From Bacteroidales bacterium (GTDB lineage: Bacteria > Bacteroidota > Bacteroidia > Bacteroidales > UBA10428), in assembly GCA_965230395.1 (NCBI GenBank), contig CBDDKV010000002.1:1920947-1984946 (forward strand): DNA of 64,000 nucleotides, read 5' to 3'. The translations under genes were made by a program, and so were the position numbers. The notes beneath the pieces were generated by a model. The model was not told the DNA's origin and did not search any database. It saw only the letters and a list, made by a program, of their open reading frames with translations. Below are positions 1 to 64,000 of this stretch, one piece after another. The stretch's first letter is position 1. The number at the start of each line of letters is the position of its first letter.

Positions 1-1926
1 GGGGTTGTTTCAATTTCTAAGTCGGGTAAGGCTTTGGAAAACACATATTTTAAGAAGCTGGAAGCTATTTCAGGGCTAAAGAAGAGGGTAATTGAAGATT
101 TTTACAAAACAATGGTAGCGGATGTAGAAACATATGCCCAATCTAAAGATATCCAGGTTTTTATTCAAGAGTTAATTAGTTATCACCGTATGATGAGAAC
201 CGGCAGTAATGAAGGGTTTTATGTCTCAACCAGAAGATATGAATCGCTTTATAAAAAGCATTATGATGCCATGAATACCTATATGAGAAGTAGAGGGTAT
301 AAGGATGTATTTCTTATTTCCAGGAAGCATGGACATGTAATGTTTTCTGTGGAAAAGGGGGGCGAATTTGGAGAAAACCTGTCTGAGGGAAGTTTAAAAA
401 ACAGTGTGTTGGCAAAAGTCTGGAGTGAAGTTGCACAAACAGGAAAGACCAGTATCTCTGATTTGGAGCATTATTCCCCCAGAGATAATGAGCCTTCTCA
501 ATTTGTGGCCAGCCCTATATTTAGTTCCGGAAAGAGTAATGAAGTGGCTGCGATATTGGCCGTGCAAGTCCCGGACTCCCTCTTGAACCAGATTGTGGCA
601 GACAGGCAGGGCCTTGGGGAGACAGGGGAAACATATTTGGTCGGGCACGATTATTTAATGCGATCTGAATCAAGGTTTCATAAAGGTGCTGTGTTAAATG
701 CGAAAGTTAAATCAGAAGCAATGTTAAAAGTCCTTGAAGGGGGCAAAGGATCAGGTGCCGTTAAGGATTATCGGGGAATACAGGTTATAAGCGCTTATGA
801 TAAAATTGGAGTTGAGGGATTAAATTGGGTTATACTAACGGATATTAACAAATCGGAAGCCATGCAGGGGGCTGCCCAATTAAGGAACTTTATACTATTA
901 ATAACAGTATTTATAATATTGGCTGTAATACTAGCTACGTGGTTACAGGCAAGAAGTATTGCCCGTCCTGTAGAGGAGGCGGCCAGGCTTGCAGATGGTA
1001 TTGCCAATGGGGATTTAACAAAAGAAATAAAGGTTGCGCAGGATGACGAAATTGGAACAATGATTAAGTCCTTGTCATCCATGTCATCTAAACTAAAGCA
1101 GATTGTAACAAAAATAATGTCCGGTTCTAACTTTATAGTATCCGCCAGTCAGCAAATAAGTGGATCAGCCCAACAAATGAGCGAAGGGGCCAGCGAACAG
1201 GCATCATCGGTAGAAGAAGTCTCTTCGACAATGGAACAAATAGTTGTCAACATTTCACAAAACAGCGAGAATTCGCGTTATACGGAAGAAATTGCAGCAA
1301 AAGCCTATAAAGGTATTCAGAATGTAAGTAAGCACTCGAAGAACAGTGTTGAAGCCAATAAACAAATTTCAGAGAAAATTAGTGTTATTACGGATATAGC
1401 CTTTCAAACAAATATTTTAGCTTTGAATGCAGCGGTTGAAGCCGCACGGGCAGGAGAACATGGGAAAGGTTTTGCCGTAGTGGCCGGCGAAGTGAGAAAA
1501 TTGGCAGAGAGGAGTAAGGTTGTCGCGGACGATATTGTAAACCTGGCACACAATAGCCTGCAAATAGCAGAACAAGCCGGAAAAAGTATGGAAGAAATTT
1601 TACCGGATGTATTAAAAACAACACAATTGGTGCAGGAAATATCTTCGGCAAGTAATGAGCAAAACGAATGGGCCAGTCAGGTTAATAATACGATACAGCA
1701 GTTGAACTGTATTGCCCAGCAGAATGCTGTTGCCAGTGAAGAACTGGCCACTAATGCAGAGGAAATGAGTGGACAGTCGGAGCAGTTAAAAAGTACGGTG
1801 AACTTCTTTCAAATAGATAACGAGGACCTGTCAGTAATGAACACACTTGAAAGCAAAGTAAAAAACAGACAAGTTAAAAAAGTAGAACATAAAAAAGACG
1901 ATGATTTGGTTTTTGAAAGCTATTGA
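1..1926 (+). CDS. methyl-accepting chemotaxis protein with Cache-like sensor (5' end off-window)
   Basis: The frame is open from nt 1, with no stop before the TTG at 34, so the N-terminus lies outside the window. It has a Cache-like block ([17 protein letters not shown] ... [32 protein letters not shown]), a TM helix, a HAMP region and the canonical MCP signalling hairpin ([32 protein letters not shown]). Confidence 0.9.
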
Positions 1927-1989
1927 ATTACAGAAGACGGGAAGTAAAAACATTATAGATGAAAATAGTCATTCCAAATCAAACATTGT

Positions 1990-3219
1990 ATGGCTATTTT
2001 TCAAAAAAAGACAATTATGAAATTTGATCCAGCAACAGCGTTGCAAAACTTAAAACAATTTGGAGAATTTGGAGGAGTCAATCCATCAATAACCGATTCG
2101 TCTACTTATACATTTTTGGAGGCTGAATCAATGAGTGAAACTTTTCTCGGCCAGATGGAAGGGTGCTTCTTGTATTCACGGCACTGGAACCCGAGTAATA
2201 AATATTTGGCCGAAGCTTTGGCGGCTATGGATGGAACAGAAACAGCATGGGTTACAGCTTCCGGTATGGCTGCAATTACCTGTTCATTGCTACAATTGTG
2301 CAGTGCAGGGGATCATATAGTGACAAGTGTTACAACCTATGGTGGTACATTTGCCTTCTTGAAAAATTACCTGCCAAAATTCAATATCGACGTTTCGTTT
2401 GTTGACATTTCGAACCTGGAGAGTGTTGAGAAAGCCATGCGCCCGAATACGAAGGTTGTCTATACCGAGAGTATTACAAACCCCTTACTGCAGGTTTCGG
2501 ATATCCCCGGGTTAAAAAAGATAGCTCATCGGCATAATGCCAGACTAATGGTTGATAACACGTTTAGCCCGATGATTTTGTCACCAGCAAAACTCGGAGC
2601 AGATATTGTGGTGTACAGCATGACAAAGTTTATCAACGGGAAAAACGACTGTGTGGCAGGGGCCATATGTGCAAGCAATGAGTTTATTGATTCACTGTCT
2701 GATGTAAATTCAGGAACGGCAATGCTTTTAGGCCCGGTGCTCGATCCTTTAAGATCCTCTGGAATATTAAAGAATTTACATACCTTACATATTCGAATGA
2801 AACAACATAGCAGGAACGCTATGTATCTTGCCGAAAACCTGACAAAGTATGGAGTAAAGGTAACGTATCCGGGATTACAGCAGCATCCGGATCATGAATT
2901 AATGAAATCGCTTCAGAATGAAGAATATGGATTTGGGGGTATTCTGGCTTTAGAATTTGAAACATCGGAGAAAGCCAACTATATAATGAAGCAGTTGCAG
3001 GATGAAGGCGTAGGTTATTTAGCTGTAAGTCTTGGGTATTTTAAAACCCTGTTTAGCAATTCTGGTAAAAGTACTTCTTCTGAGATACCTCAGGAAATAC
3101 AAGGGAAAATGGGGCTTAATCCCGGACTTGTAAGGTTTTCGGTTGGTTTGGATAACGATATTGAAAGAAGCTTCCAGTCTATTAAGGGAGTGCTGGATAA
3201 AACTGAGAATAATATCTAA
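1990..3219 (+). CDS. Cys/Met-metabolism family PLP-dependent enzyme (methionine gamma-lyase / cystathionine- or O-acylhomoserine-type)
   Basis: 409 aa. It has the trans-sulfuration fold signature with the Schiff-base lysine in SMTKFINGKND, plus the YSRHWNPS and VDNTF blocks. The exact activity cannot be resolved by eye. Confidence 0.8.
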   Translation: MAIFQKKTIMKFDPATALQNLKQFGEFGGVNPSITDSSTYTFLEAESMSETFLGQMEGCFLYSRHWNPSNKYLAEALAAMDGTETAWVTASGMAAITCSLLQLCSAGDHIVTSVTTYGGTFAFLKNYLPKFNIDVSFVDISNLESVEKAMRPNTKVVYTESITNPLLQVSDIPGLKKIAHRHNARLMVDNTFSPMILSPAKLGADIVVYSMTKFINGKNDCVAGAICASNEFIDSLSDVNSGTAMLLGPVLDPLRSSGILKNLHTLHIRMKQHSRNAMYLAENLTKYGVKVTYPGLQQHPDHELMKSLQNEEYGFGGILALEFETSEKANYIMKQLQDEGVGYLAVSLGYFKTLFSNSGKSTSSEIPQEIQGKMGLNPGLVRFSVGLDNDIERSFQSIKGVLDKTENNI

Positions 3220-3387
3220 GTGTATTATAATGAGCGGGGGTTTCGCCTACCGTTTGTTGTGTAATAAAAAATTATAATGGCATTATTGCATCTTATGGTT
3301 GTTGTTTTTCTTTAGTCTTAGACTACAATAGTGACAAAAATAAAAACAAAGAAAAGTCGTTTCCTTGTTGAGATTGATTATGCGTCA

Positions 3388-3921
3388 CTAGTAAACCCTG
3401 GTTGCGAATGTTTCAACCTGTTTGTTTACGAGAATTCCGTTGGTGGTTGCGTTTGCTTTATTAAATTCATATCCCAACTTGTTATTTGCCGTTACGAAGT
3501 TAATAGCAGATCCCTGGGATATGGCACCCACCTTTTCGGTAATTAAAAGAGTAGGGTTTTCTCCGATAACAGATTTGGCTTTTACCAAAACATCCTTATT
3601 GCATTTACTTTCTGCAACCAATAGAATGTGAAATTTTGAAAAGCTCACCTGCTCAATTTTTGTCAGGTTCATTACATCAACATTTCTGTGTTGTAAACCT
3701 GTACCCATCGTAAGCTTGGAGATGGCTTTGTAAACATCAAAGGAGCCATAAACACCAATTTTAAAGTTGCCGTCTTTCATTTCCTCTGGCCACTTTATAT
3801 AGCGTACCAAGGAGACAAGGTATTTAGCAATAATTTCAGGTTTCTCAGCTTCTTTTACCGTGAAACTGGACAAAACCATGAAACTCACTAATACCATGAA
3901 GGTAAGAAGTGCTTTTTTCAT
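3388..3921 (-). CDS. secreted YfiR/DUF4154-like protein (tentative)
   Basis: It has an N-terminal signal peptide (MKKALLTFMVLVSFMVLSSF). The C-terminal pattern HILLVAES...TLLITEK...GSAINFV...KLGYEFN resembles DUF4154. The assignment is from memory only. Confidence 0.5.
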   Translation of the reverse strand: MKKALLTFMVLVSFMVLSSFTVKEAEKPEIIAKYLVSLVRYIKWPEEMKDGNFKIGVYGSFDVYKAISKLTMGTGLQHRNVDVMNLTKIEQVSFSKFHILLVAESKCNKDVLVKAKSVIGENPTLLITEKVGAISQGSAINFVTANNKLGYEFNKANATTNGILVNKQVETFATRVY

Positions 3922-4501
3922 TATGAAGTCTATAAGTATTAAGATTAATTCCGGTTCGAATATACTCTCTCTAGTTTTTATGAATATTTTATTAATATTA
4001 ATTAACTTTTAAGAAAAAAAAATTAGAATTAACGTTAATTAAACTTTTTGTGTTTGATTTTTTCAGGTGTCGTGTGCTTTGGTAGTAACGCTATCGGGGC
4101 TTTTCGAATAATTTGTTTGTTGATGCATGACGGCGTAATAAATTGATTGTATAGGGTTATCATGAAGTTACTGTTTCATTTGTTTGCAAGGAACCCTGAT
4201 TGATTTTCCCAAATGGACTATAAAAGTAGTCTTGGTTTTGGTCTGTCTAACCTGAGCCTGGTTGTTGGAACAGCAAACCTCTAGTGAAATGTGTAGGTTT
4301 TGTCTCTAGCTCCCTAAAGGGTATCTAAAATACGGTATTGGGAGTATACAAATTAGGTGGTGGGGATAAGAAATCCTGAAAATGCATAGGTTTTGAAGAT
4401 AAAAACTTAAACGGGTTAAACAGAAGATGGGGGCGTTTTATAAAAAAAGCCTTTTAATCTTCATATGCTTTCGATACTTTCGCTTTGTTTTGTTGCACAA
4501 A

Positions 4502-5044
4502 ATGAATGTTTTTATGAAAGAGAAGTTTTTTGAAAAATACCGGATATTGAGTGAAGAAATTGATGAACAATGCAGTAGCCTATGGCAGTTGTATAAAGGT
4601 GAAATGCAGTGCAAGCCGGGTTGTGCATCTTGTTGTCAGGCTTTTAGGGTATTGCCAATCGAATATCATGCGATAAAAAACGCAATTGGAAGTGAAAAAA
4701 TAGAAATAAATAAAGAAGCCGGAGAGGGGCAGTGCAGATTTTTGGTAAATGATGCGTGTTCCATATATGAACACCGCCCTGTTATCTGCAGGACCCATGG
4801 TTTTCCATTATACAGGCTAAACGATGAGGTAGAGGCTTATGAAATTTCCTTTTGTCCATTAAACTTTGAGGACTATCCATTTGAAAAGTTCACCACAGAA
4901 AATTTATTCCCTGAAGATAAATATAATAGTAAATTGTATATGCTGAACAAAGAGTTTATACAGGACTGTTCGGAGCAAAAATATGACCCCCTCGAACTCA
5001 TTGAGCTGAATGAATTGTCGAAGGGGTTAAACAAAGCAAGTTGA
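4502..5044 (+). CDS. YkgJ-family CxxCxxCC cysteine-cluster protein
   Basis: The motif CKPGCASCCQAF and a second Cys cluster (CRFLVNDACSIYEHRPVICR) are present. The ORF track starts at 4427, but the ATGs at 4502 or 4514 avoid an implausible hydrophobic leader. Confidence 0.75.
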   Translation: MNVFMKEKFFEKYRILSEEIDEQCSSLWQLYKGEMQCKPGCASCCQAFRVLPIEYHAIKNAIGSEKIEINKEAGEGQCRFLVNDACSIYEHRPVICRTHGFPLYRLNDEVEAYEISFCPLNFEDYPFEKFTTENLFPEDKYNSKLYMLNKEFIQDCSEQKYDPLELIELNELSKGLNKAS

Positions 5045-5069
5045 AGATTACAATAATAAATCAAAAACA

Positions 5070-6380
5070 CTATTTCTTTATAAGCATTTCACGTGTGGAA
5101 TACCCATTTTGGGTAGTGACCTCAATTATGTAGAGGCCTTTTTTAAGTTTGTTAATATCAATCTCGGCATCCATGTTCCTGTAAATATTGTCCAGGCTAT
5201 TTTCGCAAATCCTTTTGCCATATGGGTCAATAATGGAGTATTTGGCTTTTGTTGGTTCAAAAAGCTCATTGATCGTCAACCGAAATTGCTCATTAGCCGG
5301 ATTTGGAGATAAGCTAAAAGATATTTTTTCAATGTATTCAGGGCAGACAAGTTTAATGTCCCGTTCGTCACAATTATCGGGACCATAGCAACATATTTCC
5401 CTGACATCGAAGTTTGCTGTCGGATCATAATTACAGGCGGCATTGTCCATACATCCCAGCCGGATAGAATCAGAACAGGAGCCATCATCACAAACGGCCT
5501 CAGGGGTGTATTCTGCAAAATAAGGGTCGGTGCAGCCACAAATTAACGGGAAAGAAAGCCATCGGTTATAGTGTTGGTTTTTCTTCGGATCCAGTAAGGT
5601 GTCGGTGGCATAATAATAGTAGGAGGTGTTCTTTCCCCATGCATCAAAATCAGTTAAACTTATTACTTCCAGGTTTAGCTTAAAAGAAAGTTCCCCTTTG
5701 GTGGTTAACTGGGCAACAAGCACCATGTTCTCTTTGTCCTTTCCGCTAACAGCCCCTACCGACGATTCAACTATAATGCCGTCTGTTTTACCGGTTGAAT
5801 CGTTAAAAAGGAACAGGCGGCTTTTTTTATTAGAAGAAAAAGTGCTGTCAGAAATGGTAGAATGAATCCTGTATTTTTCAGCGCTACTGTCAGGTTCTAC
5901 TAAACCATCAGCTATGGATATAGGACGGCCGGCAGATTCGTCTTCATGGGCAAGGAATTCTGAGCTATTGAAAACAGAAGTGTCGGGGTCACTTTCTTTG
6001 GGGATCCCAAGGTGATTTGCGGTTGCAAAACCAATAGATAACCATGAGTCCAGAGCTATAGTTCCATAGGTGAAAAAGAATGGGTTAATTGAACTCCCAT
6101 ATTCATCACCTGAAGGATGGTTGAAAAAACTTTTAGTACTTTGAACGATTACCGGATGGCGAGGATCCCCAATAATTGATTTTAGTGCATACCCTTCTTC
6201 TAAATCAGCGAATACGCGGTAGGTTACAGAGCCTTCTTCGAGGTGGCCTTCAAGTGGATCTAAAGTGTCTTTTTCTCCTGCTACATAATAAGTTTCTACA
6301 AAGAGCCTTTCTAACTGGGCACTAAGCTTTGAACACCAAACTAAAGAGAAGGACAATATAATTAGTATTTTATTTTTCAT
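5070..6380 (-). CDS. T9SS-secreted protein: shared N-terminal module + Cys-rich repeats + Por-type C-terminal sorting domain
   Basis: It has a signal peptide and an N-terminal module paralogous to those in 9739-12744 and 13109-14083 (VTYRVFADLEEGYAL, FFNHPSGDEYG, LVAQLTTKGELSFKLNLEV). Two Cys-rich units follow (GCTDPYFAEYTPEAVCDDGSC, GCMDNAACNYDPTANFD). It ends in a T9SS CTD (LSPNPANEQFRLTI...GLYIIEVTT...MLIKK). Confidence 0.85.
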   Translation of the reverse strand: MKNKILIILSFSLVWCSKLSAQLERLFVETYYVAGEKDTLDPLEGHLEEGSVTYRVFADLEEGYALKSIIGDPRHPVIVQSTKSFFNHPSGDEYGSSINPFFFTYGTIALDSWLSIGFATANHLGIPKESDPDTSVFNSSEFLAHEDESAGRPISIADGLVEPDSSAEKYRIHSTISDSTFSSNKKSRLFLFNDSTGKTDGIIVESSVGAVSGKDKENMVLVAQLTTKGELSFKLNLEVISLTDFDAWGKNTSYYYYATDTLLDPKKNQHYNRWLSFPLICGCTDPYFAEYTPEAVCDDGSCSDSIRLGCMDNAACNYDPTANFDVREICCYGPDNCDERDIKLVCPEYIEKISFSLSPNPANEQFRLTINELFEPTKAKYSIIDPYGKRICENSLDNIYRNMDAEIDINKLKKGLYIIEVTTQNGYSTREMLIKK

Positions 6381-6402
6381 GTATTTTTAATTTATTGAAT
6401 GT

Positions 6403-9400
6403 TTAAATTTTGTATGATATACTCAGAATATAGCTCGTTCCATAGGAATAGCTGTCAAATGGATAATCATTATAACTTCCTTCATAGTAGTACGCCCTTG
6501 TCGTTGATTCGTTGAGCAGGTTTCTGATTTTAAAATCAATGCTGAAATTATTTCCAACAGACTTTGATGCTTTAAAATCCAGGCGGTGCATCGGAAGCTC
6601 GTAAACATCGGGGACCTCGTCGCTTAATGAAGCAAGGGCAATTTTAGGCCCTTGTACGTTGTAGCTTAATGCCACTGTAATACCAAGCGCCTCGGAAGTG
6701 TAGTCAATCAGGCCATTTATAATGTAAGGGGCCTGGCCAAACATGGCGCGGTCGACTTTATCTGATAAAATTGTGTCATACTGATAAATATTTACGAGCG
6801 TATTTGATTCAACGATGGTTACGTTTGCGCTGATGTTTAAATTCCGGACAATTCTTTTTTTTCCTTCTACTTCAATACCAATGGCTGTTCCCTTGTCTGC
6901 GTTGGACCAGCTGTACAACCCGTTTGTATTGATCATTTCTATATGATCTTTAAAATTTTTGTAGAACAAACTGGCAGAGACGAATTCACCGGAACTGAAA
7001 TAAGACTCTAACCTAAAGTCAAAATTATCGATATGGGAAATTCTTAAATCGGGATTTCCTATCACGTAGGTGCCAAACTCATAGTCGAAGAACCAGAATG
7101 GTGCAACCTCCCTGATACTGGGCCGTGCAATTGTTCTGCTGTAATTTAACCGTGTATTGAAGCTGACATTCTCGCTTGTCAGTAATTTATGTACTAAATT
7201 TATACTTGGAATATAGTCGATGCTGTAAATATTGGTAGGATTGGCCTTGTTCCCTTTTGTTCCCGGAGGGGCCCCGGTTGATGAATTAAATAACCTTTTC
7301 GGATCGTCACGGGGGAGCCCCTGCTCATGGAATTTCTTAATATCGTTGAAAAGGTCGGTGTATTCAACCCTTAACCCACCACAGATTCTGGTTTTTAGTG
7401 TTAAATCATAGTCAGCCATCAGGAACCCTGAAGAAATTTTCGTATGTCCGACGTTAAATAAAATGTCAGAACCTTGCGAAACATAATGTCTGTAAATAAC
7501 CAGGTTGCCAGCCCTGTTTTCTACAATGTTAAACGTAGATTGTCTTATGGGAGCTGATGGATCTTTAACTTTTAAATTATCAAAACCACCAGTATAAACG
7601 TTATAAATGTACTGAGAAGCATCGCGTGTGTTGTTGAAAAATGAACTTCCGAATTTTATTTTTCGCACAAATCCGGCTTTTTTCGTTATGGGTATTTCTC
7701 CGGTTGCGTTTATATCCAGGATATCTTCTTCCAGATACCTATACCTTCTTTGCGGGCTAAAGCCATTGGAATAACCATATAATACAGCTCCGGTTGAATC
7801 TTTTAAGTCAGGATTGGAAGCGTAAGTAAAACTTTTATAGTCCGGAGTGGAACTGCTTCCATCGGTAAAAGAACCTAAAAGTTTAACTTTAAGCCGGGAA
7901 ACGGGAAAGTAATGGCTCGATTGGAACTGGTAGGCGAATTGTTTTCTTTCCTCGTAATGCTGATCATGCTGAAAAGTATAAGCATAACCATATTCCTGCT
8001 CCATGCTAAAGGAGTAGCCCGAATCAAATCGGACTTTGTTTTCACCACTCATGTTTGGCATAAACAGCAGTGAAATGCTATGGTTAGGTGTGATTTTATA
8101 AGCAGCACTTAACAATGCGCTCCATTCATTTGTTTCTGTTGTGTATTGCCTTTGATAGTCGGTATAGTTTTTAAAATATTTCTCGCCCCTGTTGTATGAG
8201 TATGTGAGCTGCTCTGCGTTGGGGTCGCTTTTTGTCGAGCTGGAATAACGGATTCCGGCTAACAGGCCAAGAGGTCTACCGAAAAACATAATCTGATTAC
8301 CTATCGTAATATCTTGGCTGAAAGACAACGGTGCTTGCCTTTTTGTTGTCATCCAGTTATCTGGCAGGGTTTTGCCAAATTCAGAAGTTGGGGTGTTCAT
8401 CTTTGTGAAGGCTTCACGGTATAGTTGTGATTTTGGGTCTTCAATTTGTTGTAAAGCTTCATTAACGGCAGTTTTATCATAAATTTGTCCGGGCGGAAGA
8501 ATTCCTAATTCAACCATTCCCAGCTTCACATAAATATTTTCCAGTGATGGGGTTTCGTTTACGTGTTCGTCAGTAGCCCCCATTGCATTTAAATGCTCTC
8601 TTAGTCCCAGGGCAACAAACTGATCGTAAGCTTTAGGCGAACCAATATATTCTGAATATTTGGAATGATCAATATCCCTGAACCCATCATCGTATCCCAT
8701 CCATTCGGTGGGACTGTGTGCAGAAGAAACCACATCTTTAAAGGTTGTCTGGTCGTTATACCCAAAAGAACTTTTTACATTTAGCATGAACTTTTGTGGA
8801 TAGCTCTTGGTTTCGATAGAAAGGTAAGCCCCGGTCCAGTCACCGGGTAAATCCGGGCTCTGGGTTTTTGTAATCACAATGTTGTCGATTAAACTAGTCG
8901 GAAACATGTCCAACCGAATATTGTTTGTAAGCGGGTCAAGGGTGGGGATCCGGGCCCCGTTTATTGTTGTTTTTACATAGCGGTCAGCCAATCCGCGAAC
9001 TGTGATAAAGCCTTGAACGGTAGATACTCCCGTTACGCGTTTGATAGCGTCTTCTACTTGTGAATCTCCTGTTTTTTTAATCGTTTCTTTTGAAATATAA
9101 TCAATGCTTGTTGCAGATTTGAGCTTGATGGTTTTCATGTAAACGTCATTCTCCCGGTTTGCTTTGCCGATTACAACAGCTTCTTCAATCTGTTCTGAAC
9201 TGGACTGCAGTGTAATGTTTTTTATTATAACCTGATTGTCCTTAATGCTCAGAGGGAACTCTGTTTTCTTGTGGCCAACGTAAGAAATAACAATTGTATG
9301 CGAACCAGAAGGGGGCACTTTGAGTGAATATGCCCCTTCGAAATCTGTAATTGTAGCAACGCTATTATCGGCTTTGAGGACAACGGTGGCCCCGATAAGA

Positions 9401-9501
9401 TCTTCTCCGTTTTCATCGGTTACTTTACCACGTATTATTCCCTGAGCCTGAGAAGCCGTTATAGAGAGTAATATGAATAAAAGGGGTAAAAGTGTTTTCA
9501 T
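6403..9501 (-). CDS. TonB-dependent receptor with N-terminal CarboxypepD_reg domain (no SusD partner)
   Basis: 1032 aa. It has a signal peptide, a CarboxypepD_reg block (IIRGKVTDENGEDLIGATVVLK...TDFEGAYSLKV), a plug region (VTGVSTVQGFITVRGLADRYVKTTINGARIP) and a long beta-barrel. No SusD-like gene is adjacent. Confidence 0.9.
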   Translation of the reverse strand: MKTLLPLLFILLSITASQAQGIIRGKVTDENGEDLIGATVVLKADNSVATITDFEGAYSLKVPPSGSHTIVISYVGHKKTEFPLSIKDNQVIIKNITLQSSSEQIEEAVVIGKANRENDVYMKTIKLKSATSIDYISKETIKKTGDSQVEDAIKRVTGVSTVQGFITVRGLADRYVKTTINGARIPTLDPLTNNIRLDMFPTSLIDNIVITKTQSPDLPGDWTGAYLSIETKSYPQKFMLNVKSSFGYNDQTTFKDVVSSAHSPTEWMGYDDGFRDIDHSKYSEYIGSPKAYDQFVALGLREHLNAMGATDEHVNETPSLENIYVKLGMVELGILPPGQIYDKTAVNEALQQIEDPKSQLYREAFTKMNTPTSEFGKTLPDNWMTTKRQAPLSFSQDITIGNQIMFFGRPLGLLAGIRYSSSTKSDPNAEQLTYSYNRGEKYFKNYTDYQRQYTTETNEWSALLSAAYKITPNHSISLLFMPNMSGENKVRFDSGYSFSMEQEYGYAYTFQHDQHYEERKQFAYQFQSSHYFPVSRLKVKLLGSFTDGSSSTPDYKSFTYASNPDLKDSTGAVLYGYSNGFSPQRRYRYLEEDILDINATGEIPITKKAGFVRKIKFGSSFFNNTRDASQYIYNVYTGGFDNLKVKDPSAPIRQSTFNIVENRAGNLVIYRHYVSQGSDILFNVGHTKISSGFLMADYDLTLKTRICGGLRVEYTDLFNDIKKFHEQGLPRDDPKRLFNSSTGAPPGTKGNKANPTNIYSIDYIPSINLVHKLLTSENVSFNTRLNYSRTIARPSIREVAPFWFFDYEFGTYVIGNPDLRISHIDNFDFRLESYFSSGEFVSASLFYKNFKDHIEMINTNGLYSWSNADKGTAIGIEVEGKKRIVRNLNISANVTIVESNTLVNIYQYDTILSDKVDRAMFGQAPYIINGLIDYTSEALGITVALSYNVQGPKIALASLSDEVPDVYELPMHRLDFKASKSVGNNFSIDFKIRNLLNESTTRAYYYEGSYNDYPFDSYSYGTSYILSISYKI

Positions 9502-9738
9502 ATGTTTTTGTTTATTGTTTGTTTGGTATTTCCTGGATTAACAGGTTTTATTCCTTGCTTTTATAATAAGGCAGAGATTAATTTAATGGAAATGAAAAAA
9601 GGAGGGCATCTCTAAAAAAGTATGTAATGTAGTGTTTTATAAGGAAACAGCTTTTATTATGTGATTGCTCAGTTTTAGCTTGTTGTTCTTGCAAAAAACC
9701 ACACTTTTTATTATAGAGATACCCTTTATGAAATATGT

Positions 9739-12700
9739 TTAGTGTTTAGTAATGTACTTATAGGTGTTAAATCCTTTATCTGACGAAATATTAAGGATGT
9801 ATACACCATCGATTAACCCGGAAAGGTTAAAAGACTTTTTAAACTCGGGAGCAATTGAACCTAAATCAAACGTTCGTAAAATTTTTCCGGTAGAGATATT
9901 TATAACTTTCAGGTTAAACTTCTCTGCGGCATTTTCCGAATTAATTTCAACAGTTAATACGTCTTTAACAGGAACAGGGTAAATAGTAACAATGGGGTTT
10001 TCCGTGTTCTTAGTTAAGTTAATGGACGAAGCTTTAACAACCTTAAAACTGACGGAAGAGGTATCGGTAAGACTGGTATTGTCAAAAGCAATAGCTTTTA
10101 AATGATGTTCATCAATGCTTTTAGCTTTCCATTTATATTCGAAAGGTGCAGCTTTTACTGTTGTAATCAACTTGTCATCCATATAAAATGCTACGGAGTC
10201 AACGGAACCATCGGAATCTTTTGCTTCGGCTTTTAGGGTTACGGTAGAATTTTCTGCTATTTCTTCGTCCTTAGCCGGTGATAGAATCTTGATTACAGGA
10301 GGATTTCCATCAACAAGGGTTACGGAAATAGAATCTGAATTGGTGTATCCATCATTATCAGTGGCCCTGGCTTTTATTTTAAATGTTCCTTCTTTATCCG
10401 TTTCCCAAGTGAAGTTATATGGGGATGAAATTGAAGTTCCAACTTTCGTGTCATTAATAAAGAATTCAACAGAATCAACTTTTCCGTCATCATCGCTGGC
10501 TTCAACCAGAATCTGTTTTTCCTGGTCAAGCTGAAGCATGGCATTGTTGGCCGGAGATGTTATTTTAATGCTTGGCGCGGCAAAGTTGTATAATATGTTT
10601 CTTGCCGTTGCCAGTCCACCATGCGGGTTTTTAACAGAGATGTTAAGTCTCATTTTGAGCTCTCCTGCTGTTGTTAACTGTCCGATAAAAACTATGTTTT
10701 CTTCAGCATCAGGGCCTCCTATTCCACCAGCAACACCCCAATAACTTAGGTAATCATTTAATATAGTTGCCGTATCAGATTTCAGAATATCTATTTTTTT
10801 AGGTACGACAAGGCTTCCTCCAATAGGGGTAGTAGAAGGGGTAATATCAATTCGTCCCAGGGGATTTGTCGATTTAAGAACTCCCACATATGCATTTCCT
10901 ATTCTCCCATCTGTAACGTAAGAATCATATTCAAGGCTTGGGGCTAACGCGTAAAATCCCGGGGTGGCACCTTCTCCTTTATCTGTTCCCTGCGGATGAT
11001 TATAAAAAGGTTTTGAACTCTTTATCGTTAAATACGTTAAGGGTTTGTCAGATCCGGCACAGCTAATAAACTTATATTCAGGCTTAAGGTCAACAAATAG
11101 TCGGTATGTTACAGTTCCTTCTGGTATATCTTTAATATCTTTCGGAACGTCAATTTTCTCGACAATTAGCTTTTCCAGGCCATGCAAGTTGACTTTTACC
11201 GTATCTACATTTGATTCAGAGGGGGTGTTTTCTTTTACGTTGACCGAAACGTTGTCTGACTTGTTTTCTCCTTTATTGTAATAAGCTTCTGCTGTTAATT
11301 TTATGTTTCCGGTTCTGAAAGCATCCCAAATGGTTTCGTAAGGTGAGTTCTTATCTATACCGATTTTGTAACTATCTGCATAAAAAACAACGGAATCAAT
11401 TTTACCAGCAGTAGTTATATCTGCAGAGACTTTTACTTTGTCCCCTTTCATGAAATTGTCTCCGTTTTTGGGGGATGTGATGGTAACTTTGGGGTTAAGA
11501 GCTATGTTAACACCAATTTCTTTTGAAGAAACATGTTTTCCTTTGTTATAAAATGCCGTAGCCAGTAATTTTATGCTTCCCGTAATGTCAGCATGCCAGG
11601 TCAGCTGGAAGGGTTTTTTGCTGCTCAAACCAATTTTTGAGTTATTGGCAAAGAACACTACAGAATCAATTATCTCATCGTTGGTTATGTCTGTCTTAAT
11701 TTCAATATCTTCTTTTTCGTTAAAAGTATCGCCATCATTAGGCGATGAAATTGAAATTTCAGGATTGGAGACAATTTTAATTGAAACGGTATCGGCTGCT
11801 TCTTGTGTAACTATTCTTTCTTTGTAGTGCGCAACAGCAATTAATTTAATTTCTCCGGTTTTATCAGGGTTTAGTTGTGTTGAAAACGGAACTGTATTAT
11901 CGGATCCAATTTGTAGTTCGTCAGCAAAGAATACAACAGAATCAGCTGTTCCACCACTAACTTCCGCTTTAATGTCAATTGTTTCTCCTATTTGGTATAC
12001 CGAATTGTTTTCGGGTTCTGTTATTTCTACAACAGGTGAGCCGGGTTTAACCGGGTAAACAATTCCGGCAATATCCGACGGTGTCCCGGAGGGGGATGAG
12101 ACCGATAGGTTTAACGACATTTCCAGTTTACCGGCAGTTGTGAACTGTCCTATGAATATTATGTTGGCATCAGCATCCGGACCACCAATACCTCCATCCA
12201 CATTCCAGCCTTTGTTATAATCATGTAATTCTTTTACATCATTAGCGGTTAAAATATCGATTTTGTTTCCGATAAATTCAAGATCTTTGGCCGGGGTTGT
12301 TGCCACTGTTAACCCCGCTCTTCCGGCTGGGTTTACAGATCTTAATACCCCAATATATGCCGTTCCAATTCTACCGTCGGTAGCATAAGAATCATACTCT
12401 AAACCAGGTTCAAAAAGATAATAGTCAGGACTGGCATCGGAACCTTTGCCAGTACCCTGATTGTGATTAAAAAATGACTCAGAGCTCTTTATCGTTAAAT
12501 GGGTTTTGGATTCGTTTAACCCCTTACAGGCATTAAATTTATAACCAGGCTTAAGGTCAACAAACAATCTGTAGGTAACAGAGTTTTCCGGGGCCCCGGC
12601 TCCGGCAGGTACGGGAATTTGTTCAACAAGTAGATTTTCTAATCCATCTTTGTTTACATTAACAGTATCAACTTTAATGTTTTGGGATAAAATGCTTAAG

Positions 12701-12744
12701 CATGAAATAAAGCTTAAAGCCCCAATAAGTAATTTTTTTTTCAT
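9739..12744 (-). CDS. large T9SS-secreted protein: two copies of the shared module, seven Ig-like repeats, Por-type CTD
   Basis: 1001 aa. The shared module occurs twice (nt ~12070-12666 and ~10600-11215). It is followed by four and then three Ig-like repeats of the type I.SP.....F..G..I.I.A......G.IDSVVF(F/Y)A....IG......PY...W. The protein ends in a T9SS CTD (IYPVPVKDVLTVEI...GVYILNISS...YITKH). Confidence 0.85.
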   Translation of the reverse strand: MKKKLLIGALSFISCLSILSQNIKVDTVNVNKDGLENLLVEQIPVPAGAGAPENSVTYRLFVDLKPGYKFNACKGLNESKTHLTIKSSESFFNHNQGTGKGSDASPDYYLFEPGLEYDSYATDGRIGTAYIGVLRSVNPAGRAGLTVATTPAKDLEFIGNKIDILTANDVKELHDYNKGWNVDGGIGGPDADANIIFIGQFTTAGKLEMSLNLSVSSPSGTPSDIAGIVYPVKPGSPVVEITEPENNSVYQIGETIDIKAEVSGGTADSVVFFADELQIGSDNTVPFSTQLNPDKTGEIKLIAVAHYKERIVTQEAADTVSIKIVSNPEISISSPNDGDTFNEKEDIEIKTDITNDEIIDSVVFFANNSKIGLSSKKPFQLTWHADITGSIKLLATAFYNKGKHVSSKEIGVNIALNPKVTITSPKNGDNFMKGDKVKVSADITTAGKIDSVVFYADSYKIGIDKNSPYETIWDAFRTGNIKLTAEAYYNKGENKSDNVSVNVKENTPSESNVDTVKVNLHGLEKLIVEKIDVPKDIKDIPEGTVTYRLFVDLKPEYKFISCAGSDKPLTYLTIKSSKPFYNHPQGTDKGEGATPGFYALAPSLEYDSYVTDGRIGNAYVGVLKSTNPLGRIDITPSTTPIGGSLVVPKKIDILKSDTATILNDYLSYWGVAGGIGGPDAEENIVFIGQLTTAGELKMRLNISVKNPHGGLATARNILYNFAAPSIKITSPANNAMLQLDQEKQILVEASDDDGKVDSVEFFINDTKVGTSISSPYNFTWETDKEGTFKIKARATDNDGYTNSDSISVTLVDGNPPVIKILSPAKDEEIAENSTVTLKAEAKDSDGSVDSVAFYMDDKLITTVKAAPFEYKWKAKSIDEHHLKAIAFDNTSLTDTSSVSFKVVKASSINLTKNTENPIVTIYPVPVKDVLTVEINSENAAEKFNLKVINISTGKILRTFDLGSIAPEFKKSFNLSGLIDGVYILNISSDKGFNTYKYITKH

Positions 12745-12997
12745 TGTAATTTTTTTTAGGGTGTAATTGATTGTGTTGGGTGCAAAAGTTAATATAATGG
12801 ACTAAACTCTTGTATTAAGCCAATCAATAGTTTTAATTAAGGTTTTCATAGTCTATTACCGTTATTTGACAGGTTAACGTTTTAATTGGTTGAGTTACGT
12901 GTATTTACACTTTAACGTTAAGTAAATACATTATTCTTTTATAAACCTTAACATGTTCGCTAATAAAAAGAGTTTGTTCAACACAAAAAGGGTAATA

Positions 12998-13023
12998 AAT
13001 ACCCGACCAACAGGTCGGGTATA
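12998..13023 (-). terminator. hairpin downstream of the 343-aa gene
   Basis: ACCCGACC-AACA-GGTCGGGT (13001-13020) is flanked by A/T pairs. On the minus strand it is followed by a T-rich stretch. It lies ~90 nt after the stop at 13109. Confidence 0.55.
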
Positions 13024-13108
13024 TTTCAAAACAGATCTAATTCTTATTTAGTGGCTGCAAGAAAACTGACAAGAGTAATGCAGTGTATTTGGAGTTTTCT
13101 TGCAAAGA

Positions 13109-14083
13109 CTATTTAATAAGAAGGCGGAATAACTTATCATTAATCTCAACCATGTAAACACCAGGATTAAGATTTTGTACATCAAAAGTAGTTTTCCCCT
13201 TTACATTCTCTTTGCTTCTTACTAATGTACCTAAGGCATTGTAGATTTTTACAGTAGAAGTACCTTGGGTAACAACATTAACAAAGTCGTTAGAAGGGTT
13301 GGGGTAAATTTTATCATCATCCGAAGAAACAAAAGAATACATTTGTTTGGCATTTTTCATTCCGGGTGCAGAAGATGCTTCTGTTGATGTAGTATAATTA
13401 ACTCCGGTTATTGTATTAAAATCTCCGAGAGGATTCTGAACATTGATATTTAGAGACATTGTAAGTTCTCCGGCTGTAGTAAGCTGTCCGATAAATACAA
13501 AATTGCGTACAGAGTTGGGACCTGCAATTCCGCCAGGAACTCCCCAGCCACTGTTTACATCATCAAGTATAGTGCTGGTACTGTTAATAAGTATATCCAT
13601 TCTAATTGGAACAACCAAATCACCTTTAGGTGTTGTTGCTTCAGTAATGTCAACATAACCAGCATTGTTTAATGCTTTTAATACACCAACATAGTCGTTT
13701 CCAATTCTGCCATCGGTAACGTATGAGTCGTATTCTAAACTTGGTGCAATTCCATACCAGCCAGGATTGGCCCCTGAACCTTTAGCATTTCCGTTAGGGT
13801 GATTAAAAAATGGTTGGGTACTTTCGATTTTTAAGTTGATTTTAGGAGTTGTATTGTCTACTCCAAAGCAACTAAGGAATTTATGATTTTGAGCAAGATC
13901 AACGAATAATCTGTAAGTAGTTGAGCCCTCGGGGACATCTGTAAGGTTTCCGGGAACCGCTATTTTTTCAACTAATAGCGCTTCCAGGCCGTGTTTTTTC
14001 GCTCTTACGATGTCTACCTGGGAAAAGGCAGACAGGCTAAGAGCCAGGTTTAAAATTGCTGCGAGTGCAATATTTTTCATCAT
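13109..14083 (-). CDS. T9SS-secreted protein: one copy of the shared module + Por-type CTD
   Basis: The start is moved to the MMKNIALAAILNLALSLSAFSQ signal peptide (ATGs at 14083 and 14080). The track start at 14140 would overlap the upstream gene. It carries the shared module (TTYRLFVDL, FFNHPNGNAKG, LEYDSYVTDGRIGNDYVGVL, FVFIGQLTTAGELTMSLNINV) and a T9SS CTD (IYPNPSNDFVNVV...GVYMVEIND..LLIK). Confidence 0.85.
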   Translation of the reverse strand: MMKNIALAAILNLALSLSAFSQVDIVRAKKHGLEALLVEKIAVPGNLTDVPEGSTTYRLFVDLAQNHKFLSCFGVDNTTPKINLKIESTQPFFNHPNGNAKGSGANPGWYGIAPSLEYDSYVTDGRIGNDYVGVLKALNNAGYVDITEATTPKGDLVVPIRMDILINSTSTILDDVNSGWGVPGGIAGPNSVRNFVFIGQLTTAGELTMSLNINVQNPLGDFNTITGVNYTTSTEASSAPGMKNAKQMYSFVSSDDDKIYPNPSNDFVNVVTQGTSTVKIYNALGTLVRSKENVKGKTTFDVQNLNPGVYMVEINDKLFRLLIK

Positions 14084-14114
14084 TAAAAAATTTAAATCAA
14101 TATAAATTAATGTA

Positions 14115-15647
14115 TTATTTACAGTTGTTCCCGTACTCATTCAGTACTTGGTTCAGGTCGGCAGGGCCAGTAGAACCACTGTTGTCAATATCTGTTGGGC
14201 AACCAACAGCAGCATCATCAGTTCCCATATTAGCATGAAGGGTCCATCCGGTAGTCCAGGGCTCAACACCTGGCTCAAAAGCACCTTTGTATGGAGCGTA
14301 AGTGTAAAAGCTGTCTTCTTCCCATGGGCGGTAGTCAGTTTTTACAGCCTCAGTGCCTGCAGCAGGAACAGGGTTTACTCTATCTGCTACTTCCTGAGTG
14401 TAGATGTTTCCGGATTGAATGACTTCAATGGATAGCTTGTCATCAATAACGTCATCAGAAGCTAAGAATTCACAACCTTCTAGTTTAGATTCATCCAATT
14501 TGCTTGAAGTACAGTTTAGGAAAAGCGTGTTTTTAACTGAAGTAACAGCGCCACCTTTATGTCTTCCTGCAATGTCAAAACCAGCAATAATAGCGTTACT
14601 AACAAGGCCTTCGCATTCTTCTTTCAGTTCAAGGCCTTTGTCATCTCCACCTGCATAACCAATGATAGTTACGTTAGTAAAACGTGGGTCAGAAACAATT
14701 TTGCGACCGTCAAAGTCGTTACCGTCCCATTCCATTCCATTGTCTCCAAGTTTTGCAACAGAGTCTCCTTTAGTTTCTGGAAGCATAACACCATAGATAA
14801 ACTGTCCTTTACCTTTGTATCCCTGGTCAGTGTCAATATAGTCATCTTCGCAGAACATGATGTTAGCATACTTGATGTTTACAGTACCACCAAAGAACTC
14901 AATTCCGTCATCACCGTTAGAAACAACTTCGATGTGCTCTAAAACAGTTTTGCTTCCAACAGAACCACAAGTTAATCCGTTGATTTCGTTAGCCACTCCG
15001 ATTTCAGAACCACCATGACGGATAGATACATAACGTAAAACTCCTGAGTTGTCATCGTTTACGAAAGTAGGGTTTCCTTCAGCGTCATGCTCCATAGCAC
15101 CGTAGTGGTGTCTGGTATCAGGGTAGTCAAGACCTTCAATGTAGCTTTCCCCGTTATTAATTCCAATGACAGCACTTGGCTGAGCTTCTGGGTTCTCATC
15201 CCCTTTAAGAACATTGTTATAAGCTTTTCCAAGAAGAATAATCCCTCCCCACTTTTCTTTGTTGATAGCAGAGTAAGTTCCATCCAGGGCATCTTCAATT
15301 GTAGTGAAGATAATAGGCTTCTCTTTAGTACCTTCAGCGTAAATTTTACCGCCACGGGCAACAATAATAGCAGGGGCATCAAGGCCTTGCCCGATTTCTG
15401 CCTTAATTACGGTTCCTGGTTCAATGTGTAATTCCTGACCGTCTACTACATAAATTTTCTTGTCAAGAATGTAAGTCGTATTGGCATTAAGCGTAACTAC
15501 ATCCTGGGCTAAGTTACCTTCCGTGTACTGGGTCCCTCCGGCTGGAACAGCAAGAGTCGATAACTTTACTTGGTTTTGGGCAAAACCTGTTGCCGCAAAA
15601 GCGATTGCTGCAAATGCAACTGTGGTAAATTTTTTAACCATTTTCAT
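14115..15647 (-). CDS. secreted beta-helix-like protein with dockerin/EF-hand-like C-terminal tail
   Basis: It has a signal peptide (MKMVKKFTTVAFAAIAFAATGFAQ). Conserved blocks are WGGIILLG, NSGVLRYVSIRHGG, EINGLTCGSVGSKTVLEHIEVVSNGDDGIEFFGGTVNIKY and DDYIDTDQGYKGKGQF. The C-terminus is CPTDIDNSGSTGPADLNQVLNEYGNNC. Confidence 0.8.
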   Translation of the reverse strand: MKMVKKFTTVAFAAIAFAATGFAQNQVKLSTLAVPAGGTQYTEGNLAQDVVTLNANTTYILDKKIYVVDGQELHIEPGTVIKAEIGQGLDAPAIIVARGGKIYAEGTKEKPIIFTTIEDALDGTYSAINKEKWGGIILLGKAYNNVLKGDENPEAQPSAVIGINNGESYIEGLDYPDTRHHYGAMEHDAEGNPTFVNDDNSGVLRYVSIRHGGSEIGVANEINGLTCGSVGSKTVLEHIEVVSNGDDGIEFFGGTVNIKYANIMFCEDDYIDTDQGYKGKGQFIYGVMLPETKGDSVAKLGDNGMEWDGNDFDGRKIVSDPRFTNVTIIGYAGGDDKGLELKEECEGLVSNAIIAGFDIAGRHKGGAVTSVKNTLFLNCTSSKLDESKLEGCEFLASDDVIDDKLSIEVIQSGNIYTQEVADRVNPVPAAGTEAVKTDYRPWEEDSFYTYAPYKGAFEPGVEPWTTGWTLHANMGTDDAAVGCPTDIDNSGSTGPADLNQVLNEYGNNCK

Positions 15648-16572
15648 TGTGTAGAATTTTAAAAAAAGTGAAACAATTTTTTAGAAAAACTCGCATTAGT
15701 TTTTGTTATAAGGCTGTGCGAATTTCAATAATTGATGTCATTAAGCGTCTTTAATTCCCCTGATTTTATTCTTAAGAAAACCCGTTATTTGCCTATATTT
15801 AAGCTTAAATATTTAGTATTTATGCTTTATAAACAATGGTATTGTTCTATTTAATTGCATTTTACGAGTTATATAAAAGCACTTAACGTTTTGTTAATAT
15901 TTTTTCATTCTGTCATAGAAAAGAAGGGGTGTTTTGATGAAGCTCTGGATATATCGTATATCAGGATATTTATTTCTAAAAACTTATTCTTTAGGTATGT
16001 ATAAGCTATTGGGGTGATGATTGGGAAGGGGTGGCGTGAATTGAGAATTGCTTTTTTCAATGTTGAGAAATTGTTTAGGATAAAATGCCTGGTATGGGTT
16101 AATACATTTTGATGCAAATACAGAATGTAACTAAGATGGATGATTTTGTTAGATTGGTGTAAAAAAGATTGTTTATGATGCTAAATATATTAGCTTTTTT
16201 TAAGATGGGCAGGAAATAAAATTGCAGGGTTCATTTTGCTGATGTATTTGTTTAGTCTAATAACGGTATTGTGACATGTTGTAGCGCAAATTGAGTGGAA
16301 GGTTGAGGTTTCCGGAGGTTTCTTGCACGAATTTATCAGCCGGTTTCATTTAATCGTGTACCTGCCATTTACGCTTAAAAACAGATAAAATATTAATGAT
16401 TTAATGGTTCGTTAAAATTTATGTCTTAATAGGTGTTTTTAGTAACTTTTGTCAATATAAACAATGAGCTATATCATTATACTTAATGCGAATTTAAAGA
16501 GACCTTAACTTAATTTCAAATCATACTTGCTAAGTTGCAAGCAAAAAAAATATAACCCATAAAACTATAATA

Positions 16573-16923
16573 ATGAAAAATTATACCTGGACAGAGAAAG
16601 AGCTCAAATTATTCGAAGAGTGGGACTGGATAATGAGCTTTATAGATGCCCATCAATATAATATAATTTCTGAAGACGTTTTGTTAAGGCGATTGTACTG
16701 CGAGGCCAAACTTCTTTTGGTCAATAAACTGGTGATTTTATATAGGCAGGGGGAGCAGGGGCTTCCGGAAATAATAACCTACAACGAGTTATTGACTTTG
16801 TTACAAAGTTCGTACAAAAAATACTTCTTGTACAGCTTTCACCCGATTAACTTTAAAAGGGTTGAAGAGTTTAGAAGTTATATTACAGGTGTAAGAGAAG
16901 AACTGTTTTCTGAGATGACATAA
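16573..16923 (+). CDS. hypothetical protein
   Basis: 116-aa ORF with an ATG start and no recognisable motif. It sits in a long AT-rich intergenic region. Confidence 0.4.
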   Translation: MKNYTWTEKELKLFEEWDWIMSFIDAHQYNIISEDVLLRRLYCEAKLLLVNKLVILYRQGEQGLPEIITYNELLTLLQSSYKKYFLYSFHPINFKRVEEFRSYITGVREELFSEMT

Positions 16924-16931
16924 AAAGAGTC

Positions 16932-17507
16932 TCAGGATGTTTCAATGGCGTGTCCCAGTTCAAAGGCTTTAATGTTTATGTCAACAACTTCTGTTCCTTT
17001 ACGATCAAAAAGTGTTTTAATGGCTTTTTTCACTGAATCAAGAGGGATGTCCATTTTTTTTGATGCAGCCCCAAGCATCACCATGTTAGTGGTTTTTAAG
17101 TTTCCGGCTTCCTTTGCCAGCTTTTCTGCATCTACAATAATTTTTCTCTCATAGGTGTTTAACTTATCAAGTAGTTCCTCTTTTTTCGGATAATTAGGGA
17201 TGTTTTTATATTCGTTTGAAGAAGTAATAATCCAGCCATTTTTTGCCAGAAAATTAATATACCTTAATGATTCCAGGGGCTCAACAGAGAGTATTATATC
17301 TGCACTCCCTGTGGGGATTAAGTCAGAAAAAACAGGTTCGGAGGAAATGCGGAGATGGGACTGAACAGTACCACCCCTCTGGCTCATCCCATGCACTTCA
17401 GCTTGTTTTACATAAAGTTTCTGGTTTATTGCGGCCTGATCGATAACAGCAGCAATACTTAATATACCTTGTCCGCCTACTCCGGAAATTATGATGTCTT
17501 TTTTCAT
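16932..17507 (-). CDS. iorB: indolepyruvate:ferredoxin oxidoreductase beta subunit
   Basis: It has the N-terminal IISGVGGQGILSIAAVI...AEVHGMSQRGG motif of the 2-oxoacid:ferredoxin oxidoreductase gamma/IorB family. It lies directly downstream of iorA. Confidence 0.85.
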   Translation of the reverse strand: MKKDIIISGVGGQGILSIAAVIDQAAINQKLYVKQAEVHGMSQRGGTVQSHLRISSEPVFSDLIPTGSADIILSVEPLESLRYINFLAKNGWIITSSNEYKNIPNYPKKEELLDKLNTYERKIIVDAEKLAKEAGNLKTTNMVMLGAASKKMDIPLDSVKKAIKTLFDRKGTEVVDINIKAFELGHAIETS

Positions 17508-17538
17508 TGTTTAATCTTTTGTTCTGATTGTTTTGACT

Positions 17539-19143
17539 TTAATTTGCCTCCTGCTTTTCTTTCTTTTTTTTCCTTGCCAGGGTTTGGACGCATTCTCTTT
17601 GTGCGAGTATAACAGAAACCCCTTCATAATCAAACTCTTCGTTTAATATTTTTACATTTTCTTCAAGGTTTTTCTTAAGTGGGGTTAACACCCTGATATG
17701 CTTTTCCTCAACTCCCAGTCCTTTACATATGTTGATGTATTTGCCCTCTCCTGAAGACTGCTGGCCACCGGTCATTCCTGTAGTGGAATTATCAGAGATA
17801 ATCACGGTAACAGGCGACTTGTCGTTTACGGCATCAAGCAGCCCTGTTATGCCTGAGTGTGTAAATGTAGAGTCGCCAATTACTGCTACTGCAGGCCGGA
17901 GGCCGGCATCGGCTGCGCCTTTAGCCATTGTGATAGAGGCCCCCATGTCAACACAGGAAGAAATTGCTTCAAATGGCTTCAGGGCCCCAAGCGTATAACA
18001 TCCTATATCAGAGAAAATGTGCTTTTCTGTGGAGCTGAAAATTATATTCAGCGCTTCAAATACATCACGGTGACTACAGCCTCTGCATAACATTGGCGGA
18101 CGGTTCGGCAGCCCTTCCTGAGGGGCATGATTTTCTACTTCTTTTATCTTAAACGCATTGGAAAGATGATCAGGGTTTAGTTCACCTGTTCGTGGCAGGG
18201 TACCGTCCAGGCGCCCCAGAATATTGCCCCCTTTGTCGAAATAACCGCGGAAATGCTCTTCATAGATTGGGTAACCTTCTTCAACAATCAGGACTTTCTC
18301 ACATAAATTGAACAGCTCTTTTATTTTTTTATCAGGAAGCGGGTATTGTCCGATCTTTAAAACCGGAAAGTTTAGCCCGTAAGCCTGTTTTACATCCATT
18401 ACATAATTAAAACCAATGCCAAACGCCAGTATGCCAATTTGCTTGTCATCACCCTCAATAAAATAATTTAGTTCTGACACTTCCGATGCTTTCTCCATTT
18501 CTGCCTGTTTGTCAATCAGGTCTGCATATTGTTTTCTTGCATTGGACGGAAGAAGAATAAACCTGCTGTCGGAATTATGCGGGGAAAGTTTATTCTGTTC
18601 CAGGGGATTTTTTCTGTTAATTCCCGCCCTGGAGTGGGAAATTCGTGTTGTTAGCCTTATCATTACAGGGACTTCCAGTTTTTCAGACAGGTCGAAAGCA
18701 TAAAAAACGGAGTTGTAGGCTTCCTGTTGGTTGGCAGGTTCAATAACCGGGATCATGGCAAATTTGCCATACATGCGTGAATCCTGCTCATTTTGCGAAG
18801 AGTGCATAGAGGGATCGTCTGCTACGACTAAGATCATCCCGCCTTTAACACCTGTGATAGCAGAGTTCATAAAACCATCTGCTGCAACGTTCAGGCCTAC
18901 ATGTTTCATGCAAACCATACTTCTTTTGCCTGCATATGACATGCCTAGTGCGGCTTCATAAGCGGTTTTTTCGTTGGTCGACCATGAGGAGCGGATGTTT
19001 TTCGTTTTAGCCTCTTCCGAATTCTGAACGAACTCTGTAATCTCTGTTGAAGGTGTTCCCGGATATGCATAAATACCCGACATGCCCGCATCTATTCCTG
19101 CCTGGGCAATAGCTTCATCTCCCAATACCAATTGTGTTCCCAT
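17539..19143 (-). CDS. iorA: indolepyruvate:ferredoxin oxidoreductase alpha subunit (TPP-binding)
   Basis: It contains LGDEAIAQAGIDAGMSGIYAYPGTPSTEI and the TPP-binding region GDSTFTHSGITGLLDAV. The 534-aa length is typical of IorA. Confidence 0.85.
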   Translation of the reverse strand: MGTQLVLGDEAIAQAGIDAGMSGIYAYPGTPSTEITEFVQNSEEAKTKNIRSSWSTNEKTAYEAALGMSYAGKRSMVCMKHVGLNVAADGFMNSAITGVKGGMILVVADDPSMHSSQNEQDSRMYGKFAMIPVIEPANQQEAYNSVFYAFDLSEKLEVPVMIRLTTRISHSRAGINRKNPLEQNKLSPHNSDSRFILLPSNARKQYADLIDKQAEMEKASEVSELNYFIEGDDKQIGILAFGIGFNYVMDVKQAYGLNFPVLKIGQYPLPDKKIKELFNLCEKVLIVEEGYPIYEEHFRGYFDKGGNILGRLDGTLPRTGELNPDHLSNAFKIKEVENHAPQEGLPNRPPMLCRGCSHRDVFEALNIIFSSTEKHIFSDIGCYTLGALKPFEAISSCVDMGASITMAKGAADAGLRPAVAVIGDSTFTHSGITGLLDAVNDKSPVTVIISDNSTTGMTGGQQSSGEGKYINICKGLGVEEKHIRVLTPLKKNLEENVKILNEEFDYEGVSVILAQRECVQTLARKKKKEKQEAN

Positions 19144-19275
19144 TAAAATTTGCCTTAAAGTTTGTGAATATAATGTATTGAAGATCTGCCAGAAGAAACA
19201 TGATATTTGTTGTCATGTGTTTTGAAACACCTGCTTTTTTTCTGGTTCGGCCTAACCGAATGGGAACCGTTTTCT

Positions 19276-20616
19276 TTAAGCAGGGATCCTGATTACAAAC
19301 TTAGCTCCCTCACCATATTCCTGATCCAGGTAGAGCTCACCTTTCAGTTTATTTTCAATAAGGTTTTTGGCAATGTGTAATCCGAGGCCGGTATGTTTTT
19401 TCTTTTCAGTAGTAAAAAATGGTTCGAACAGTTTATGCCTGATATTGGGGGCAATACCTTTGCCATTATCAGCAACGGTCAATTCTATCGTCTCTTCATC
19501 AACAATACCGCACCCTAAACTTATTACACCTTTGTTTCTGTTCTTTAAGCCATGTACATAAGAATTTTGGATGAGCAGGGTTATGACCTGTGATAAAATC
19601 CCCGTAAAGCCCATTATTTCAGAATGCTGGTTGCATTCAATTACAAATTCAATGTTTTTTTGCCTTATCGAAGGTTCAAGGACCCGTACGACATCTTTTA
19701 AAAAGTTATTTATATTTATTAAGTGACGGCTTTCCTGAAACTGATCAAAAGCAATGCTGCGAAAACTTTTTACAAGCCCTTTTGCATTGCTTAACATATC
19801 GTGGATCGATTTTTCATCAGATATCAGGTCCTGTGTTCCATTTACAGATTTTGTTCTGGAAATAATATTTTCAAGCAGGTGTAATGATTGAGAAATAGGG
19901 TGATAAATCTCGTGGGCAATTCCGGAGACCAAATCGGCAAGAGCAGTCATCTTTTTTGCCTCCATCAACTGGCTTTGCATATTTGACAGATCTTTAAGGG
20001 AGTTCTCAAGCTCTTCGTTTTTATCTTTAATCTGCTCATAAAGCAATGCATTTTCGATAGCAATGCCAATTTGTTCACCAATCATTTCCAGATATTCAAT
20101 AATGTCTTCGGTGAACATTTCTGTTCTTTTATCGTTTAGTTGTATAAGCCCGATGTTTTCTTCCCTGGTTTTTATCGGGAAGAGCCCAATAGATTCATAT
20201 CCTGCCGCGTTGCAGTGGTTTCGGATGATAGTGTTCTTTTCTTTCTCAACGAGAGTAGGGGAGAGTATGGTAGAATTGTTTGTCCAAAAGCTGCCCTTAC
20301 TCGTGTAGTAGTTATTGACCGGATTGGTTCTTCCGGAAATAACATTACCACAAAGGCATTCCGGTTTTTTGACGGAACCGGTGTGCTGACATAAACAATT
20401 TTCCTGTCTAATAAAGGTTTCGGGAAACCCTTTGTGGACAATGTAAGGATAATCATCATCCTTGTGGAGGCGCACGCTTACAGCCTCAAACCCGGTTAGG
20501 TCTTTTATTTCTTCTATTATGGTAGAGAGAGTATGCTTAAGGTCAACAAAATTATTGAGTCTGGCACATATTCTTTTAACAAGTTGTTCACGTTTAATGA
20601 GAATCTCTGTATCCAT
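19276..20616 (-). CDS. GAF-domain sensor histidine kinase
   Basis: A GAF-like N-terminal half is followed by a coiled coil. The H-box is GIAHEIYHPISQ and the HATPase_c N/G boxes are QNSYVHG and DNGKGI...PFFTTEKKKHTGLGL. No response regulator gene is adjacent. Confidence 0.85.
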   Translation of the reverse strand: MDTEILIKREQLVKRICARLNNFVDLKHTLSTIIEEIKDLTGFEAVSVRLHKDDDYPYIVHKGFPETFIRQENCLCQHTGSVKKPECLCGNVISGRTNPVNNYYTSKGSFWTNNSTILSPTLVEKEKNTIIRNHCNAAGYESIGLFPIKTREENIGLIQLNDKRTEMFTEDIIEYLEMIGEQIGIAIENALLYEQIKDKNEELENSLKDLSNMQSQLMEAKKMTALADLVSGIAHEIYHPISQSLHLLENIISRTKSVNGTQDLISDEKSIHDMLSNAKGLVKSFRSIAFDQFQESRHLININNFLKDVVRVLEPSIRQKNIEFVIECNQHSEIMGFTGILSQVITLLIQNSYVHGLKNRNKGVISLGCGIVDEETIELTVADNGKGIAPNIRHKLFEPFFTTEKKKHTGLGLHIAKNLIENKLKGELYLDQEYGEGAKFVIRIPA

Positions 20617-20913
20617 GTTTAAACACTTAGCCCGAATGATTTAAGCCTAAATAGAATCATTCAAAATAAAAATTAAGCAAAATTAAAATCTTTTTCTCAT
20701 TTACAAAAGAAAATCCATGGGGTCGCGAGAACTATAATGTTAACGAAATGTTTAAAACGAAATTTTTTGATACTTTGAGTTTAAAGAGGGGGTGTTGTTG
20801 AAAAATAAATCAGAATTTGTTTAATGCCGAAAAATTTGTATGTTGATTATTACTGATAAAAACAGTATTCAACATACAAACTTTAGGTTAAGCTTTATTT
20901 TGGTTGTCGGGTA

Positions 20914-21246
20914 CTACATGAACGTCCGCTCAGATTTTTCGCTTCTCTTATTGCGTTTAAGCTTTCTTATTCTTTTATTCTGCTGTTTTGAAACGTAACT
21001 TTTAAAAGTAGGGCAACTATCGGCGTGGAGTATCTTAATGTTTGTCTTTATTTTTTTCTTTTTCTTGTTGTTCTCTTTATATCTGTTTCCCGGCTCGCTA
21101 TTTATTATCTGGCCGTTGTTCCCGACCTTTTCGCTTGTCTGGTCGATTACAGAATTTTCGTTAAAACCTTTTGCATAGGAAGTGGTTTGGTTTGAAACGG
21201 AAAGGAAAAAGGTAAGGCATGAAACAAAAAGAATTTTTTTTAACAT
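20914..21246 (-). CDS. small secreted lysine-rich protein (hypothetical)
   Basis: It has a signal peptide (MLKKILFVSCLTFFLSVS) followed by a low-complexity K/N-rich sequence. Confidence 0.4.
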   Translation of the reverse strand: MLKKILFVSCLTFFLSVSNQTTSYAKGFNENSVIDQTSEKVGNNGQIINSEPGNRYKENNKKKKKIKTNIKILHADSCPTFKSYVSKQQNKRIRKLKRNKRSEKSERTFM

Positions 21247-21486
21247 AATACAATGGAATTTTTAAGTTATCTATTAAGATATACGGATTAGCCCATCTTT
21301 GTTTTCATAAATATAAGTGATGTAAATCACCTGATATAGGTGGCATAAGTTGTTTTATTTTTGAAACTTATTTTTAGGTGTACCCGACAAAACCTTTAAC
21401 GGTATTGGTTACATGATATTTGTCATGCAGTCAAAAGATAAGCCAATTTTTTTTTCATCTTTAACAGAATTATAAAAAAAAGTACT

Positions 21487-22776
21487 ATGAGTAAAAGAAC
21501 ACCATTCCCAAAGGTATTTTGGGTAGCAAACATTATTGAAGTTCTGGAACGATTTGCATACTATGGGATTTACATGGGTTTCGGAATCTATTTACAGCAA
21601 ATGGGATATAATAAGGGAGACTTAGGCTTTATTCAAAGTTTATTTCTAGGGCTGTCATATCTAACGCCGCTTTTTTCGGGTACTTTTGCCGATAAATATG
21701 GATTCAAGCGGGTACTAATCGTTTCATATCTGGCTTATTTACCTTCGATATTACTTTTAATTATAACCGAGTCTTTTAGTGGGATAGCATTAACCATGCT
21801 TTCAATTGGTTTTGCAGCGGGGATATTTAAACCTCTGATATCTGCTACCGTAAGGGCAACAACGGATTCAACAAATAAAACCTTCGGTTATGGAATATTT
21901 TACGCAATGGTTAACCTGGGGGCATCGTTTGGGCCTATTATTATGGGAAAACTACGGGCCATTTCATGGGATTATGTTTTTTATACAGCAGCAGGAACCA
22001 TTGGACTGATGTTTTTAGTTACAATCTTCTTTTATAAAGAGCCGGAAAGGGAAATTGAAAATGTAACCCTTAAAAAGAAATTTAAAGATATCCTTGTAGC
22101 TCTCTCAGATTTTAAATTTTCGGTTTTCATATTATTGCTTGGTGTGTTTTTCTGGATGCCGTTCTGGGCGTTTTTTAATGTTTTGGCAGTCTATATAAAT
22201 GATTATCTGGATACGGCCAGTCTTTACCTTGGAGTAAAGTCGGTGCTGGGCGAATGGTTCACAAATACCCTGATTTCAAGTCAGGATGATCAAGGTGTGT
22301 GGAGAATAAACGCAGAGGCAATTTCTCATACAGGATACATCATCATTGTTTTTCAACTGTTAATTTCCAGGATATTTGAGAAGCGGGCAGCTATAGGTTC
22401 ATTTATATTTGGTCTGTTTATTGCAGCAGCAGGATTTCTGGTATTAGGTTTTTCTGTAACATCAGCAAATGGGTTGGTGTTTCTCGGAGTATTCCTGTTT
22501 GCCATTGGAGAAATGATTTCTTCTCCAAGAATACAGGAGTATATTATGTGGATTGCCCCTAAAGAGAAAGCCGGATTATACATGGGGACAAACTTTCTGG
22601 CTACATTTATTGGAGCGGTGGCCAGTGGTATATATACCGGGATAATGGGCAACTTCGAAAAATCCGGACATCCGGAATATATTATGTATACATTGGCGGT
22701 CCATGTCGGACTGGGTATTCTTGCAATATTTATTTTTACTAAAACAATGGGCGAATTTACAGAAAGAAAAGAGTAG
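21487..22776 (+). CDS. MFS transporter, POT/PTR2-like
   Basis: The ExxERFxYYG-type motif is present (IIEVLERFAYYGIYMG) and there are about 12 hydrophobic segments. Confidence 0.8.
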   Translation: MSKRTPFPKVFWVANIIEVLERFAYYGIYMGFGIYLQQMGYNKGDLGFIQSLFLGLSYLTPLFSGTFADKYGFKRVLIVSYLAYLPSILLLIITESFSGIALTMLSIGFAAGIFKPLISATVRATTDSTNKTFGYGIFYAMVNLGASFGPIIMGKLRAISWDYVFYTAAGTIGLMFLVTIFFYKEPEREIENVTLKKKFKDILVALSDFKFSVFILLLGVFFWMPFWAFFNVLAVYINDYLDTASLYLGVKSVLGEWFTNTLISSQDDQGVWRINAEAISHTGYIIIVFQLLISRIFEKRAAIGSFIFGLFIAAAGFLVLGFSVTSANGLVFLGVFLFAIGEMISSPRIQEYIMWIAPKEKAGLYMGTNFLATFIGAVASGIYTGIMGNFEKSGHPEYIMYTLAVHVGLGILAIFIFTKTMGEFTERKE

Positions 22777-22801
22777 GGGAAGCTTTTCTTTACGATATAA
22801 A

Positions 22802-22832
22802 GATGAGGGGTGTTTACGTCCCTCATTTTTTA
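22802..22832 (+). terminator. intrinsic terminator after the POT-like gene
   Basis: The GATGAGGG...CCCTCAT stem is followed by a TTTTTT run. Confidence 0.65.
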
Positions 22833-22996
22833 TTAGGTGATGAGTTGATGAATACTTAGTCTTTCTTGAAAATGCTGTAAGATGTAAACTACAAGAAATA
22901 TCAAAGTTGAACCTGAAGGTGCTAATATTTATTGTTTTTGAAAAACAGTAAGCGGACTGATTGGGCAGGAACCGCTATCAGGGAAGGTTACTCATT

Positions 22997-23401
22997 TTAA
23001 ATTTTCTCCATAATAACATAATCTATCCCGCCCCTGGAAAACTTGTTGTCGCTTTGTCGCAGGCCAAACCTTTCATAGAAAGTGGCTTTGTCTGTTCTGG
23101 CATTGCACCAAAGTCTTTTAATCTTTTTCTGATCCAGGTTTGTCATCATGTATTTAAGAAGTATTGTTCCATAACCTTTCCCTTGCTCTTTCTCAACTGT
23201 CGCAAATTTTCTAAACTGGGCATCGGTACCCGATATGAATAACGAAACGATTGAAATAAGTTCTTCATCCTTAAACAAACCGTAATGAATACCGCCAGGG
23301 TCATCGGGAAGTTTAACATATTCAATGGGTTTGGTAGGCCACATTACTTTTTGTCTTATTTCCCAGGTTAATTTGTAAAATATATTTTTAACGGTAACCA
23401 C
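22997..23401 (-). CDS. GNAT-family N-acetyltransferase
   Basis: The acetyl-CoA binding motif Q-x-x-G-x-G is present (EKEQGKGYGTILLKYMM). Length is 134 aa. Confidence 0.8.
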   Translation of the reverse strand: MVTVKNIFYKLTWEIRQKVMWPTKPIEYVKLPDDPGGIHYGLFKDEELISIVSLFISGTDAQFRKFATVEKEQGKGYGTILLKYMMTNLDQKKIKRLWCNARTDKATFYERFGLRQSDNKFSRGGIDYVIMEKI

Positions 23402-23641
23402 ATCTGTATTGTATTAGTTATTTAGAAGTCATTCGTTTTCGAAAGCTTCGAAAATAACGATTATATCGTTTAGCTTTATTGGTAAAATCTAAAAAAGTTA
23501 TTGGTGCTATAAATTGTTTTTCGCTGATTAAACGCCAATATGGAAACAAACCAGGCATTATAAATTTAAAAGCTGAAATTAAAGTGGATATTTAAAAATC
23601 ATCGTTAATATTATCTACTGAAAAAACGAATCAAAGATAAA

Positions 23642-24838
23642 ATGAGAGATGTAGTTATTGTAGGAGCTGGAATTGTGGGACTGGCAACAGCACTCAGACT
23701 TCTTGAGAAGAGGCCGGGGTTAAAAGTTACTGTTTTGGAGAAAGAAAAGGGCCCTGCAAAACACCAGACAGGAAATAACAGTGGAGTTATTCACGCCGGA
23801 GTATATTATAAGCCAGGCAGCCTGAAAGCCCGCAATTGTATTGAAGGATATAGCCGGATGGTGCAGTTTTGCGAGAAGGAGGAAATAAAATACGAATTAT
23901 GCGGAAAAATTATAGTGGCCACACGCGAGGAGGAATTACCAGGGCTTGAAGAACTGTATAAGAGGGCCCGTCAAAATGGATTAAACCGGGTAGTAAAGAT
24001 AGATGGACCGAAAATAAAGGAATTTGAACCGCACGCCTCGGGAATTAAAGCACTTCACGTGCCTTACACAGGAATTGTGGACTATGCCGAGGTAGCAGAA
24101 AGATATGCCCAAATTATTAAGGGGCGTTTTGGTGCAGAAATATTTTATGAACAAGAAGTTGTTGATGTTGTAAAAAGAACAGGACGGGTTGAAGTCATTT
24201 CAAAGGGAGTAAATGTGCAGGCACGTCTGCTAATTAATACGGCAGGACTTTTTAGTGATCGGGTTGCTTTGATGACAGAAGACAATCTGGATGTCAGGAT
24301 TATACCGTTCAGAGGGGAATATGTTGAGTTAAAAGCAGACAAAATTCATTTGGTCAATAACCTTATATATCCAGTTCCGAACCCGGAGTTTCCGTTTTTG
24401 GGGGTGCATTTTACACGTATGATAAACGGGGGGATAGAAGCTGGTCCAAATGCCGTATGGGCATTTAAACAAGAAGGGTATCACAAAACAAGCTTTAATA
24501 AGAAGGATTTTCTTCGCTCTATGAACTGGCCCGGTTTTAGAAAGGTTATGAAGCAGTACTGGAAGACAGGAGCAGGGGAGTACTGGCGCTCGTTTAACAA
24601 ACTGGCTTTAACGAAGGCCCTCAATCGTTTAGTGCCGGAAATCTCCCACAGGGATTTGCTGCCCGGTGGGGCAGGGGTAAGGGCGCAGGCCTGCGACCGC
24701 TCCGGAAGGTTAATAGATGATTTTCTGATAAAAGAAAATGAATGGGCCATAAATGTTTTAAATGCTCCATCTCCTGCTGCTACGGCGTCACTTGCAATTG
24801 GAGGTTCAATTTCGGAACTGGCAATGAAAAGATTTTAA
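23642..24838 (+). CDS. lhgO: L-2-hydroxyglutarate oxidase (FAD-dependent)
   Basis: It has the dinucleotide fold DVVIVGAGIVGLATA followed by the LhgO-typical HQTGNNSGVIHAGVYYKPGSLKA. Confidence 0.85.
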   Translation: MRDVVIVGAGIVGLATALRLLEKRPGLKVTVLEKEKGPAKHQTGNNSGVIHAGVYYKPGSLKARNCIEGYSRMVQFCEKEEIKYELCGKIIVATREEELPGLEELYKRARQNGLNRVVKIDGPKIKEFEPHASGIKALHVPYTGIVDYAEVAERYAQIIKGRFGAEIFYEQEVVDVVKRTGRVEVISKGVNVQARLLINTAGLFSDRVALMTEDNLDVRIIPFRGEYVELKADKIHLVNNLIYPVPNPEFPFLGVHFTRMINGGIEAGPNAVWAFKQEGYHKTSFNKKDFLRSMNWPGFRKVMKQYWKTGAGEYWRSFNKLALTKALNRLVPEISHRDLLPGGAGVRAQACDRSGRLIDDFLIKENEWAINVLNAPSPAATASLAIGGSISELAMKRF

Positions 24839-25011
24839 AAAAGGCAGTTCCCACTCACGCGCATAGGGCTTTGGTGTATATTGGCTTAGAATTCAGTAAA
24901 TTCAACTGTTCAGGACTTTTCAGGAAGGGGATGGGTTTCTCTTTCTTTGAAATGCATTAATGAAAGGGTAATACAACCTCATACCTTTTTAGTTTGCCGT
25001 GAGGTGAATCA

Positions 25012-25512
25012 TTATTTGTCTTTTTGTTCATTTAACATATTAATAATCATTCTGCTTTCTCCTTCGCAGGTATGGAAAACGACAATGCGTTCCCGGTCAT
25101 CGCACAGGCAATGGGTGTATAAATCGCAACCCAGAACGGAGTCAACTTTAACAATAGAGTCCTGAAAAGTATAGTTGAAAATGTAATAGGTGTAGTCAAA
25201 ATAAAAGACTTTGACCGTATCGTCATTTTCTGTAATGTAATAAGTTCTTTCATCAATGTTAAAGGTGTCTTTTATGTACAAAAAAGCTTTCTTGTGAAAT
25301 ACAATAGGGGTAGTATCTACGTATTTTATAATTTCAACAGTGTCCCGGATTATTTTTTCAACGTAAACCGTGTCACCAGAATAAAAATAGCCGGGAGGTG
25401 ATGTGTTTTCAGCTTTACTGTTCAGGATAATGTTGTCGATAAATATGAGAACAAAAATCAACGCAACAATAGTTGTTGCCGGTACTTTTCTGTTTAATAA
25501 GTTAATACGCAT
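25012..25512 (-). CDS. membrane-anchored hypothetical protein
   Basis: It has an N-terminal TM helix (TTIVALIFVLIFIDNIIL) and no recognisable domain. Confidence 0.5.
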   Translation of the reverse strand: MRINLLNRKVPATTIVALIFVLIFIDNIILNSKAENTSPPGYFYSGDTVYVEKIIRDTVEIIKYVDTTPIVFHKKAFLYIKDTFNIDERTYYITENDDTVKVFYFDYTYYIFNYTFQDSIVKVDSVLGCDLYTHCLCDDRERIVVFHTCEGESRMIINMLNEQKDK

Positions 25513-25624
25513 TGGTAAGACGTTTGAATCTTACTCAAGTTACTAAATATTTACAGTAAATTCAAAACACGTTCCATTTAGGCAAGGTGATATTGGTCAA
25601 CAGGATAATTATAAAAGTGGGGCC

Positions 25625-25657
25625 ACAAAAAAAGCTACCCGTAAATCCGGATAGCTT
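25625..25657 (-). terminator. intrinsic terminator after the di/tripeptide transporter
   Basis: The imperfect hairpin AGCTACCCG...CCGGATAGCT is followed, on the minus strand, by a T run (the complement of ACAAAAAAA). Confidence 0.55.
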
Positions 25658-25700
25658 CTTTAAAAAGAGTGTTATATTTTATTTATTTATAGTCAGGTGC

Positions 25701-27380
25701 TTACTCTTCTGAGCTTGACTCTGTATGTTGTTTCATAACCCTGTTTAACCAGGGAAGCATACTGAAAATAAGAATTACAGAAACAGCAACAAGTAAAGTA
25801 TTTGTTAAGAAGAAGAACGCTTTGTTCTCGTAGACGCCCCACATTCCCGACAGTACACCGGAAAGTTTGTTTCCGATTGATGTAGAAAGGAACCATCCTC
25901 CCATCATTAAGGCGGTAATCCTTGGTGGGCTTAATTTCGAAACCAGCGACAGTCCCATAGGGCTTAAGCACAGCTCCCCGATGGTGATTACTGCGTAGGT
26001 TCCAAAGAGCCATCCGGCAGAGGCTTTTACCGCGCCATTGTTTGATGCCATAACAGCGAAAATCATTACGACGGCAGAGAGTGCTGTAATTACCATCCCC
26101 CATCCAATTTTTGCTGGTGTGGTCACCGGTCCTTTCTTTCGCCTTCTTGCAATGAAATTGAAAAATCCTACAACAAGAGGGGTAAAGAGTATGATAAAGC
26201 CCGGGTTAATGGATTGGAAGAGCTCTGTTGAAATAAGCTTGTATTTTCCTGATTCCGGCCAGTCCTCTTTTGGGATGTTATGGAAGTAGCTGTGAGGTTG
26301 CATTTCAACAACAGCCTCACCATTTTCATCAAGAACTTCGGCCCCATGCAGGTCTACTTTGTGAACAGGCCTTAATTCAGTAGTAACTTCCTGGTTAAGG
26401 CTTAAATAAGTAACAGGTTGCTCCAATGCAGCAGGAACTTTTCTATTGGTGTGGTTTTCAGCCCAAACGGTCAGTGCTGCACCATTTTGATGGAAAATTG
26501 CCCAGAATACCACAACGGCTCCAAAAACAGCTAATAATGCTTTAATGGGTTGTTTTTCCTCTTTTTTTGCTTTTCTTAAAATATTAACATAGAAAATAAC
26601 CACTACAATACTAAAAAACAGGAAAGCATCTGTAGAGTCAGAACTGAAAATATTTCCAGGGATCATCCAGCCTAGAAAACCGGCAATTGTAGCAGGAAGG
26701 AAAAGGGTGTAAAGAATTTTGCTCATTGGGATGTCATCCTTTGTAGGAGGGGACACTTTGTCTACCTCTTTAATGTCCGGCGCTTTTAGTTGTCCGGTCC
26801 AGAACCAGATAACCCCGATAAGCATACCGACTCCGGCTGCAGCAAATGCCCAGCCCCAGCCGTAATTTATTCTTAAATAAGCAGCAATAAAGTTGCAAAT
26901 AAAGGCACCGATATTGATTCCCATATAAAAAATGTTATAACCACTGTCTTTAAGATCCTTGTACTTTGGGTCAGAGTCGTATATTTTACCCACAAGGGCG
27001 GAAATATTTGGTTTGAATAAACCATTACCAAGTATAATTAGTAATAACGCGAGAAAGAAGGCTGTTTCATTATTTACTGCCAGCAGGAAATACCCGGCAG
27101 AAAACAGAAGCCCCCCGATAGTTATGGAAAGCCTGTAACCAAGGTACCGGTCGGCCAGAAGCCCTCCGATAAAAGGGGTTAAATAAACAAGGGCCAGATA
27201 AGATCCGTAAATATCACTGGCTTTTGCCCCGGAAAATCCCATTCCGGGAAAATTGCCATCTTTACTGGCAGTCATATAAAGGAAAAATATTCCGATAAGC
27301 AAATAGAAGCCAAAACGTTCCCACATTTCAGTAAAAAACAGGACCATCAGTCCTTTAGGATGTCTTTTTTGTTTCGCCAT
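25701..27380 (-). CDS. proton-dependent di/tripeptide transporter (POT family, DtpT-like)
   Basis: It contains HPKGLMVLFFTEMWERFGFYLL and a second POT signature region. It is 559 aa with many TM helices. Confidence 0.9.
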   Translation of the reverse strand: MAKQKRHPKGLMVLFFTEMWERFGFYLLIGIFFLYMTASKDGNFPGMGFSGAKASDIYGSYLALVYLTPFIGGLLADRYLGYRLSITIGGLLFSAGYFLLAVNNETAFFLALLLIILGNGLFKPNISALVGKIYDSDPKYKDLKDSGYNIFYMGINIGAFICNFIAAYLRINYGWGWAFAAAGVGMLIGVIWFWTGQLKAPDIKEVDKVSPPTKDDIPMSKILYTLFLPATIAGFLGWMIPGNIFSSDSTDAFLFFSIVVVIFYVNILRKAKKEEKQPIKALLAVFGAVVVFWAIFHQNGAALTVWAENHTNRKVPAALEQPVTYLSLNQEVTTELRPVHKVDLHGAEVLDENGEAVVEMQPHSYFHNIPKEDWPESGKYKLISTELFQSINPGFIILFTPLVVGFFNFIARRRKKGPVTTPAKIGWGMVITALSAVVMIFAVMASNNGAVKASAGWLFGTYAVITIGELCLSPMGLSLVSKLSPPRITALMMGGWFLSTSIGNKLSGVLSGMWGVYENKAFFFLTNTLLVAVSVILIFSMLPWLNRVMKQHTESSSEE

Positions 27381-27626
27381 TTAGATAATCTTTGAGTTTT
27401 TATTGTAATTGTTCATTGTTTTGTCCAGGAGGATTGGAATTGTCGGATGGCAAATATATAAAGTTTTATAGATTGACTATAAGATGAATGTCATTTGTGT
27501 GTAAATTTGTGTAAATAAACAATAAAAATCGAAACATTTTACCTGTAGCATGATGTGGGAAGTTTTGTGAAGGAGCAGACGCCTGGATTTTTGTAGTAGT
27601 TCTCAAAACAGAAATTTTAATTAAAG

Positions 27627-29147
27627 ATGAAAATATTTTCTTCAGCCCAAATTAAACAGATAGATGCCTATACCATAGAAAATGAACCTGTTGCGTCGGT
27701 AGACCTGATGGAGCGTGCAGCTAACGAGCTTTTTGTCTGGATAAGCAAACGGTTTAAGAAAAAAACTCAGTTTCTTTTCCTTATAGGGCCAGGAAATAAT
27801 GGCGGTGATGGCTGGGCGTTGGCAAGAATCCTGTTTCATTACGGGTATGAGAATATTAGGCTTTATCTTCTTGATATATCTGATAAACTTTCTCCTGATT
27901 CAGAAATTAACAGAACACGGCTAATGGAGGAAACGGACGTCAAAATCAAGAAAGTCCAATCAGAAGATGGTTTTCCGTATATCTCTGAAGACGATGTTGT
28001 TATTGATGCTTTATTTGGCACGGGACTTTCCAGGCCTTTGGAAGGGGTAAGCGCAAAACTTGTTGACTATTTGAATAATTCCCCAAAACGCAGGGTAATA
28101 TCAGTGGATATACCAAGTGGGCTTTGGGGGGAAGATAATTCAACGAACACACAGGGCAAAATTGTTCAGGCAGACATTACATTGTGTTTTGAATTTCCGA
28201 AGCTCTCTTTCTTTTTTTCAGAAAACGAGAAGTATGTTGGGAAATGGCATGTTTTGCCAATAGGTTTGCACAAAGAAATAATTCATGCGGAATTCTCACC
28301 ATACAAATACCTGAAAAGGTCAGATATAAAGGAGCTGATAAAGATTAGAAGTAAGTTTTCGCATAAAGGAACATACGGGCACGGACTGATAATTGCCGGG
28401 AGCTATGGTATGATGGGGGCGGCGGTACTGGCGTCGAGGGCTGCCATAAGAAGTGGGGCAGGTCTTGTATCGGTGCATATTCCGCGGTTAGGATATGAAA
28501 TTATGCAAATGTCTGTTCCAGAGGCGCTGGTGTCAATCGATGAATCGGATCTTATTTTTACAGGCCTTAACCATACCGATAAATATTCAGCCATTGCCAT
28601 AGGTCCGGGCATTAATACAAAAACAAATACCAGTCGCGCAGTAAACAAACTGCTCGAGAAAGCAAAAATACCACTTGTAATAGATGCTGATGGGCTGAAC
28701 ATACTTTCAGAACAGAAAGAATGGCTGGCAAAACTGCCGGAAAATACTATATTGACACCGCACCCTAAAGAATTTGACCGGCTGACCCATAATCACGATA
28801 CGCACTATGCCCGCTTTGTCACTCAGCAGGAATTTTCGAAAAAGAATAAGGTAGTTGTTGTGCTAAAAGGTGCCCATACCTCTATTAGCACACCCGATGG
28901 AGATGTATGGTTTAATACAACAGGAAACCCGGGAATGGCAAAAGGGGGAAGTGGAGATGTGCTGACCGGAATTATTTTAGCTTTGCTTTCACAGGGCTAC
29001 GGTCCGGTGGAAGCAGCCCGGATAGGGGTGTACATTCATGGTTTGGCCGGCGATATAGCGTTAAAAACTTACGGGCTACATGCTTTAACACCATCAGATA
29101 TAATATGTAAATTAGGCCGTGCGTTTAAAAAAATAGAACAAAATTAG
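27627..29147 (+). CDS. nnr: bifunctional NAD(P)H-hydrate repair enzyme (epimerase + ADP-dependent dehydratase)
   Basis: The YjeF-N part (GPGNNGGDGWALAR) and the YjeF-C carbohydrate-kinase part (GNPGMAKGGSGDVLTG) are fused in one 506-aa ORF. Confidence 0.9.
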   Translation: MKIFSSAQIKQIDAYTIENEPVASVDLMERAANELFVWISKRFKKKTQFLFLIGPGNNGGDGWALARILFHYGYENIRLYLLDISDKLSPDSEINRTRLMEETDVKIKKVQSEDGFPYISEDDVVIDALFGTGLSRPLEGVSAKLVDYLNNSPKRRVISVDIPSGLWGEDNSTNTQGKIVQADITLCFEFPKLSFFFSENEKYVGKWHVLPIGLHKEIIHAEFSPYKYLKRSDIKELIKIRSKFSHKGTYGHGLIIAGSYGMMGAAVLASRAAIRSGAGLVSVHIPRLGYEIMQMSVPEALVSIDESDLIFTGLNHTDKYSAIAIGPGINTKTNTSRAVNKLLEKAKIPLVIDADGLNILSEQKEWLAKLPENTILTPHPKEFDRLTHNHDTHYARFVTQQEFSKKNKVVVVLKGAHTSISTPDGDVWFNTTGNPGMAKGGSGDVLTGIILALLSQGYGPVEAARIGVYIHGLAGDIALKTYGLHALTPSDIICKLGRAFKKIEQN

Positions 29148-29161
29148 TTTTACCTAAATTA

Positions 29162-30274
29162 TTGATGAATAGAAAAAATAACATGACACGACGATTTCAG
29201 CTTTTTTTATTATTGCCCTTGCTTATTGCTTGCAATACATCGCGAATTTCAACAACGAACATTCAGGATTTGGCTTCTTTTGAGCCTGAAGCTAATATTT
29301 ACGCCCTTCCGCAGACACGGTTGGTCATAACAGTAAAGGTGGTAAGATCAACGTTTTATCCCGGTCCTTTCAGTAAGTATTCAGAGAAATATCTTGGTAT
29401 TGAGGGGGCTCAGAATATATCAAATGTTCATTGGGACATTACAGACATTAGTTTCAGTAAATTAACCGAGCCGGATAAGGAGCATTTTTATTCAATCAAA
29501 GGGCAGTCCGGCTTATTTGAGGAAATTTCTGCATTAGAAAGAGATGGGCTACTATTCTACCCTGCCAGCTTAAACAGCTTCCAGGTTTTTTATAACGATG
29601 CGATTGATCCGGTAGAAGAGATACATTACACCGACCTGTCAATTAGCCCGTTTTTTTATGATAAAGAGAAGAAAAAGAAATCGGGTGCCCGCGATTCAAA
29701 CTTCTATGGGATACCTGTTTCAAAAGACTATGTTCAGGAAAAGTCAACAGCGGAAAAAGCAAAAGAAGCGGCGGCCTTTATTTTTAAAATGCGTAAGCGA
29801 AGGTTTAAACTGCTGGCCGGGCAATATGACGTATTTCCGGAAGGAACGGCATTAGAGACCAGTGTGAGGGAGATTAATGAACTGGAAGAAGAGTATTTAT
29901 CTCTTTTTATCGGTAAGGTTGAGACGGATACCATACAGAAAGTTTTCACCTATACTCCGGTTGCCAGGGAAAAATTGCAAAGAACAACCATATTCCGGTT
30001 TTCTTCAGAGACCGGGTTCAGCAATGCAGGAAGTTCTATTGGCGTGCCTATTGTAATGGAAGTCGCCGATTTAGATAAGACAGGGGTTTTAGAGCAGCTT
30101 CAGTTGCCCGTTTCGGCATCATCTTATCAGGATATCCTGTTTTATAGAATACCAGATAAGGGCAGGGTTAAAATACTTTATGGGAGCCGCATACTAAATG
30201 AGGCTGAGGTTCCGGTCTGTCAGTTTGGAGCATTGATCCCAAAATATATTTATCCACGCAAGGCGAAGGACTAA
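29162..30274 (+). CDS. conserved lipoprotein of unknown function
   Basis: A signal peptide with a lipobox-like end is present (LLLPLLIACNTS). No catalytic motif is recognisable. Confidence 0.65.
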   Translation: MMNRKNNMTRRFQLFLLLPLLIACNTSRISTTNIQDLASFEPEANIYALPQTRLVITVKVVRSTFYPGPFSKYSEKYLGIEGAQNISNVHWDITDISFSKLTEPDKEHFYSIKGQSGLFEEISALERDGLLFYPASLNSFQVFYNDAIDPVEEIHYTDLSISPFFYDKEKKKKSGARDSNFYGIPVSKDYVQEKSTAEKAKEAAAFIFKMRKRRFKLLAGQYDVFPEGTALETSVREINELEEEYLSLFIGKVETDTIQKVFTYTPVAREKLQRTTIFRFSSETGFSNAGSSIGVPIVMEVADLDKTGVLEQLQLPVSASSYQDILFYRIPDKGRVKILYGSRILNEAEVPVCQFGALIPKYIYPRKAKD

Positions 30275-30304
30275 AAATAAAATAAATGTTGAATCGAACG
30301 GATA

Positions 30305-30841
30305 TTACTTAATAGGCGATTCATAGTTTGTTGACCACGCTTCCCATTTCTCTGTTGTATAGTGGTCGCCGCCGATAAATTTCAGCATTTTGTCAAAAGG
30401 TTGTGCTTCCGTAAACCCTTGTTGGAGGTGAATAATACGAGCCTGTTCATCAAGAAAGACCACCGACGGATAGCTCAACTTATTATTTAACAGGGCCACA
30501 GCCAGCTGATGGTAACCTTTTGTTCCCTGAGTGGCGACATATTTTAGGGTGTCTTTTCCCAGGATTACATCTTCTTTCTGTTCGGCATTAAACTTAACAG
30601 GATAGTATTTCTTATTTAAGTATTCAGCAATTACAGAATGGCTGAACGTTTTTTTGTCCATCACTTTGCACCAGCCGCACCAGTCTGTGTATACGTCAAC
30701 CATTATTTTTCTGGGCTGCATCTGGTTAAGTTTAAATGCTTCCTCAATGGTATACCATTTTACCCCTTGTGATACATCCCCTTGGGAATAAGTAGATAAA
30801 GATAATACAGTGGTGAAAATAAATAAGAAAACACGCTTCAT
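30305..30841 (-). CDS. secreted thioredoxin-fold protein
   Basis: It has a signal peptide and the redox motif DWCGWCKVMD. Confidence 0.8.
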   Translation of the reverse strand: MKRVFLFIFTTVLSLSTYSQGDVSQGVKWYTIEEAFKLNQMQPRKIMVDVYTDWCGWCKVMDKKTFSHSVIAEYLNKKYYPVKFNAEQKEDVILGKDTLKYVATQGTKGYHQLAVALLNNKLSYPSVVFLDEQARIIHLQQGFTEAQPFDKMLKFIGGDHYTTEKWEAWSTNYESPIK

Positions 30842-31077
30842 AGTATTTACAATATTTGTCTAGTTTTGTAACGCAAAGTAACGAATTTTGTTGCAAATTC
30901 CGTTGTTAATCAAAAGTTAAGGGACCGGTTTTCTGAGAAGGTGGTTTTTGTTTGTGTAATTTATTAATAATCAATTTTTTTCAGTGTTTGTGCGGGCAAA
31001 AAAATATAATACTGTAAGCAAAACCGGCAAGAGCAGATTTTTCAGGCTATATTCGTATTTTAAAAAAGTATAAATAA

Positions 31078-32526
31078 ATGGGAAAAGAAATTATAGATTT
31101 ATCACCTTCCTTGTTATGGAAGCATTTTTATAACCTAACTCAAATTCCTCGTCCATCAGGACATGAAGAAGGGGCAATAACTTATATAGAGAAGTTTGCA
31201 ACAGAAAATAACCTCGATTACATAAAAGACGAAACCGGCAATGTAATTGTAAAAAAGGCCGCATCTAAAGGTAAGGAAGAAGCTCCGGTTGTAATCCTTC
31301 AGTCGCATGTTGACATGGTTCCGCAGAAGAACAGTGACAAGGAGCACGATTTTAAAACAGATCCCATAGAGACCATCATAGATGGCGAATGGTTAAAGGC
31401 CAATAAAACAACCCTTGGTGCCGACAACGGGATCGGGTGCGCTGCCATGCTGGCCGTTCTTGAGTCGGAAGATATACAGCACGGAGGAATCGAAGCTTTG
31501 TTTACAGTTAATGAAGAAGCAGGAATGGATGGTGCATTCGGGTTAAAACCAGGAGTGCTAAAAGGAGAAATCCTGATTAACCTTGATTCGGAAGATGAGG
31601 GGGAACTGTTTGTTGGTTGTGCCGGAGGAATAGATGTTTCGGCAACATCGACTTACGAAGAAGAAGATGCCCCGGAAGGAAAGTCCTATAGAATGACAGT
31701 GTCCGGATTAAGGGGAGGGCATTCAGGGTTGGATATTGCTTTGGGCAGAGGAAATGCAAATAAAATTACAGGCAGGTTTCTTTGGAGCGCATTAGCGAAT
31801 TTTCCGATAAGAATTGCCCGGGTGAAAGGTGGCGATTTAAGAAATGCCATACCACGCGAAGCTTTTGCGGATATAATTGTCCCTTCTGAGTTTGAAAATG
31901 AATTTATGAATTATTTTACCAACTTTCAGCATGCTATTAGTAATGAGTATAGGTCTGCCGACCCTCAGGTAAAACTAACACTGGAGACCGTTGGCGATCA
32001 TGAAAAGGTAATGTCGGAAGCGGATGCGAAGCGCTTCTCGGGAATGCTTAATGTGGCTCATAACGGAGTGGTAAGGATGAGCAATGAAATGCCGGGGACT
32101 GTTGAATCTTCCTTAAACCTGGCCATTACTGATTTCAATAACGGCGAAGTCAATATGTATTACCTGGTGCGTAGTTCAGTGGATAGTGTAAAATATGCAG
32201 TAGCAGAACAGGTATCGGCAATGCACGAGTTGCTTGGCTGTTCCATTGAAGTAGGCGGCGATTACCCGGGATGGCAGCCAAACACAGAGTCACACGTGCT
32301 TAAAGTAATGTCTGAAATTTATAATGAACTCTATAATAAAACGCCAGGGGTCCTGGCCATTCATGCAGGGCTGGAATGTGGAATAATAGGTGGAAAGTAC
32401 CAGGGACTGGATATGATTTCTTTTGGCCCCACCATTCGGTTCCCGCACTCTCCCGATGAAAAAGTACATATAGAAAGCGTTGGAAAGTTTTATAACTTCC
32501 TTGCGCACACATTGGAAAAGATATAG
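31078..32526 (+). CDS. pepD: aminoacyl-histidine (Xaa-His) dipeptidase, M20 family
   Basis: The PepD-typical N-terminus is present (LWKHFYNLTQIPRPSGHEE...ETGNVIVKK...LQSHVDMVPQKN), along with GADNGIG and NEEAGMDGA metal-ligand blocks. Confidence 0.9.
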   Translation: MGKEIIDLSPSLLWKHFYNLTQIPRPSGHEEGAITYIEKFATENNLDYIKDETGNVIVKKAASKGKEEAPVVILQSHVDMVPQKNSDKEHDFKTDPIETIIDGEWLKANKTTLGADNGIGCAAMLAVLESEDIQHGGIEALFTVNEEAGMDGAFGLKPGVLKGEILINLDSEDEGELFVGCAGGIDVSATSTYEEEDAPEGKSYRMTVSGLRGGHSGLDIALGRGNANKITGRFLWSALANFPIRIARVKGGDLRNAIPREAFADIIVPSEFENEFMNYFTNFQHAISNEYRSADPQVKLTLETVGDHEKVMSEADAKRFSGMLNVAHNGVVRMSNEMPGTVESSLNLAITDFNNGEVNMYYLVRSSVDSVKYAVAEQVSAMHELLGCSIEVGGDYPGWQPNTESHVLKVMSEIYNELYNKTPGVLAIHAGLECGIIGGKYQGLDMISFGPTIRFPHSPDEKVHIESVGKFYNFLAHTLEKI

Positions 32527-32924
32527 AATATAGGTAAAACCGGAGGCTGTCCAAAACGTCTTATGAGCGTCAGGAACAGAATAGCATATTAATATAAGGG
32601 TTATTCTTTAGTTTGCTACGCTATGCTTGCTTTGTTGGGCAACGGCAGTTTTTATTGATTTTTTGGACGGCCTCATCGGTTACGTTTCGTTTTTTTGCTG
32701 TTGATCTATTTTTTTAATTCAAAAAAGTTTGGGAACCAACTTTATTTATACTCAAAAAGTTATATTTGACCAAGCGAATAGTGATTGCGCTTACAGGAAA
32801 TAAGTAGCTGGGAAGGGGCAAAATAAATATCAGATAACACCTTGTATATGCCTGATTTTTTAGCTATATTCATAGTTCCCTGAAGTTGATTTAAACAAAA
32901 AACACCAAACTTGAATTAAATACT

Positions 32925-34799
32925 ATGTCTGCAGAACAAGAGAAAATGTCACAACAAAGGCTGTATAATGGCTTGAAGCATAAACAAATATCTAAAGAAG
33001 AAATAAATGACAGCCTTCTTTTTGAAGTTGCCTGGGAAGTATGTAACAAAGTAGGCGGAATTTATACCGTTATTCAGTCTAAGGTTTCAACTGTTTTAGA
33101 TAAGTGGGACGCAGAAAAATATGTTCTGCTTGGTCCTTATATTGAAGAACAGGCTGCGGCAAATTTTGAGCCCGTTTTTGATTCAAACGACAAGGTAGCA
33201 AATGCAGTAGATGAAATGAACCGGAATGGCTACAGGGTTTTTTACGGACATTGGTTAATCGCCGGCCGCCCAAGGGCCATACTGTTCGATCCGTATTACA
33301 TTTTTTCGGAGTTGGGAGGGCTGAAATACAGGCTTTGGGATCTTTATGGCATTTCTACGCCAGAGCATGACGATTTAATAAATAAGTTGGTGTCTTTTGG
33401 GCACCAGGTATTTCGTTTTTTTCAGATATTCTCGGGGTTGAATGCCGGAGAAAATAGAATGATAGCACACTTCCATGAATGGATGGCAGGCATATCCATT
33501 ATGGATATCAGGCGCGAGAACTTGCCGGTTAAGATAGTTTTTACTACGCATGCAACATTGCTCGGGCGCTACCTGGCAATGAACGATCCGTTTTTCTATG
33601 AGCACCTGCCGCAATATAACTGGGGGCACGAGGCCCGGCACTTCAATGTTGAACATATTGTAAATATAGAACGGGCTGCAACCCGGGGGGCACATGTATT
33701 TACAACAGTGAGTGAAATAACAGGAGAAGAATGTAAGTACTTCCTGGAACGGGAACCTGACGTAGTGCTGCCTAACGGGATTAATGTAGACAGGTTTGAA
33801 GTTATGCACGAGTTTCAGAATCTTCACCGAATCTATAAAGAAAGGATTAATGAGTTTGTAATGAGCCACTTTTTTCAGAGTTATTCTTTCGATTTGGACA
33901 AAACGCTTTATTTCTTCACCTCAGGGCGTTACGAATATAAAAACAAGGGGTATGATTTAACACTGGAAGCCTTGGCCCGTTTGAATTACAGAATGAAGAA
34001 GGAAAATATTGATATGACCGTGGTAACCTTCTTTATTACGAAAAACCCGTTTACGAATATGAACCCGGGCGTGTTGCGCTCAAAAGCAATGCTGGAAGAA
34101 ATTCAGCGAAATTGCGAGGAGATGCAGGGGCAGATAGCCAAAAAATTCTTTTCAACGGTAGCTTCTAATAACCGTAGCTTTACCATGCCCGACTTAAACC
34201 AGATGATAGACGACTATATGGTGCTCCGGTTAAGGAATAACCTGCAGTCGTGGAGGTCAAATAGCCTGCCCCCAATAATAACGCACACACTTTGTGACGA
34301 GCCGAAAGACGAGATTATGAACTTTTTGAAGGTGAGTAACTTACTGAACCATGCTGAAGATAAAGTAAAGGTCGTTTACCATCCGGACTTTATAACCACA
34401 TCGAACCCTTTGTTCCGAATGGAATACTATCAGTTTATCCGCGGGTGCCATCTTGGGGTTTTCCCCAGTTATTACGAGCCGTGGGGATATACGCCATTGG
34501 AATGTATAGCAAGTGGGGTCCCTTCAATAACAAGTGATTTGGCAGGCTTTGGCTCGTTTGCACAGGCAAATGTGAAAGATTATGAGAAGGCCGGGTTGTA
34601 TGTTTTGGAGCGCAGGAATAAAGATTTTGGCAGGGCTGCCGATGAACTGGTGGACATAATGATGAATTTTATTCATTTAAACCGTCGTCAGCGAATAATG
34701 CAGAGGAACAGGGTAGAGGCGGCATCAATCCAGTTCGATTGGGAAAAATTAATAAGGTATTATTCTTATGCATATGGAATGGCTGTACGCAGTCAATAA
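32925..34799 (+). CDS. glycogen synthase, GT3 (eukaryote-like) family
   Basis: It contains FEVAWEVCNKVGGIYTVIQSK, FHEWMAG and the C-terminal YYEPWGYTPLECIASGVPSITSD block typical of GT3 glycogen synthases found in Bacteroidota. Confidence 0.85.
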   Translation: MSAEQEKMSQQRLYNGLKHKQISKEEINDSLLFEVAWEVCNKVGGIYTVIQSKVSTVLDKWDAEKYVLLGPYIEEQAAANFEPVFDSNDKVANAVDEMNRNGYRVFYGHWLIAGRPRAILFDPYYIFSELGGLKYRLWDLYGISTPEHDDLINKLVSFGHQVFRFFQIFSGLNAGENRMIAHFHEWMAGISIMDIRRENLPVKIVFTTHATLLGRYLAMNDPFFYEHLPQYNWGHEARHFNVEHIVNIERAATRGAHVFTTVSEITGEECKYFLEREPDVVLPNGINVDRFEVMHEFQNLHRIYKERINEFVMSHFFQSYSFDLDKTLYFFTSGRYEYKNKGYDLTLEALARLNYRMKKENIDMTVVTFFITKNPFTNMNPGVLRSKAMLEEIQRNCEEMQGQIAKKFFSTVASNNRSFTMPDLNQMIDDYMVLRLRNNLQSWRSNSLPPIITHTLCDEPKDEIMNFLKVSNLLNHAEDKVKVVYHPDFITTSNPLFRMEYYQFIRGCHLGVFPSYYEPWGYTPLECIASGVPSITSDLAGFGSFAQANVKDYEKAGLYVLERRNKDFGRAADELVDIMMNFIHLNRRQRIMQRNRVEAASIQFDWEKLIRYYSYAYGMAVRSQ

Positions 34800-34834
34800 T
34801 ACGAAGAGTTGAAAGCAGGTTTGCTTTAAAAAAT

Positions 34835-34882
34835 AAACTCAGGTTGAAAGGAAAGTTATTTTTCAAACCTGAGTTTTTTTAT
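34835..34882. terminator. bidirectional terminator between glycogen synthase and glyA
   Basis: The stem AAACTCAGGTTGAAA (34835-34849) pairs with TTTCAAACCTGAGTTT (34861-34876). It is flanked by A-runs and T-runs, and convergent genes lie on both sides. Confidence 0.7.
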
Positions 34883-34947
34883 CGTAAGAAATCAGAATTT
34901 TACTGAACACCAGCAATTATATGCATGTACAATAAACTCTTTTTTTA

Positions 34948-36228
34948 TTAATAAGCAAACAATGAATAGCCGGCCATTAGTTCATTGACGCGCTTACGTA
35001 CATCTTCAATTACCGTTTCGTTTTCAATGTTTGTAATTACCTCATCAATCATGTCGACTATTTGGGGAATAGCACCTTCTTTTACCCCGCGGGTTGTGAT
35101 GGCAGCAGTTCCTACCCGGAACCCTGATGTTTGGAAAGGGGAACGGCTGTCGAAAGGTACCATGTTTTTGTTTATGGTAATATCAGCTTTCACCAGTGTG
35201 TTTTCCACCTGTTTTCCTGTAATATCCGGAACTTTGCTTCTTAAGTCGATAAGCATGGAGTGGTTGTCTGTACCCCCTGAAATAACCTTATACCCCTTAG
35301 AAATAAAAGTTTCAGCCATAGCCCGGGCATTTTTTATTACCTGCTGACCATATTCAAGAAAACTGTCGGAAAGCGCTTCCCCAAAAGCTACAGCTTTAGA
35401 GGCAATAACATGTTCAAGTGGCCCTCCCTGTATCCCTGGAAAAACAGCACTGTCCAGCAATTGGGCCACGGTTTTTACTTTTCCTTTTGGGGTAGTTATT
35501 CCCCAGGGGTTCTCAAAATCTTCAGCCATTACGATTAGTCCGCCTCTTGGTCCGCGAAGTGTTTTATGTGTTGTTGTTGTAACAATATGGCAGTGCGGAA
35601 AGGGGTTGTTCAATAGTTTCTTGGCAATAAGCCCGGCCGGATGGGCTATGTCGGCCATAAGAAGGGCTCCAATATTATCAGCAATTTTTCTCATTCTGGC
35701 ATAATCCCAGTCGCGCGAGTAAGCCGAAGCTCCGGCTATTATTAACTTGGGTTTTTCAGCAAGGGCCGTAGCTTCCATTGCATCATAATCAATCAATCCG
35801 GTTTCTTCGTTAACTTTGTAGCTAACAGGTCTGTATAACATACCTGAAGAGTTTACCGAAGAACCGTGCGAAAGGTGGCCGCCGTGCGAAAGGTCAAATC
35901 CCAGAAAAGTGTCGCCGGGTTTTAAAATGGTCATTAAAACCGCCATGTTTGCCTGTGCTCCCGAGTGGGGCTGAACGTTAGCCCAGGTTGCCCCGAATAA
36001 TTCTTTGGCCCTTTCTATTGCCAGGGTTTCGGTTTCGTCAACAACCTGGCACCCCCCATAATATCTTTTCCCAGGATAACCTTCTGCATATTTATTGGTT
36101 AAATAAGAACCCATGGCTTCCATTACCTGTTCGCTTACAAAGTTCTCTGAAGCAATAAGTTCAATTCCGTGTAATTGTCGTTGGTGTTCCTGTTCAATCA
36201 GGTCAAATATTTTTTTGTCTCTTTCCAT
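34948..36228 (-). CDS. glyA: serine hydroxymethyltransferase
   Basis: SHMT-like sequence runs along the full length, including [14 protein letters not shown] with the PLP lysine. Confidence 0.95.
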
Positions 36229-36400
36229 CAGAAATCAGATTGAATGATTAAATACTTAAAAGCACGCAAAATTAAGCTTTCCAAACATTATTTAAAAGTA
36301 AGGTTAACAAGTTATGAATTAAAAGTCAATTTATTGAGAAAACAGGAACTGACTTTTTACAGGAAATTCTTACTTTCGGCTTGAATTAAAACCGAAAGGG

Positions 36401-36892
36401 ATGACAAATAGAAATGAAAGGCCGGTTCTTTTATCTGTTTTGTGCATATTAACATGGGTTGGCTCTGCATTTACCTTTATTGGGTTGTTACTTCTCCAGT
36501 GGTTGGTTTCTTCCCTGAAATCAAAAGTCAGTTTAACCCAGGACGAGAAGGATATTCTTTTGGATATCAGGGATGATGAGCTTCTTGATGTTTTTGGGGC
36601 TGGTTTTAGAGAGTTGGTTTCTACAATAATAAGTTTGGTGCTCCACTTCTCCGAGTTAATCTTAATAAGAATATTGGGGGTTTTAATGGTCTTTGTCGGG
36701 TCCCTTCTTATGTGGAGGATGAAGAAGGCCGGCTTCCTTTTATTTTTAGCAGGGAAAGTAACCATTATCCTGGGCATCCTTGTTTTTTTCAGAGAAACCG
36801 GTTTTGCAATCCAACTCATTTCATACACAGTAATAGCATCCATTTTATTTGGTTCGTTGTATTCGATCAATCTTAAATACATGAAAGAATAG
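36401..36892 (+). CDS. small four-TM membrane protein (paralog A)
   Basis: It is paralogous to 37025-37510. Shared blocks are ERP.(L/F)L(S/T)VLCILTWVGS.F, ...LMW(R/K)(M/L)KK.GF.LF..GK and NLKYM. Confidence 0.7.
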   Translation: MTNRNERPVLLSVLCILTWVGSAFTFIGLLLLQWLVSSLKSKVSLTQDEKDILLDIRDDELLDVFGAGFRELVSTIISLVLHFSELILIRILGVLMVFVGSLLMWRMKKAGFLLFLAGKVTIILGILVFFRETGFAIQLISYTVIASILFGSLYSINLKYMKE

Positions 36893-37024
36893 TGGGGGCT
36901 ATGACAGGGTAGAAATCGTGCAACTTAGTAAGAAAACAGAAGAATATTAAACCTGGGCAGGCAATAAAAAAACAGCAAGTATATAAAAATTTCATATTTT
37001 CGATTTAAACCAAAACTTATAATT

Positions 37025-37510
37025 ATGACAAAAGAAAATGAACGCCCAACATTTTTAACCGTGTTATGTATTTTAACCTGGGTAGGCTCCGGATTTGTTT
37101 TAATGTCACAGTTGTTTTCGTTGGCAATGGCCCCTATGATTAAGGCAACCAGCGGTTTTGCACAGGCAGGAATGGAAGAGGCGATGGATGAGGTGGCTGC
37201 TGAAGCGCCTGGTTTAGCACCGTTTTTTCAAAAATGGATGGGAGGATCGCTACAAACAATGGAACACTTGACCGAGTTAGTCTTAATAAGGTTAATAGGT
37301 ACAATATTTGTGCTTATTGGTGCAATTTTAATGTGGAAACTGAAAAAGACGGGGTTCTTTTTATTTGTAGGCGGAAAATTAATTATTATTGTTGGGGTAC
37401 TTGTTATCCTGGGAGGAACTGGTTTTGCCTTTTTGTCTATAGCCTTCTCATTAATAGTGGCTATCGCCTTTGTTATCATGTATGGCGTTAATTTAAAATA
37501 TATGGACTAA
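37025..37510 (+). CDS. small four-TM membrane protein (paralog B)
   Basis: It is a tandem paralog of 36401-36892 with the same length and the same conserved blocks. Confidence 0.7.
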   Translation: MTKENERPTFLTVLCILTWVGSGFVLMSQLFSLAMAPMIKATSGFAQAGMEEAMDEVAAEAPGLAPFFQKWMGGSLQTMEHLTELVLIRLIGTIFVLIGAILMWKLKKTGFFLFVGGKLIIIVGVLVILGGTGFAFLSIAFSLIVAIAFVIMYGVNLKYMD

Positions 37511-37524
37511 ACAACAAAACAGAG

Positions 37525-37887
37525 ATGGATTTAGAAAGGGTAGATGATAATTCAGACAACAGGCAGTACGTTAATAATACGGTTGTGAATAAGCAGCAGT
37601 TGCCTAACGCCAGTACTGTTTTGGTAATGGGGATACTTTCGCTGGTTTTAAGTTGTGGAATAGGGCTAATACTTGCGATTATAGGATTAAACCTGTCAAA
37701 AGAAGGTGTAAGGCTCTGGCAGGAAGACCAAATGGGATGGGACGGGTACGGCTCACTGAACGCCGGAAGGGTTATGTGTATAATAGGACTTTGCCTGAAC
37801 GGGTTGGTAGCGCTTTATTTTCTGGTCATATTCCTTTTTGTGGGTTCAATATTCGGGACCTTTGCGAGTTTTCTGGGAACAATATAA
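37525..37887 (+). CDS. small two-TM membrane protein (DUF4190/CCC-motif-like, tentative)
   Basis: It contains LPNASTVLVMGILSLVLSCGIGLILAIIGL and a second TM helix. A hairpin follows at 37921-37951. Confidence 0.6.
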   Translation: MDLERVDDNSDNRQYVNNTVVNKQQLPNASTVLVMGILSLVLSCGIGLILAIIGLNLSKEGVRLWQEDQMGWDGYGSLNAGRVMCIIGLCLNGLVALYFLVIFLFVGSIFGTFASFLGTI

Positions 37888-38252
37888 ACAGGTTCAGGGC
37901 AGGAAAATATAAAAAGTAAGAAAGGCTGGCCTTAACTTTTAGGCAGCCTTTCCTGTTATGGATAAACTGAATTAATCTTCAAAACATTACGTCAAAGTTT
38001 TATACCTGACAGCGTTCAAATAATAAAACCAGAACGTGTACATTCTTTTGTTTTAACAGTTTGGCCGGTTTAATGTTTAGGTACTATTTGAAATTTGCCC
38101 CGGGAGAATGTTCTTCACATTCCATTTAATAATCCTAGAACCGTCTCTTAATATACTTCCGGCTTCAAATTAAGTTGAGAGGGTAAGGGGGGTTTGTTGC
38201 TTGATGTCGGCCTGAAAGGCCAGGTTAATACAACCCGGTAGCTAGTGCATTA

Positions 38253-38744
38253 AGTTATAAATATCGTATTGTATATTATTATCTCATTTCTTTATTTCTA
38301 CAAGGTACGGTTTGCAAAGCGTAGCCATAGCTACGGCGAAAAACTTTAACACAGCAGAAAGGAAAAAGAAGGGTGAAATATGAAATGTTATTTTGTGATC
38401 GCACTACTAGAGGGCCTGAGAAAGTATTATAGGGCCTGTAAGCCAAAAGAATACCTTTTTGAAGCACCAGGCAAGAAGTACGGTGCAGAAAGTGTAGCAA
38501 AAATAGTTGTCCGTACAGCGCGTAAAGCAGGGATAACAAAGAAGGTTACCCTCCCCCCCATACCCTGCGGCACAGTTTTACTACACACCTGCTTGAAGCA
38601 GGCGTTAACCTAAGGGGTATTCAAGTACTGCTTGGGCACAATTCAACAAAGGGCAGAGAGATATACACACATGTAGCAAGCCATACAATTCAGAATATAA
38701 TAAGTCCATTGGAATTCTTATATTTGAAAGAAAACAAACAATAA
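38253..38744 (+). pseudogene. tyrosine recombinase relic (5'-truncated, at least two frameshifts), same strand as the cassettes
   Basis: Frame 0 (38277-~38400) reads IISFLYFYKVR...TQQKGKRRVKYEMLF. Frame 1 (~38400-38558) reads [54 protein letters not shown]. Frame 0 from 38559 reads [54 protein letters not shown], with the stop at 38742-38744. This gives box I Arg, KGK, HxLRH, LLGH and the Tyr in YTHV. The second frameshift lies in a C7 run (38553-38559). There is no ORF for an N-terminal domain upstream. Confidence 0.8.
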
Positions 38745-38768
38745 ACGACAAAACGGTTCGATGAAAGG

Positions 38769-38811
38769 AAAATACCATTACCTTTTTTAAAAGTTATGCT
38801 ATTTTGTTGTT
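38769..38811 (+). repeat. attI-like junction motif ending in G|TT
   Basis: AAAATACCATTACCTTTTTTAAAAGTTATGCTATTTTGTTGTT lies immediately 3' of the recombinase relic. Near-identical copies end at 50449, 59332 and 61316. Sequence diverges completely right after the GTT in all four. Confidence 0.65.
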
Positions 38812-38846
38812 AGCATGCATTAGAAAACAGTACCCTCCCTAAATAT

Positions 38847-40106
38847 ATGGAAACAAAGATTAAAGATAATATTGATAATCCAGAGCAACTTGAAAAGTTG
38901 TATCGAGCTGATAAGAAAGGATTTCAAAAAGCATTCTTCAGTATTTATAGCGAGATTGCGGATTTTAAAATGGCGGACTTTTGGAAAGCAAGATTAGAAT
39001 TTAATTTCCAAAGTGATTCCAAGATAAATGTGGAAAAGAGTGATGTTTTATTCCTAATAATTACCTGTTTAATAACTGGATTCTTAGTTAAAATACCACA
39101 ACTTTTTGATATTAAACTAAATGATTATTTCTACTACGAAAAGAATGCTGGATTAATAATATTATTGGGATTATCTGCATATTCATTCCTTACAAAAAAA
39201 CAGATAAACTTTAAGCATCTGATAACTTCAGTTGTGGTGTTTAGTTTTTCTGCTATCTATATAAATCTTTTACCTTCTGACAGAGATAGCCATTCGATTA
39301 ATCTAGCATATATACATTCGCCTTTACTCTTGTGGTGTTTGTATGGATTGGTTTTTATTGACTTTGACACAAAAGACAAAACAAAACGAATTGATTACAT
39401 AAAATACAATGGAGATATTGCGATTCTTACAGCAATAATATTAATTGCTGGGGGGATTCTTACTGGTGTAACACTTGGATTATTTTCAGCGATTGATTTA
39501 AACATCGAACGTTTTTATTTTGATTACATTGTTGTTCTTGGATTGGCCTCTTCTCCAATTGTTGCAACATATATCGTCAGAAACTTTCAGACAGTAACGA
39601 ATAAAATTGCTCCGATTATTGCAAGTATATTCAGCCCTCTGGTGTTGATTACTTTGATAATATACTTGGTAAGCATTTTATTAACAGGCAAAGACCCATA
39701 TAATGACAGAGATTTCTTGATTGTTTTCAATATTATGCTTTTAGGAGTAATGGCAATTATAGTATTCTCATTTTCAGAGACATCAGTGAACAAAAAACAG
39801 AGATTTAACGAACTGACATTATTTGTTTTAGCAACCGTAACACTGATAGTTGATTTAGTTGCATTATCAGCTATTTTATACCGACTTGGGGAATTTGGCT
39901 TTACTCCTAATAGGACTGCTGTTTTGGGTTCTAATCTTTTGATTTTTGGAAACCTCGTTTTGATAATGATTGATTTATATAAAGTTGGTTTTAAAGGAAA
40001 AGAGATTAAATCTGTTGAATTGACTATTGCAAGATATTTGCCAGTTTACACAGCTTGGACGATTTTTGTGACATTTGGATTACCGTTTATATTTGGTTTG
40101 AAGTAG
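38847..40106 (+). CDS. cassette 1: polytopic membrane protein, unknown function
   Basis: 419 aa. A soluble N-terminal ~55 aa is followed by about 10 hydrophobic helices. No motif is recognised. Confidence 0.75.
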   Translation: METKIKDNIDNPEQLEKLYRADKKGFQKAFFSIYSEIADFKMADFWKARLEFNFQSDSKINVEKSDVLFLIITCLITGFLVKIPQLFDIKLNDYFYYEKNAGLIILLGLSAYSFLTKKQINFKHLITSVVVFSFSAIYINLLPSDRDSHSINLAYIHSPLLLWCLYGLVFIDFDTKDKTKRIDYIKYNGDIAILTAIILIAGGILTGVTLGLFSAIDLNIERFYFDYIVVLGLASSPIVATYIVRNFQTVTNKIAPIIASIFSPLVLITLIIYLVSILLTGKDPYNDRDFLIVFNIMLLGVMAIIVFSFSETSVNKKQRFNELTLFVLATVTLIVDLVALSAILYRLGEFGFTPNRTAVLGSNLLIFGNLVLIMIDLYKVGFKGKEIKSVELTIARYLPVYTAWTIFVTFGLPFIFGLK

Positions 40107-40113
40107 GTATAAC

Positions 40114-40197
40114 GCATGCTAACACTTAGAATATAATAAATCATTCATTGCCCAAAAAAGTCCCGGCAAGGACTCAAAATGATTGATTATATTCGTT
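40114..40197 (+). repeat. attC-like site, short type (cassette 1)
   Basis: GCATGCTAAC (40114-40123) is the exact reverse complement of the cassette start GTTAGCATGC (38809-38818). The arms GAATATAATAAATCATT and AATGATTGATTATATTC match at 16/17. The central hairpin is AGTCC-CGGCAA-GGACT. The site ends in G|TT at 40195-40197. Confidence 0.75.
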
Positions 40198-40230
40198 GTT
40201 GAACGGAACCGGGAGAAACGGGCCAACACT

Positions 40231-40371
40231 ATGGGGATTGATATTGGGACGTTTGGTATTTTAGGTATCATCATCATCATCGTATGGGCAAAAAATCAAG
40301 GTTTAATTAATAAACCATTAAAAAAACAGGGACAAATCAGCTTCAATGTATTAATTAACAGTTGGTTTTGA
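40231..40371 (+). CDS. cassette 2: possible 46-aa single-TM peptide
   Basis: The ATG at 40231 lies after the G|TT junction, whereas the track start at 40183 lies inside the attC-like site. The sequence is MGIDIGTFGILGIIIIIVWAK.... It is a small ORF with weak support. Confidence 0.3.
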   Translation: MGIDIGTFGILGIIIIIVWAKNQGLINKPLKKQGQISFNVLINSWF

Positions 40372-40426
40372 CCTGTTATGTTGTCAACAGGACGTACCTT
40401 TCCCATTATGCCTATGGAGGCATTTG

Positions 40427-40876
40427 TTACATAGGGATTGGTTGGCCTGTTTGTGTGGGTATAACATCAGGGCTTCCCCTGATAAGAGGTCTAAAAGAGG
40501 CAATACGCCGCATGGTGCCACATTTGCATTTAGGGCATTGATCGTGGGGGTGGCCAAAAAGCAAAACAAACAATTCCTGCCAGGGAATACCTTTTTTAGA
40601 TTCGGGCGCAACGGCACCCAAAGCTTCCCGGATGATAGCCAAACAGCTACCTTTCTTACAAGAACTGAAAATTCCATAGTGTCGGACCTTCATAAATCCG
40701 GGCGGAAGAATGTGCATTGACAGCCTTCGGAGGAATTCAAAGAAAGACAGGGACATTACGCCAATCCTGGAGTTTTTATAGTTGGGCCACGAAAAGTATA
40801 CGTTATCACCATCAATACCTTTAATGCGATGGTTACTAATAGCCACCCTGTGTGAGTACCTGGACAAATAATCCAA
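40427..40876 (-). pseudogene. IS91-family (Y2 HUH) transposase, C-terminal fragment only
   Basis: It reads YLSRYSHRVAISNHRIKGIDGDNVYFSW...FEFLRRLSMHILPPGFMKVRHYGIFSS and ends at its native stop. The N-terminal ~60 percent, including the HUH and zinc-binding parts, is absent. Confidence 0.75.
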
Positions 40877-41276
40877 ATATCCTGGAGTTTTCTAATAAGT
40901 ATTCATAAGTCCATAATCCATAAAACTTTTTGCCCGGAATTTTTGGCTGGATCAGCGATATTTTCATGGACGGTCAAGGCTAAATGTTTACACAATAAAA
41001 ATACTTGATTAAGATAATTGCACCCTTCGGTGGTTTAGCTTGCAAAAACATATAAGGCGTGCCCCATCCAACCGTATAAGTAATAACCCCTACTATATGT
41101 TTTATACAAAAAAAGCCGGAAAGCCAAATGGACCGTTCCTTTACAACCATTTTTATAACTTTATGCTAAAAATAGGGTGAAAAGCATACAACGTTATGTA
41201 AAATTCATTGCAAAACATTGTAATGCAACAAATTTTACACTTGTTATTGTACACATGCTAAAAAAATATACTGCAT

Positions 41277-42224
41277 ATGAAAAAACACATAATGATTTTT
41301 ATAATTGCTCTTTTTGCACTAAGCTGTTCATCAGATGGACAAAAGAGTAAAACTGACACTAAAGAGCAGATTAAGAAATACCAAGTGGATTCAAAACAAA
41401 ATAGGGAGACCATTTCTGATTCTGATGCGATTTCTCTAAAATGGAAACTTAAACCAGATGAGACAATTGGTTATAAGACCGCAATGGAGCAAGTTGAGAG
41501 TTCTGATTTTGAAATTGACTTCGGTGACGACAAAAATATGCCCAAAGAGGAGTTTAAAGATATATTCGATGGACTAAAAAAGGAATTCGAAAAAACTTCA
41601 TTTATTACGACAATGCAATGGAATGATAGAGGGAATATTGAGACAAAAATGTTTGCTGAAGGCTTCAATGACGAAGAAACCAAACCTATTGACCCTAAAA
41701 ATTTCAATCCTGCGAGCATGATGAAAGGAGTTATGCTAAGAGGAGAAATAAATGAAAGTGGACAAATTGAAAGTTTCTATTTAAAAAACGCACAGAAAAA
41801 TTTGATAGCTATGTATTTTGAGTTACCAAACAAGCCAGTAAAAATTGGTGATACATGGAATTTAAATGTAAGCTTTCTACAATATGACCAATCTTTTGTT
41901 TGCAAATCAGCTGACAGGACAAATGATGTTGAGTTGATAGATGTACTCAAGGACAAAAATGATACGATTGTAGTTTTTAAATATAATATCTATGAGTCAG
42001 CAAGTGGATACATGAAAAACCCTATGACTAATGAAAAGATTGAGAGTTCACTATCAATGAGCTTTAATGGTATTGCTGAATTTTCAGTAAGCAAAGGGCG
42101 TTGGATAAATTATAACGGAATTATAGAAACGATTCAGAAAGGAATGATGTCTGGGAGTAGCAAACAGAAACTTGCATTGATACCATTCGATAATCTGACA
42201 AAAGAAATGATAAACATTGAATAA
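41277..42224 (+). CDS. cassette 3: lipoprotein, unknown function
   Basis: It has a lipoprotein signal (MKKHIMIFIIALFALSC). The cassette start GTTATTGTACAC (41243-41254) is complementary to GTGTACAACAA (42231-42241) just after the stop. Confidence 0.75.
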   Translation: MKKHIMIFIIALFALSCSSDGQKSKTDTKEQIKKYQVDSKQNRETISDSDAISLKWKLKPDETIGYKTAMEQVESSDFEIDFGDDKNMPKEEFKDIFDGLKKEFEKTSFITTMQWNDRGNIETKMFAEGFNDEETKPIDPKNFNPASMMKGVMLRGEINESGQIESFYLKNAQKNLIAMYFELPNKPVKIGDTWNLNVSFLQYDQSFVCKSADRTNDVELIDVLKDKNDTIVVFKYNIYESASGYMKNPMTNEKIESSLSMSFNGIAEFSVSKGRWINYNGIIETIQKGMMSGSSKQKLALIPFDNLTKEMINIE

Positions 42225-42230
42225 CAGCCA

Positions 42231-42295
42231 GTGTACAACAAAGAACTAAGGTAAAAACCAAGTAAATTTCCCATAATTTTTCTTTTCGAACTACC
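42231..42295 (+). repeat. left part of attC-like site of cassette 3 (interrupted by IS110-family element)
   Basis: The first box is GTGTACAAC. The left arm CTAAGGTAAAAACCAAGTAAATTTC is the imperfect complement of the right arm GAAATCACTTATGTTTTCTTATA at 43686-43708. The right edge is approximate. Confidence 0.55.
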
Positions 42296-42330
42296 TGAGT
42301 TTTTGGGGAGGCAGATTCGAAAAGGAAAAA

Positions 42331-43299
42331 TTATTTTGTTGGTACTACTGACCTGAACTCTGGACTATACAGTACACCTGATTTGGCAATTGCCAAGGAC
42401 TGAGACAAGAGTTTATTGGGCACAGCAATCAGTGCAAGCTTTTTAGGCTTACCTTTATTCACCAGCCTTTCATACAGATCTCTAAATTGTTGATTGCTAT
42501 GGCAAGCAGTAAAGCTGCACATAAATAAGTGATTTCGAATTAAAGGATTACCTCTTTTTGATATTCTGGGTTTTCCCCTTACACTTGTTCCAGATGCCGT
42601 GATGACTGGTGAAAGGCCAAAGAAGGCCGATAGCTGTCCGGAGCTTTCAAATGATTGAAAACCATTGGTACAAACAATGAGCATAATCGCTGTCTTTTTA
42701 CCAATCCCTGGGATTGGTAAAAGATTGGTCAATAGCTCTTTTTCGTGCTCTTTTATTTGCTCTTCCAGCTCCTTTTCAAGTAACTTAATCTCGGAGTTGA
42801 TTTGACGAATTTGGCGTTTTAAAGATGTTATAATCCGTCCTTTGCCCCCTTTGTCAATAAAGCTATGTAGTTTGTTTTTAAGGGCGGTGTTTTGCTTAAA
42901 AAACAAACTTATTGTCGTATGTAAGTCTTTACAGTCATTAATATATTTAGGTAATGGTTTCCATCGGCTAATACTCTGCTCTTGGGCATATTTTACTATC
43001 ATTTTGGCGTCACTTTTATCCGTTTTATTATGCTGTAATTTCATTTGGATAAAGCGTTTAATTACCAATGGATTTATAACAGGGACATTAACCTGGTTCT
43101 CATGAAGGAATACAGCAAGCCGATGATAATAACTTCCGGAGTATTCCATAACACACCAGCTATTTGAATCAATTAGCAATAAGAACTCATAAAATCCATC
43201 TGAGGTATTCTTGAACTTTCTATGTCCCAGCTTAATACTCCAAACATCAAAAACCTTTTTTGAAATGTCAATACCAATAAAATGTGTATTTTTATTCAT
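42331..43299 (-). CDS. IS110-family (DEDD) transposase
   Basis: It reads MNKNTHFIGIDISKKVFDV...MEYSGSYYHRLA (RuvC-like DEDD N-domain) and has a C-terminal Transposase_20-type domain (IPGIGKKTAIMLI...SGTSVRGKPRISKRGNPLIRNHLFMC). The start is set at the ATG at 43299. Confidence 0.9.
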   Translation of the reverse strand: MNKNTHFIGIDISKKVFDVWSIKLGHRKFKNTSDGFYEFLLLIDSNSWCVMEYSGSYYHRLAVFLHENQVNVPVINPLVIKRFIQMKLQHNKTDKSDAKMIVKYAQEQSISRWKPLPKYINDCKDLHTTISLFFKQNTALKNKLHSFIDKGGKGRIITSLKRQIRQINSEIKLLEKELEEQIKEHEKELLTNLLPIPGIGKKTAIMLIVCTNGFQSFESSGQLSAFFGLSPVITASGTSVRGKPRISKRGNPLIRNHLFMCSFTACHSNQQFRDLYERLVNKGKPKKLALIAVPNKLLSQSLAIAKSGVLYSPEFRSVVPTK

Positions 43300-43341
43300 G
43301 ATAATTAATTTGTAAAGAACGATGCTACTTTGATATAGCAA

Positions 43342-43522
43342 CCTAAAAACAGGCTCTGCCCCCCAGAGAACTAATCGTATTTAAGTAGCGAAAGAGTGGT
43401 AATTTTCATTGTTGACTAGCTTTATGCTTTATGTATAAATTAATCTTGTCCCACTCTTCCGTTCTTTTAATTTTATTATGAAAATAAGAAATTGCAAACT
43501 TAGGATGTATAAAAAACATAAG
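43342..43522 (-). ncRNA. candidate IS110 bridge (guide) RNA region in the left end of IS #1
   Basis: This is the noncoding left end upstream of the transposase. It has the stem AGAGTGG / CCACTCT around a ~50-nt loop and the hairpin CTCTG-GGGGG-CAGAG. The relic copy at 63.6 kb changes TAA to TGG on one side and gains CCA on the other, lengthening the same stem. Assignment as a bridge RNA is by analogy only. Confidence 0.35.
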
Positions 43523-43639
43523 TGGATCAGTGGTTTACGGAAAGTTGGCACATTTACTCAGCTCCGCCAACCTTTAGCTCACGACCAAAGGGAGTAAATC
43601 TGCGATTTGACGGGTTGTTTTAAAAAAGTAAATTTGTGT

Positions 43640-43714
43640 CAAAACGCAAATTTGGCTCAGTGCAAATTGACAGGTATGAGCTTCGAAATCACTTATGTTT
43701 TCTTATATTCAACA
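43640..43714 (+). repeat. right part of long-type attC-like site (S4)
   Basis: TTGACAGGTATGAGCTTCGAAATCACTTATGTTTTCTTATATTCAAC follows the family consensus TTGATAGGT..GAGCTTCGAAAT + ~24 nt. About 115 nt between the IS end and this arm are unresolved. Confidence 0.55.
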
Positions 43715-43773
43715 TTTTACGCCATATAAACGGCCATGGTGCAATAAAATAAACTGATTTAGAGGAAAAATTA

Positions 43774-44352
43774 ATGAAAATATACCGCTTCATATTTATT
43801 ATCACGTTTCTAGTTCTTTCTATTTCTTGCGACTTTGCGAAACGGAAGGTAAAAGGAGGAATTAATAAGATTGCCCAAGAAGCAGGTGAATTTGTTGATG
43901 AATTTTTGACACTGCCTGACAGGACTGTGAAACGAGATGTTTTAGACAATGAATTATACGGGGAATGGATTTTAACAGGACAATCTTTGAAGTATCTAAA
44001 TAAACAACAAACTGATTATCCAGACTGGGAAAGCATAACTTACCCTTCGCTGAGATTTGAATTAAAGGAGAATAAAACTGTTGATGCTTGGATTTATAAA
44101 AAGTATCTGCCTATTTCATTTTTTAAATATCATGTAACAGTAAATGACTCTGCAGTAATATCAGGCAAATGGACAATAGGAAAAGATTCATACAATGTTG
44201 ATACAGCTTCGACTTATAAGAACAAACTCTTTTTGGATTTTAATATAAATGCAATTGTCAGCCTTGATATTGCCGAACAAGACGGGAAAATAATATTATG
44301 GTCATATATTGGTGACCCTGACGATTTGTACTATCAAGAGTACAAAAGATAG
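43774..44352 (+). CDS. cassette 4, gene 1: lipoprotein, unknown function
   Basis: It has a lipoprotein signal (MKIYRFIFIITFLVLSISC) and is 192 aa. Confidence 0.7.
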   Translation: MKIYRFIFIITFLVLSISCDFAKRKVKGGINKIAQEAGEFVDEFLTLPDRTVKRDVLDNELYGEWILTGQSLKYLNKQQTDYPDWESITYPSLRFELKENKTVDAWIYKKYLPISFFKYHVTVNDSAVISGKWTIGKDSYNVDTASTYKNKLFLDFNINAIVSLDIAEQDGKIILWSYIGDPDDLYYQEYKR

Positions 44353-44376
44353 ACAAATATCTTAGGAGATAAGACC

Positions 44377-44667
44377 ATGAATAATATTGAATACGGATTT
44401 AAAGTTAAACTTGTTTTTGAGAATGGCCTATCTGAGCAAGATTACGATTCTATAACTGATGAGTTCATAATGGATGCTATTGAAAAAAATGACCTTTTGT
44501 TTGGAGGCGGAGGTGATTTGAACGAGTATGAAGGTTTTGTTACATCGGCTGACAATAATAAAAGGTTAGATAATCATGATATTGAAAAGGTTAGAAAATG
44601 GATTGAGACTAAAAAGAAAGTAATAAAGAACTTTGAGTTAAGTGATAGAATTGATGCAAATAAATAA
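44377..44667 (+). CDS. cassette 4, gene 2: YggL/DUF469-like protein
   Basis: The pattern GFKVKLVFENGLSEQDYDSITDEFIMDAIEKNDLLFGGGGDLNEYEGFV...VRKWIE matches my recollection of the YggL family (GF.V...F..G.SE...D.FI...IE.N.L.F.G.G...EG). Confidence 0.6.
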   Translation: MNNIEYGFKVKLVFENGLSEQDYDSITDEFIMDAIEKNDLLFGGGGDLNEYEGFVTSADNNKRLDNHDIEKVRKWIETKKKVIKNFELSDRIDANK

Positions 44668-44670
44668 TAC

Positions 44671-44803
44671 GGCGTACACGCGGTCATAAAACATTACGCG
44701 GATAGTGCTAATTTTAAACTAAATAACAATTATTAAACAGTCGAGTAGCTTGATAGGTAAGAGCTTCGAAATGTGCAATCTTTCTTATTGCCATACGTTA
44801 GGG
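44671..44803 (+). repeat. attC-like site, long type (S1)
   Basis: The first box GGCGTACAC is complementary to the cassette-4 start ATTTTACGCC (43714-43723). The left arm is GCGGTCATAAAACATTACGCGGATAGTGC. The right arm is TTGATAGGTAAGAGCTTCGAAATGTGCAATCTTTCTTATTGCCATAC. The junction G|TTAGG is at 44797. Confidence 0.75.
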
Positions 44804-46533
44804 CACATCCCCCACATCAGGAGCACTTCCAAAATAGATAGAAAATAAAGGTATCTATTTCTCCAGAGCTGATTAAATCCTTAAGCTAACGGGATCGTAC
44901 CTACGATTAAAAGTTCTGCTAAATTTGGGCTGACTCTATGCAAGGCCGATTCTAAAATGGTACTATGCCTTTGGTAAAGTCCGAGCGTCATTCTTGTTGA
45001 AATGTAAAAGCCCCAGAAGTAGTGATTCCGAGGCTTGTTGATAATTCCAGTGGTGGTGTCAAAATTTTGGCAACCCCGTTCATGATAATTCTCAATTCAA
45101 AGATACATTTCCTTAGGGTCATTTTGTAGAACTTTTAAAACAAAAAAATGGCAAAGAAGAAAAAGATGGAAATGGAAGTAATAAACACCAATGCAGCAGG
45201 TATTGATGTTGGAAGCCGTTCGCATTATGTAGCAGTGGGACAATCATTGGAAGATGTGAAAGAATTTGGAGTTTATGCTGAAGGTTTAGTTGAGTTATGT
45301 AAGTGGTTGCTTTCATATGGCATTACATCGGTAGCAATGGAATCTACAGGAGATTATTGGCAAAATCTATATACAGAACTTTTAAAGCATGGTTTGGAGG
45401 TGGCCTTGTGCAATGGCAAGTTCACCAAGCATGCCAAAGGGAAAAAGACAGATGTTAAGGATTGTAGGCATATTCAAAAGCTCCATGCTTTAGGCCTTTT
45501 GGATAGTAGCTTTCTGCCTGATGAGACAACAGAGAAATTGCGGACATATTGCCGTCAAAGAAGTGGCATGATAGACCGTTCAGCCACAGCTTCACGTAAA
45601 ATGCAGAAATACTTGAAATTACTGAATTTTAGATTAGATGTAGTAGTGAAAGATGTATGTGGGCTTACAGGGTTGAAAATAATTGAAGATATATGCAAAG
45701 GTAATTTAGACCCGTATTCATTGGCGGAACATAGGCATTATAATTGCCGCAAGCCTAAAGAAGAAATAGCAAAAGCATTACATGGTAATAATAGGGAAGA
45801 TTTCTTATTTGGATTAAAGCAAGAGTATGAGGCATACCAGTTTTATCAAAAGAAGATAAAATCTTGTGACAAAATGATAGAGCAATTTGTTAAATCGGAG
45901 CTAAAGAAATCGCCAGGGAAACTTAAGCTTAAAACAACAGATAAGCCATATAAAAGAATCAATAAAAATGCCCCGGAAATAAAAAACTTTAACCAGATCG
46001 CATTTCAATATTTCGGGGGTATCGATTTAATGGCAATTGAAGGGGTAAGCCATGGAACAGTTCTGGCAATAATGAGCGAGATAGGACAAAATAGTTTTGA
46101 TAAATTCCCCTCATCAAAAGAATTTGTATCGTGGTTGCGTTTAGCTCCCAACAATAAAATATCGGGTGGAAAAGTATTGAGTAATAGGATACCAAAGGGC
46201 AGTAATAGGTTGAAAATTGCATTAAGGCAAGCAGCAAATGCTATTGGTAATTTGAAAGACACACATTTATCAGATTTTTTTAAACGGGTTGCATTTCGGA
46301 AAGGAAGACAAGCAGCAGTAAGTGCAACTGCACGAAAATTAGGTGTTATAATTTGGACAATGGTAACCAAAAAAGTACCTTACAATCCACCAGCAGAATA
46401 CCTGTTCCTTGACCAAAAAAGGAAGATGGGAATGGCAAAAAGAATAAAGAAACAAATGGCTAAATTTGACATAAAACCAGAAGAAATTGGAATTGGCAAC
46501 TCACTGACACCCAACTACAATTTTTGACGTTAG
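44802..46533 (+). mobile_element. IS110-family insertion sequence #2 inserted at the G|TT core of site S1
   Basis: ACGTTAG occurs at both ends (44795-44801 and 46527-46533). About 345 nt of structured noncoding left end precede the transposase gene, whose stop codon abuts the right-hand ACGTTAG. Confidence 0.8.
45148..46527 (+). CDS. IS110-family (DEDD) transposase
   Basis: It reads AAGIDVGSRSHYVAV...MESTGDYWQNLY (DEDD N-domain) and has the C-terminal IEGVSHGTVLAIMSEIG...SGGKVLSNRIPKGSNRLKIALRQAA. It is only distantly related to the transposase of IS #1. Confidence 0.9.
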   Translation: MAKKKKMEMEVINTNAAGIDVGSRSHYVAVGQSLEDVKEFGVYAEGLVELCKWLLSYGITSVAMESTGDYWQNLYTELLKHGLEVALCNGKFTKHAKGKKTDVKDCRHIQKLHALGLLDSSFLPDETTEKLRTYCRQRSGMIDRSATASRKMQKYLKLLNFRLDVVVKDVCGLTGLKIIEDICKGNLDPYSLAEHRHYNCRKPKEEIAKALHGNNREDFLFGLKQEYEAYQFYQKKIKSCDKMIEQFVKSELKKSPGKLKLKTTDKPYKRINKNAPEIKNFNQIAFQYFGGIDLMAIEGVSHGTVLAIMSEIGQNSFDKFPSSKEFVSWLRLAPNNKISGGKVLSNRIPKGSNRLKIALRQAANAIGNLKDTHLSDFFKRVAFRKGRQAAVSATARKLGVIIWTMVTKKVPYNPPAEYLFLDQKRKMGMAKRIKKQMAKFDIKPEEIGIGNSLTPNYNF

Positions 46534-46554
46534 TCATGATAAAAACATCGTACT

Positions 46555-46929
46555 ATGACTACAGGGAAAAAATGGATGCTTGTATATTCAATCATTTTTT
46601 TATTACTATCGATATTATTTGTTGCGAATGATATATCAAATGAATATAACTTGGTATATATAATATGGATGTCAATTAATTATATTTTGATTAATACAGG
46701 TAATATTTTATTTACAATCGACAGAAAAATTAAAGGAGTTCAGAAAGTGTGGAAAGTTCTATTTCCGATTTTTTTAGTTAATCTAATTATATCACTAATA
46801 ATAGACCAAAAGTATGGTGCAAATTCATCACCTGATGATAGTTTAATTCTTAATATTTCTACTTTAATAATTGTTATTGCTCTTTTTTTTCCAGCATTTA
46901 GAGCAAATTTTAAATGGGCATATAAATAG
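46555..46929 (+). CDS. small multi-TM membrane protein, unknown function
   Basis: 124 aa with four hydrophobic segments. It is the first ORF after the junction G|TTAGTCATG at 46529. Confidence 0.6.
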   Translation: MTTGKKWMLVYSIIFLLLSILFVANDISNEYNLVYIIWMSINYILINTGNILFTIDRKIKGVQKVWKVLFPIFLVNLIISLIIDQKYGANSSPDDSLILNISTLIIVIALFFPAFRANFKWAYK

Positions 46930-46944
46930 GACAATTGAGTAAAT

Positions 46945-47703
46945 ATGACTAAAGATCAAATTGAAATAGGTAATAAAATTTTAAAATTATTTTCTGAGCA
47001 TAATGGTCAGATGTCTGACAATATCTTTTTTAATCAAATACAAAAGGAAGGATGTATATTAAGCGAAGGTAGAATAGTATTAACCATTTTGATTGATGAT
47101 TATAGTCTAATTCGACGAAATAGAATGAAGGCATTACACATAATATTCGGATTGATAATTTTTCAAGCATTTATTGGTTGTAAACAAAACCAGTTTGAGA
47201 ATATGGATAAACTTGTGTTGTTAAACTCATACAGGCGTGATAGTGTCTGGAAAACTGATTCATTGTTTTTAAATAAATCGATTAGTAATGACACATTAGG
47301 GTTTATCTATAAACAAAAAACAGATACATTTGGGTATTCATTTTTTAAATCGACATACAATGATTCTTTAATTTATATATATGGTTTAAATTGTCCGCTA
47401 GTAGCAACAAAGACTTTCAAAATAGACAATAATGACTTTAAAATTCTTAAATACTACTATGATGAAGAAAACTCAGTTGATGAAGAATCAAGCTTTTTTT
47501 ATCATGAGAATTATGGACTTTTAGTCTGTTTCAATGACGGTTGGCTGGATTTAATATTTTCGATTGAATATGATAATACTTCAAAAATTTTAATTGATAG
47601 TATAATAAATGACAGATCAGGATTCTACCTTCAAAATAGTCCACCACCACCTCCACTATTAGACTCATTAATAATTAAAATTGGAGAGTATGGGGATTTT
47701 TAG
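46945..47703 (+). CDS. hypothetical protein (possibly a lipoprotein starting at 47125)
   Basis: The internal ATG at 47125 gives MKALHIIFGLIIFQAFIGC, a lipobox signal. The upstream 60 codons may or may not be translated. Confidence 0.55.
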   Translation: MTKDQIEIGNKILKLFSEHNGQMSDNIFFNQIQKEGCILSEGRIVLTILIDDYSLIRRNRMKALHIIFGLIIFQAFIGCKQNQFENMDKLVLLNSYRRDSVWKTDSLFLNKSISNDTLGFIYKQKTDTFGYSFFKSTYNDSLIYIYGLNCPLVATKTFKIDNNDFKILKYYYDEENSVDEESSFFYHENYGLLVCFNDGWLDLIFSIEYDNTSKILIDSIINDRSGFYLQNSPPPPPLLDSLIIKIGEYGDF

Positions 47704-48226
47704 AAAATGTCAGATTCTTATATTGCTTTTTGTTTCTCTTCATTGTTTCGGACAAATTGAAAGGGAAAACATTTCTATTGATAGTACTGCTCAGTTTGTA
47801 ACTATTATTGGAAATGATTTCAAAGGAGCAATTATTTCAAAAGAAATTGAACCAGGTTTTAACAAAAAGAAATTGGCGAAAAGGTTTAATCCAACAATTG
47901 ACGAAATCATTAAAGCAGAAAATGGATTAACGGAAAACTATAATTCTGCAATGAAGAAGGATTCAAGAGTTAATGGTTTTAAAAAAATAAAAAATATACG
48001 TTCAAACTTCAAAGATTATACAAGACAATATCTCGGATACTTCAACGAAAAAGGAGATAGAATAATAAGGATTCATTTAGCGAGTGTTGAGAAATTAAAA
48101 AAGGAATATGGTAAAAACGAATTTGATTGGAAATCAAGTATCGTAACCGGGTGCGGTGATGTATTTTATGAGAACATGATAACATTGGTTTATAATCTTG
48201 ATAATGAAAAATTAGGATTATGGTAA
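47681..48226 (+). CDS. secreted hypothetical protein
   Basis: It has a signal peptide (MGIFRKCQILILLFVSLHCFGQ). It overlaps the preceding ORF by 23 nt, which suggests co-translation. Confidence 0.6.
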   Translation: MESMGIFRKCQILILLFVSLHCFGQIERENISIDSTAQFVTIIGNDFKGAIISKEIEPGFNKKKLAKRFNPTIDEIIKAENGLTENYNSAMKKDSRVNGFKKIKNIRSNFKDYTRQYLGYFNEKGDRIIRIHLASVEKLKKEYGKNEFDWKSSIVTGCGDVFYENMITLVYNLDNEKLGLW

Positions 48227-48288
48227 AATTGCGTAATATCCAGATAAACAATAAACTACTGGTGTCAATCGAATAGGTTGCTGACACC

Positions 48289-48752
48289 CCCCGCTCGTGA
48301 GGGCTTGTAGCCTTCACGAATAACGAAACAACAAAGAGCCATACTAATAAAGTGAGGCATTTTGGTTTAATAAGGCAACAAACTGGCATATTGTATCTGC
48401 TATTGTTTTGCAAAAACAACAAAATGTGAGGAAAATATTGATTTTATAGTTATAAACATGAGTGGTGCAACCACTCATGAGCGAAGTAACTAAAAGTAGG
48501 AAATTTCTAGTTTTGAAATGTTTTTTATTTAGAATAAGCCTGTCCAGCTTTATAGTCCCCGCTCGTGAGGGCTTGTAGTTTTCACGAATAACGAAACAAC
48601 AAAGAGCCATACCTATAAAATGTGGCTTTGGTTTAATAAGGTAACAAACCGGCAGATTGTATCTGCTATTGTTTTTCAAAAACAACAAAATGCGAGGAAA
48701 ATATTAATTTTATAGTTATAAACATGAGTGGTGCAACCACTCATGAGCGAAG
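48289..48752 (+). repeat. two tandem ~198-bp noncoding units, period 268 bp
   Basis: Units 48289-48486 and 48557-48752 are near-identical. Each starts CGCTCGTGAG and ends CTCATGAGCG (inverted termini). Each contains the hairpins CGTGAGGGC/GCCTTCACG, TTGTTTT..AAAACAA and CATGAGTGG-TGCAA-CCACTCATG. Confidence 0.8.
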
Positions 48753-48873
48753 GGGCTTTGTTTTGAATAATTAGATGTTTTGTACGTAATTTCTTATTTT
48801 TAAACGACTTATTTGGTCTAAGTAAATTTATTTAGGACAGTATTGTTTTAAAACAATTACTAATTTTGATAAG

Positions 48874-49224
48874 GTGGTTTTACCGAAATTTTCATATATG
48901 CTAAAGAAAAATAAGTATCAACATATTCAGGCGTACGTATCTAATTGTGCTGATGACAAAGAGATAAATTTATTAATCTTAGGGTTGTTTTACTTTTCAA
49001 AAAAGCAATATTCAAAGGCAATTGAATTGTTAAACGAATATAAACTGGCAGAATATAGTTTCTTGAAGTACCAGTTAATCGCAGATTGGAAATACGAATT
49101 CTTATCAAATAAACGTGAATATGAAAATGTAATAAATGATTACCAAGTTGCGTGGGATATTGCAAAAAATGAAATAAGTAAAGCTGTTATTAATAACCGA
49201 ATTAAACACATAAAGTATAGATAA
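48874..49224 (+). CDS. hypothetical protein
   Basis: 116 aa, with an alternative ATG at 48898. Its stop overlaps the next start in TAATG at 49222-49226. Confidence 0.55.
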   Translation: MVLPKFSYMLKKNKYQHIQAYVSNCADDKEINLLILGLFYFSKKQYSKAIELLNEYKLAEYSFLKYQLIADWKYEFLSNKREYENVINDYQVAWDIAKNEISKAVINNRIKHIKYR

Positions 49225-49967
49225 TGAAAGGGTTTAAACAAATTGCATTTTTTCTGCTATCAATTAGTTCATTAATCAGTTGTACTTCGACAAGAAAGAT
49301 TCAGAAGAACCTTAATGCCAATAGTTATTCTATGGTATATTTAATGGATTCGGAGATTTCTAATTTTAAAAAGGATATAGGAGTTTCAATTGATTCAATA
49401 AATTATAATGCAGGCATATTGAATGATAGTACTAAAGTTACTAGGGAAAAGGGATGGTTTATACCTTTATTATTTGCTTACATATGGCATTCAGAGAATA
49501 ATTGTATTCAAGGAGAGTCAATGTTTGAAGAAGATTTACCTTGCTTTTTAAGACAATCAATAATTAAAGAAATTAATAGGTCAGGGAGGTTTTATTATTT
49601 TGATACGTTAGAAACAGATTACACTTTAAAATTAGAGATAAATGATATTGGAACAAAAGGTCCATACATTAGTAAAGGGTATGCATACTCACTTGGATTT
49701 TATGATGTGTATTCTTTTTCGGATGTTGCAGGTCCGGCATTCTCACATTTAGATATTACCTATGAGTTAATATTAAATAATCACGTTGTAAAGAGCAATA
49801 CATTTTCTGTTAATAGATTCACAGAACAAATTAACAAATCATACACAACAAGAGCTTTACTGCAGAGGGATTATGCGATAAGTATGGTTGAAGCCACCTC
49901 TAGCAATTTCAAGGAAATAATTAAATTGATTGTAGATGATTTAAATACATATTTTAAAGAAAAGTAG
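49224..49967 (+). CDS. lipoprotein, unknown function
   Basis: It has a lipoprotein signal (MKGFKQIAFFLLSISSLISC) and appears translationally coupled to the preceding ORF. Confidence 0.7.
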   Translation: MKGFKQIAFFLLSISSLISCTSTRKIQKNLNANSYSMVYLMDSEISNFKKDIGVSIDSINYNAGILNDSTKVTREKGWFIPLLFAYIWHSENNCIQGESMFEEDLPCFLRQSIIKEINRSGRFYYFDTLETDYTLKLEINDIGTKGPYISKGYAYSLGFYDVYSFSDVAGPAFSHLDITYELILNNHVVKSNTFSVNRFTEQINKSYTTRALLQRDYAISMVEATSSNFKEIIKLIVDDLNTYFKEK

Positions 49968-49985
49968 ATAAATAAACAATTGTAG

Positions 49986-50449
49986 CAATAAATAGGACTA
50001 AGAGCGGTCTGCACGTCCCGGTTGAACTGCATCCAGGTTACAACAACCCTATTCGTATTTTACTAAACGATATTGTTGTAGGAAGATTGACCTGGGCAAC
50101 GTAAGTGGGTTGCTGAGTGGAACAGAAACCGGGACTTCAGACTGAAGCATTTCAAAAAGCAGGTTCGAAGCAATACTTTCCGGCCTTATAAACTAACATT
50201 AAACAGGAGTTGCAAAAAAATAACGCAAATAAGGCAGACCGGTTTTGAAGGAAATAAAAAAAACATACATTAGGTACGTTTAATAAAACACAGAAGGCAT
50301 CAACAGCCGATTATGAGCATTTGCCAATTTATTACAAATGCTAAGTGAGCTTATGTGTTAGATTACCATAAGACATTAACAAAATTCTACTTTGAAATGT
50401 ATAGAAGAAATATCATAACCTTTTTTAAAAGTTATGCTATTTTGCTGTT
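49986..50449 (+). repeat. noncoding module A (recombinase-relic-like + attI-like terminus)
   Basis: By eye, about nine in ten positions are identical to 60843-61316 and, over its 3' 347 nt, to 58986-59332. It ends in ...CCTTTTTTAAAAGTTATGCTATTTTGCTG|TTAGGCAC. Confidence 0.85.
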
Positions 50450-50531
50450 AGGCACAAGCGGAGGAGCGACTGTACAAATAATGATTCTAAACCGATAAAA
50501 AAGACAGAATAACATGATAGCCAACGCGCAA

Positions 50532-50591
50532 AGCAAGAGTGTTCAGCCCTTCCCTCAACCGTCCCTTCGCTTCCACACTCTTGCTTTTTTT
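50532..50591 (+). terminator. terminator-like hairpin in the leader of the giant cassette ORF
   Basis: AGCAAGAGTGT (50532-50542) pairs with ACACTCTTGCT (50575-50585) across a 32-nt loop and is followed by T7. It lies 65 nt upstream of the ATG at 50657. Confidence 0.4.
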
Positions 50592-50656
50592 GCCGACGCA
50601 CACGCTTAGGGGATATTGATTTTAGAATTGTCTGAAAAGAAAAAACAAATATTTTT

Positions 50657-53600
50657 ATGGAATCGGACAAAAAATTGCACCCTGATAGAGAAATGAAAAA
50701 TAAAATGGATTTAATATCTCACAAACAAAAGGCAGTAATCCTGATAATAACATTGCTTTTTTCACTCAATTCTTACAGCCAGAAATTAATAGAAAGTCGA
50801 CAAACGAGTTATTACACCTACATTTATAAGATAACTAAAAAGGAAGCTGAAAAGATTTACAAAAAAGATATTTGGAAAGTTGACACCTCCTTTTTTCACA
50901 CATTGGTTGATTCATTTCCAACAGATAGTCAATATTATGGAAGACTTCAACAAGGACACTATTTAAAAACCTTTGCTGAAAAAGAGAAACAAAAACTTTC
51001 AATAACAACTATTCAGGATTTTGATGTTTTTATTTTTAACAACAACACTGATTTATGTGTACAGGTGTTTGATTTAAAAGGAAACCTTATAGAGGATGCT
51101 GAAGTTACTATTCGACTGAAAAACCTTCGTTTCAATAAAAAAACACAGTCCTACCTTGATAAAAAATCAAATCAAAAAGGATTGTTAAAGGTTACATATA
51201 AAGGTTTTACAGCCTATTACAATCTATCCAGACAATATAACAACTCTTTTATTAAGCGAGGAACACGAAAGGTTGTTTATGGAACTCCTATAAAATATGT
51301 TTGGATGCCAGTAAACTTTGTAATATTTCTTCCAATAGATGGAGTAAAATCAATTGTAAAAGGTTGGCCTCAAGGCACTATTTATAGAACCAAGAATTTC
51401 TTTGTTAAGTCCTTCAACAAAATTGCTTGTATGTTCGATGATTACTATTGCGATTATTACACAAATAAAAAATTCAGGAATAAGCATACTGGTTACATGG
51501 TATTCAATAAACCGAAGTACATGCCCGGTGATACGGTGAAATTTAAAGCCTATTTATTAACGAAAAAGGGAAATCCAATAGATGAAAATGTTCATGTTAT
51601 TTTGCAAAACAGCAGAAAAGATATTGAATTAACCGAATTAGCGCCATATAGAAGTGGAGGTTATAATTACGAATTTTATTTGCATGATTCACTTCAGCTA
51701 CAACTTGACCGGAATTATACAATTCGCATAGAACTTAACGATAGAAAAGAATATATAAACGGTTCTTTTAAATATGAAGATTACGAATTATCAAAGAATC
51801 AACTTTCATTGAGAGTTGATAAAAAGGAACATTTTCGAAATAAAAAAATTACTCTTTATGCCAAAGGTACAGATGAAAATGATTTAAACCTGATGGATGC
51901 ACGGATTGAAGTATTATTGACTCCAAAATCAATAAATAAATATTTTGAGAACCATGTGTTCATTCCTGATACTTTACTCTTCCATAAAAAGAAGCTTAAT
52001 CCGACCGATGAAACCGAAATAGTATTATCAGATTCAACGTTTCCTAAAGCAAACTTCGAATATACAATAACTGTTAGGTTGCTAACTTCTGACAATGAAT
52101 CTATTTCCGAAAATGAAGAGATTTCATACTTCTACGAATCAGAAAAATTCGATATTAAAGTAAAAACTGATTCCATCCATTTTGAATATTTAAAAAATGG
52201 CGAAAAAGAATCAAAAGAGGTAACTATAAATTCACAAGACAATTTTGGAAATAAAACTCCAGTTTATAATGGGATTACACCCTGTAGCATCGAATTAAAC
52301 CCTTACTTTTCTTCTTATACAATTCAAACAGATTCAATTTCAGAAACCATAAATATTTCAGAAGAATCATCTTTAATACAATGCTTTTCAGAAAGAACAT
52401 CAGATTCAGTTTACATTGTTGTTAATAATCCTCGTAAGATTCCATTTATCTACAATATTTACAAAAAGAATAGCCAACAAGCATCTGGCTACACCGATTC
52501 TTTGGATATTCGTAAAAAAACATCTTCCAAGCAAAATTATTTTGTGTCAATTCGTTACTTATGGGGCGGTCAAGTTAAGGAAGAAAATTTCAGAATACCT
52601 TTAATTGACAAAAAGCTTAATATTTCCGTTACTCAACCTAAAATTGTTTACCCCGGACAAAAATCAAGAATTGACATTCTGGTTACAGATACCGAAGGAA
52701 AGCCAGTTGAAGGAGTTGATTTAACCGCATTTTCATTAACAAAGAAGTTTGATTATACTGCTCCTGAACTGTCATATCTGGGGAAATCAAAGAAAAACAA
52801 AAGCGTCATAAATAATTTCAATTTTAAAAACTTCAATCTAAATACCCATTCTGGTTTGCAGTTAGACTATGATGCATGGAAAATTATAGCAGGTATTGAT
52901 TCTATTGAATATTATAGATTTATTTATCCGAAAAACTCCATTTATTGTTTTGAATATAAAACAATTGATTCAATAACACAGTTTGCTCCTTTTGTTATTT
53001 CAGATGGTGCAATTCAACCAGTTCATGTTATTTATGTGGATAATAAGCCAGTTTATTTTAGTTGGTCTACAAATACCCGTCCCTATTCATTTAATATTGA
53101 TAGTGGCTATCATCAAATAAAACTCAGAACTAATTTCAGGGAAATTACAATTGACAGTTTGCATTTTGAAGAAGGTAAAAAGTTAATTCTTAGCTTAGAG
53201 CAGGATGCAAAAAATGCTAATATTAAAATAAATAAGGTTGAAGCAAAACTAAGTGATTTTGAAAAACGACTTCTTTATAAATATATCGTTCCTTATAGGG
53301 ATAATTTCGGAGAACAATATGCTTATATAGAACAAAACGAAAATATTCAATTACTTACTCCTGAATCAAAATATCAAAGAAATAACTATGCCGGGCCTCT
53401 GGTTGGTAATTTAACTTTTCAACTTGTAGACAGTTTTTCGACTACAATTAATCATGAACCGTTTTTTGAATATGAGTTTTTACCTGAACTTTTAAAAATG
53501 CGTAGTATTGATTCTAAAAGATTTCCGGAATACTTATATAGCTATAAAGCAAACAATACTTTAAATGATGCTGTGCTAACCAAACAAGTTGTAGAAAAAC

Positions 53601-56600
53601 AATGGAGGGATTATTTAGACTCAAAAAGATATCTTACTGCCAGATACAGATATCCTAATTCTACAAGTCATGGAGCTGGTAAACTATTAATTAATTTTAA
53701 GAGGAATGATGAGCTAATTAAAGATATTCCTTTGAATGTTTTGATTTTTAGATATGATAATCATCAATTTCTGAGAGTTTATCCGGGCAATAGTTCATTT
53801 ATACATGAATTGCAAAAAGGTTATCACAAATTAATATTCTTTTATTTAGGAGCGAAATACCATATTGAAGATTCAATACTTATTCAACCGAATGGATTGA
53901 ACTATTATGAGTTTGAACAACCAGTTTCATATAAGAAAGATACTTTTAGTCTGTACGTAAGCAATGTTATTGAAGAAATGCTTTTCAAACCAAATCCATA
54001 TTATGAAAATGAAGAAAAAGAATTGAAGCAAATTTATAATATGTATCAGCAACAGTTTAAATATACTGGTGTTGGTGATATTGTTGAAGGGTATGTTTAT
54101 GAAGAGGAAGCTGGTGTACCTCTACCTGGTGTTACTGTTCTAATAAAAGGCACAACATATGGAACAGTTACAAATTTAGATGGATATTATTCAATTAAAG
54201 TACCACGCGGAAATAGTGTTTTAGAGTTTTCTTTTATAGGTTATGAAAGTCAAGAAGTAATTGTTAATGGTCAAAATACAATTAATGTTACTTTTACTCC
54301 AGAACTTCTTATGATGCAGGAACTTCAAGAAGTCGTTGTTGTTGGCTATGGAACAACAAGGAGAGCTGATTTAACAGCATCAATTACAACTGTAACTACA
54401 AGTAGTCTATTAGGAGGTATGCCCGGAGTAAGTGGGAATGTTTCGGAAAGTTTGCAAGGGAGAGTTGCTGGTGTTTCTATTTCATCCAATAGCGGAGCTC
54501 CTGGGAGTGGTGTAGAAATAAGAATAAGAGGTGCTTCAACTATTGAGTTTGATAAACCCCCTCTTTATATCATCAATGGAAATGTTTATACTGGAGATAT
54601 TTCTGAGTTAGACCCAGCAATTATTCAAAATATTGAAATTTTAAAAGATGCAAGTGCCACAGCAATTTACGGTTCAAGAGGGGCAAATGGGGTTGTTATA
54701 ATTGAAACGGAAGCTGGAGCTTTTAAAACTACTGAAGCTTCACTTAAAGGTGCTGAATATGATGAGACATTTTTGGAAGCGGCAAGCCAGTCAAGCTCTA
54801 TTCGCGATAATTTTTCAGATTATGCATTTTGGCAACCAAATTTAATAACGGATAAAGAAGGGAAAACAGGATTTGATGTCATTTTCCCCGATGACGTTAC
54901 CAGTTGGGAAACATTCTATTTTGCTATGAATGATAATAGACAGTCTGGACAATCAGAGGGACTTATAAAATCTTATAAACCACTTATGGCTCAACTTGCA
55001 GTTCCCAGATTTTTGGTGCAAAGTGATACTTCATATGCAATTGGTAAAGTTCTAAACTACACTCCCGATTCAGTTAAAGTTGAAACAAAATTTGAAGTTG
55101 ATGGTAAAGAAATGCTAAATACTTCAAGATTTTGTAATAACTCATTGATTGATACGCTATCATTTTTTGCTTCGACTGATTCTGTAGAATTAAAATATTT
55201 TCTTGAGACTAATGACAATTATTTTGATGGTGAACAAAGAAACATTCCCGTTTTTTCAAAAGGACTTGAAACAACTAAAGGTAATTTTTATGTGCTTGAT
55301 AAAGATACAACTATTCAGTTGCGGTTTGATTCTACATTAGGTACTGTAAATCTTTATGCCTGGGCAGATATTCTTGATGTTATTGAAGATGAAATTAGCC
55401 ATTTGATTAAATATAAATATTCTTGTAATGAACAAATTGCATCAAAATTGAAAGCTCTGCTGGCAGAAAAGAATATTGCATATTACAAGGGTGAAAAATT
55501 CAAAAATGATAATGAGGTTGAAAAACTAATCAGGTTATTGAAGAAAAATCAAAAAGATAATGGTTTATGGGGTTGGTGGAAAAATTCAGATGAAAGTTTG
55601 TGGATTAGTTTACACATATTAGAAGCCATTACACATGCTGAACAACTTGGTTATAGAACCTCGATAAATAAAAATCAGATTACGGAATTACTAATATGGG
55701 AGTTAGAAAGTTCTCGTGATTTCTATGAGAAAATACGAATACTAAAAATTCTGAATCTTTTAGGGTCTCAAATAAATAATCAACCCTATATTACTGATTT
55801 GGAAAGAACTAAGAATATTTCATTAAATGGGCTACTTAGTATAATTGAGTTGAAACAACAATGTGGTATTGATTACAATTTAGATACGCTGGATTATTAT
55901 AAAAAAACAACCTTATTTGGAAACACTTACTTTTCAGATGAAACTAAGGCGACTAACTTATTAAATAACGATATTCAAAATTCATTACTTGCATATAAAA
56001 TTATTAAAGCCGATTCAATAACAGATAGTCAAGGATTAAACGAGCTTCAAAATTATTTTCTTGAAAACAGAAAAAATGGATATTGGAGAAACACTTTTGA
56101 ATCAGCCCAAATCATAGAAACAATATTGCCCGATTTATTAAAAGGTCAATCTGAATTAAGTAAACCTGAATTGTCATTAAAAGGCGATATTAACAGGACT
56201 ATTTCTGAATTTCCTTTTGAAATGAATATTAATTCAACTCAAAAGATTGAAGTGTCAAAAACAGGAGACTTTCCAGTTTATTTAACATCCTACCAAAGAT
56301 ATTGGGATAATAATCCAACATTAAAAATGGAGGACTTTGAAATTTCTACAAGTATTAATAATAAAGCAACAACCATTTTAACTGCTGGTCAAGAGACTAA
56401 ACTAATCACAAAAGTAACTGTTAAAAAAGACGCTGAATATGTAATGATAAACATTCCAATTCCTGGAGGCTGTTCGTATACTGATAAGAAGAATAATTTA
56501 CGAAATGAATCACATAGAGAATATTTTAAGAATGAAACAACAATCTTCTGTGATTATTTATCTAAGGGTGAATATACTTTTGAGATTGAATTGATAACTA

Positions 56601-56701
56601 GGTATTCCGGGACATATACAATTAATCCTGCAAAGATTGAGTTAATGTACTTCCCAACTTTTAATGCAAATAATGAGATAAAAACGATTAAGATAAAATG
56701 A
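50657..56701 (+). CDS. giant secreted alpha-2-macroglobulin-like protein with embedded CarboxypepD_reg + TonB-plug segment
   Basis: 2014 aa. A signal peptide follows the alternative ATG at 50693. An MG2-like block is present (KYMPGDTVKFKAYLLTKKGNP). A SusC-type segment spans ~54070-54710 (GVTVLIKGTTYGTVTNLDGYYSIKV; VVVGYGTTRRADLTASITTV; LQGRVAGVSI; IEILKDASATAIYGSRGANGVVIIET). An A2M block follows (FWQPNLITDKEGKTGFDVIFPDDVTSWETFYFAM). The thioester-type motif YKYSCNEQIASKL has its Cys codon at 55424. Confidence 0.85.
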   Translation: MESDKKLHPDREMKNKMDLISHKQKAVILIITLLFSLNSYSQKLIESRQTSYYTYIYKITKKEAEKIYKKDIWKVDTSFFHTLVDSFPTDSQYYGRLQQGHYLKTFAEKEKQKLSITTIQDFDVFIFNNNTDLCVQVFDLKGNLIEDAEVTIRLKNLRFNKKTQSYLDKKSNQKGLLKVTYKGFTAYYNLSRQYNNSFIKRGTRKVVYGTPIKYVWMPVNFVIFLPIDGVKSIVKGWPQGTIYRTKNFFVKSFNKIACMFDDYYCDYYTNKKFRNKHTGYMVFNKPKYMPGDTVKFKAYLLTKKGNPIDENVHVILQNSRKDIELTELAPYRSGGYNYEFYLHDSLQLQLDRNYTIRIELNDRKEYINGSFKYEDYELSKNQLSLRVDKKEHFRNKKITLYAKGTDENDLNLMDARIEVLLTPKSINKYFENHVFIPDTLLFHKKKLNPTDETEIVLSDSTFPKANFEYTITVRLLTSDNESISENEEISYFYESEKFDIKVKTDSIHFEYLKNGEKESKEVTINSQDNFGNKTPVYNGITPCSIELNPYFSSYTIQTDSISETINISEESSLIQCFSERTSDSVYIVVNNPRKIPFIYNIYKKNSQQASGYTDSLDIRKKTSSKQNYFVSIRYLWGGQVKEENFRIPLIDKKLNISVTQPKIVYPGQKSRIDILVTDTEGKPVEGVDLTAFSLTKKFDYTAPELSYLGKSKKNKSVINNFNFKNFNLNTHSGLQLDYDAWKIIAGIDSIEYYRFIYPKNSIYCFEYKTIDSITQFAPFVISDGAIQPVHVIYVDNKPVYFSWSTNTRPYSFNIDSGYHQIKLRTNFREITIDSLHFEEGKKLILSLEQDAKNANIKINKVEAKLSDFEKRLLYKYIVPYRDNFGEQYAYIEQNENIQLLTPESKYQRNNYAGPLVGNLTFQLVDSFSTTINHEPFFEYEFLPELLKMRSIDSKRFPEYLYSYKANNTLNDAVLTKQVVEKQWRDYLDSKRYLTARYRYPNSTSHGAGKLLINFKRNDELIKDIPLNVLIFRYDNHQFLRVYPGNSSFIHELQKGYHKLIFFYLGAKYHIEDSILIQPNGLNYYEFEQPVSYKKDTFSLYVSNVIEEMLFKPNPYYENEEKELKQIYNMYQQQFKYTGVGDIVEGYVYEEEAGVPLPGVTVLIKGTTYGTVTNLDGYYSIKVPRGNSVLEFSFIGYESQEVIVNGQNTINVTFTPELLMMQELQEVVVVGYGTTRRADLTASITTVTTSSLLGGMPGVSGNVSESLQGRVAGVSISSNSGAPGSGVEIRIRGASTIEFDKPPLYIINGNVYTGDISELDPAIIQNIEILKDASATAIYGSRGANGVVIIETEAGAFKTTEASLKGAEYDETFLEAASQSSSIRDNFSDYAFWQPNLITDKEGKTGFDVIFPDDVTSWETFYFAMNDNRQSGQSEGLIKSYKPLMAQLAVPRFLVQSDTSYAIGKVLNYTPDSVKVETKFEVDGKEMLNTSRFCNNSLIDTLSFFASTDSVELKYFLETNDNYFDGEQRNIPVFSKGLETTKGNFYVLDKDTTIQLRFDSTLGTVNLYAWADILDVIEDEISHLIKYKYSCNEQIASKLKALLAEKNIAYYKGEKFKNDNEVEKLIRLLKKNQKDNGLWGWWKNSDESLWISLHILEAITHAEQLGYRTSINKNQITELLIWELESSRDFYEKIRILKILNLLGSQINNQPYITDLERTKNISLNGLLSIIELKQQCGIDYNLDTLDYYKKTTLFGNTYFSDETKATNLLNNDIQNSLLAYKIIKADSITDSQGLNELQNYFLENRKNGYWRNTFESAQIIETILPDLLKGQSELSKPELSLKGDINRTISEFPFEMNINSTQKIEVSKTGDFPVYLTSYQRYWDNNPTLKMEDFEISTSINNKATTILTAGQETKLITKVTVKKDAEYVMINIPIPGGCSYTDKKNNLRNESHREYFKNETTIFCDYLSKGEYTFEIELITRYSGTYTINPAKIELMYFPTFNANNEIKTIKIK

Positions 56702-56866
56702 TTGCAACCCACACCGTCCCTTCGCTGCAAGGCACATTGGCAAAACGCACAAAGCCAACACTTCAACCAAATTTTGCCAAAGAGCCTTTTCGCCCGTCCT
56801 GCTCCAACGCAGGACAGAGAGACAGTGCAAACTTGATAGGTATATTGATTGAGATAATAACCGCCA

Positions 56867-57002
56867 GTGCCTGACAGGCGGTCATAAAACATAGTGCGGA
56901 AAGTGGTATATTTGAGCAACATAACATTTAATCAACGGCAGCAACGGTCTGATAAGTCGGTGCTTCGAAACGCGCTACGTTTCATACCGCCAAACGTAGT
57001 AA
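56867..57002 (+). repeat. attC-like site, long type (S2)
   Basis: The first box GTGCCTGAC pairs with the cassette start GTTAGGCAC (50447-50455) at 8/9 plus one G-T. The arms are GGCGGTCATAAAACATAGTGCG and CGCGCTACGTTTCATACCGCC. The motif TGATAAGTCGGTGCTTCGAAAC is present. The junction G|TAG is at 56996. Confidence 0.75.
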
Positions 57003-57031
57003 CGCATTTTGGCAGACCGTGAAATAATAAA

Positions 57032-57778
57032 TTGATTCATAAAATGATAAATAGAATTTTGCAGATAATAATATGCTTGACAATGATTTCATGTTCAAGC
57101 CCAAATAAAAATAATGACATGAGTGTTTTCAAAAAGCTATTCGGAAAGAAAGAGGTTAAAAAGGAATTTACACAAGAAGAATTAGATAAGGATTATGAAT
57201 TAAAAATGGCTGGATTGGAAGCTGTTTTAGGAAAGTCTCATGGATTAGTAGGACATGCGATAATTCCATTTGATATTGGTGGAGCAGTTGATATGTATTA
57301 TTTTCCGAACGGAATCAAAGGTACTGGATTTGCTACAATGGAGCTATTACAACCCGATGGAAAAGGACCGATTCCGAATAAATTAGGAACTTATGAGATG
57401 GTTGCCTTTACAAAACTTGATTATGTTCAAGATACGACCGAGACAAATCCTTTTAATTTAATCGAAAGAAAGATTTGTGGGATTTTTACAGGGATTGGCA
57501 ATTATTCGTTTCAAGCAAAACTTGAGCCTTTAGAGACGATAGAACTACCACAAAAAGAGGGAGAACCAAATCTGTGCTTGATACTTGATGACTACAAGAT
57601 TGAAAATAAGGAATTTAAAATTGGTGATAGGAAACATGGATTGCTTTTAGTTATGGAAGTACATCGAGCTGAAATGGAATATGCAATGGAAAATGGCACT
57701 GGTAAACTGATTGATAAACTGAAAGCAAATGGATTTTATCCTTATTCTGATATGGGTAGAAAGTCTGTGATAGAGTAA
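57032..57778 (+). CDS. SUFU-like (suppressor-of-fused family) protein, tentative
   Basis: VGHAIIPFDIGGAVDMYYFPNGIKGTGFATMELLQP...LGTYEMVAFTK resembles bacterial SUFU-domain proteins. The ATG at 57119 (MSVFKKLFGKKE) is a plausible true start. Confidence 0.5.
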   Translation: MIHKMINRILQIIICLTMISCSSPNKNNDMSVFKKLFGKKEVKKEFTQEELDKDYELKMAGLEAVLGKSHGLVGHAIIPFDIGGAVDMYYFPNGIKGTGFATMELLQPDGKGPIPNKLGTYEMVAFTKLDYVQDTTETNPFNLIERKICGIFTGIGNYSFQAKLEPLETIELPQKEGEPNLCLILDDYKIENKEFKIGDRKHGLLLVMEVHRAEMEYAMENGTGKLIDKLKANGFYPYSDMGRKSVIE

Positions 57779-57784
57779 AAAACA

Positions 57785-57918
57785 ACGCTACAACAAAAAA
57801 TATACGTAATGCGGGGTGATATGATTAAATTTAAGCTTAATACATTTATTAAACCAAATATTGGTTTGATAGTTTGGAGCTTTGAATTTCCTCGCTACTT
57901 ATATTCAAGTAGTTATCA
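57785..57918 (+). repeat. attC-like site, long type (S5)
   Basis: The left arm is CTACAACAAAAAATATACGTAATGCGGGG and the right arm is CCTCGCTACTTATATTCAAGTAG. The centre ACATTTATTAAACCAAATATTGGTTTGATAGTTTGGAGCTTTGAAT is homologous to S2 and S3. The junction G|TTATC is at 57912. Confidence 0.7.
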
Positions 57919-57951
57919 GTAAGCTAAATTGAGTGATAAAATGAAATATGT

Positions 57952-58866
57952 ATGAAAATAAAAATAGCAACAAGTCAGTTTTCTGTTAGTTCTAATATTC
58001 GAGAGAATAAAAGGAAAATAATTGTTCAGATTAGTGAGGCAAAGAAATCTGGAGCACAACTAATACATTTTCCTGAAGGAAGCTTATCTGGATATGCTGG
58101 AATAGATTTTGACTCATTTAAGGAATTTGACTGGAAAGAATTGAATGTTTCGACACAAGAGATCATCCTAGAAGCAAAGAGCAGAGGGATGTGGATTATA
58201 CTTGGTTCTGCACATAGACTTGAAAATCATAAGCCACATAATTGTTTGTATATAATTGATAGTAAGGGATTTATTGTGGATAGATATGACAAAATGTTCT
58301 GTGCTGGAACTGATAAAGAAAATACCGAAGATTTATTACATTTTTCACCGGGTGATCATTTTACAACATTTGAAGTTTTTGGAATTAAATGCGGGGTTTT
58401 GATTTGCCATGAGTATAGATATCCTGAGTTGTACAGGGAGTATAAGAAAAAGGATGTAGAAATTATGTTTCACTCATATCATGCTGGAAATATGGATGCT
58501 ATACGACAATCCAGTATGGAATCAGAAGTTGGGGAGGAATTTTTCGCTTTCAATAATGGAAGGACAATACCTGAAATTACAATGCCTTCGACAATGATCT
58601 CATATGCTGCAAACAATTACATGTGGATAAGTTGTAGCAATACTTCAGCCCAGGAAAGCTGCTGGGCGAGTATGATAGTCAGACCTGATGGTGTTGTTTC
58701 AGGAAAACTTGATAAAAATAATGATGGAATACTTATCACTGAAATTGACACAGACAAACGATATTATGATTCAACAAAACATTGGAGAAATAGAGCTATG
58801 GATGGACTTTTTCATAGTGGTAGTTTAGTTGATGATAAGAGGTCGAAAAATAGAAATGAAATTTAA
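57952..58866 (+). CDS. carbon-nitrogen hydrolase (nitrilase superfamily) protein
   Basis: Glu, Lys and Cys triad contexts are present: LIHFPEGSLSGY, VDRYDKMF and CGVLICHEYRYPELY. Confidence 0.8.
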   Translation: MKIKIATSQFSVSSNIRENKRKIIVQISEAKKSGAQLIHFPEGSLSGYAGIDFDSFKEFDWKELNVSTQEIILEAKSRGMWIILGSAHRLENHKPHNCLYIIDSKGFIVDRYDKMFCAGTDKENTEDLLHFSPGDHFTTFEVFGIKCGVLICHEYRYPELYREYKKKDVEIMFHSYHAGNMDAIRQSSMESEVGEEFFAFNNGRTIPEITMPSTMISYAANNYMWISCSNTSAQESCWASMIVRPDGVVSGKLDKNNDGILITEIDTDKRYYDSTKHWRNRAMDGLFHSGSLVDDKRSKNRNEI

Positions 58867-58872
58867 AACCGC

Positions 58873-58991
58873 ACACCTGATTTGGCAATTGCCAAGGACT
58901 GGGACAAGAGTTTATTGGTCACAGCAATCAGTGCAAGTTTTTTGTCTGAAGCAAAGCGGGTTTAATTCTTTTAGCCAATAAGTCATAAGTG
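58873..58991 (-). mobile_element. internally deleted relic of IS110-family element #1
   Basis: 58873-58943 matches 42373-42443, the transposase 3' coding region that includes the palindrome TTGGCAATTGCCAA. The relic ends in ...CATAAG|TGG, the same terminus and junction as at 43517-43525. It abuts the nitrilase stop codon, so that cassette has no attC-like site. Confidence 0.55.
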
Positions 58992-59332
58992 GGTTGCTGA
59001 GTGGAACAAAAACCGGAACTTCAGGCTGAAGCATTTCAAAAAGCAGGTTCGAAGCAAAACTTTCCGGCTTTATAAACTAACATTAAACAGGAGTTGCAAA
59101 AAATAACGCAAACAGGGCTGGCCGGTTTTGAAGGAAATAAAAAAATATATACATTAGGTACGTTTAATAAAACACAGAAGGCATCAACAGCTGAATATAA
59201 GCATTTGCCAATTTATTACAAAAGCCTGGAGAGCTTATGTGACAGATTACCATAGATATTAACAAAATTCTACTTTGAAATGTATAGAAGAAATATCATT
59301 GCCTTTTTTAAAAGTTATGCTATTTTGTTGTT
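58986..59332 (+). repeat. noncoding module B (5'-truncated copy)
   Basis: It is homologous to module A from 50102 onward. It ends in ...TTTTAAAAGTTATGCTATTTTGTTG|TTGTGCTGC. Confidence 0.85.
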
Positions 59333-59389
59333 GTGCTGCATGCGAAGACATAGGCTCGTGACTATTAAACCGATTGATTATAAAAATTA

Positions 59390-59881
59390 ATGGAAAAATT
59401 CATTGAAATACTTGATAGTCCGATTTCATTAATTATTGGTGGGATAACGATGATTTTTGGAATAATTTTTCCGTTTAGAATTGCACTGATAAATTATAAA
59501 AAAGCAAAAGAAAGTAAATGTTGGTCAATGACCTCTGGATTGATTACAAAATCTAATATCAATTGTTACAAGGATAATGAAGGCACAAAAATGTATAAAC
59601 TAGATTTTGAATATTCATACCAGATTAATAATAAACAATATTTTTCAAAAGGCAGATTTTTAGATGAAGAGTACGGACAAAGTTGGATTGGAAAGCTACA
59701 ATATTTTGTGGACAATAATCAGATAAATCAAAATATCAAGGTGTATTATGACCCAAGAAAACCTGAAAAGTCTGTGGTAATTAAAGGATTAAAACCAAGA
59801 TACTATTTAATGATTTCGGTTTACTTTATTCTTATAGTATCCGGAGTTATATTGATTTCAATAGGACTAAATAAAATTTGA
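59390..59881 (+). CDS. DUF3592-like membrane protein
   Basis: An N-terminal TM helix and a C-terminal TM helix flank a beta-rich core with FEYSYQINNKQYFSKGRF...IKVYYDPRKPEKSVV, a pattern typical of DUF3592. Confidence 0.65.
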   Translation: MEKFIEILDSPISLIIGGITMIFGIIFPFRIALINYKKAKESKCWSMTSGLITKSNINCYKDNEGTKMYKLDFEYSYQINNKQYFSKGRFLDEEYGQSWIGKLQYFVDNNQINQNIKVYYDPRKPEKSVVIKGLKPRYYLMISVYFILIVSGVILISIGLNKI

Positions 59882-59898
59882 AAAAGTAAAAAGCACTA

Positions 59899-60030
59899 CA
59901 GCACACACAATGTGTATAATTCATAAGGGGTTCAGTAGTTTGCGAACAATATCACTCGCATCAATTTTTGGTAGTAATTTGATAGGTTTAAAGCTCGCAA
60001 TCCCTTACGAAATCAAAAACTCAACTTGGT
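59899..60030 (+). repeat. attC-like site, long type (S6)
   Basis: The first box CAGCACACAC is complementary to the cassette start GTTGTGCTG (59330-59338) with a one-nt bulge. The left arm ATTCATAAGGGGTT pairs with AATCCCTTACGAAAT. The motif TTTGATAGGTTTAAAGCTCGCAAT is present. The junction lies near 60025. Confidence 0.65.
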
Positions 60031-60047
60031 AACAGATTACCTCAGCA

Positions 60048-60238
60048 ATGAAACCAATCAATAAAGATTAATATTGTGCATGTTGTGGTTATGACACATA
60101 TGATAAATTAGTATATTACAATTGTCCAATTTGTTTTTGGGAGGATGATCCATTCCAATTGAGGACGATGATTTTACCAATGGTGCAAATAATGTTTCAT
60201 TAAAGACAGGTCAAGAGAATTTTGAGAGATTTGATTAG
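60048..60238 (+). pseudogene. CPCC-family cysteine-rich protein, disrupted
   Basis: It reads MKPINKD-stop(60069)-YCACCGYDTYDKLVYYNCPICFWEDDPFQL. After a 1-nt frameshift near 60160 it continues EDDDFTNGANNVSLKTGQENFERFD-stop. Confidence 0.6.
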
Positions 60239-60341
60239 GAATTGCAGAAAACCAAACAACGAGGACAATAGAAAACCAAATTGGACTGATTGAAATAATT
60301 AAAGAATAACTTCAAGGACCAATTATTAATAAATAGATTTC

Positions 60342-60836
60342 ATGTTTAAGATATTTAAAAAGCAAAAAAAAGACAAGCAATTTGATAGTTTCGATAAACC
60401 AAGATTTGATGAGAAGATTCAATCAGAACAGTTGATTTACTCAAGGCCATCTGATGATTTCTACAATGATTTATTGGAGTTATTAATCCCAAGCTTTTTT
60501 AATGAATCAAATCCAATTCATAAAAAGTTTGATGAGGAGTTTAGAAGTAATATCTCTGAATTATCCATTCTATTTAATGATATATTAGAAAGTGGACTCC
60601 AAACTGATACAATTGATAAGTTTTATTTGAGAATAGAGCATCTAGCCAAAAAGGAAAGAGAGGTCCCATTTATAACTTCACAAACATTATTGTACTGGTA
60701 TCATTTTATTCAAAATATTAAGATTGAGGTAAGTTCAAGAATTGGCGATAATGCCATAAACAAGTGTGATATTCTATCTGATAAGATTAAGCAATTGTTT
60801 GAGGATTTTAGAAAAAAAAACAGCCATAAAAAATAA
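60342..60836 (+). CDS. hypothetical protein
   Basis: 164 aa, predicted soluble and helical, with no motif recognised. Confidence 0.55.
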   Translation: MFKIFKKQKKDKQFDSFDKPRFDEKIQSEQLIYSRPSDDFYNDLLELLIPSFFNESNPIHKKFDEEFRSNISELSILFNDILESGLQTDTIDKFYLRIEHLAKKEREVPFITSQTLLYWYHFIQNIKIEVSSRIGDNAINKCDILSDKIKQLFEDFRKKNSHKK

Positions 60837-60842
60837 CGTGTG

Positions 60843-61316
60843 CCAATGAATAAGACTACGAGCGGTCGGCACGGCCCGGCGATGCGTCCCGGTTGAACTG
60901 CATCCAGGTTACTACAACCCTATTCGTATTTTACTAAACGATATTGTTGCAGGAAGATTGACCTGGGCAACGTAAGTGGGTTGCTGAGTGGAACAGAAAC
61001 CGGGACTTCAGGCTGAAGCATTTCAAAAAGCAGGTTCGAAGCAAAACTTCCCGGCCTTATAAACTAACATTAAACAGGAGTTGCAAAATAACGCAAATAG
61101 GGCTGACCGGTTTTGAAGGAAATAAAAAAAACATACATTAGGTACGTTTAATAAAACACAGAAGGCATCAACAACCGAATATGAGCGTTTGCCAATTTAT
61201 TACAAAAGCCTGGTGAGCTTATGTGTCAGATTACCATAGATGTTAACAAAATTCTACTTTGAAATGTATTGAAGAAATATCATTACCTTTTTTAAAAGTT
61301 ATGCTATTGGGTTGTT
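60843..61316 (+). repeat. noncoding module C (full-length copy)
   Basis: It is collinear with module A and has a 12-nt insertion near its 5' end. It ends in ...TTTTAAAAGTTATGCTATTGGGTTG|TTGCAGC. Confidence 0.85.
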
Positions 61317-61419
61317 GCAGCTAATGCCAAGAAAGAGAGCAGTGCGGAGATAAACACCACTATTCTCATTAAATACGCGGGGAATAATTTGTATATTTAC
61401 CGCATAATGATAAAAGTTT

Positions 61420-62529
61420 ATGGCAAAATATATCTATGAATATGACAACTGGCCAGAATTCACCTGGGATAACAAGAGGGTTGTTGTGACCTTAGGGAAA
61501 GTTCGTCATCTGCAAGGAAAGATTTTAGGACAAATGAGTGCACTTGGTTTTTCAATAAAAGAGGAAACAATTTTATCTGCTTTGACACTTGATGTTTTGA
61601 AATCTTCTGAGATAGAAGGTGAATTTCTAAATCAAGAACAAGTTCGCTCTTCAATAGCAAGAAGACTTGGTTTGGGTTATGCAGGCATTGTTCATGTTGA
61701 CAGGAATGTGGAAGGAGTTGTAGAAATGATGCTTGATGCAACACAAAGATATGATGCAATTCTTGACCATGAACGAATTTTTGGCTGGCATGCAGCCTTA
61801 TTTCCTACAGGTTGGAGTGGAATGCATCGGATTGACACAGGATGTTATCGTGATGGAGAAATGCAAGTTGTATCAGGTCCGATGGGAAAAGAAAAAATAC
61901 ATTTTCAAGCTCCTTCAGCTAAAGTGGTTCAAAAGGAAATGGACGCGTTTTTAAACTGGCTTAACAAAGAAACTGATATAGATGGTGTTCTAAAAGCAGC
62001 AATTGCACACTTTTGGTTTATAATAATCCACCCTTTCGATGATGGAAATGGACGTATTGCCAGAGCAATATCAGACATGTTACTTGCTCGTTCAGAGGAA
62101 AGTTCTCAGAGATTTTATAGCTTATCGGACCAGGTTCTAATTGAGAAAAAAAAATATTATGAGATATTGCAAAAAGTTCAGCATAGCTCTTGTGATATAA
62201 CTGATTGGTTGGATTGGTTTTTAAATTGTTTGTTTCGTGCATTGGAGAACACAGAAGAAACATTGAAACGAGTGCTGAAAAAAGCAGACTTTTGGGATAA
62301 AAACAAAGAGACAATTCTGAATAGTAGGCAAAGATTAATATTGAACAAATTATTTGATGGATTTGATGGCAAATTAAAATCATCTAAATGGGCTAAGATT
62401 ACTAAATGTTCAGCTGATACTGCACTAAGAGACATAAAAGATTTGATTGATAAAGGAATTTTAAAACAAGAAGAATCAGGTGGCCGAAGCACAAATTACG
62501 AATTAACGGAAGAATGGAGAATGCACTAG
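61420..62529 (+). CDS. Fic-family protein
   Basis: The Fic motif HPFDDGNGRIARA is present, preceded by the long N-terminal helical domain common in ~370-aa Fic proteins. A C-terminal winged-helix-like tail follows. Confidence 0.9.
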   Translation: MAKYIYEYDNWPEFTWDNKRVVVTLGKVRHLQGKILGQMSALGFSIKEETILSALTLDVLKSSEIEGEFLNQEQVRSSIARRLGLGYAGIVHVDRNVEGVVEMMLDATQRYDAILDHERIFGWHAALFPTGWSGMHRIDTGCYRDGEMQVVSGPMGKEKIHFQAPSAKVVQKEMDAFLNWLNKETDIDGVLKAAIAHFWFIIIHPFDDGNGRIARAISDMLLARSEESSQRFYSLSDQVLIEKKKYYEILQKVQHSSCDITDWLDWFLNCLFRALENTEETLKRVLKKADFWDKNKETILNSRQRLILNKLFDGFDGKLKSSKWAKITKCSADTALRDIKDLIDKGILKQEESGGRSTNYELTEEWRMH

Positions 62530-62707
62530 TGTCAAGTCAATTCTCGATTGACGGATGGGGTTACTCCCTATCGTCCGTGAGACCGCTAACGTTAAGTTCC
62601 TTCGTCGTGCCTCCTCTGAATGACGTTATAGCGATATTGAGGGACGAAAGAGAAGCAACCGGGGCCATTTTAATGGCAGGGCTCACCTGCCAACGCATGA
62701 CTGAACT

Positions 62708-62860
62708 GACTGCAATAAAGCACGAAACGCTAATGCGCGGTCATAAAACATTGCGCGGATAGTGCTATATTTGTATGAAATAACATTTAATCAACAGCTT
62801 AGCGGGTTGATAAGTTTGTGCTTTGAAATGCGCAATGTTTCATGCCGCAGGCCGTTGTGG
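62708..62860 (+). repeat. attC-like site, long type (S3)
   Basis: The arms GCGGTCATAAAACATTGCGC and GCGCAATGTTTCATGCCGC form a near-perfect inverted repeat. The central hairpin is ATCAAC...GTTGAT and the motif is TTGATAAGTTTGTGCTTTGAAAT. The junction G|TTGTGG is at 62854. A possible first box CTGCAA at 62709 matches the cassette start TTGCAG, but this match is weak. Confidence 0.7.
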
Positions 62861-63044
62861 GCAATAGGGCGAATCACTCCGACAAACTAAAATCATGACA
62901 AATAAACAGATAGAAAAAGATTTTGCAAAAAGTAATACAGACTGATTAATAAATTTATAACACTTAATAAACTACTAAAAGACAAGATTAATATTAATAA
63001 ACGGAGAATCAATTAAAATCATAAATCACATCGAAATTAAGAAA

Positions 63045-63530
63045 ATGAAAAACTTTGCAATTATTTTAAGCATTTTGACAATATGTTTATCCAACACTTT
63101 TGCACAAACTGAGAATGATTCAATTACTATAAAAAAAGTATTTGGAGGGTATCAATTTTATCAAGGAGAGCAAAGGCTTAACATGAATAAACTGGTTAAT
63201 ACAATGAAACCAAATGAGGAAGCCTATAAGCAAATTAAATCAGCTCAATCAACTTATACAATGGCAACGATTTTTAGTTGTGCAGGTGGGTGTATGGTTG
63301 GTTGGCCACTTGGAACCGCAATGGGTGGGGGTGAACCTAACTGGATAATGGCTGGTATTGGAGCAGGTCTGATTGTTGTGACAATTACGATTAGTCAGAG
63401 TTTTAACAAAAAAGCAAAACAAGCTGTTGACACTTTTAATGGAGGATTACAGACATGTTCGTTTTGGGATAAAAATGAACTTAACTTAACAATGACAGGA
63501 AATGGAATTGGGCTGACTTTGAACTTCTAA
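63045..63530 (+). CDS. secreted/membrane glycine-zipper protein, unknown function
   Basis: It has a signal peptide (MKNFAIILSILTICLSNTFAQ) and a Gly-rich hydrophobic region (GGCMVGWPLGTAMGGGEPNWIMAGIGAGLIVV). Confidence 0.65.
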   Translation: MKNFAIILSILTICLSNTFAQTENDSITIKKVFGGYQFYQGEQRLNMNKLVNTMKPNEEAYKQIKSAQSTYTMATIFSCAGGCMVGWPLGTAMGGGEPNWIMAGIGAGLIVVTITISQSFNKKAKQAVDTFNGGLQTCSFWDKNELNLTMTGNGIGLTLNF

Positions 63531-63545
63531 TAAGTACTGCCTAAT

Positions 63546-63714
63546 TATTGTATGTAAGTCTTTACAGTCATCGTATTTAAGTAGCGAAAGAGTGGTGGTT
63601 TTCATTGTTGACTAGCTTTATGTATAAATTAATCTTATCCCACCACTCTTCCATTCTTTTAATTTTATTATAAAAACAAGAAATTGCAAACTTAGGAGGT
63701 ATAAAAAACATAAG
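63546..63714 (-). mobile_element. internally deleted relic of IS110-family element #1 that retains the left-end noncoding region
   Basis: 63548-63572 matches 42911-42936, which is internal transposase coding sequence. It is joined directly to a copy of 43370-43522, the whole left-end noncoding region ending ...AAAAAACATAAG. Confidence 0.75.
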
Positions 63715-63741
63715 AACGTACTACAAAATAAATAATATGAT

Positions 63742-64000
63742 ATGAAAAGATTATTTTACGGATTTCTGATTTTAATAATTGCAGGATGCGGACAGCAAAA
63801 TTCTAGTAATGATTCCAAGGATTTAAAATTTTCGTGGGATTTTAGTAAACCTCAAAAGTTGATTTACTCATATTCTCAGACTGTCAACAATGAGAATAAA
63901 ATGAGACGTGATGAGCCAGCCGACAAAACTTATATGACAGCAATTGGAAACCTTAATATTAAGATTAAGGAGAATAACTTAGCTGATTTGAGTTTGACAA
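63742..64000 (+). CDS. lipoprotein, unknown function (3' end off-window)
   Basis: The ATG at 63742 gives MKRLFYGFLILIIAGC, a lipobox signal. The frame stays open to the window edge. It is not in the supplied ORF track because no stop codon is reached. Confidence 0.6.
   Translation, partial: MKRLFYGFLILIIAGCGQQNSSNDSKDLKFSWDFSKPQKLIYSYSQTVNNENKMRRDEPADKTYMTAIGNLNIKIKENNLADLSLT

What the first reader, a model, noticed from the sequence alone, without database searches (positions are those of the whole stretch)
42231..43714. Second IS110-family lineage inside an attC-like site, with two deletion relics that keep only the putative guide-RNA end
IS #1 is on the minus strand and splits the recombination site of cassette 3. 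Two relics of the same element lie in the array in the same orientation. The relic at 63546-63714 joins 25 nt of internal coding sequence directly to the complete ~150-nt left-end noncoding region. The relic at 58873-58991 keeps ~70 nt of 3' coding sequence and the terminus CATAAG|TGG. Both replace the expected attC-like site of the preceding cassette.

The left end contains a long-loop stem, AGAGTGG/CCACTCT. In the 63.6-kb relic that stem is extended by coordinated changes: TAA to TGG on one arm and a CCA insertion on the other. This is consistent with selection on structure.

IS110-family elements are known to encode bridge RNAs in their noncoding ends. Retaining that end while the transposase is lost could reflect non-autonomous, trans-mobilised derivatives. 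It could equally be simple decay.
Basis: partly seen in the sequence, partly recalled or inferred. Interest (0 to 1): 0.62.

Follow-up and report, generated by a model that had tools for sequence, protein, structure and literature searches.

The report
Bridge-RNA insertion sequence in attC-like site
This is an intact RNA-guided (IS110-family) insertion sequence whose left end encodes a textbook two-loop bridge RNA aimed at one end of an integron-style recombination site; the "relics" elsewhere in the array are ordinary eroded remnants, not a new kind of guide-only mobile element.

Summary
The IS occupies 42241-43504 on the minus strand (1,264 bp), not 42231-43522. "CATAAG" belongs to the target repeat, not to the IS.

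The 205-nt left end encodes a canonical IS110-type bridge RNA:
- 35 base pairs, 20 of them with compensatory changes across 24 lineages.
- The four guide segments match the left flank, the right flank, the right end and the left end, in the strand pattern described for IS621.
- The guides co-vary with flank and end sequences across about 46 insertions in other Bacteroidota genomes.

The family always inserts one base 3' of the YAAC box of attC-like hairpins.

The 63.6-kb relic keeps only left-end bases 1-131, that is the target loop without the donor loop or right end. The 58.9-kb relic holds 71 nt of coding sequence and no IS terminus.

The genome has four relics with different parts retained. 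Six other genomes hold no complete bridge RNA that lacks a transposase. The relics are therefore decay products, not trans-mobilised derivatives. I class the IS as a new member of a known kind.

The parts
42241..43504 (-). IS110-family insertion sequence, 1,264 bp. Begins CCTAAGTTTGC... and ends ...CCTTAGTTC plus the TT core.
   Evidence: Uninserted paralogous target sites. Shared extents of multi-copy homologues in five genomes.
42331..43299 (-). Transposase/recombinase gene, 322 aa, intact.
   Evidence: Pfam PF01548 and PF02371. NCBIfam NF033542, 192 bits against a cut-off of 140. Homologues 58-74% identical over the full length.
43300..43504 (-). Left-end noncoding region, 205 nt. It carries the bridge RNA gene.
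43313..43467 (-). Bridge RNA core, closed by the stem AAGAACG (43460-43466) / CGTTCTT (43315-43321).
   Evidence: Covariance model hit of 152 bits over the full length. 35 pairs, 93.7% paired, 20 pairs with compensatory change.
43390..43459 (-). Target-binding loop. Stem arms at 43451-43459 and 43390-43399. Left target guide TTTATACAT at 43431-43439. Apical hairpin at 43418-43428. Right target guide TCAACAATG at 43407-43415.
   Evidence: The left target guide is identical to the left flank. The right target guide is the reverse complement of CAT|TGTTGA.
43324..43389 (-). Donor-binding loop. Stem arms GCTACTT at 43383-43389 and AAGTAGC at 43324-43330. Left donor guide TTAGTTCT at 43367-43374. 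Hairpin at 43350-43366. Right donor guide TTTTTAGG at 43342-43349.
   Evidence: The left donor guide equals the right-end terminus and co-varies with it. The right donor guide is the reverse complement of the left-end start CCTAA.
42241..42330 (-). Right-end noncoding region, 90 nt.
43505..43719 (.). Target: an attC-like imperfect-palindrome repeat with at least 12 copies in the genome. Its terminal ~21 bp pair with each other.
42231..42240 (.). Right target flank TGTTGTACAC. On the + strand this reads GTGTACAACA, the YAAC-type box split off from the rest of the site.
63570..63696 (-). Relic of the left end, equivalent to bases 1-131. The target-binding loop is intact with the same guides. The donor guides, hairpin and closing stem are missing.
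63541..63569 (-). Scrap of about 26-31 nt of internal coding sequence (matches 42908-42938), joined to the relic through an AT microhomology.
63697..63714 (.). Remnant of the target repeat next to the relic: core CT plus CTTATGTTTTTTATAC. The body of the repeat is deleted.
58873..58943 (-). 71-nt fragment of the 3' coding region (about aa 285-308). It holds no IS end.
58944..58991 (.). Not IS-derived. It is the 5' half of a ~87-nt palindromic repeat present in at least 18 copies elsewhere in the genome.

Best explanation
The feature at 42241-43504 is an apparently intact (intact ORF, complete bridge RNA; activity not tested) IS110-group insertion sequence that works as a bridge-RNA-guided recombinase system.

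Its 205-nt left end is transcribed into a ~155-nt RNA with two internal loops (transcription is inferred, not shown):
- The target-binding loop carries TTTATACAT, the same sense as the left target, so it pairs with the bottom strand. It also carries TCAACAATG, which is complementary to the top strand of core plus right target (CAT|TGTTGA).
- The donor-binding loop carries TTAGTTCT, which equals the right-end terminus, and TTTTTAGG, which is complementary to the left-end start CCTAA.

The recombinase, loaded with this RNA, joins the circularised IS to the 14-nt site TTTATAC-AT-TGTTG. That site is the junction between the YAAC box and the first arm of an attC-like hairpin that follows a cassette ORF. 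Insertion detaches the YAAC box from the rest of the site.

Shown here: the anatomy, the structural covariation, and the guide/flank and guide/end covariation. Inferred by analogy with IS621: transcription, the circular intermediate and the catalysis.

The pieces at 63.5 kb and 58.9 kb are eroded remains of older insertions, produced by unrelated deletions. So are two further pieces elsewhere in the genome, at C2:5.36 Mb and C2:5.263 Mb. None has a donor site made of both ends, so none can be mobilised. The lengthened stem in the 63.6-kb relic was most likely inherited from a once-active sister variant of the IS.
For: - Protein family.
- Borders: taken from 12 empty paralogous sites and about 50 homologous insertions.
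- Structure: 35 pairs in 6 helices, 93.7% of cells paired against at most 55% when partners are slid. 20 pairs show double changes. 0 of 500 shuffles reach the observed values.
- Left target guide versus left flank: own lineage 8.1 of 10 matches, other lineages 6.4 of 10, 0 of 5000 permutations as high.
- Left donor guide: follows every right-end variant, including TTAG/TCAG, GTTC/GTAC and TTCTT/TTCAT.
- Strand logic: identical to the published definition of the four guides (PMC11208160).
- Empty sites: rebuilt empty sites in 12 other insertions fold as RYYYAAC-A|arm...arm-ACC-GTTRYRY hairpins, with the IS always one base 3' of YAAC.
- Own genome: the covariance model finds one full bridge RNA (152 bits) and two truncated ones (59 bits each). 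Four relics retain different parts.
- Other genomes: in six genomes all 51 high-scoring bridge RNAs adjoin a transposase gene. Relics there have lost the target loop, lost the donor hairpin, or keep only the C-terminus.
Against: - No expression data.
- No promoter could be assigned.
- The IS is single-copy, although seven perfect empty targets exist, so current activity is unproven.
- One pair in the donor-loop hairpin is broken in this copy.
- Core dinucleotides differ between the target (AT) and the right-end side (TT). The core positions of the right donor guide would pair with AA, not TT. IS621 rules do not predict this.
- Both left-end relics in this genome break within 14 nt of each other, just after the target loop (bases 118 and 131). 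With n=2 I treat this as coincidence.
Confidence: 0.87

Rival explanations
1. The relics are non-autonomous derivatives, comparable to MITEs, that keep the guide-RNA end and are moved in trans by the recombinase of the intact copy.
For: Two relics in this genome (63.6 kb and C2:5.36 Mb) both keep the left-end start and an intact target-binding loop with the same guides as the intact IS. A bridge RNA can act in trans in IS621 (PMC11208160).
Against: - Mobilisation needs both donor half-sites, the right-end terminus and the left-end start. Both relics lack the right end and the donor-binding loop.
- Each relic is unique, with different breakpoints, and is 86-89% identical to the IS.
- The 58.9-kb relic has no end at all. 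A fourth relic keeps only the right end.
- In six other genomes no complete bridge RNA lacks a neighbouring transposase gene.
Confidence: 0.03
2. The relics that keep only the target-binding loop are retained because they still produce a half bridge RNA. That RNA would load recombinase dimers from the intact copy, either boosting target capture or acting as a decoy on attC-like sites.
For: - Separate target-binding and donor-binding RNA molecules support IS621 recombination in vitro, and the two loops in one complex come from different RNA molecules (PMC11208158).
- Both left-end relics break just after the target loop and keep about 45 nt of upstream left-end sequence.
- The 63.6-kb relic's loop folds more stably than the parent's, -22.7 against -18.1 kcal/mol.
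Against: - The guides are identical to those of the intact IS, so the relics add no new specificity.
- The sample is only two relics.
- The basal stem of the 5.36-Mb relic is cut to 6 bp.
- Relics in other genomes show no preference for keeping the target loop; one kept only the donor loop.
- No promoter or expression evidence exists.
Confidence: 0.05
3. The structured left end is a cis-regulatory leader of the transposase gene, for example an attenuator or an antisense target, and not a guide RNA. Target choice would then be made by the protein.
For: Older literature proposed that IS110 noncoding ends have regulatory roles (cited in PMC11208160). No RNA data exist for this element.
Against: - A leader would not be expected to carry four segments that copy the flanks and both IS ends in the exact strand pattern of bridge RNAs.
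- Nor would those segments change together with flank and end sequences across lineages.
- The transposases of those lineages remain 53-74% identical while the segments change.
Confidence: 0.02

Closest known systems
IS621 and other IS110-group bridge-RNA elements (Durrant et al. 2024, PMC11208160; Hiraizumi et al. 2024, PMC11208158)
   Same: - DEDD/RuvC plus Tnp-domain recombinase.
- Long noncoding left end upstream of the gene.
- An RNA with a target-binding and a donor-binding internal loop, each with a left guide in the sense of the top strand and a right guide complementary to it, overlapping at a 2-nt core.
- No terminal inverted repeats.
- Insertion into a repeated structured sequence.
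   Different: - The host is Bacteroidota.
- The target is the YAAC-box end of attC-like hairpins, not REP elements.
- The core is AT/TT/AA rather than CT and differs between target and donor sides.
- A closing stem (AAGAACG/CGTTCTT) encloses both loops.
- No 5' stem-loop was identified.
IS1111-attC group (ISPa21, ISPst6, ISKpn4; Tetu & Holmes 2008; Post & Hall 2009; seekRNA work in PMC11187229)
   Same: These are also DEDD-transposase elements that home, in one orientation, to one end of integron cassette recombination sites using an element-encoded RNA.
   Different: - They are IS1111-type: the noncoding region and seekRNA lie downstream of the transposase gene, and they have subterminal inverted repeats.
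- Here the long noncoding region (205 nt) is upstream and the downstream one is 90 nt.
- The hosts of IS1111-attC are Proteobacteria with IntI integrons. Here the arrays have no IntI-type integrase.
- The resemblance is therefore convergent in function, and this IS is not a member of that group.
The other IS110-family element in the same window (45148-46527)
   Different: The proteins share only 24-34% identity over short stretches. The other protein is 459 aa against 322 aa, so the lineages are clearly separate.
rAID-1 / integron-like cassette arrays of Bacteroidales (Ross et al., bioRxiv 10.1101/471110)
   Same: This is the context the IS parasitises: co-directional small cassettes, repetitive intergenic sites 'reminiscent of integrons', and a XerD-like recombinase in place of IntI.
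   Different: This concerns the host array, not the IS. I did not test whether this array is an rAID-1 member.

Membership tests
IS110-group bridge-RNA insertion sequences | Recombinase with an N-terminal DEDD (RuvC-like) domain and a C-terminal Tnp domain. | tested here: met
   PF01548 (residues 8-149) and PF02371 (192-277). NF033542 'IS110 family RNA-guided transposase' scores 192 bits against a cut-off of 140.
IS110-group bridge-RNA insertion sequences | The longer noncoding end lies upstream of the recombinase gene (left end). | tested here: met
   Left end 205 nt, right end 90 nt. The criterion is stated in PMC11187229.
IS110-group bridge-RNA insertion sequences | The noncoding RNA has two internal loops, each made of stem, guide, hairpin, guide. 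| tested here: met
   Six helices and 35 pairs. 20 pairs show compensatory change across 24 lineages. 0 of 500 shuffles reach the observed values, and slid controls pair at 55% or less.
IS110-group bridge-RNA insertion sequences | The left and right target guides match the left target (bottom strand) and right target (top strand), overlapping at the core. | tested here: met
   TTTATACAT matches the left flank and TCAACAATG is the reverse complement of CAT|TGTTGA. The left target guide co-varies with the flank (0 of 5000 permutations as high).
IS110-group bridge-RNA insertion sequences | The left and right donor guides match the right-end terminus and the left-end start. | tested here: met
   The left donor guide tracks all six right-end variants. 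The right donor guide complements CCTAA in 22 of 22 lineages at 3-5 of 6 positions. Its core positions do not fit a TT core.
IS110-group bridge-RNA insertion sequences | The RNA is expressed and bound by the recombinase, and a circular intermediate has a junction promoter. | not testable with these tools
No promoter could be assigned from sequence.
IS1111-attC group | The noncoding region/seekRNA lies downstream of the transposase gene, and subterminal inverted repeats are present. | tested here: not met
   The guide RNA lies upstream. Only a 5-nt CTAAG motif is shared in inverted orientation near the two ends.
IS1111-attC group | Orientation-specific insertion at one end of cassette recombination sites. 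| tested here: met
   In all 13 rebuilt empty sites the IS lies one base 3' of the YAAC box, in one orientation.
Non-autonomous (trans-mobilised) IS derivative | Both element ends (donor half-sites) are retained, and several copies sit at cognate targets. | tested here: not met
   The relics lack the right end or lack both ends. Each is unique. No transposase-less complete bridge RNA was found in six other genomes.

The most novel reading that the evidence does not exclude
The two relics that keep only the target-binding loop (63.6 kb and C2:5.36 Mb) persist because they still make a target-binding half bridge RNA. That RNA would be used in trans by the recombinase of the single intact copy, as a dose booster or as a decoy that occupies attC-like sites. 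This would be a natural 'split bridge RNA'.
Probability: 0.05. Interest if true: 0.6.

Novelty: new member of a known kind. Interest (0 to 1): 0.35.

Why it matters
This is a clean natural example of bridge-RNA programming.

- **Guide behaviour.** Across Marinilabiliales-type and Flavobacteriales genomes one IS lineage keeps its right target guide fixed on the conserved YAAC/GTT box of attC-like sites. Its left target guide drifts to match whichever site family the host carries.
- **Convergent targeting.** RNA-guided homing to cassette recombination sites, known from the proteobacterial IS1111-attC group, has arisen independently in an IS110-type lineage. That lineage parasitises integron-like arrays of Bacteroidota that lack IntI. 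A second, unrelated IS110 lineage does the same in this very array.
- **Annotation.** The corrected borders and the covariance model allow such elements and their remnants to be recognised.
- **Limit.** None of this changes the current picture of how these elements work, and the more exciting idea of guide-only mobile derivatives is not borne out.

Tried and rejected
- **Rfam.** A scan of the whole window at gathering thresholds gave no hit, so no curated family covers this RNA.
- **Literature.** The Tetu & Holmes 2008 paper (PMC2447020) is not held, so the exact IS1111-attC insertion point could not be compared.
- **Order-wide scan.** A scan of 151 genomes with the RNA model found the family in only 5. 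That was too sparse to count solo copies, so I used six multi-copy genomes instead.
- **Promoter.** I looked for a Bacteroidota-type promoter (TTTG / TAnnTTTG) in the left end and across the right-end/left-end junction and found no convincing arrangement.
- **Recombinase-made deletions.** I considered that the relic breakpoints reflect recombinase action at the pseudo-donor sequence that encodes the left donor guide. I rejected this because the 63.6-kb break lies 5' of that sequence and shows an AT microhomology, and the 5.36-Mb break lies elsewhere.
- **Other targets in the window.** A search for TTTATACATTGTTG with up to 3 mismatches found only chance-level matches.
- **True integron.** I considered that the array is a true integron. 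No integrase reaches the IntI model cut-off; the best score is 110 bits against 265, and the IntI-specific segment is skipped.
Full report
**What is in the sequence**

The window is part of a 6.85-Mb genome with 38% G+C (window = C2:1920947-1984946). ORF 42331-43299 on the minus strand encodes a 322-aa protein. It matches both Pfam domains of IS110 transposases and scores 192 bits against the NCBIfam 'IS110 family RNA-guided transposase' model, whose cut-off is 140.

- 63570-63714 matches 43374-43522 at 88.8% over 152 nt.
- 63541-63571 matches 42908-42938 at 90%.
- 58873-58943 matches 42374-42444 at 95.8% over 71 nt.

The other IS110-family gene in the window (45148-46527) is only 24-34% identical over short stretches. 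'Second lineage' is therefore correct.

**True borders**

BLAST against the whole genome shows one complete copy of the IS. It also shows that 43505-43719, the sequence to the left of the IS, is a 185-215-nt repeat with at least 12 copies. Aligned, the uninserted copies continue through ...CCACTTATGTTTTTTATACAT and then read TGTT.... CTTATG (CATAAG on the + strand) is therefore target sequence, not the IS terminus.

I fetched 67 homologous loci from Marinilabiliales-type genomes (Maribellus, Prolixibacteraceae, Saccharicrinis, Sunxiuqinia) and from Flavobacteriales. Multi-copy genomes give shared extents of about 1,270 bp. Every copy starts CCTAAG(T/C)TT and ends ...(T/C)(T/C)AGT(T/A)C(T/A)T, followed by TGTTR.

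In the window the element is 42241-43504.

**The left end encodes a bridge RNA**

I collected thirty distinct left ends and aligned 24 of them. RNAalifold and my own six-helix structure give these results:
- 35 pairs, with 93.7% of cells paired. When partners are slid, 55% or fewer are paired.
- 20 pairs have changes on both sides.
- 0 of 500 shuffles reach the observed values.

The architecture has three parts:
- A closing stem, AAGAACG/CGTTCTT.
- A second internal loop on the stem GCTACTT/AAGTAGC, with a GGGC...GCCTG hairpin.

The four guide segments in this copy are:
- First loop, 5' side: TTTATACAT. This is identical to the left flank.
- First loop, 3' side: TCAACAATG. This is the reverse complement of CAT|TGTTGA, that is core plus right flank.
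- Second loop, 5' side: TTAGTTCT. This is the right-end terminus.
- Second loop, 3' side: TTTTTAGG. This is the reverse complement of the left-end start CCTAA.

That is exactly the strand logic published for the left target, right target, left donor and right donor guides of IS621 (PMC11208160, read).

**Guides co-vary with their DNA partners**

I compared 46 insertions carrying 18 distinct left-guide sequences. The 10 nt next to the IS match the element's own guide at 8.1 of 10 positions on average. They match other lineages' guides at 6.4 of 10. None of 5000 label permutations scored as high. Examples of guide and flank pairs:
- ATTATACATAT with TTATACATAT
- TTATACAAAA with TTATACAAAA
- TTACAATT with TTTACAATT
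- TATAGCC with TTATAGCC
- ATGAGC with TATGAGC

The left donor guide follows each of the six right-end variants, including TTAG/TCAG, GTTC/GTAC and TTCTT/TTCAT. The right target guide is nearly constant, as is the right flank TGTTR.

Read by the bridge-RNA convention, this insertion is:
left target TTTATAC + core AT + [CCTAAG...TTAGTTC + core TT] + right target TGTTG.

**What the target is**

The flanking repeat folds with its terminal ~21 bp paired. I joined the flanks of 13 insertions in a script to rebuild their empty sites. They fold as hairpins of roughly 115-215 nt with this form:
RYYYAAC-A | arm ... arm-ACC-GTTRYRY

These sites lie a few bases after an ORF stop, and the IS always sits one base 3' of YAAC in one orientation. 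This is attC-like architecture, so 'inside an attC-like site' is right. The IS separates the YAAC box from the rest of the site.

The genome has no integrase that reaches the IntI model cut-off. The best score is 110 bits against 265, and the IntI-specific segment is skipped. Its XerD-like recombinases of 267-315 aa are paired with Y2 (IS91-type) transposase genes. The array context resembles the rAID-1 clusters described in Bacteroidales (bioRxiv 10.1101/471110). This agrees with earlier notes of this scan, but I did not test it further.

Seven perfect empty target sites remain in the genome. The window holds none beyond chance.

**The relics**

I built a covariance model from the alignment. 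In the whole genome it finds only three hits:
- the intact RNA, at 152 bits;
- a truncated hit at window 63.6 kb, at 59 bits;
- a truncated hit at C2:5361047-5361169, at 59 bits.

The four relics in the genome are as follows.

1. **63.6 kb.**
 - It keeps left-end bases 1-131. That covers the upstream ~45 nt, an intact target-binding loop with the same two guides, and the 5' arm of the donor-loop stem.
 - It then jumps, through an AT microhomology, to 26-31 nt of internal coding sequence and stops 10 nt from the preceding ORF.
 - On its other side only 16 nt of the target repeat survive, followed by AACGT.
 - It lacks both donor guides, the closing stem, the gene and the right end, so at least three deletions have occurred.
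2. **C2:5.36 Mb.** It keeps left-end bases 1-118 and breaks inside the 3' arm of the target-loop stem.
3. **58.9 kb.**
 - It consists of 71 nt of 3' coding sequence only.
 - The adjoining 58944-58991, including 'CATAAG|TGG', is the 5' half of a ~87-nt palindromic element. That element has at least 18 nearly identical copies, inserted at CCCACTTA|CGTTGCC in another repeat family.
4. **C2:5263075-5263261.** It keeps codons 51-103 plus 69 nt of the right end and the TGTTAGC flank.

The remnants therefore keep left, right or internal pieces without preference.

**Test of the 'guide-only derivative' idea in other genomes**

I searched six genomes that hold multiple copies. All 51 high-scoring bridge RNAs (117-181 bits) lie directly upstream of a transposase gene, which is full-length or in a few cases broken or truncated. 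The five low-scoring hits are decayed copies of varied kinds:
- one has lost the target loop and kept the donor loop;
- one has lost the donor hairpin;
- the others are diverged along their whole length.

C-terminal gene fragments without any left end are at least as common. Nothing resembles a multi-copy minimal element made of left end plus right end.

**The coordinated stem change**

Relative to the intact copy, the 63.6-kb relic has GTGG>GTGGTGG on the 5' arm and TTACCAC>CCACCAC on the 3' arm. The predicted basal stem is 13-14 bp against 11 bp. The predicted fold energy is -22.7 against -18.1 kcal/mol.

This is a genuine compensatory pair. The simplest reading is that it arose in an active sister variant before that copy decayed, since the relic is only 89% identical to the intact IS. 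It is not evidence that the relic itself is under selection.

**What remains open**

- The target-side core (AT here; AA or TT in sister lineages) differs from the right-end-side core (TT).
- In Marinilabiliales-type lineages the core positions of the right donor guide would pair with AA rather than TT. In Flavobacteriales lineages that guide (AU) and the right-end core (AT) agree. IS621 rules do not explain this.
- Both left-end relics of this genome break within 14 nt of each other, just after the target loop. Separate target-loop and donor-loop RNAs support IS621 recombination in vitro (PMC11208158). A trans-acting half RNA therefore cannot be excluded, but with two cases and no expression data I give it about 5%.

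**Verdict**

This is a new, well-supported member of the IS110 bridge-RNA elements. It works like the IS1111-attC group in homing to cassette recombination sites but is not a member of that group. The relics are decay products.

Noticed in passing
C2:5263075-5263261 of the genome (outside the window): A fourth relic of the same IS lineage. It holds codons 51-103 joined directly to 69 nt of the right end, followed by the TGTTAGC target flank. It is a right-end-retaining counterpart to the left-end relics.
   Followed up: partly
window 58944-58991; also C2:2000512, 2187526, 2283006-2293361, 3451588, 5980982 and others: A ~87-nt palindromic element (TGACTTATTGGCTAAAAGAAT...ATTCTTTTTACGCCAATTACATCA...GCTTA) with at least 18 near-identical copies. 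It is always inserted at CCCACTTA|CGTTGCC of a larger ~300-nt repeat. Eight copies are clustered within 10 kb at 2.283-2.293 Mb. It looks like a small non-autonomous insertion with its own site preference.
   Followed up: partly
genome-wide: C2:536-544 kb, 2.006-2.015 Mb, 2.171-2.175 Mb, 4.435-4.437 Mb, 5.324-5.327 Mb; C1:8 kb: Copies of the 43505-43719 repeat often lie within 1-3 kb of near-identical gene pairs. Each pair encodes a 267-aa XerD-like tyrosine recombinase and a Y2 (IS91-type) transposase; there are five identical pairs. The repeat may be associated with that mobile unit as well as with cassettes.
   Followed up: partly
window 43700-43719: In the window's own copy of the target repeat, the far-end box reads TTCAACATTTTAC instead of the family's GAACGTTGGC. 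The GTT is mutated to ATT, so the site occupied by the IS may already be disabled as a recombination site.
   Followed up: no
bridge RNA right donor guide, window 43340-43349, and homologues (alignment A2 columns 124-136): In Marinilabiliales-type lineages the core positions of the right donor guide are UU and would pair with AA, while the right-end-side core is TT. In Flavobacteriales lineages they are AU and fit the AT core. Target-side cores also differ between lineages (AT, TT, AA) and match both target guides.
   Followed up: partly
other genomes: G154:C3:742-775 kb (7 copies), G152:C1:538-608 kb (6 copies), G156:C1:4.103-4.113 Mb (4 copies), G151:C1:424-432 kb (3 copies): Copies of this IS lineage are tightly clustered. 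This is what an element that homes to the recombination sites of cassette arrays would be expected to show.
   Followed up: no
whole genome: No tyrosine recombinase reaches the integron-integrase model cut-off. The best score is 110 bits against 265, and model positions ~181-237 are skipped in all hits. This holds even though the sites have RYYYAAC...GTTRRRY ends.
   Followed up: partly

Follow-up and report, generated by a model that had tools for sequence, protein, structure and literature searches.

A Bacteroidota lineage of IS110-family elements homes to the R' end of attC-like sites, probably by means of a guide RNA from its own left end

Parasitism of integron recombination sites by the IS110 family was previously known from one proteobacterial IS1111 subgroup only. 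The members of this IS1111-attC group (ISPa21, ISPst6, ISKpn4 and ISPa25) encode a DEDD recombinase, as does the element described below, insert in an orientation-specific manner at one end of attC and choose their target under the guidance of an RNA (PMC11187229). Group IIC-attC introns are likewise mobile elements specialised on the attC sites of cassette arrays, with an RNA that helps in target choice. They are retroelements, however, with antisense insertion into the bottom strand (PMC3001079), and their chemistry is unrelated to that of the present element. Within the family, ISPpu9, ISPpu10 and ISPa11 are reported to home to short structured intergenic REP repeats (PMC11187229); their target is the REP hairpin, whereas that of the present element is a recombination site at a cassette boundary. 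As regards the ends, the subterminal inverted repeat measures 2-3 bp in the IS110 group and 7-17 bp in the IS1111 group (PMC11208160).

Here, a window of 64,000 nucleotides from a Bacteroidales contig was analysed. It contains an intact IS of the IS110 family that belongs to a large, probably RNA-guided lineage in Bacteroidota. Judging from sequence comparison, this family homes to the R' end of attC-like sites, probably via a guide RNA from its own left end. The features on which this reading is built are collected in Table 1.

Table 1. Positions of the element, its predicted RNA and its target site within the window
Feature	Position	Strand	Basis or remark
attC-like site S1	44669-44808	+	Repeat family with 56867-57007, 57786-57923, 59900-60037 and 62726-62865
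Left target half (LT) and core, ACGTTAGGGCAC-AT	44795-44808	+	75 insertions aligned in register at their left flanks
Left AT core copy, putative crossover dinucleotide	44807-44808		Sole bases shared by the end of the variable left flank and that of the conserved right end
Whole element, 1,732 bp including the right core copy	44809-46540	+	Comparison of 80 relatives and of copies 95-99% identical at 11 loci
Right donor half (RD), CCCCCACAT; in relatives TCCCCACAT	44809-44817	+	Nearly invariant at the start of the left end in all relatives
GCTAACG	44885-44891	+	Invariant in 34/34 aligned left ends; upstream of the promoter-like box and helix P1
Candidate RNA promoter box, TAAATTTG	44920-44927	+	TA..TT invariant in alignment A1; 5 nt upstream of P1
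Predicted bridge RNA, ~190 nt	44932-45125	+	Helices P1-P5 and a hairpin around two internal loops
Loop 1 5' strand, AUUCUAAAAU, candidate right target guide	44949-44958	+	Complementarity of the family consensus
Loop 1 3' strand, GCGUCAU, predicted left target guide	44985-44991	+	Same sense as the left flank
Loop 2 3' strand, UCAUGAU, predicted left donor guide	45080-45086	+	Same sequence as the final 7 nt of the element
Recombinase gene, 459 aa	45148-46527	+	Pfam and NCBIfam matches; motif alignment with the IS621-like neighbour protein
Right end: ACGTTAG (R'-like box), TCATG (left donor half) and AT (right core)	46527-46540	+	Kept in all relatives whatever the flank
Right target half and next-cassette leader, AAAAACATCGTACT	46541-46554	+	Directly 5' of the ATG at 46555

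The recombinase, the element ends and the AT core

The protein encoded by the element matches the Pfam domains DEDD_Tnp_IS110 (PF01548, 4e-20) and Transposase_20 (PF02371, 3e-13), and it reaches 205.7 bits against the NCBIfam model NF033542, "IS110 family RNA-guided transposase", whose cut-off is 140. As in the IS110 family, a RuvC-like DEDD domain lies N-terminally and a Tnp domain with the catalytic serine C-terminally; the catalytic motifs GIDVG (D20), MESTG (E65), KTDVKD (D102 and D105) and KISGG (S348) align with those of an IS621-like element in the neighbourhood. Unlike this neighbour, the recombinase is too diverged for sequence alignment with IS621, and a PDB search with it returned spurious matches only, none of them to IS621 or ISCro4. 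The family comprises 6,415 proteins at E <= 1e-50, and derivatives that carry the RNA and lack the transposase exist within it. The same 6.7-Mb contig has a second copy with a 99% identical transposase (P0003); exact-sequence look-ups with either transposase yielded no entry. By tblastn against plasmids, 581 records matched this element versus 2,893 for the neighbouring one; Klebsiella and Escherichia, the commonest hosts of the latter matches, are absent from the ten commonest hosts of the former.

The ends were determined from the conservation of sequence among relatives. The right end is kept through ACGTTAG and the following TC(A/T/G)NNAT in 80 relatives, including many copies per genome with unrelated flanks; the seven bases 3' of the right ACGTTAG, which read TCAGAAT in relatives and TCATGAT in the window, are part of the element. 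In the same 80 relatives, the conserved left interior opens with T(T/C)CCCCACAT, and the left flank, variable among relatives, has nCGTT(A/G)N5(C/A)AT. The two junctions share the bases AT (44807-44808 and 46539-46540), and the element can equally be read as 44807-46538. The core is at most AT, because the base before it differs between target (C) and donor (A) within one IS variant. Apart from this AT, the ends CCCCCACAT and TCATGAT have nothing in common and are not inverted repeats; the absence of terminal inverted repeats and of target duplication, together with sequence-specific insertion, is as found in the IS110 family. The noncoding ends measure 339 nt upstream of the transposase and 13 nt downstream. 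Further inside, a 6-bp inverted pair, CGTTAG/CTAACG, is found 7 nt from the right end and 35-78 nt from the left end, and both arms are invariant. The left arm, within GCTAACG, is complementary to the right-end CGTTAG and identical to the R'' consensus GCTAAC.

These ends lead to a partial revision of a first-pass annotation of this DNA. The IS110-family DEDD transposase of 459 aa with a long noncoding end upstream, which it had recognised, is borne out by the domain matches and the lengths above, and ACGTTAG indeed occurs at 44795-44801 and 46527-46533, the right copy overlapping the stop codon TGA (46525-46527). By contrast, the boundaries then given (44795-46533) have to be moved, since the 80 relatives place the right-hand ACGTTAG and seven more bases inside the element. 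Insertion had been placed exactly at the G|TT crossover, whereas the joint lies 9 bp 3' of it. The proposed duplicated core, ACGTTAG, shrinks to AT, the right copy being the element's own end, and G|TTAGTC is not supported as the start of the next cassette; the reconstructed empty site reads ...ACGTTAGGGCAC-AT-AAAAACATCG. The two copies of ACGTTAG are a likeness of the left half of the target (R' box) to the right end of the element, and no duplication upon insertion. This heptamer is not rare in itself (6 copies in the window versus 3.8 expected), and its meaning comes from its conservation, not from its rarity.

Target choice and the predicted guide RNA

A short motif characterises the insertion sites. 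CGTT was found in register at 70 of 75 distinct insertions and a purine at -9 in 73 of the 75. In empty sites elsewhere the motif is ...CGTTRN5(C/A)AT, with an A-rich stretch after it. On the other side of the element, AG or AC takes the place of AT at 11 of 74 right junctions. About half of the insertions lie where a structured attC-like site ends on its 3' side, and these always point in the same direction as the cassette array. The same IS is also found in non-attC DNA bearing the short motif only (loci L081, L036, L042-L045, L053 and L057), and therefore sequence, not fold, appears to be read. Relatives insert beside each other's right ends, because the right end resembles the target; in the tandem junctions of loci L015 and L038, the right end of an element was used in this way. 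One empty site of the window (62851-62869) reads GCCGTTGTGGGCAAT|AGGG.

The left end upstream of the transposase contains a conserved, structured RNA with two internal loops, as predicted for a bridge RNA; helix P1 closes the structure and is followed by AUUUU. In this predicted RNA, 94% of the cells are paired and 26 of 43 pairs show compensatory changes. None of 500 shuffles was as good, and slid controls reached 24-44%. Its strand is fixed by invariant G-U pairs. Comparative analysis alone was informative for the structure: folding stability was not significant for the whole left end (z = -1.6) or for the RNA alone (z = -1.0), and no Rfam family matched the left-end RNA at gathering or permissive thresholds. 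The box TAAATTTG is the likely promoter of the RNA; it fits the Bacteroidota -7 promoter motif, TAnnTTTG.

Two strands of this RNA correspond to the left halves of donor and target, including the core in both cases. The 3' strand of loop 2, as predicted left donor guide, equals the right end of the element in six donor variants (TCAGAAT, TCACAAT, TCTCAAT, TCAAGAT, TCGAGAT and TCATGAT). The four bases AUUC that follow the left guide were considered as a donor handshake guide and rejected, being constant across donor variants. The 3' strand of loop 1, as predicted left target guide, shares 3.81 identities with the flank over the 8 nt before the core, versus 2.49 +/- 0.16 after permutation (0 of 5000 permutations as high), in tests that correct only partly for the relatedness of the elements. 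Agreement with the flank amounts to 91% at -3, 71% at -4 and 62% at -5, and the signal is strongest from -3 to -5. Guide endings as different as TCAT, TAAT, GCAT, ACAT and CAAT follow their flanks, and in one genome two guide variants occupy differing types of flank. In the window copy itself, left guide and flank agree at only 4 of 7 positions.

For the right half of the target, the candidate guide is the 5' strand of loop 1, whose family consensus, AUUUUUAAAAU, shows complementarity to AT-TTnAAAAA, the consensus of the right flank; in the window copy this strand predicts ATTTTAGAAT, the actual flank being ATAAAAACAT. Covariation of this guide with the flank was not significant (p about 0.16-0.4), and none of the five registers and three lengths in which it was sought survives multiple testing. 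As right donor guide, the 5' strand of loop 2, UUGUUGAUAAU, and helix P5 (GUGGUGG versus CCCCAC) were considered; both yielded partial matches and no covariation. The right donor half hardly varies among relatives, and the search for its RNA partner gave nothing convincing.

It may then be asked whether the protein itself chooses the target, by reading the folded attC-like hairpin or the CGTT box, with a minor role of the RNA loops or none. CGTT(A/G), located 5-6 nt further left in both DNA partners, is indeed nearly invariant in target and donor and matched by no loop strand; in the middle of the left flank, guide and flank agree in only 40-46% of cases, and most insertions lie in structured sites. 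A 2026 preprint moreover reports combined recognition of sequence and structure by ISPpu10. We nevertheless consider a mainly protein-driven choice improbable, as the last 3-5 flank positions follow the guide variants, even within one genome, the donor guide covaries perfectly, and at least 10 insertions occurred in hairpin-free DNA with the short motif. RNA-guided targeting thus remains the preferred reading. The first-pass annotation had named two checks of it, the flanks of other copies and the structure of the left end. Both were run: CGTT stands in register in the flanks, as counted above, and the conserved, covarying RNA has loop strands that match donor and target, so that the hypothesis of site-specific targeting with a bridge RNA passed both. 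The CTAACG noted in the left end is present, at 44886-44891 and not at about 44888-44893; its suggested role as a guide is not supported, since this invariant motif lies 41 nt upstream of the first RNA helix, outside both loops.

The attC-like sites and their arrays

The site occupied by the element, S1, comprises a degenerate R''-like box GCGTAC, the L'' and L' arms, an R' box CGTTAGG and the 3' extension GCAC-AT. It is decayed: its own R'' reads TAC, and its stem is weak, with a duplex energy of only -10.6 kcal/mol. Across its repeat family, 77.5% of the cells are paired, versus 61.7% in shuffles and 31-43% in slid controls. In the L-box stem, 16 of 18 pairs show compensatory changes, AAC/GTT is nearly invariant and the bulge pattern recurs. 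As in attC sites, R'' and R' boxes thus surround an imperfect inverted repeat with conserved pairing and bulges. The window holds five or six such sites, all on the plus strand and each after a plus-strand ORF, an arrangement of co-oriented sites behind promoterless ORFs that is typical of attC arrays; where several sites share a locus in the relatives (e.g., L080), they are spaced by ~0.6-1.2 kb.

Sites were searched with a covariance model. A first model (automatic consensus, only 8 pairs) was set aside, and a home-made AAC...GTT hairpin scan was rejected as unspecific (82 matches versus 40-54 in shuffles). With the retained model, 114 of 114 site matches in the loci lie on the transposase strand, and 36 of 103 distinct detected sites are occupied. 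Of the 69 model sites without a standard left end behind them, 63 still have CGTT in register, and two of the 69 hold variant left ends. No integron integrase with the IntI-specific domain was detected in the window. The recombinases beside arrays in relatives score 208.6 (L085) and 184.7 (L086) against TIGR02249, below its cut-off of 265, and have only 19 residues where VchIntIA has residues 181-242. The sites are called attC-like because the neighbouring recombinase lacks the IntI-specific insert. The host recombinase is taken, by analogy, to cross over at G|TT in these non-canonical sites.

With both ACGTTAG copies taken as its ends, the element could have been inserted at this G|TT, and be excisable there, either with a 7-bp duplication or as a cassette of the array's tyrosine recombinase; the right ACGTTAG does resemble R', and the left-end GCTAAC R''. 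This is very improbable and already contradicted by four observations: the seven bases after the right ACGTTAG are kept in all relatives at any flank and copied in an RNA loop, those after the left ACGTTAG differ among copies of the same IS, the attC model finds no match at the right end even with filters off, and the IS also occurs outside attC-like sites. Passive spread of an IS lying inside the downstream cassette as delimited by G|TT, which could travel along with cassette shuffling without targeted insertion of its own, is hardly credible either, as separate insertions of one and the same IS are followed by unrelated genes and differ in their left flanks, and the position relative to CGTT is base-exact in 70 of 75 insertions.

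Proposed mechanism and comparison with known systems

Taken together, the sequence comparisons very probably describe an RNA-guided IS110-family element that homes to CGTT...AT just past attC-like sites, with a guide RNA from its left end and an AT core as the point of exchange. As in IS621 and ISEc21, by analogy, the element would leave as a circle with joined ends ...ACGTTAG-TCATG-AT-CCCCCACAT...; the donor junction can be written ...ACGTTAGTCATG-AT-CCCCCACAT.... The structured RNA would, by the same analogy, be transcribed from the left end and seated on the DEDD recombinase, and the A/U-rich 5' strand of loop 1 would probably pair with the A-rich right half of the target. Exchange at AT would then deposit the element 9 bp beyond the attC-like G|TT, within the next cassette's leader, its transposase being co-directional with the cassettes. 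Because the element lands in this leader and leaves the site intact, cassette expression should be affected more than cassette mobility.

The second, IS621-like element of the window occupies the 5' end of an attC-like site; repeats of ~450 bp in the window were considered as simple deletion derivatives of this neighbouring IS, an origin that was rejected. Seen together, the two elements suggest that attC-like sites are a recurrent niche for RNA-guided ISs. The family provides dozens of natural guide variants with known flanks, and a fixed anchor beside programmable positions. With its RNA-carrying, transposase-less derivatives, this offers material for understanding and engineering bridge recombinases.

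In several respects the element resembles IS621 and ISEc21. Its RNA likewise comes from a long left end and has two internal loops, for target and donor; the core is part of the left guides, whose pairing partner is the bottom strand (PMC11208160); and both terminal inverted repeats and target duplication are absent. The much longer noncoding left end, with the RNA upstream of the transposase, is that of the IS110 group. By contrast, the order of the guides is not that of ISEc21, in which the bottom-strand match lies 5' of the top-strand match (PMC11187229): both left guides are predicted on the 3' strands of their loops, as in IS1111 seekRNAs, where the top-strand match precedes the bottom-strand match (PMC11187229), and the same order is inferred for this element. 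The core is AT instead of CT, and target and donor share a fixed CGTT anchor, unlike in IS621 and ISEc21. The candidate subterminal inverted repeat, of 6 bp, would also be longer than the 2-3 bp of the IS110 group.

These features may also be read, tentatively and with considerable doubt, as a third architecture of RNA-guided IS110-family elements, combining an upstream RNA, the IS1111-type guide order, a longer subterminal inverted repeat and a recognition in three parts. The latter may consist of a fixed CGTT anchor common to donor and target, with programmable guides on either side of the AT core. The right end and GCTAACG might moreover imitate the R' and R'' of the host, making the element possibly mobilisable by, or able to interfere with, a non-canonical integron-like system whose Xer-like recombinase has no IntI insert.

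Compared with the IS1111-attC group, the RNA lies upstream and not downstream of the transposase (PMC11187229). That group inserts close to the 5' end of attC and in antisense to the cassettes (PMC3001079), whereas the insertions of this element lie 9 bp past the 3' end, in sense at every site that the model detected. The former group is proteobacterial and lives in canonical integrons; the latter element is found in arrays of Bacteroidota, and the recombinase beside such arrays has no IntI insert. What is seen in Bacteroidota is an apparently very different lineage that uses the opposite end of the site in the opposite orientation.

Insertion joint and attC-like target sites

The first-pass annotation had placed an IS110-type element with ACGTTAG at both ends exactly at the G|TT crossover of an attC-like site (S1), and had read the heptamer pair as a duplicated core. 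The observation itself was real: in the region 44795-46533, a 459-aa open reading frame is preceded by about 340 nt of non-coding DNA, and ACGTTAG occurs at 44795 and at 46527, the second copy overlapping the transposase stop codon. The transposase carries both IS110-family Pfam recombinase domains (PF01548, 4e-20; PF02371, 3e-13) and exceeds the cut-off of the NCBIfam model 'IS110 family RNA-guided transposase' (205.7 bits, cut-off 140). With 6 occurrences in the window where 3.8 are expected, the heptamer is no rarity, so that the coincidence is by itself no proof. The element's limits and the part assigned to ACGTTAG were off by 7-14 bases.

The ends were set by comparison with relatives. 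Relatives with 71-84% protein identity were found at 80 loci when species-representative genomes were scanned, mostly in Marinilabiliales, Prolixibacteraceae, Draconibacterium, Flavobacteriales and Chitinophagaceae, and closer copies (95-99%) were drawn from metagenome contigs. Two anchors served for all copies: the invariant left-end motif T(T/C)CCCCACAT and, after the stop codon, ACGTTAG. In all anchored copies the right end was conserved through ACGTTAG, TC(A/T/G)NN and AT, independently of the downstream sequence, also in about 20 copies of one Draconibacterium chromosome with unrelated flanks. To the left of the motif, the sequence varied among identical copies, yet fitted nCGTT(A/G)N5(C/A)A. 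Only AT was common to the variable left-flank end and the conserved right-end terminus, and since target and donor may have different bases before it within a single variant (C vs A), the core is at most AT. The comparison thus places the joint 9 bp beyond G|TT; the left ACGTTAG is the R' box of the target and the right one an R'-like box within the element. The site-specific targeting proposed earlier is borne out by the flanks of other copies, CGTT being in register in 70 of 75 distinct insertions, with a purine next in 73. The right junction dinucleotide is AT in 63 of 74 cases, AG in 8 and AC in 3.

Most insertions are preceded by 140-200 nt of one common architecture: a box ending in AAC, a spacer of 1-3 nt, arm L'', a variable middle often containing TTGACAGG...CTCCGAAAT, arm L', (C/G)AAC and CGTT(A/G). 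Across 21 aligned sites, of which the window contributes 4, the AAC/GTT pair hardly varies, compensatory changes are seen in 16 of the 18 L-box pairs, and 77.5% of cells are paired, vs 61.7% in shuffles and 31-43% with the partner slid. A covariance model built on this structure was then used on the window and 91 loci. Every site detected in the window, one of them new, is preceded by a plus-strand ORF; on the element's right end the model found no site. S1 is a decayed copy (R'' reads TAC; duplex energy -10.6 kcal/mol). The 91 loci hold 114 model sites, all on the transposase strand and about 0.6-1.2 kb apart where a locus has several (e.g., L080). The IS lies exactly at the model's 3' end in 36 of 103 distinct sites. 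No standard left end follows at 69 sites, 2 of which bear variant left ends; 63 of the 69 have CGTT in register, 51 end in AT, and A-rich sequence comes next. These sites therefore behave as attC sites do in cassette arrays, with the IS using the 3' boundary.

Features in the window and in loci carrying relatives (L numbers)
Feature	Coordinates	Strand	Details
Element	44809-46540		1,732 bp; ends from comparison of relatives
Transposase gene	45148-46527	+	
Left junction			ACGTTAGGGCAC-AT-CCCCCACAT
Right junction			ACGTTAGTCATG-AT-AAAAACATCG
Reconstructed empty site			...ACGTTAGGGCAC-AT-AAAAACATCG..., 14 nt ahead of ATG at 46555
GCTAACG	44885-44891		
Putative promoter box	44920-44927		TAAATTTG, upstream of RNA
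Predicted RNA	~44932-45125	transposase strand	
Loop 1 3' strand	44985-44991		GCGUCAU, sense of left flank
Loop 2 3' strand	45080-45086		TCATGAT, same as 46534-46540
attC-like sites (model)	44669-44808 (S1), 56867-57007, 57786-57923, 59900-60037 (new), 62726-62865	+	
Degenerate attC-like site, fragment	43612-43690		covariance model
Second element (IS-B)	42238-43492 (approximate)	-	tnp 42331-43341; 322-336 aa
IS-B solo left-end fragment	63570-63714		
~450-bp repeat	50014-50469, 58898-59353, 60885-61337 (and 38770-38829)		
Tandem ~266-bp unit	48289-48752		90-95% identical; palindrome CATGAGTGGTGCAACCACTCATG in each copy
Y2 transposase fragment	40427-40876	-	IS91 type; PF04986, 5e-23
Xer-like recombinase	L085 2874-4013; L086 2963-4105		379-380 aa
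Derivatives / tandem junctions	L020 4454-5206; L039/L040/L041/L046/L048 2412-2549; L046 4471-4609; L047 5629-5767; L015, L038 junctions		

Predicted left-end RNA and its guides

The left-end alignment comprised 34 distinct left ends and was good over the stretch that begins about 110 nt in from the left tip and reaches the start codon. The structure, obtained with RNAalifold and one hairpin added by hand, consists of five helices and the hairpin and encloses two internal loops; 94% of cells pair, compensatory changes occur in 26 of 43 pairs, none of 500 shuffles reached any of five measures, and slid controls gave 24-44%. The conserved left-end structure anticipated for a bridge-RNA role was thus indeed recovered. 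Several invariant G-U pairs assign the RNA to the transposase strand. The putative promoter box upstream fits the Bacteroidota -7 motif, and AUUUU directly follows the closing helix.

In all six donor variants (TCAGAAT, TCACAAT, TCTCAAT, TCAAGAT, TCGAGAT and, in the window, TCATGAT), the loop 2 3' strand equals the last seven bases of the element. The loop 1 3' strand tracks the left flank: in the eight bases that precede the core, identity is 3.81, vs 2.49 +/- 0.16 for permuted flanks (none of 5000 permutations as high). Positions -3, -4 and -5 agree in 91%, 71% and 62% of cases, and two guide variants in one genome each stand at their own flank type. In the terms of Durrant et al. (PMC11208160), the loop 2 3' strand is the predicted left donor guide and the loop 1 3' strand the predicted left target guide: like the bridge RNA guides described there, they have the top-strand sense and include the core, and being of top-strand sense they would pair with the bottom strand. 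The consensus of the loop 1 5' strand, AUUUUUAAAAU, complements that of the right flank, AT-TTnAAAAA, with no covariation in any register tried, and no right donor guide was identified. For the window copy, 4 of 7 positions fit its own left guide, and 5 of 10 positions of its right flank fit the candidate right guide; relatives at 95-99% identity, which have the same guides, fit somewhat better (5-7 of 9).

No loop strand matches the near-invariant CGTT(A/G) that target and donor both carry 5-6 nt to the left of their guided bases; immediately before both guide strands, CCG(U) of the adjacent helix echoes CGTT. The CTAACG noted earlier in the left end is present as part of GCTAACG, invariant in 34 of 34 left ends, and lies upstream of the promoter-like box, outside the predicted RNA. 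GCTAACG complements the CGTTAG of the right end and has the sequence of the commonest R'' box; it may be an R'' mimic or else the left arm of a subterminal inverted repeat of 6 bp, both arms of which are invariant.

Array recombinases and other repeats

At the head of the arrays in two loci, L085 and L086, stands a Xer-like tyrosine recombinase encoded on the cassette strand. The XerA/integron-integrase model is reached in L085 (227 bits vs 220) and nearly so in L086 (218.5); neither reaches the integron-integrase model (208.6 and 184.7 bits vs 265). The protein has 19 residues in place of the IntI-specific segment 181-242 of VchIntIA, lacks the IntI-specific insert and bears an extra N-terminal segment of about 108 aa. 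Such arrays may represent a non-canonical integron-like system. Since S1 is decayed, this recombinase falls below the integron-integrase model and no integrase or array-type recombinase gene occurs within the window, the sites are named attC-like. In L085 the recombinase adjoins the SHMT gene, beside which the array in the window likewise lies, and the cassettes there encode SMODS, pAgo+SIR2, restriction-modification and HNH proteins. Plus-strand ORFs before sites in the cassette-array-like region of the window encode a YggL-like protein, a 2,014-aa protein, a carbon-nitrogen hydrolase, a Fic protein and others, with irregular site spacing of up to 12 kb. The Y2 transposase fragment marks the left edge of the variable region, and Y2 transposase genes also occur near arrays in L083, L085 and L088.

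Transposase-less derivatives of about 300-500 bp keep a bridge-RNA-like module (nhmmer, 19-25 bits) and stand in tandem with full-length relatives. Five Draconibacterium copies have such a unit as common left flank, with different right flanks, and head-to-tail IS-IS junctions are also present. These tandem derivatives and junctions fit with a right end that serves as a target. The ~450-bp repeat stands in three copies between cassettes. One of them abuts a 71-nt piece (58873-58943) of an IS-B-like transposase gene, from its 3' end; apart from this, the repeat is unrelated to either IS.

Comparison with known IS110 and IS1111 elements

An attC-targeting IS110-type lineage with a predicted left-end guide RNA is well supported by this comparative evidence, from which we infer the mechanism of insertion.

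The second, unrelated IS110-family element, whose protein matches IS621 and ISCro4 in PDB (~1e-29 to 5e-30), flanks a degenerate attC-like site (~43493-43720; joint approximate) on its 5' (R''/L'') side and is antisense to the array, the same place and orientation as reported for IS1111-attC elements. Its relatives in two other genomes (L008 5624-6909; L012 1271-2577) also abut an L'' arm, and in L012 one site bears both IS types. No match to IS621 or ISCro4 in PDB was detectable for the transposase under study, which shares with the neighbouring protein only catalytic motifs. Its nearest enterobacterial relatives (37.7% identity, 446 aa) occur on Citrobacter/Enterobacter plasmids such as L092 (NZ_OW849259.1 78921-80261); they lie outside integrons, and in them too the non-coding end is long upstream and very short downstream.

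IS1111-attC elements target attC sites using an RNA located downstream of the transposase (PMC11187229), and are reported to lie near the attC 5' end, antisense to the cassettes (PMC3001079). By contrast, the present element has its RNA upstream, and lies beyond the 3' end of the site in sense orientation. By layout it falls in the IS110 group. Its predicted guide order, with the top-strand match before the bottom-strand match, is that of IS1111 seekRNAs and opposite to that of ISEc21 (PMC11187229). Targeting of attC sites is likely to have arisen here independently of the IS1111-attC group.

Follow-up and report, generated by a model that had tools for sequence, protein, structure and literature searches.

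The window, the whole 64,000-nucleotide stretch of Bacteroidales DNA analyzed here, carries an array of gene cassettes and, co-oriented with it on the forward strand, the relic of an IntI-like tyrosine recombinase (38380–38745; NCBIfam and Pfam hits). The C-terminal ~120 aa are left, and the copy in the window is frameshifted in a poly-C run; strain L001 has an intact 120-aa version (P0001) that is 98% identical to the relic, and relatives are 49–65% identical. None of the three strains compared has more than a relic of the local integrase. The IntI-specific insertion was not found in the full-length relatives (L023, L009, and L052), whose matches to TIGR02249 fall into two stretches, the larger reaching model position ~178, and which appear to skip positions ~179–240; they score 186–225 bits against a cut-off of 265, and the C-terminus of the relic matches positions 241–313.

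A predicted resident attI lies at 38768–38811 (forward strand), beginning 23 nt after the stop codon of the relic. It consists of an imperfect hairpin (AAAATACCATTACCTTTT / AAAAGTTATGCTATTTT) followed by GTTGTT, with the crossover placed between G and TT of the last triplet (written G/TT below), and the homology shared with strains L001 and L204 breaks off precisely at the GTT of 38811. A hairpin followed by 5–9 nt and GTT occurs after the stop codon of a co-oriented integrase in at least 16 of 24 related loci, the hairpin starting 0–28 nt after the stop; its 5' arm begins GGAAAATA in the window and, similarly, GGAA(T/A)ATA in related loci. This position, beside the integrase at the head of the array, fits a genuine attI of the integron type, and recombination at the site is predicted from the sequence. 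The array itself is likewise of integron character, having attC sites with covariation as well as complementarity between R'' boxes and cassette starts. A covariance model (R1) of 11 attC sites, with covariation at 13 of its 17 pairs, places an ordinary ~140-nt attC at 44667–44806 (forward strand) and further ones at 56865–57005, 57784–57922, 59896–60034, and 62724–62863, with weak matches at 40113–40208 and 43601–43724. IS110-family elements are also present at attC borders in this array.

Three copies of a noncoding module are set among the cassettes on the forward strand: M1 (49986–50449), M2 (58987–59332), and M3 (60844–61316). Sequence comparison confirmed the three copies where the earlier note had placed them; its description of them as near-identical captures the repetition and is slightly generous for a pairwise identity of 90–93%. 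M1 and M3 are full length, and M2 is truncated at its 5' end; the longest open reading frame (ORF) in any module is at most 47 aa. M1 starts 18 nt past an ORF stop codon, in place of the attC of a cassette with ORFs 48874–49224 and 49224–49967, and M3 starts 7 nt past an ORF stop codon, in place of the attC of a cassette with ORF 60342–60836. M2 begins ~40 nt beyond a 76-nt piece (58868–58943) of the 3' end of an IS110 transposase, itself a copy of 42369–42444; the IS110 copies in the window have no similarity to the module.

All three modules end in ~44 nt shared with the stretch 3' of the relic at 38768–38811, as had been noted earlier. These ends (50407–50449, 59290–59332, and 61274–61316) are 92–95% identical to the resident attI and have the same hairpin plus GTTGTT form (AAATATCAT..GTTATGCTATTTTGTTGTT); an 18-mer from the shared stretch occurs four times in the window, against 0.44 expected. 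The stable feature in predicted DNA folds is a ~16-bp imperfect hairpin within the shared 44 nt, in preference to the 80-nt terminal hairpin that had been proposed, and the nested inverted repeats described in the 5' third are real. To the right, each module stops at a G/TT cassette junction with no attC remainder, and beyond the terminal GTT each copy continues into a different, unique sequence, M1 being followed by the start (TTAGGCAC) of a cassette with a 2014-aa gene. That these ends are cassette junctions is borne out by five different cassettes downstream of module ends over the three strains. The suggested pairing of the unique starts with the first box of the downstream attC can be seen for M1 (GTTAGGCAC vs. 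GTGCCTGAC at 56868) and M2 (GTTGTGCTG vs. CAGCACACAC at 59905) and is less clear for M3. The terminal motif is attI-like by the layout of the related loci (hairpin, 5–9 nt, GTT, junction at G/TT), and the claim that such ends are reiterated inside one array therefore holds. A canonical integron has one attI; the module copies differ from it in being deep in the array (11.6–22.5 kb in), far from any integrase gene, and preceded by transposon-derived DNA.

The 5' part of the module comes from an IS91-family element. This end occupies 49986–50095 of M1 (blastn and nhmmer matches) and ~60844–60965 of M3, and is absent from M2. In nhmmer, a profile of four module copies matches a Proteiniphilum locus (L052) and ~100 metagenomic loci (E 1e-11 to 1e-5), exclusively over profile positions 2 to ~65–122; in blastn, the first ~34–70 nt of M1 match full-length IS copies with E down to 4e-6. 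The full-length related elements (2.44–2.48 kb) encode a 390-aa Zn_Tnp_IS91+Y2_Tnp transposase and, on the opposite strand, a 301-aa Phage_integrase protein, which is an IntI-like tyrosine recombinase. In these ~2.45-kb elements ~270 nt separate the Y2/HUH transposase gene from the structured conserved end downstream of it, which is presumably the oriIS side, as we assume from the published organization of IS91/ISCR elements. M3 and the copies L001mod and L204b can be aligned gap-free with 29 IS ends, in which helix P1 shows compensatory changes in five of six pairs, with 88.6% of cells paired vs. 25–47% in slid controls. The terminal sequence and structure expected of a non-autonomous IS91 derivative on its oriIS side are thus present, though M1 lacks hairpin P2, removed by a 13-nt deletion. 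Since M1 is without P2 and M3 retains just three of the six P1 pairs, the present copies are probably not transposition-competent. The modules encode no Y2 HUH transposase, which the full-length relatives do, and blastx with the transposase and recombinase of one such locus (L128) gave no match in them. Miniature derivatives of the IS91-family element measure 280–334 bp, including a 332-bp element found at three sites (L088, L102, and L121) and two further miniatures (L193 and L115).

At the other end, the terIS-side hairpin GCTATCCCGCAGGGAT plus TTAGTTCAAC is missing, its place being taken by the attI copy. Searched with a profile built from 14 different distal ends (canonical form GCTATCCCGCAGGGATTTAGTTCAAC), the modules gave no match at E ≤ 100, and derivation from a whole IS is therefore established for one end only. 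The module is a chimera of an IS91-family 5' end (~65–120 nt), a ~300-nt interior, and the ~44-nt attI copy at the 3' end. The interior and 3' end have no match in any of ~200 fetched loci; by this comparison the interior occurs in the host species only, and a parent element containing it was not found among the same loci.

The target of the IS91-family elements is the R'' box of attC. At 105 distinct metagenomic insertion sites the left flanks share an A-rich...C...YAA consensus that abuts the element, and over 100 different cassettes have a full-length element or miniature directly after the ...YAA of their attC R'' box. In at least nine loci the match to the attC model begins in the final ~10 nt of the IS, and in L052 the R'' box GCCGCTAA can pair at every position with the cassette start TTAGCGGC. 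Insertion is thus oriented, at a short target and without duplication, with the left junction after the YAA of R''. The left boundary of the modules is an R''-like box of the same kind, complementary to the start of its own cassette (M3, 5/6; L001mod, 6/7); in M3 the box TGCCAA/T (boundary at the slash) pairs with the cassette start TTGGTA (60026 onward) that follows the attC at 59896–60034. A cassette R'' box adjoins every module copy and each of the 105 related IS ends, none being unrelated to junctions, and the array-specific reading of the earlier note stands.

Comparison of the three strains shows that the module copies are mosaic. L204b has the left flank of M1 (22/25) and the right flank of M3 (28/32), with an interior that equals M2 at 99 of 99 positions; L001mod resembles M3 at the 5' end and M1 in the center (98/98). 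L204c, as well as M2, is 5'-truncated. Because copies are mosaic and the flanking cassettes re-assorted, homologous recombination between modules is, on this sequence comparison, apparently ongoing.

We consider, with a probability of roughly two in three (0.68), that the modules descend from an IS91-family element that targeted attC, having decayed to non-autonomous remnants in which a copy of the host attI forms the far end. A progenitor would have inserted into an R'' box, and its distal end would then have become the attI hairpin and GTT, most simply by one-ended read-through of the IS91 type that terminated at attI; attI resembles the hairpin-TTTAGTT end of the element itself. The rest of the attC could have been removed by recombination between the attI-type G/TT and the G/TT of the attC R' box. 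On this reading sequence from the left of attI would have entered the interior of the array, a point against it being that IntI-type exchange at G/TT cannot move such sequence. At present the 350–470-bp copies would serve mainly as portable homology, by which RecA-type recombination shuffles neighboring cassettes; were a working integrase supplied, the internal attI copies might act as extra points of cassette entry or deletion.

The direction could also have been the reverse, which we regard as unlikely: the 44 nt would be the natural distal end of the module, an attI mimic, and 38768–38811 an extremely 5'-truncated module fused by deletion beside the relic, with the original attI gone. Modules do undergo 5' truncation (M2 and L204c), the relic locus has clearly been hit by deletions, the canonical IS distal end shares the hairpin plus TTTAGTT layout of attI, and the IS subfamilies L135 and L167 have TTATGCTATTTTTG near the distal end, comparable to GTTATGCTATTTTG in the module. 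Against this, the position, spacing, and form of 38768–38811 match the attI layout of at least 16 related integrons, the junction at 38811 is identical in all three strains, and searches outside the host species turned up no element with such a distal end.

Somewhat more doubtful again is a bolder version, in which IS91-family elements with an IntI-like recombinase are mobile units of attI plus integrase and the modules are portable attI platforms stripped down from them. The hairpin-GTT end would then be an attI mimic, exchanged by the element's own recombinase with the bottom-strand GTT of R''.

That the module is a very long attC of a new class, or a dedicated long site recognized whole by the integrase, is very improbable. 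The modules resemble attC sites in position, in an R''-like box that can pair with the cassette start, and in a 3' G/TT, and their folds are more stable than shuffled sequence on both strands (z = −2.75 and −4.9). They differ in length (350–470 nt vs. the ~140 nt of attCs in the array) and have no paired L''/L' stems; nor were paired R''/R' boxes found. The scan with R1, with filters off and E ≤ 10, detected no attC in the modules and five clear ones elsewhere in the array, and predicted folds show no pairing between the two module ends. Furthermore, the sequence adjacent to R'' is a transposon end seen with its transposase in many loci, and substitutions between copies break the proposed helices rather than compensating.

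A structured noncoding RNA or a promoter cassette serving the downstream cassette deserves slightly less credence still. The same fold scores, and the location of the modules 58–208 nt upstream of cassette ORFs, speak for such a role. However, Rfam 15 has no match at gathering score over the 64 kb, and at E ≤ 10 it yields two chance-level snoRNA matches (E 2.6 and 8.6); the Bacteroidetes −7 box TAnnTTTG, of which there are 69 in the window, is absent from both strands of all modules. The covariation is in the IS end, which is conserved whatever gene lies downstream and for which a DNA hairpin is expected with an HUH transposase, and the interior was found in the host species only.

Least probable of all is an integron platform (recombinase 3' half plus attI) duplicated and decayed to noncoding DNA, for which the last ~44 nt common to the modules and the 3' flank of the relic and a short upstream AATTCT..TTTGAAA match would speak: in local, global, and 3'-anchored alignments of module body and relic against shuffled controls, 31–234 of 300 or 152–263 of 400 shuffles scored at least as high as the real sequence, blastx of the modules against the relic and the IS recombinase was empty, an adjacent gene remnant of the same age as an attI part 92–95% identical should remain recognizable, and an IS91 origin of the 5' part has been demonstrated. 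The collinear resemblance to the 3' coding half of the relic that had been perceived earlier is accordingly not sustained, and derivation of the module body from a recombinase 3' end is ruled out by the very result, no significant similarity past the last ~45 nt, that the earlier note had named in advance as decisive against it.

Elements of the IS91/ISCR type transpose by a rolling-circle mechanism with a Y2 HUH transposase, have oriIS and terIS ends, undergo one-ended transposition, and in some cases carry an upstream tyrosine recombinase; the target described for IS91 is GTTC/CTTG. The elements related to the modules agree in their pairing of transposase and Phage_integrase genes, in fixed orientation beside a short target without target duplication, and in giving rise to truncated and miniature derivatives. 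The differences are that the target here is the R'' box of an integron-type attC, and that the modules have neither a transposase nor the canonical distal end, which is replaced by a copy of the host attI. Among relatives of IntI that are without its insertion, the tyrosine recombinases of IS91 elements have been reported to be the closest (bioRxiv 10.1101/542381). The IS1111-attC group (IS110 family) and group IIC-attC introns likewise home specifically to the attC sites of cassette arrays in one orientation, whereas they use a DEDD transposase or a ribozyme and reverse transcriptase in place of an HUH Y2 transposase and tyrosine recombinase, and the insertion point here is inside R''. Rfam group II intron models have no match to the modules.

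The modules can thus be explained without positing any novel RNA or recombination site. IS91-family elements that carry an IntI-like recombinase constitute a further group of parasites of cassette arrays, next to IS1111-attC elements and group IIC-attC introns, and a text search of the literature found no description of an attC-homing IS91-family class. If such elements are indeed mobile units of attI and integrase, they would be hybrids of rolling-circle transposon and integron, offering a route for the birth or movement of integron platforms, and the modules would seed extra cassette entry and deletion points inside the array. The host belongs to a poorly catalogued integron-like family in Bacteroidota, with a co-oriented integrase apparently lacking the IntI insertion and a hairpin attI, which integrase-based integron finders probably miss or call CALIN; IntegronFinder 2.0 recorded one complete integron only in Bacteroidetes proper (PMC9024848). 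The attC-targeting IS91-family elements can replace an attC by an attI-type end, and their remnants are homology tracts that re-assort cassettes even where the integrase is dead.

The window contains three copies of a noncoding module, as the earlier note had described: M1 (49986-50449) and M3 (60844-61316) are full length, M2 (58987-59332) lacks the first ~120 nt, and the copies are 90-93% identical to one another. All of them end (distal end AAATATCAT...GTTGTT) in the same ~44 nt that lie at 38768-38811 behind a relic recombinase gene (38380-38745), which likewise bears out what had been read from the sequence; an 18-mer from this stretch has four occurrences in the window (0.44 expected). 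The longest open reading frame (ORF) inside any module is at most 47 aa, no module ORF was called in L001 (a locus of another strain), and module ORFs were dropped as protein-search bait because none exceeded 47 aa. About 40 nt upstream of M2, 76 nt from the 3' end of an IS110 transposase (58868-58943) are a copy of 42369-42444.

The terminal motif had been called attI-like, and related loci agree: in at least 16 of 24, a hairpin starts 0-28 nt after the integrase stop codon and leads over 5-9 nt to GTT and the first cassette, and the best-hairpin score behind the integrase averages 8.1, compared with 5.4 ± 1.1 in shuffled sequences. The window has the same layout (stop, 22 nt, hairpin arms GGAAAATACCATTACCTTTT/AAAAGTTATGCTATTTT, GTTGTT|AGCATGC), and in the copies this hairpin is the favoured fold of the DNA. 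Two further strains of a single ENA sample (L001/L205 and L204) match the window at ~99% as far as 38811, and homology ends at exactly that position. By layout and by this break between strains, the shared 44 nt is the predicted attI of this integron type. Exact-pattern scans gave no matches for the attI core in genome_contigs, or for the core and two interior patterns in viral_contigs. The sole TAnnTTTG (Bacteroidetes-type -7 box) near attI is TATATTTG at 38719-38726 (+), which faces the array from within the relic's last codons and is a candidate cassette promoter.

The opposite end of the module is homologous to one end of IS91-family elements. A profile of four module copies matched a Proteiniphilum locus (L052) over its first ~105 positions. 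With a pattern from the matched region, at least 120 metagenomic loci were recovered, ~100 of which match the module, only over positions 2 to ~65-122. Many of these loci share the conserved end TAAATAGGACTCTGAGCGGTCGGCACGACCCAGCGATGAGTCGGTGTTGAACTACACCC; ~270 nt beyond it, on the opposite strand, is a 390-aa Zn_Tnp_IS91 and Y2_Tnp transposase, and beyond that a tyrosine recombinase of 301 aa with 39% identity to the relic. Full-length elements measure 2.44-2.48 kb, with the terminus ...GCTATCCCGCAGGGATTTAGTTCAAC, and the conserved end, downstream of the transposase, is presumably oriIS, by analogy with IS91/ISCR organisation. Compensatory changes occur in five of the six pairs of helix P1 (GGACTC/GAGTCC, GGAATA/TATTCC, GGAGTA/TACTCC, and others), one of the hairpins (P1 and P2) that this end carries along with a GTTGAAC loop, and 88.6% of its cells are paired versus 25-47% with the partners slid. 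M3 and two modules of the other strains (L001mod and L204b) align gap-free to this structured end, and a 13-nt deletion in M1 removes the inner hairpin.

This IS91-type family (~2.45 kb, Y2 transposase plus IntI-like recombinase) occurs in L084-L203 (e.g., L128 868-3309, L197, L176, L095, and L164), together with miniature derivatives (L088 3190-3522, L102, L121, L193, and L115) that are 280-334 bp long, non-autonomous and present in several copies, one 332-bp element lying at three different sites; the attC behind the L102 miniature is mostly lost. A TAnnTTTG box in the IS91-type elements points outward, to the downstream cassette. The window itself retains a relic of an IS91-family transposase C-terminus at 40427-40876 (-), inside the second cassette and 38% identical to the L128 transposase; no module-like end was recognised beside it. 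The tyrosine recombinases of IS91 elements are reported to be the closest relatives of IntI that lack its insertion (10.1101/542381), and IS91 elements with tyrosine recombinases are already known; a limited literature search found no description of attC-targeting IS91-family elements, which is not proof of novelty.

In the host array, ORFs 3' of 38811 are mostly on the same strand and spaced by ~140-nt sites. An alignment of 11 attC sites, drawn from the window, a sister strain and a Bacteroidota MAG, has compensatory changes in 13 of 17 predicted pairs. The covariance model of these sites (R1) found 44667-44806, 56865-57005, 57784-57922, 59896-60034 and 62724-62863, with weak matches at 40113-40208 and 43601-43724, and matched no module even at E ≤ 10 with filters off. 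As in integrons, the R'' (first) box of a cassette's own site is complementary to the start of that cassette after G|TT.

The IS91-family elements target these sites. Among 108 insertions, the 105 distinct left flanks read A-rich...C(-10)...Y-A-A|, which corresponds to where attC begins in these cassettes, and on the other side attC-model matches start within the element's last ~10 nt in at least nine loci; therefore, the insertion lies within the R'' box. The L052 box, GCCGCTAA|, is a perfect complement of its own cassette start TTAGCGGC, and complementarity is approximate for M3 (TGCCAA vs. TTGGTA) and the L001 module (CGCACAA vs. TTATGCG). The left boundary of the module is likewise an R'' box, 7-18 nt behind an ORF stop, followed by ~65-120 nt of IS91-family end, an interior of ~300 nt and the ~44-nt attI copy, which leads through G|TT straight into the next cassette, nothing of an attC being left. 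Thus, the module exactly replaces the attC of three cassettes.

For the joining of the attI copy to the module, we infer as the most economical route a one-ended IS91-type rolling-circle transposition, which would have read through where the distal end had been lost and halted at attI, whose hairpin-TTTTGTTGTT resembles the element's own hairpin-TTTAGTT. Integrase exchange at G|TT cannot carry sequence left of attI into the array, and recombination between the attI-type end and R' of the interrupted attC would delete the remaining attC. The main alternative is that the 44 nt originally belong to the element, a truncated module having left the copy beside the relic; the IS distal end (hairpin plus TTTAGTT) has the same layout as an integron attI. 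We regard this alternative as rather unlikely.

The seven module copies in the three strains include mosaics. L204b is flanked by the upstream cassette of M1 (22/25 identity) and the downstream Fic cassette of M3 (28/32); its informative sites pass from M1-like to M3-like, and its interior is identical to M2 (99/99 positions). In the L001 module, the 5' end resembles M3 and the centre M1 (98/98 positions); L204a is cut short at its 3' end and L204c at its 5' end. These patchworks are signatures of homologous exchange between modules. Such exchange explains the junction-like appearance of both module ends, even though all three strains share the same relic integrase. A ~268-bp unit is tandemly duplicated at 48289-48752 (95% and 90% identical segments), and in L204 this sequence joins directly to a 3'-truncated module (12231/12234). 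At L204 18051-20291, a 5'-truncated module copy precedes GTT|ATCGGC and genes matching OLD-like TOPRIM/AAA_15 and UvrD-helicase; these genes, which look like a Gabija-type defence pair, seem to form a cassette.

The proposal that the module body derives from the 3' half of the recombinase gene did not hold: in local, global and 3'-anchored alignments of the module minus its last 45 nt, scores against the relic were within the shuffle range (31-234 of 300 or 152-263 of 400 shuffles scoring equal or higher), and blastx against the recombinase gave no match; this is the outcome that the earlier note had named as refuting this part of its reading. As for a noncoding RNA, no Rfam family matched the module, and the hairpins of the transposon end and of attI account for its negative fold z-scores (-2.75 and -4.9). 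Promoters were sought with TAnnTTTG rather than a sigma-70 motif because Bacteroidota promoters differ; the box is absent from every module, and the modules carry CTACTTTG, one base short of it, at a loosely similar spot. The interior (~300 nt; 50100-50405 in M1) had no nhmmer match over ~200 fetched loci and only borderline, unconvincing Smith-Waterman scores (L088 and L107) against IS subterminal regions, and the canonical distal end of the IS was not matched either. A group II intron (IIC-attC) remnant (no GUGYG start, domain V or Rfam match) and an IS110 bridge-RNA or miniature IS110 (no similarity to the window's two IS110 copies) were rejected.

Those IS110-family elements lie at attC borders, at 42240-43505 (-; transposase 42331-43341) and 44807-~46540 (+; transposase 45148-46527); the first site is uninterrupted in L001 (target TGTATAAAAAACATAAG), and one element left the 58868-58943 fragment and an internally deleted copy at 63541-63714. 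A 2014-aa protein with MG2/A2M/bMG10, CarboxypepD_reg and Plug matches (50657-56701) is carried by a single cassette, whose ~6.5 kb are a great deal for an integron; L001/L205 share this cassette together with the module upstream of it. In L001 (10431-12900), another IS (Transposase_29 and an HTH gene, both on the minus strand) splits the first cassette behind attI; L204, whose first cassette starts with the same GTGCGTC, lacks this IS. By exact look-up, eight window proteins gave no match, and a 96-aa cassette protein and P0001, the intact 120-aa version of the relic in L001, were found.

Of a tyrosine recombinase, the relic preserves the C-terminal 120 aa, frameshifted in the window at a poly-C run (38553-38560) and uninterrupted in L001 (10001-10363), with an identical N-terminal truncation in all three strains. 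A "short recombinase family" (≤ 209 aa in all of the best 120 matches listed) was rejected, the genes being truncated, frameshifted or called from internal Met codons; intact members are 375-380 aa, with a ~110-aa N-terminal extension. Against the integron-integrase model TIGR02249, intact integrases (L023 and L009 are examples) match in two pieces, the larger stopping at model position ~178 (186-225 bits, cut-off 265), and therefore lack the IntI-specific insertion; they appear from these alignments to skip positions ~179-240, and the relic C-terminus covers 241-313. Of 80 fetched loci with relatives of the recombinase, 32 were scanned with R1, and all 48 matches lay downstream of the recombinase on its strand; thus, the integrase is co-oriented with the array. 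This integron-like family is widespread in Bacteroidota (window 38380-64000; L004-L029, L015, L059, L061, L065, and L077), and its ~140-nt attC sites share a conserved centre (..GATAGG..). In Bacteroidetes proper, IntegronFinder 2.0 recorded no more than a single complete integron (PMC9024848). Finders based on integrase profiles would probably label the arrays of this family as CALINs.

Follow-up and report, generated by a model that had tools for sequence, protein, structure and literature searches.

A 6.5-kb cassette in a Bacteroidales genome carries the gene for a predicted thioester macroglobulin with a SusC-type plug at the bait position

The cassette and its array

The window, i.e. the whole stretch of DNA that was analysed, comprises 64,000 nt of a Bacteroidales bacterium assembly (GCA_965230395.1, CBDDKV010000002.1:1920947-1984946). 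The host is a member of a Bacteroidales genus that has not been cultured; the labels of related assemblies read Bacteroidales, Prolixibacteraceae or Salinivirgaceae MAG. Between 49968 and 57031, the sole long open reading frame (ORF) is the 2014-aa frame that an earlier note on this DNA had placed in a cassette, denoted P0001 in the following (Table 1). It lies in an array whose large ORFs (45148-63530) are all found on the plus strand, with a GC content of 0.29-0.35 vs 0.379 for the genome. A C-terminal relic of a XerD-like recombinase is present at 38556-38714, followed by an attI-like motif; as the recombinase is a relic, this copy of the cassette may no longer be mobile. The other cassettes of the array show a sub-threshold SUFU match, Fic, CN_hydrolase, and DUF3592, and most of their ORFs belong to no family. 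The earlier note had spoken of an integron cassette. A cassette with an attC-like site is indeed present; the array, however, is not a classical integron, because an IntI-type integrase is absent from the whole genome (best TIGR02249 match 110 bits vs a cut-off of 265, with hits skipping model positions ~180-238) and the sites also carry a promoter-like box. The two best-scoring recombinases, multi-copy proteins of 267 and 298 aa, were rejected as array recombinases, as they are IS91-type accessory genes, each followed by a Y2 transposase. The array is integron-like and recombinase-associated, and fits the description of rAID-1. [quoted passage not shown]

Table 1. Features of the cassette and of P0001 (window coordinates; vertical bars mark crossover or cleavage points)
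Feature	Position	Strand	Evidence
attI-like non-coding module, ends ...TATGCTATTTTGCTG| at crossover	50014..50447	+	repeat families D1-D3, D5, D8
Start box G|TTAGGCAC, crossover after G50447	50447..50455	+	GTTAGGCAC at 50447-50455
Cassette, 6549 nt: start box, leader, ORF, trailer, attC-like site	50448..56996	+	homology limits
Leader hairpin GCAAGAGTGT...ACACTCTTGC and T-run	50532..50590	+	read from sequence
ORF P0001, plug-bearing (predicted) thioester macroglobulin	50657..56701	+	ORF call, domain searches, dN/dS
Sec-type signal peptide, h-region A26-L37, likely cleavage SYS|QK, without lipobox Cys	50657..50779	+	read from sequence
N-terminal MG-domain scaffold, residues ~42-1140	50780..54076	+	AF2 beta-sandwich domains, Foldseek
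SusC-type N-terminal extension (NTE), CarbopepD_reg_2, residues 1143-1228	54083..54340	+	Pfam 2e-19
TonB-box motif E1225-VVVVGYG-1232	54329..54352	+	conservation and alignment to SusC
Plug domain, residues 1238-1363	54368..54745	+	Pfam Plug 1238-1346 (3.5e-13), TIGR04056, TIGR04057
A2M/MG7 domain, residues 1390-1478	54824..55090	+	Pfam A2M 1.8e-14
Thioester domain, helical, residues ~1572-1829	55370..56143	+	AF2 helices pLDDT 80-92
bMG10 C-terminal domain, residues 1905-2000	56369..56656	+	Pfam ~3e-15
Trailer, two hairpins, second ACCGTCCCTTCGCT copy at 56713-56726	56702..56866	+	read from sequence
attC-like site S2, ~130 nt	56867..56996	+	25-copy genomic alignment

Of the attI-like module ahead of the cassette, the window has three copies, with segment-wise identities of ~65-97%. 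Its last ~44 nt are also found after the recombinase relic (38770-38829) and, at other places in the genome, next to C-terminal pieces of recombinases. The start box GTTAGGCAC has a near-complement (8/9), GTGCCTGAC, at 56867-56875. With 8 found and as many expected in the window, such a one-mismatch 9-mer pairing is not significant alone; confirmation of the boundaries comes from the comparison of assemblies described below and from the box rule at the other sites of the genome, where 10 of 25 have exact 9/9 start-box partners, with ~0.05 expected per 12 kb. The ten cassettes delimited by these exact partners measure 744-4224 nt, vs 6549 nt for that of P0001.

The leader hairpin carries the motif ACCGTCCCTTCGCT in its loop (50557-50570). 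The leader is conserved at the homologous loci L008, L012, L013, L027, and L028, and also heads a blaI-blaR1 cassette of the same genome (G000:C2:~1811380); the trailer is common to L012, L027, L028, L031, and this blaI-blaR1 cassette. Site S2 consists, in order, of the first box GTGCCTGAC, inner repeats GCGGT / ACCGC, a TATATTTG box (56907-56914), and the crossover CCAAACG|, located at 56996|56997 and reading CCAAACG|TAG vs the family consensus CCG|TTR. The minimum free energy structure of S2 joins both ends, but scores no better than shuffled sequences (z = -0.5); since single-site folding gives no support, support for the hairpin is taken from the alignment of 25 family copies, in which two stems are conserved and 7 of 12 pairs show compensatory changes. 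A search of 36-64 kb of the window against Rfam returned no known RNA at E <= 0.1. Nearly every site of the S2 family harbors a TAnnTTTG box, which we take to be the Bacteroidetes -7 promoter element, and cassettes may therefore have their own promoters. Reading the 66 nt that precede the P0001 ATG by eye gave nothing better than a -7 box with one mismatch and unsuitable spacing, and no native promoter is claimed there.

Domain architecture of P0001

Among P0001 homologues, all 19 aligned N-termini carry an SPase I-type signal peptide that lacks a lipobox Cys. The N-terminal 1100 residues form MG-type beta-sandwiches in AF2 models, in line with the MG-like domains proposed earlier, with E. coli ECAM (5a42) and Salmonella A2M (SaA2M; 4u4j/4u48) as best Foldseek matches (E ~1e-16) and a weak Pfam MG2 match at residues 279-345. 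The protein was modelled in two pieces (residues 41-1150 and 830-2014), which together retrieve ECAM, SaA2M, A2M, C3/C5, and TEP1 (E 1e-16 to 1e-23); global confidence is low (pTM 0.39-0.40), and the models do not define how plug and MG ring pack together.

The central segment, which the earlier note had described as CarboxypepD_reg plus plug without a barrel (~54070-54710), maps to nt ~54083-54745 and is of SusC type throughout. The NCBIfam SusC/RagA model TIGR04056 matches with E 2e-74 over positions 3-215 of 981 only, and the SusC signature TIGR04057 is located at residues 1323-1351; P0001 thus has the plug but lacks the barrel. The plug ends where the barrel of the SusC model would begin. 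Past position 215 no SusC-model match was obtained in P0001, MG7/TED sequence coming next, and a jackhmmer barrel profile gave no match to the ORF. Against solved SusC/RagA chains, this front end scores E 1e-45: the NTE (AF2 pLDDT 75-85) aligns with the NTE domains 6ytc_A and 9hfj_A, the plug with residues 33-236 of 8aa4_A. The motif EVVVVGYG lines up with LDEVVVVGYG of the same SusC chain and is presumably a TonB box, judging from what is known of TonB-dependent transporters; its residues E1225, V1226, V1228, and G1230 are invariant across 20 homologues with identities down to 51%.

Downstream of the plug, positions 1364-1465 of a 1998-position alignment profile correspond to human A2M 703-804, taken here as the domain just after the bait, and positions 1562-1655 to ECAM/YfhM 1136-1235, around the thioester. 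The C-terminal A2M region with CNEQ at 55424, likewise claimed earlier, was recovered by Pfam (A2M, bMG10); the motif (C1590-Q1593, nt 55424-55435) occurs in the context YKYSCNEQ, and all four of its residues, including the Cys and Gln, are invariant across 20-30 homologues with identities down to 51%. The domain order, i.e. MG scaffold, SusC NTE, TonB box, plug, MG7, thioester domain with CNEQ, and bMG10, places the SusC front end where A2M has its bait and C3 its ANA domain. This position is occupied by folded NTE and plug domains with no flexible bait region, and the disorder predicted by AF2 around them is restricted to the linkers 1218-1271 and 1359-1440. From its sequence, P0001 is an intact A2M-superfamily thioester protein predicted to be exported via a Sec signal as a non-lipoprotein, with thioester reactivity predicted from the motif.

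Distribution of the cassette and of the protein family

The window was compared with the assemblies OY782875 (L008/L030), OY759745 (L027/L038), DNTK01000578 (L013/L032), and DUPP01000180 (L031). Homology to all four opens at the start box and closes at the inverse box; the upstream DNA is unrelated where assembled, and the cassette neighbors differ among the five. The start box is identical in L013, L027, and L031, where its complementarity to the first box is 9/9 vs 8/9 in the window, and reads TTGGGCAC in L008. At least five arrays have received the same 6.5-kb cassette; the complementarity at S2 on which the earlier cassette reading hinged is not coincidental. Synonymous divergence between the copies (dS 0.5-0.6) argues against the assemblies being one clone. 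The dN/dS of 0.12-0.15 vs L027 and L012 indicates that the gene is under purifying selection and kept functional.

In G004 (L012, 87% identity), leader and trailer are partly kept and both boxes lost; L028 (72%) shows attC-like sites on both sides, but start and first box do not match there (6/9), and at L033 (80%) no cassette frame was seen. The cassette state is thus neither universal nor obviously monophyletic. Homologues at 62-67% identity, and perhaps one at 80%, lie outside cassettes, so the function of the protein is not tied to arrays. The question of homologues in cassette contexts, raised earlier, has a divided answer: close relatives in four further assemblies do occur in them, distant ones (<=67%) are found in ordinary chromosomal contexts. 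No conserved partner gene was found in the contexts examined. Two kinds of candidates were discarded: the ORFs of 89-100 aa that follow the gene at L027 and L028 overlie the trailer and attC-like site, and an M48 peptidase in L028 lies beyond the attC-like site and so probably in a separate cassette.

Database matches to P0001 number more than 3,300, and the 120 listed have its design; the present annotation of the matches reads 'carboxypeptidase-like regulatory domain-containing protein' or 'SusC/RagA outer membrane receptor'. P0001-type genes are patchy, being present in 3 of 24 other genomes of the same genus; in a survey of the phylum, at least 3 of 300 other genomes match at E <= 1e-100, a lower bound given that two candidates per genome were scored. 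The fusion of a plug into a macroglobulin, regarded as odd in the earlier note, is therefore real and no local oddity; it characterizes a conserved, database-wide family. A full-text search of the published literature found no description of a macroglobulin carrying a SusC/TonB plug at the bait, nor of a gene pair of the kind described next.

In a second, different A2M of the genome (1580 aa), CarboxypepD_reg and Plug lie between A2M_BRD and A2M; in a third, this place is occupied by CarbopepD_reg alone. The genome further encodes 29 SusC-type barrels, one of which is devoid of a plug (C2:147423-150326, 967 aa, SusC model positions 210-981). It is situated 31 nt upstream of this second, Plug-carrying A2M (pair C2:147423-155100), and the two barrel-less SusC-type plugs of the genome are both in macroglobulins. 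Like P0001, the barrel-linked macroglobulin has CarboxypepD_reg and Plug ahead of MG7. It differs in its TED_complement and A2M_recep domains, its length of 1580 aa, and an identity of 33% over Plug-MG7; moreover, it and its barrel are translationally adjacent, whereas P0001 travels unaccompanied.

Proposed function and relation to known systems

We favor, with a probability of about 0.55, a role of P0001 as a periplasmic thioester trap with the plug module as trigger, held by TonB and serving in envelope defence. P0001 would act in the periplasm as a trap or tagging device, protease trapping being the presumed activity. Lacking a barrel and probably loosely folded, the plug module could constitute an element accessible to proteases or sensitive to force, which on being cleaved or extracted would release the A2M conformational change and expose the thioester. 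TonB may grip the invariant TonB box and hold the protein at the inner-membrane side, standing in for the lipid anchor of ECAM-type proteins, and possibly pulls on the module. The most likely role would be defence of the envelope against imported proteases or toxins, since P0001 travels in the kind of array that carries interbacterial immunity genes; as the other cassettes yield weak immunity-type matches only, this role rests on context. A folded plug is an unusual bait, which speaks against a trap. A conserved TonB box is equally expected for a plug seated in a barrel. A bolder version, to which we give a modest chance, is a portable envelope-immunity device traded among defence arrays as a 6.5-kb cassette, its trap armed by TonB extracting the plug rather than by bait cleavage or, as a variant, with the plug serving as an alternative for the resident plug-less SusC barrel.

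Alternatively, NTE, TonB box, and plug might enter a plug-less SusC barrel from the periplasm, with the macroglobulin hanging below and operated by TonB; the earlier note had suggested docking onto, or competition at, TonB-dependent receptors in this sense. The two halves are complementary (model positions 3-215 in P0001, 210-981 in the barrel), the sole plug-less barrel adjoins a plug-bearing A2M, the only barrel-less plugs reside in macroglobulins, and the TonB box is invariant; moreover, plug and barrel of FhuA can reassemble when made separately. P0001 would, however, have to compete with the resident plug-bearing macroglobulin for this single barrel, which already has its own partner alongside. 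The P0001 cassette contains no barrel gene, and none is adjacent in six contexts; G018 has a P0001-type gene without the barrel-linked macroglobulin type, and the P0001 plug is closer to ordinary SusC proteins (41-47% identity) than to the plug of the barrel-linked macroglobulin (33%). We therefore regard a trans-acting plug as rather unlikely here.

Somewhat less probable still is a pure decoy, in which a plug copy mimicking the periplasmic face of SusC would lure attacking proteases or toxins into capture by the thioester independently of TonB. The location at the bait position, the likeness to the genome's own SusC front ends, and the passage in a defence-type array agree with it, as does the faster evolution of the module in one lineage (omega 0.26-0.33 vs 0.12), expected of a target mimic. 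In the window-L012 pair, however, the module shows no relaxation relative to the rest of the protein (omega 0.13), TonB-box invariance is more simply explained by TonB binding, and we know of no toxin that targets SusC plugs from the periplasm. That P0001 is an ordinary chromosomal gene among repeats, with boxes complementary by chance, is very improbable: one-mismatch 9-mers are expected ~1.3 times per 12 kb, S2 folds no better than shuffles, and distant homologues have ordinary contexts, but both boxes recur in five assemblies, exactly complementary in three, ten other sites of the genome have exact partners, just 3 of 24 congeneric genomes have the gene, and the copies are too diverged for one clone.

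Proteins of the A2M family are defined by a bait that gets cut; in P0001, its place is taken by the end through which an outer-membrane transporter is energized, with a strictly conserved TonB box. If TonB engages P0001, two of the best-known machineries of the Gram-negative envelope would be linked, a connection for which the full-text literature search found no description; arming by TonB would make it the first complement/A2M superfamily member gated by force or by TonB, and a portable device the first defence cargo of rAID-type arrays other than an immunity protein. The names now given to the family mislead annotation. The cassette context supplies a functional hint that chromosomal copies lack, as such arrays gather interbacterial defence genes, and arrays of rAID type can evidently carry a gene of 2014 codons, 7-20 times the usual cargo size. 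How cassettes arise is an open question for integrons; cassette-borne and chromosomal relatives, together with one leader/trailer frame shared with other cargo (blaI-blaR1), therefore offer a rare handle on cassette making.

With ECAM/YfhM and SaA2M (PDB 5a42, 4ziq, 4u48), P0001 shares the MG scaffold, MG7, the CxEQ thioester domain, the bacterial MG10-type C-terminus, and the periplasmic location, predicted for P0001. These proteins have a flexible bait loop instead of folded NTE, TonB box, and plug; P0001 is ~400 residues longer, reads CNEQ where they have CLEQ, and is devoid of the lipobox Cys that anchors ECAM/YfhM-type proteins. No neighbor of the pbpC type (transglycosylase/transpeptidase families) was called in six contexts of P0001-type genes. 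With SusC/RagA transporters (PDB 8aa4, 6sli, 5t3r), it has in common the NTE, TonB box, plug, and signature motif, its front end being 41-47% identical to the genome's own SusC proteins; since the 22-strand barrel (model positions 216-981) and a susD partner are missing, P0001 is not a transporter. In complement C3/C4/C5, removal of the folded ANA domain at the bait position triggers the conformational change and thioester exposure. P0001 resembles these proteins in its folded domain at this position and in strong fold matches, and differs in that the insert is unrelated, the context is bacterial, and no convertase is known.

The array shares with rAID-1 co-oriented low-GC genes and repeated intergenic motifs 'reminiscent of integrons' (10.1101/471110; PMC12247911), and its XerD-like relic may correspond to the recombinase at the head of rAID-1; it differs in a cargo of 2014 codons from no known immunity family. 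Unlike a classical integron, it is devoid of an IntI-type integrase and its sites contain a TAnnTTTG box; it resembles one in the imperfect inverted repeats, the outer AAC...GTT boxes, the unequal spacers, the G|TT crossover, the complementarity of the cassette's first bases to its own first box, and the occurrence of the same cassette in different arrays.

Domain order, fold and spread of the macroglobulin

The region 49968-57031 contains a single long ORF, which encodes the 2014-aa plug-bearing thioester macroglobulin (P0001); its domains are listed in the table along with the surrounding features. The SusC/RagA model TIGR04056 (NCBIfam) matches P0001 with an E of 2e-74 and covers solely model positions 3-215 of 981, which, together with the SusC signature, indicates a complete transporter front end and an absent barrel. 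A 20-homologue profile hits SusC/RagA chains of known structure (residues 33-236 of 8aa4_A, E 1e-45) and also aligns with residues 703-804 of human alpha-2-macroglobulin (A2M), the MG7 macroglobulin domain directly after the bait, and, around the thioester, with residues 1136-1235 of the E. coli A2M (ECAM/YfhM). Hence, the barrel-less Plug within a macroglobulin that the earlier note had read from the sequence is borne out by Pfam, TIGR04056 and the profile, and its CNEQ motif lies at 55424 as claimed. The conservation of Cys and Gln in this motif, which that note had left to be checked, is complete: CNEQ is unchanged across 30 sequences, with identities as low as 51%. The P0001 segment L-x-E-V-V-V-V-G-Y-G aligns to LDEVVVVGYG of SusC, which we take to be the TonB box of TonB-dependent transporters, and E1225, V1226, V1228 and G1230 are invariant among the homologues.

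Features of the macroglobulin cassette and its surroundings
Feature	Position (nt)	P0001 residues	Remark
XerD-like recombinase, C-terminal relic	38556-38714		
IS110-family transposase gene	42331-43341 (-)		
IS110-family transposase gene	45148-46527 (+)		
Tandem non-coding units	48289-48752		
58-nt piece of attI-like module	50098-50155		repeat R1 positions 85-142
Cassette	50448-56996		6549 nt
Leader of shared frame	50448-50640		~190 nt
Motif ACCGTCCCTTCGCT, first copy	50557-50570		leader hairpin loop
P0001 ORF	50657..56701 (+)	2014 aa	
MG2		279-345	Pfam, weak
CarbopepD_reg_2		1143-1228	Pfam
L-x-E-V-V-V-V-G-Y-G		1223-1232	
Plug		1238-1346	Pfam
SusC signature		1323-1351	NCBIfam
A2M		1390-1478	Pfam
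CNEQ	55424-55435	C1590-Q1593	
bMG10		1905-2000	Pfam
Trailer of shared frame to first box	56702-56875		trailer ~165 nt
Motif ACCGTCCCTTCGCT, second copy	56713-56726		12 nt past stop
First box of site S2	56867-56875		GTGCCTGAC
TA(T/A)ATTTG in S2	56907-56914		
Relics of the (-) IS110 gene	58868-58943; 63570-63714		93-96% identical

Two AlphaFold2 models (residues 830-2014 and 41-1150) show low global confidence (pLDDT 64-66, pTM 0.39-0.40) and are therefore read domain by domain only. Folded structure is seen for the SusC N-terminal extension (NTE), the plug core, the MG7/CUB region, the helical thioester domain and the C-terminal MG domain. Disorder is predicted for residues 1218-1271, which hold the TonB box and plug start, and for 1359-1440, and neither model contains a barrel. 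The C-terminal model resembles A2M, C3/C5, TEP1, CD109 and ECAM (E ~1e-21 to 1e-23), and the N-terminal model, made up of beta-sandwich domains, is closest to ECAM and Salmonella A2M (E ~1e-16). All 19 aligned N-termini carry a Sec signal peptide ending in S/G-Q before K-L, and none of the 19 has a lipobox cysteine, whereas ECAM-type A2Ms are lipoproteins.

The position of the transporter segment is that of the bait, with about 25 residues separating the end of the SusC module from the MG7 motif IRDNFSDYAFWQP. A second, distinct macroglobulin of the same genome (L023:3358-8100, 1580 aa) is of eukaryote type and shows the Pfam order A2M_BRD (464-513), CarboxypepD_reg (590-655), Plug (727-838) and A2M (899-988), so that both inserted domains lie between A2M_BRD and A2M. 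CarbopepD_reg alone is found at this place in a third macroglobulin (2125 aa) and in a same-genus variant (1857 aa). Since all four proteins carry inserts there, the bait position is a site of repeated insertion in the macroglobulins of Bacteroidota. In complement C3, it is occupied by the ANA domain.

Of 8,000 candidates scored, more than 3,300, each about 2000 aa long, match P0001; among 120 listed matches, 117 are near full length, all harbor CarbopepD_reg and A2M, and most show a Plug match. They are named 'carboxypeptidase-like regulatory domain-containing protein', 'TonB-dependent SusC/RagA ... receptor' or 'alpha-2-macroglobulin' in their sources. Gaoshiqia sp. Z1-71, Marinilabilia rubra and Labilibaculum are among the named carriers of such relatives. 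Despite these many relatives the family is accessory: full-length copies occur in 3/24 other same-genus genomes (87, 84 and 55% identity), and at least 3/300 other genomes of a phylum-wide sample match at E <= 1e-100, a lower bound because two candidates per genome were scored.

Boundaries and copies of the cassette

The genome has about 25 clustered copies of a ~125-nt attC-like site. Each copy consists of 6-7 variable nt, AAC, A(C/A), GCGGTCATAAAACATTGCGCGG...TATATTTG...GCGCAACGTTTCATACCGCCATCCG, then the boundary, TT and variable sequence. Conservation covers a second stem as well as the outer AAC/GTT boxes and inner GCGGT/ACCGC repeats, with compensatory changes at 7/12 stem pairs. In integrons, the cassette start is complementary to the first box; the same rule is seen at 10/25 sites here, which have an exact 9/9 inverse of the first box (GTTxxxxxx) 744-4224 nt upstream, with about 0.05 such copies per 12 kb expected by chance.

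The P0001 cassette starts after G (50447) with TTAGGCAC and is closed by the attC-like site S2, whose first box is 8/9 complementary to the start box at a distance of 6417 nt, the sole such match in 12 kb upstream. By itself this complementarity is weak; comparison with other assemblies makes the cassette convincing. At homologue locus L008 (91% identical), the upstream sequence is unrelated, similarity begins at the box TT and the 3' end reaches ..CGCCAGTGCCT. At L027, a different attC-like end (..CCACCG) precedes the start TTAGGCACAAGCG.., and the 3' first box ..CCAGTGCCTAAC is exact (9/9). L031 follows another attC-like site type and L013 holds an additional 240-aa ORF within the trailer; both have the start box of the P0001 cassette, with an exact inverse at the 3' end (9/9 in L031). 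The proposed cassette from 50447 to S2 is thus upheld; it is the largest found in the genome and exceeds the spacing at all 10 exact-partner sites. Exceptions are L012, where both boxes are lost, and L028 (72% identity), flanked on both sides by attC-like sites with mismatched boxes; no cassette frame was found at L033 (80%), L029 (67%), L009 (62%) and L011 (57%). Divergence among the gene copies (dS 0.5-0.6, dN/dS 0.12-0.15) marks them as old, independent and functional, under purifying selection.

Leader, trailer, start box and first box are common to a second cassette (G000:C2:~1808700-1811380, minus strand), which encodes a 122-aa BlaI-type repressor together with an M56/BlaR1-like protein of 596 aa that includes an FGE-sulfatase domain. 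Two different cargos thus share a single non-coding frame. The motif ACCGTCCCTTCGCT occurs on both sides of the P0001 ORF. In L013, the 240-aa ORF (~1.2 kb) is inserted at its trailer copy between direct repeats (6300-6317, 7510-7527), and in L008 about 100 nt are absent after the motif. A further point of exchange may thus lie inside the cassette.

Proposed mode of action

Domain architecture and its conservation, the signal for export, purifying selection and mobility of the gene are established by the data; the mode of action is inferred. In the reading that we favor, with a probability of about 0.55, P0001 would act in the periplasm as a thioester trap. Its plug module, which is partly disordered and has no barrel, would serve as trigger, through cleavage or extraction, and the TonB box would tether the protein to TonB, which may exert pull on it. 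The main rival, docking of the plug into a plug-less barrel, seems unlikely. The genome encodes 29 SusC-type barrels, and a single one of them (C2:147423-150326, 967 aa), comprising the NTE plus SusC model positions 210-981, has no plug; 31 nt downstream of it lies the plug-bearing 1580-aa macroglobulin (pair at G000:C2:147423-155100), so P0001 would have to compete for this barrel. P0001-type genes also exist where this pair is absent, as in genome G018, and none is accompanied by its own barrel; in six homologue contexts inspected, neither a pbpC-like gene nor a conserved partner nor a barrel gene was found. That the plug module is purely a decoy bait is somewhat less probable still, and a chance, non-cassette arrangement is very improbable beside the recurring boxes.

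The array and known systems

A classical integron is ruled out, as the genome encodes no IntI-type integrase. The best integron-integrase model scores come from multi-copy tyrosine recombinases of 267 and 298 aa, found at G000:C2:2010600-2013200 and some five loci like it, but each is followed by a zinc-finger/Y2 (IS91-type) transposase, so that they are part of insertion sequences and not of the arrays. The array also contains two IS110-family transposase genes, with short relics of one. Between cassette ORFs lie two structured non-coding units of ~266 nt in tandem, 95% identical to each other and each with the palindrome CATGAGTGGTGCAACCACTCATG. The 58-nt piece of the attI-like module has ~17 further genomic copies (88-98% identity), often in tandem-like clusters (e.g. 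C2:2289-2293 kb), and appears to form a small repeat family of its own.

The XerD-like relic is followed by the motif ..GCTATTTTGTTG with a boundary before TTAG, which also terminates the 350-450-nt module immediately 5' of the P0001 cassette. The large ORFs at 45-64 kb all lie on the + strand, with a GC content of 0.29-0.35 in this stretch vs 0.379 for the genome. [quoted passage not shown] Co-oriented large ORFs, low GC and repeated non-coding motifs are published hallmarks of these arrays that are found here, and the relic is a candidate for their XerD-like recombinase.

Nearly every site of the family (25 genomic copies) contains TA(T/A)ATTTG, oriented toward the next cassette and fitting the consensus TAnnTTTG, which we take to be the Bacteroidetes -7 promoter box. 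Each following cassette may therefore have its own promoter, whereas classical integron cassettes are not individually promoted. The literature search found no paper describing a plug-in-macroglobulin protein. The array type is published and the design itself is visible in databases; new is that this design travels within defence-type arrays as a single, very large cassette, whose non-coding frame also serves another cargo.
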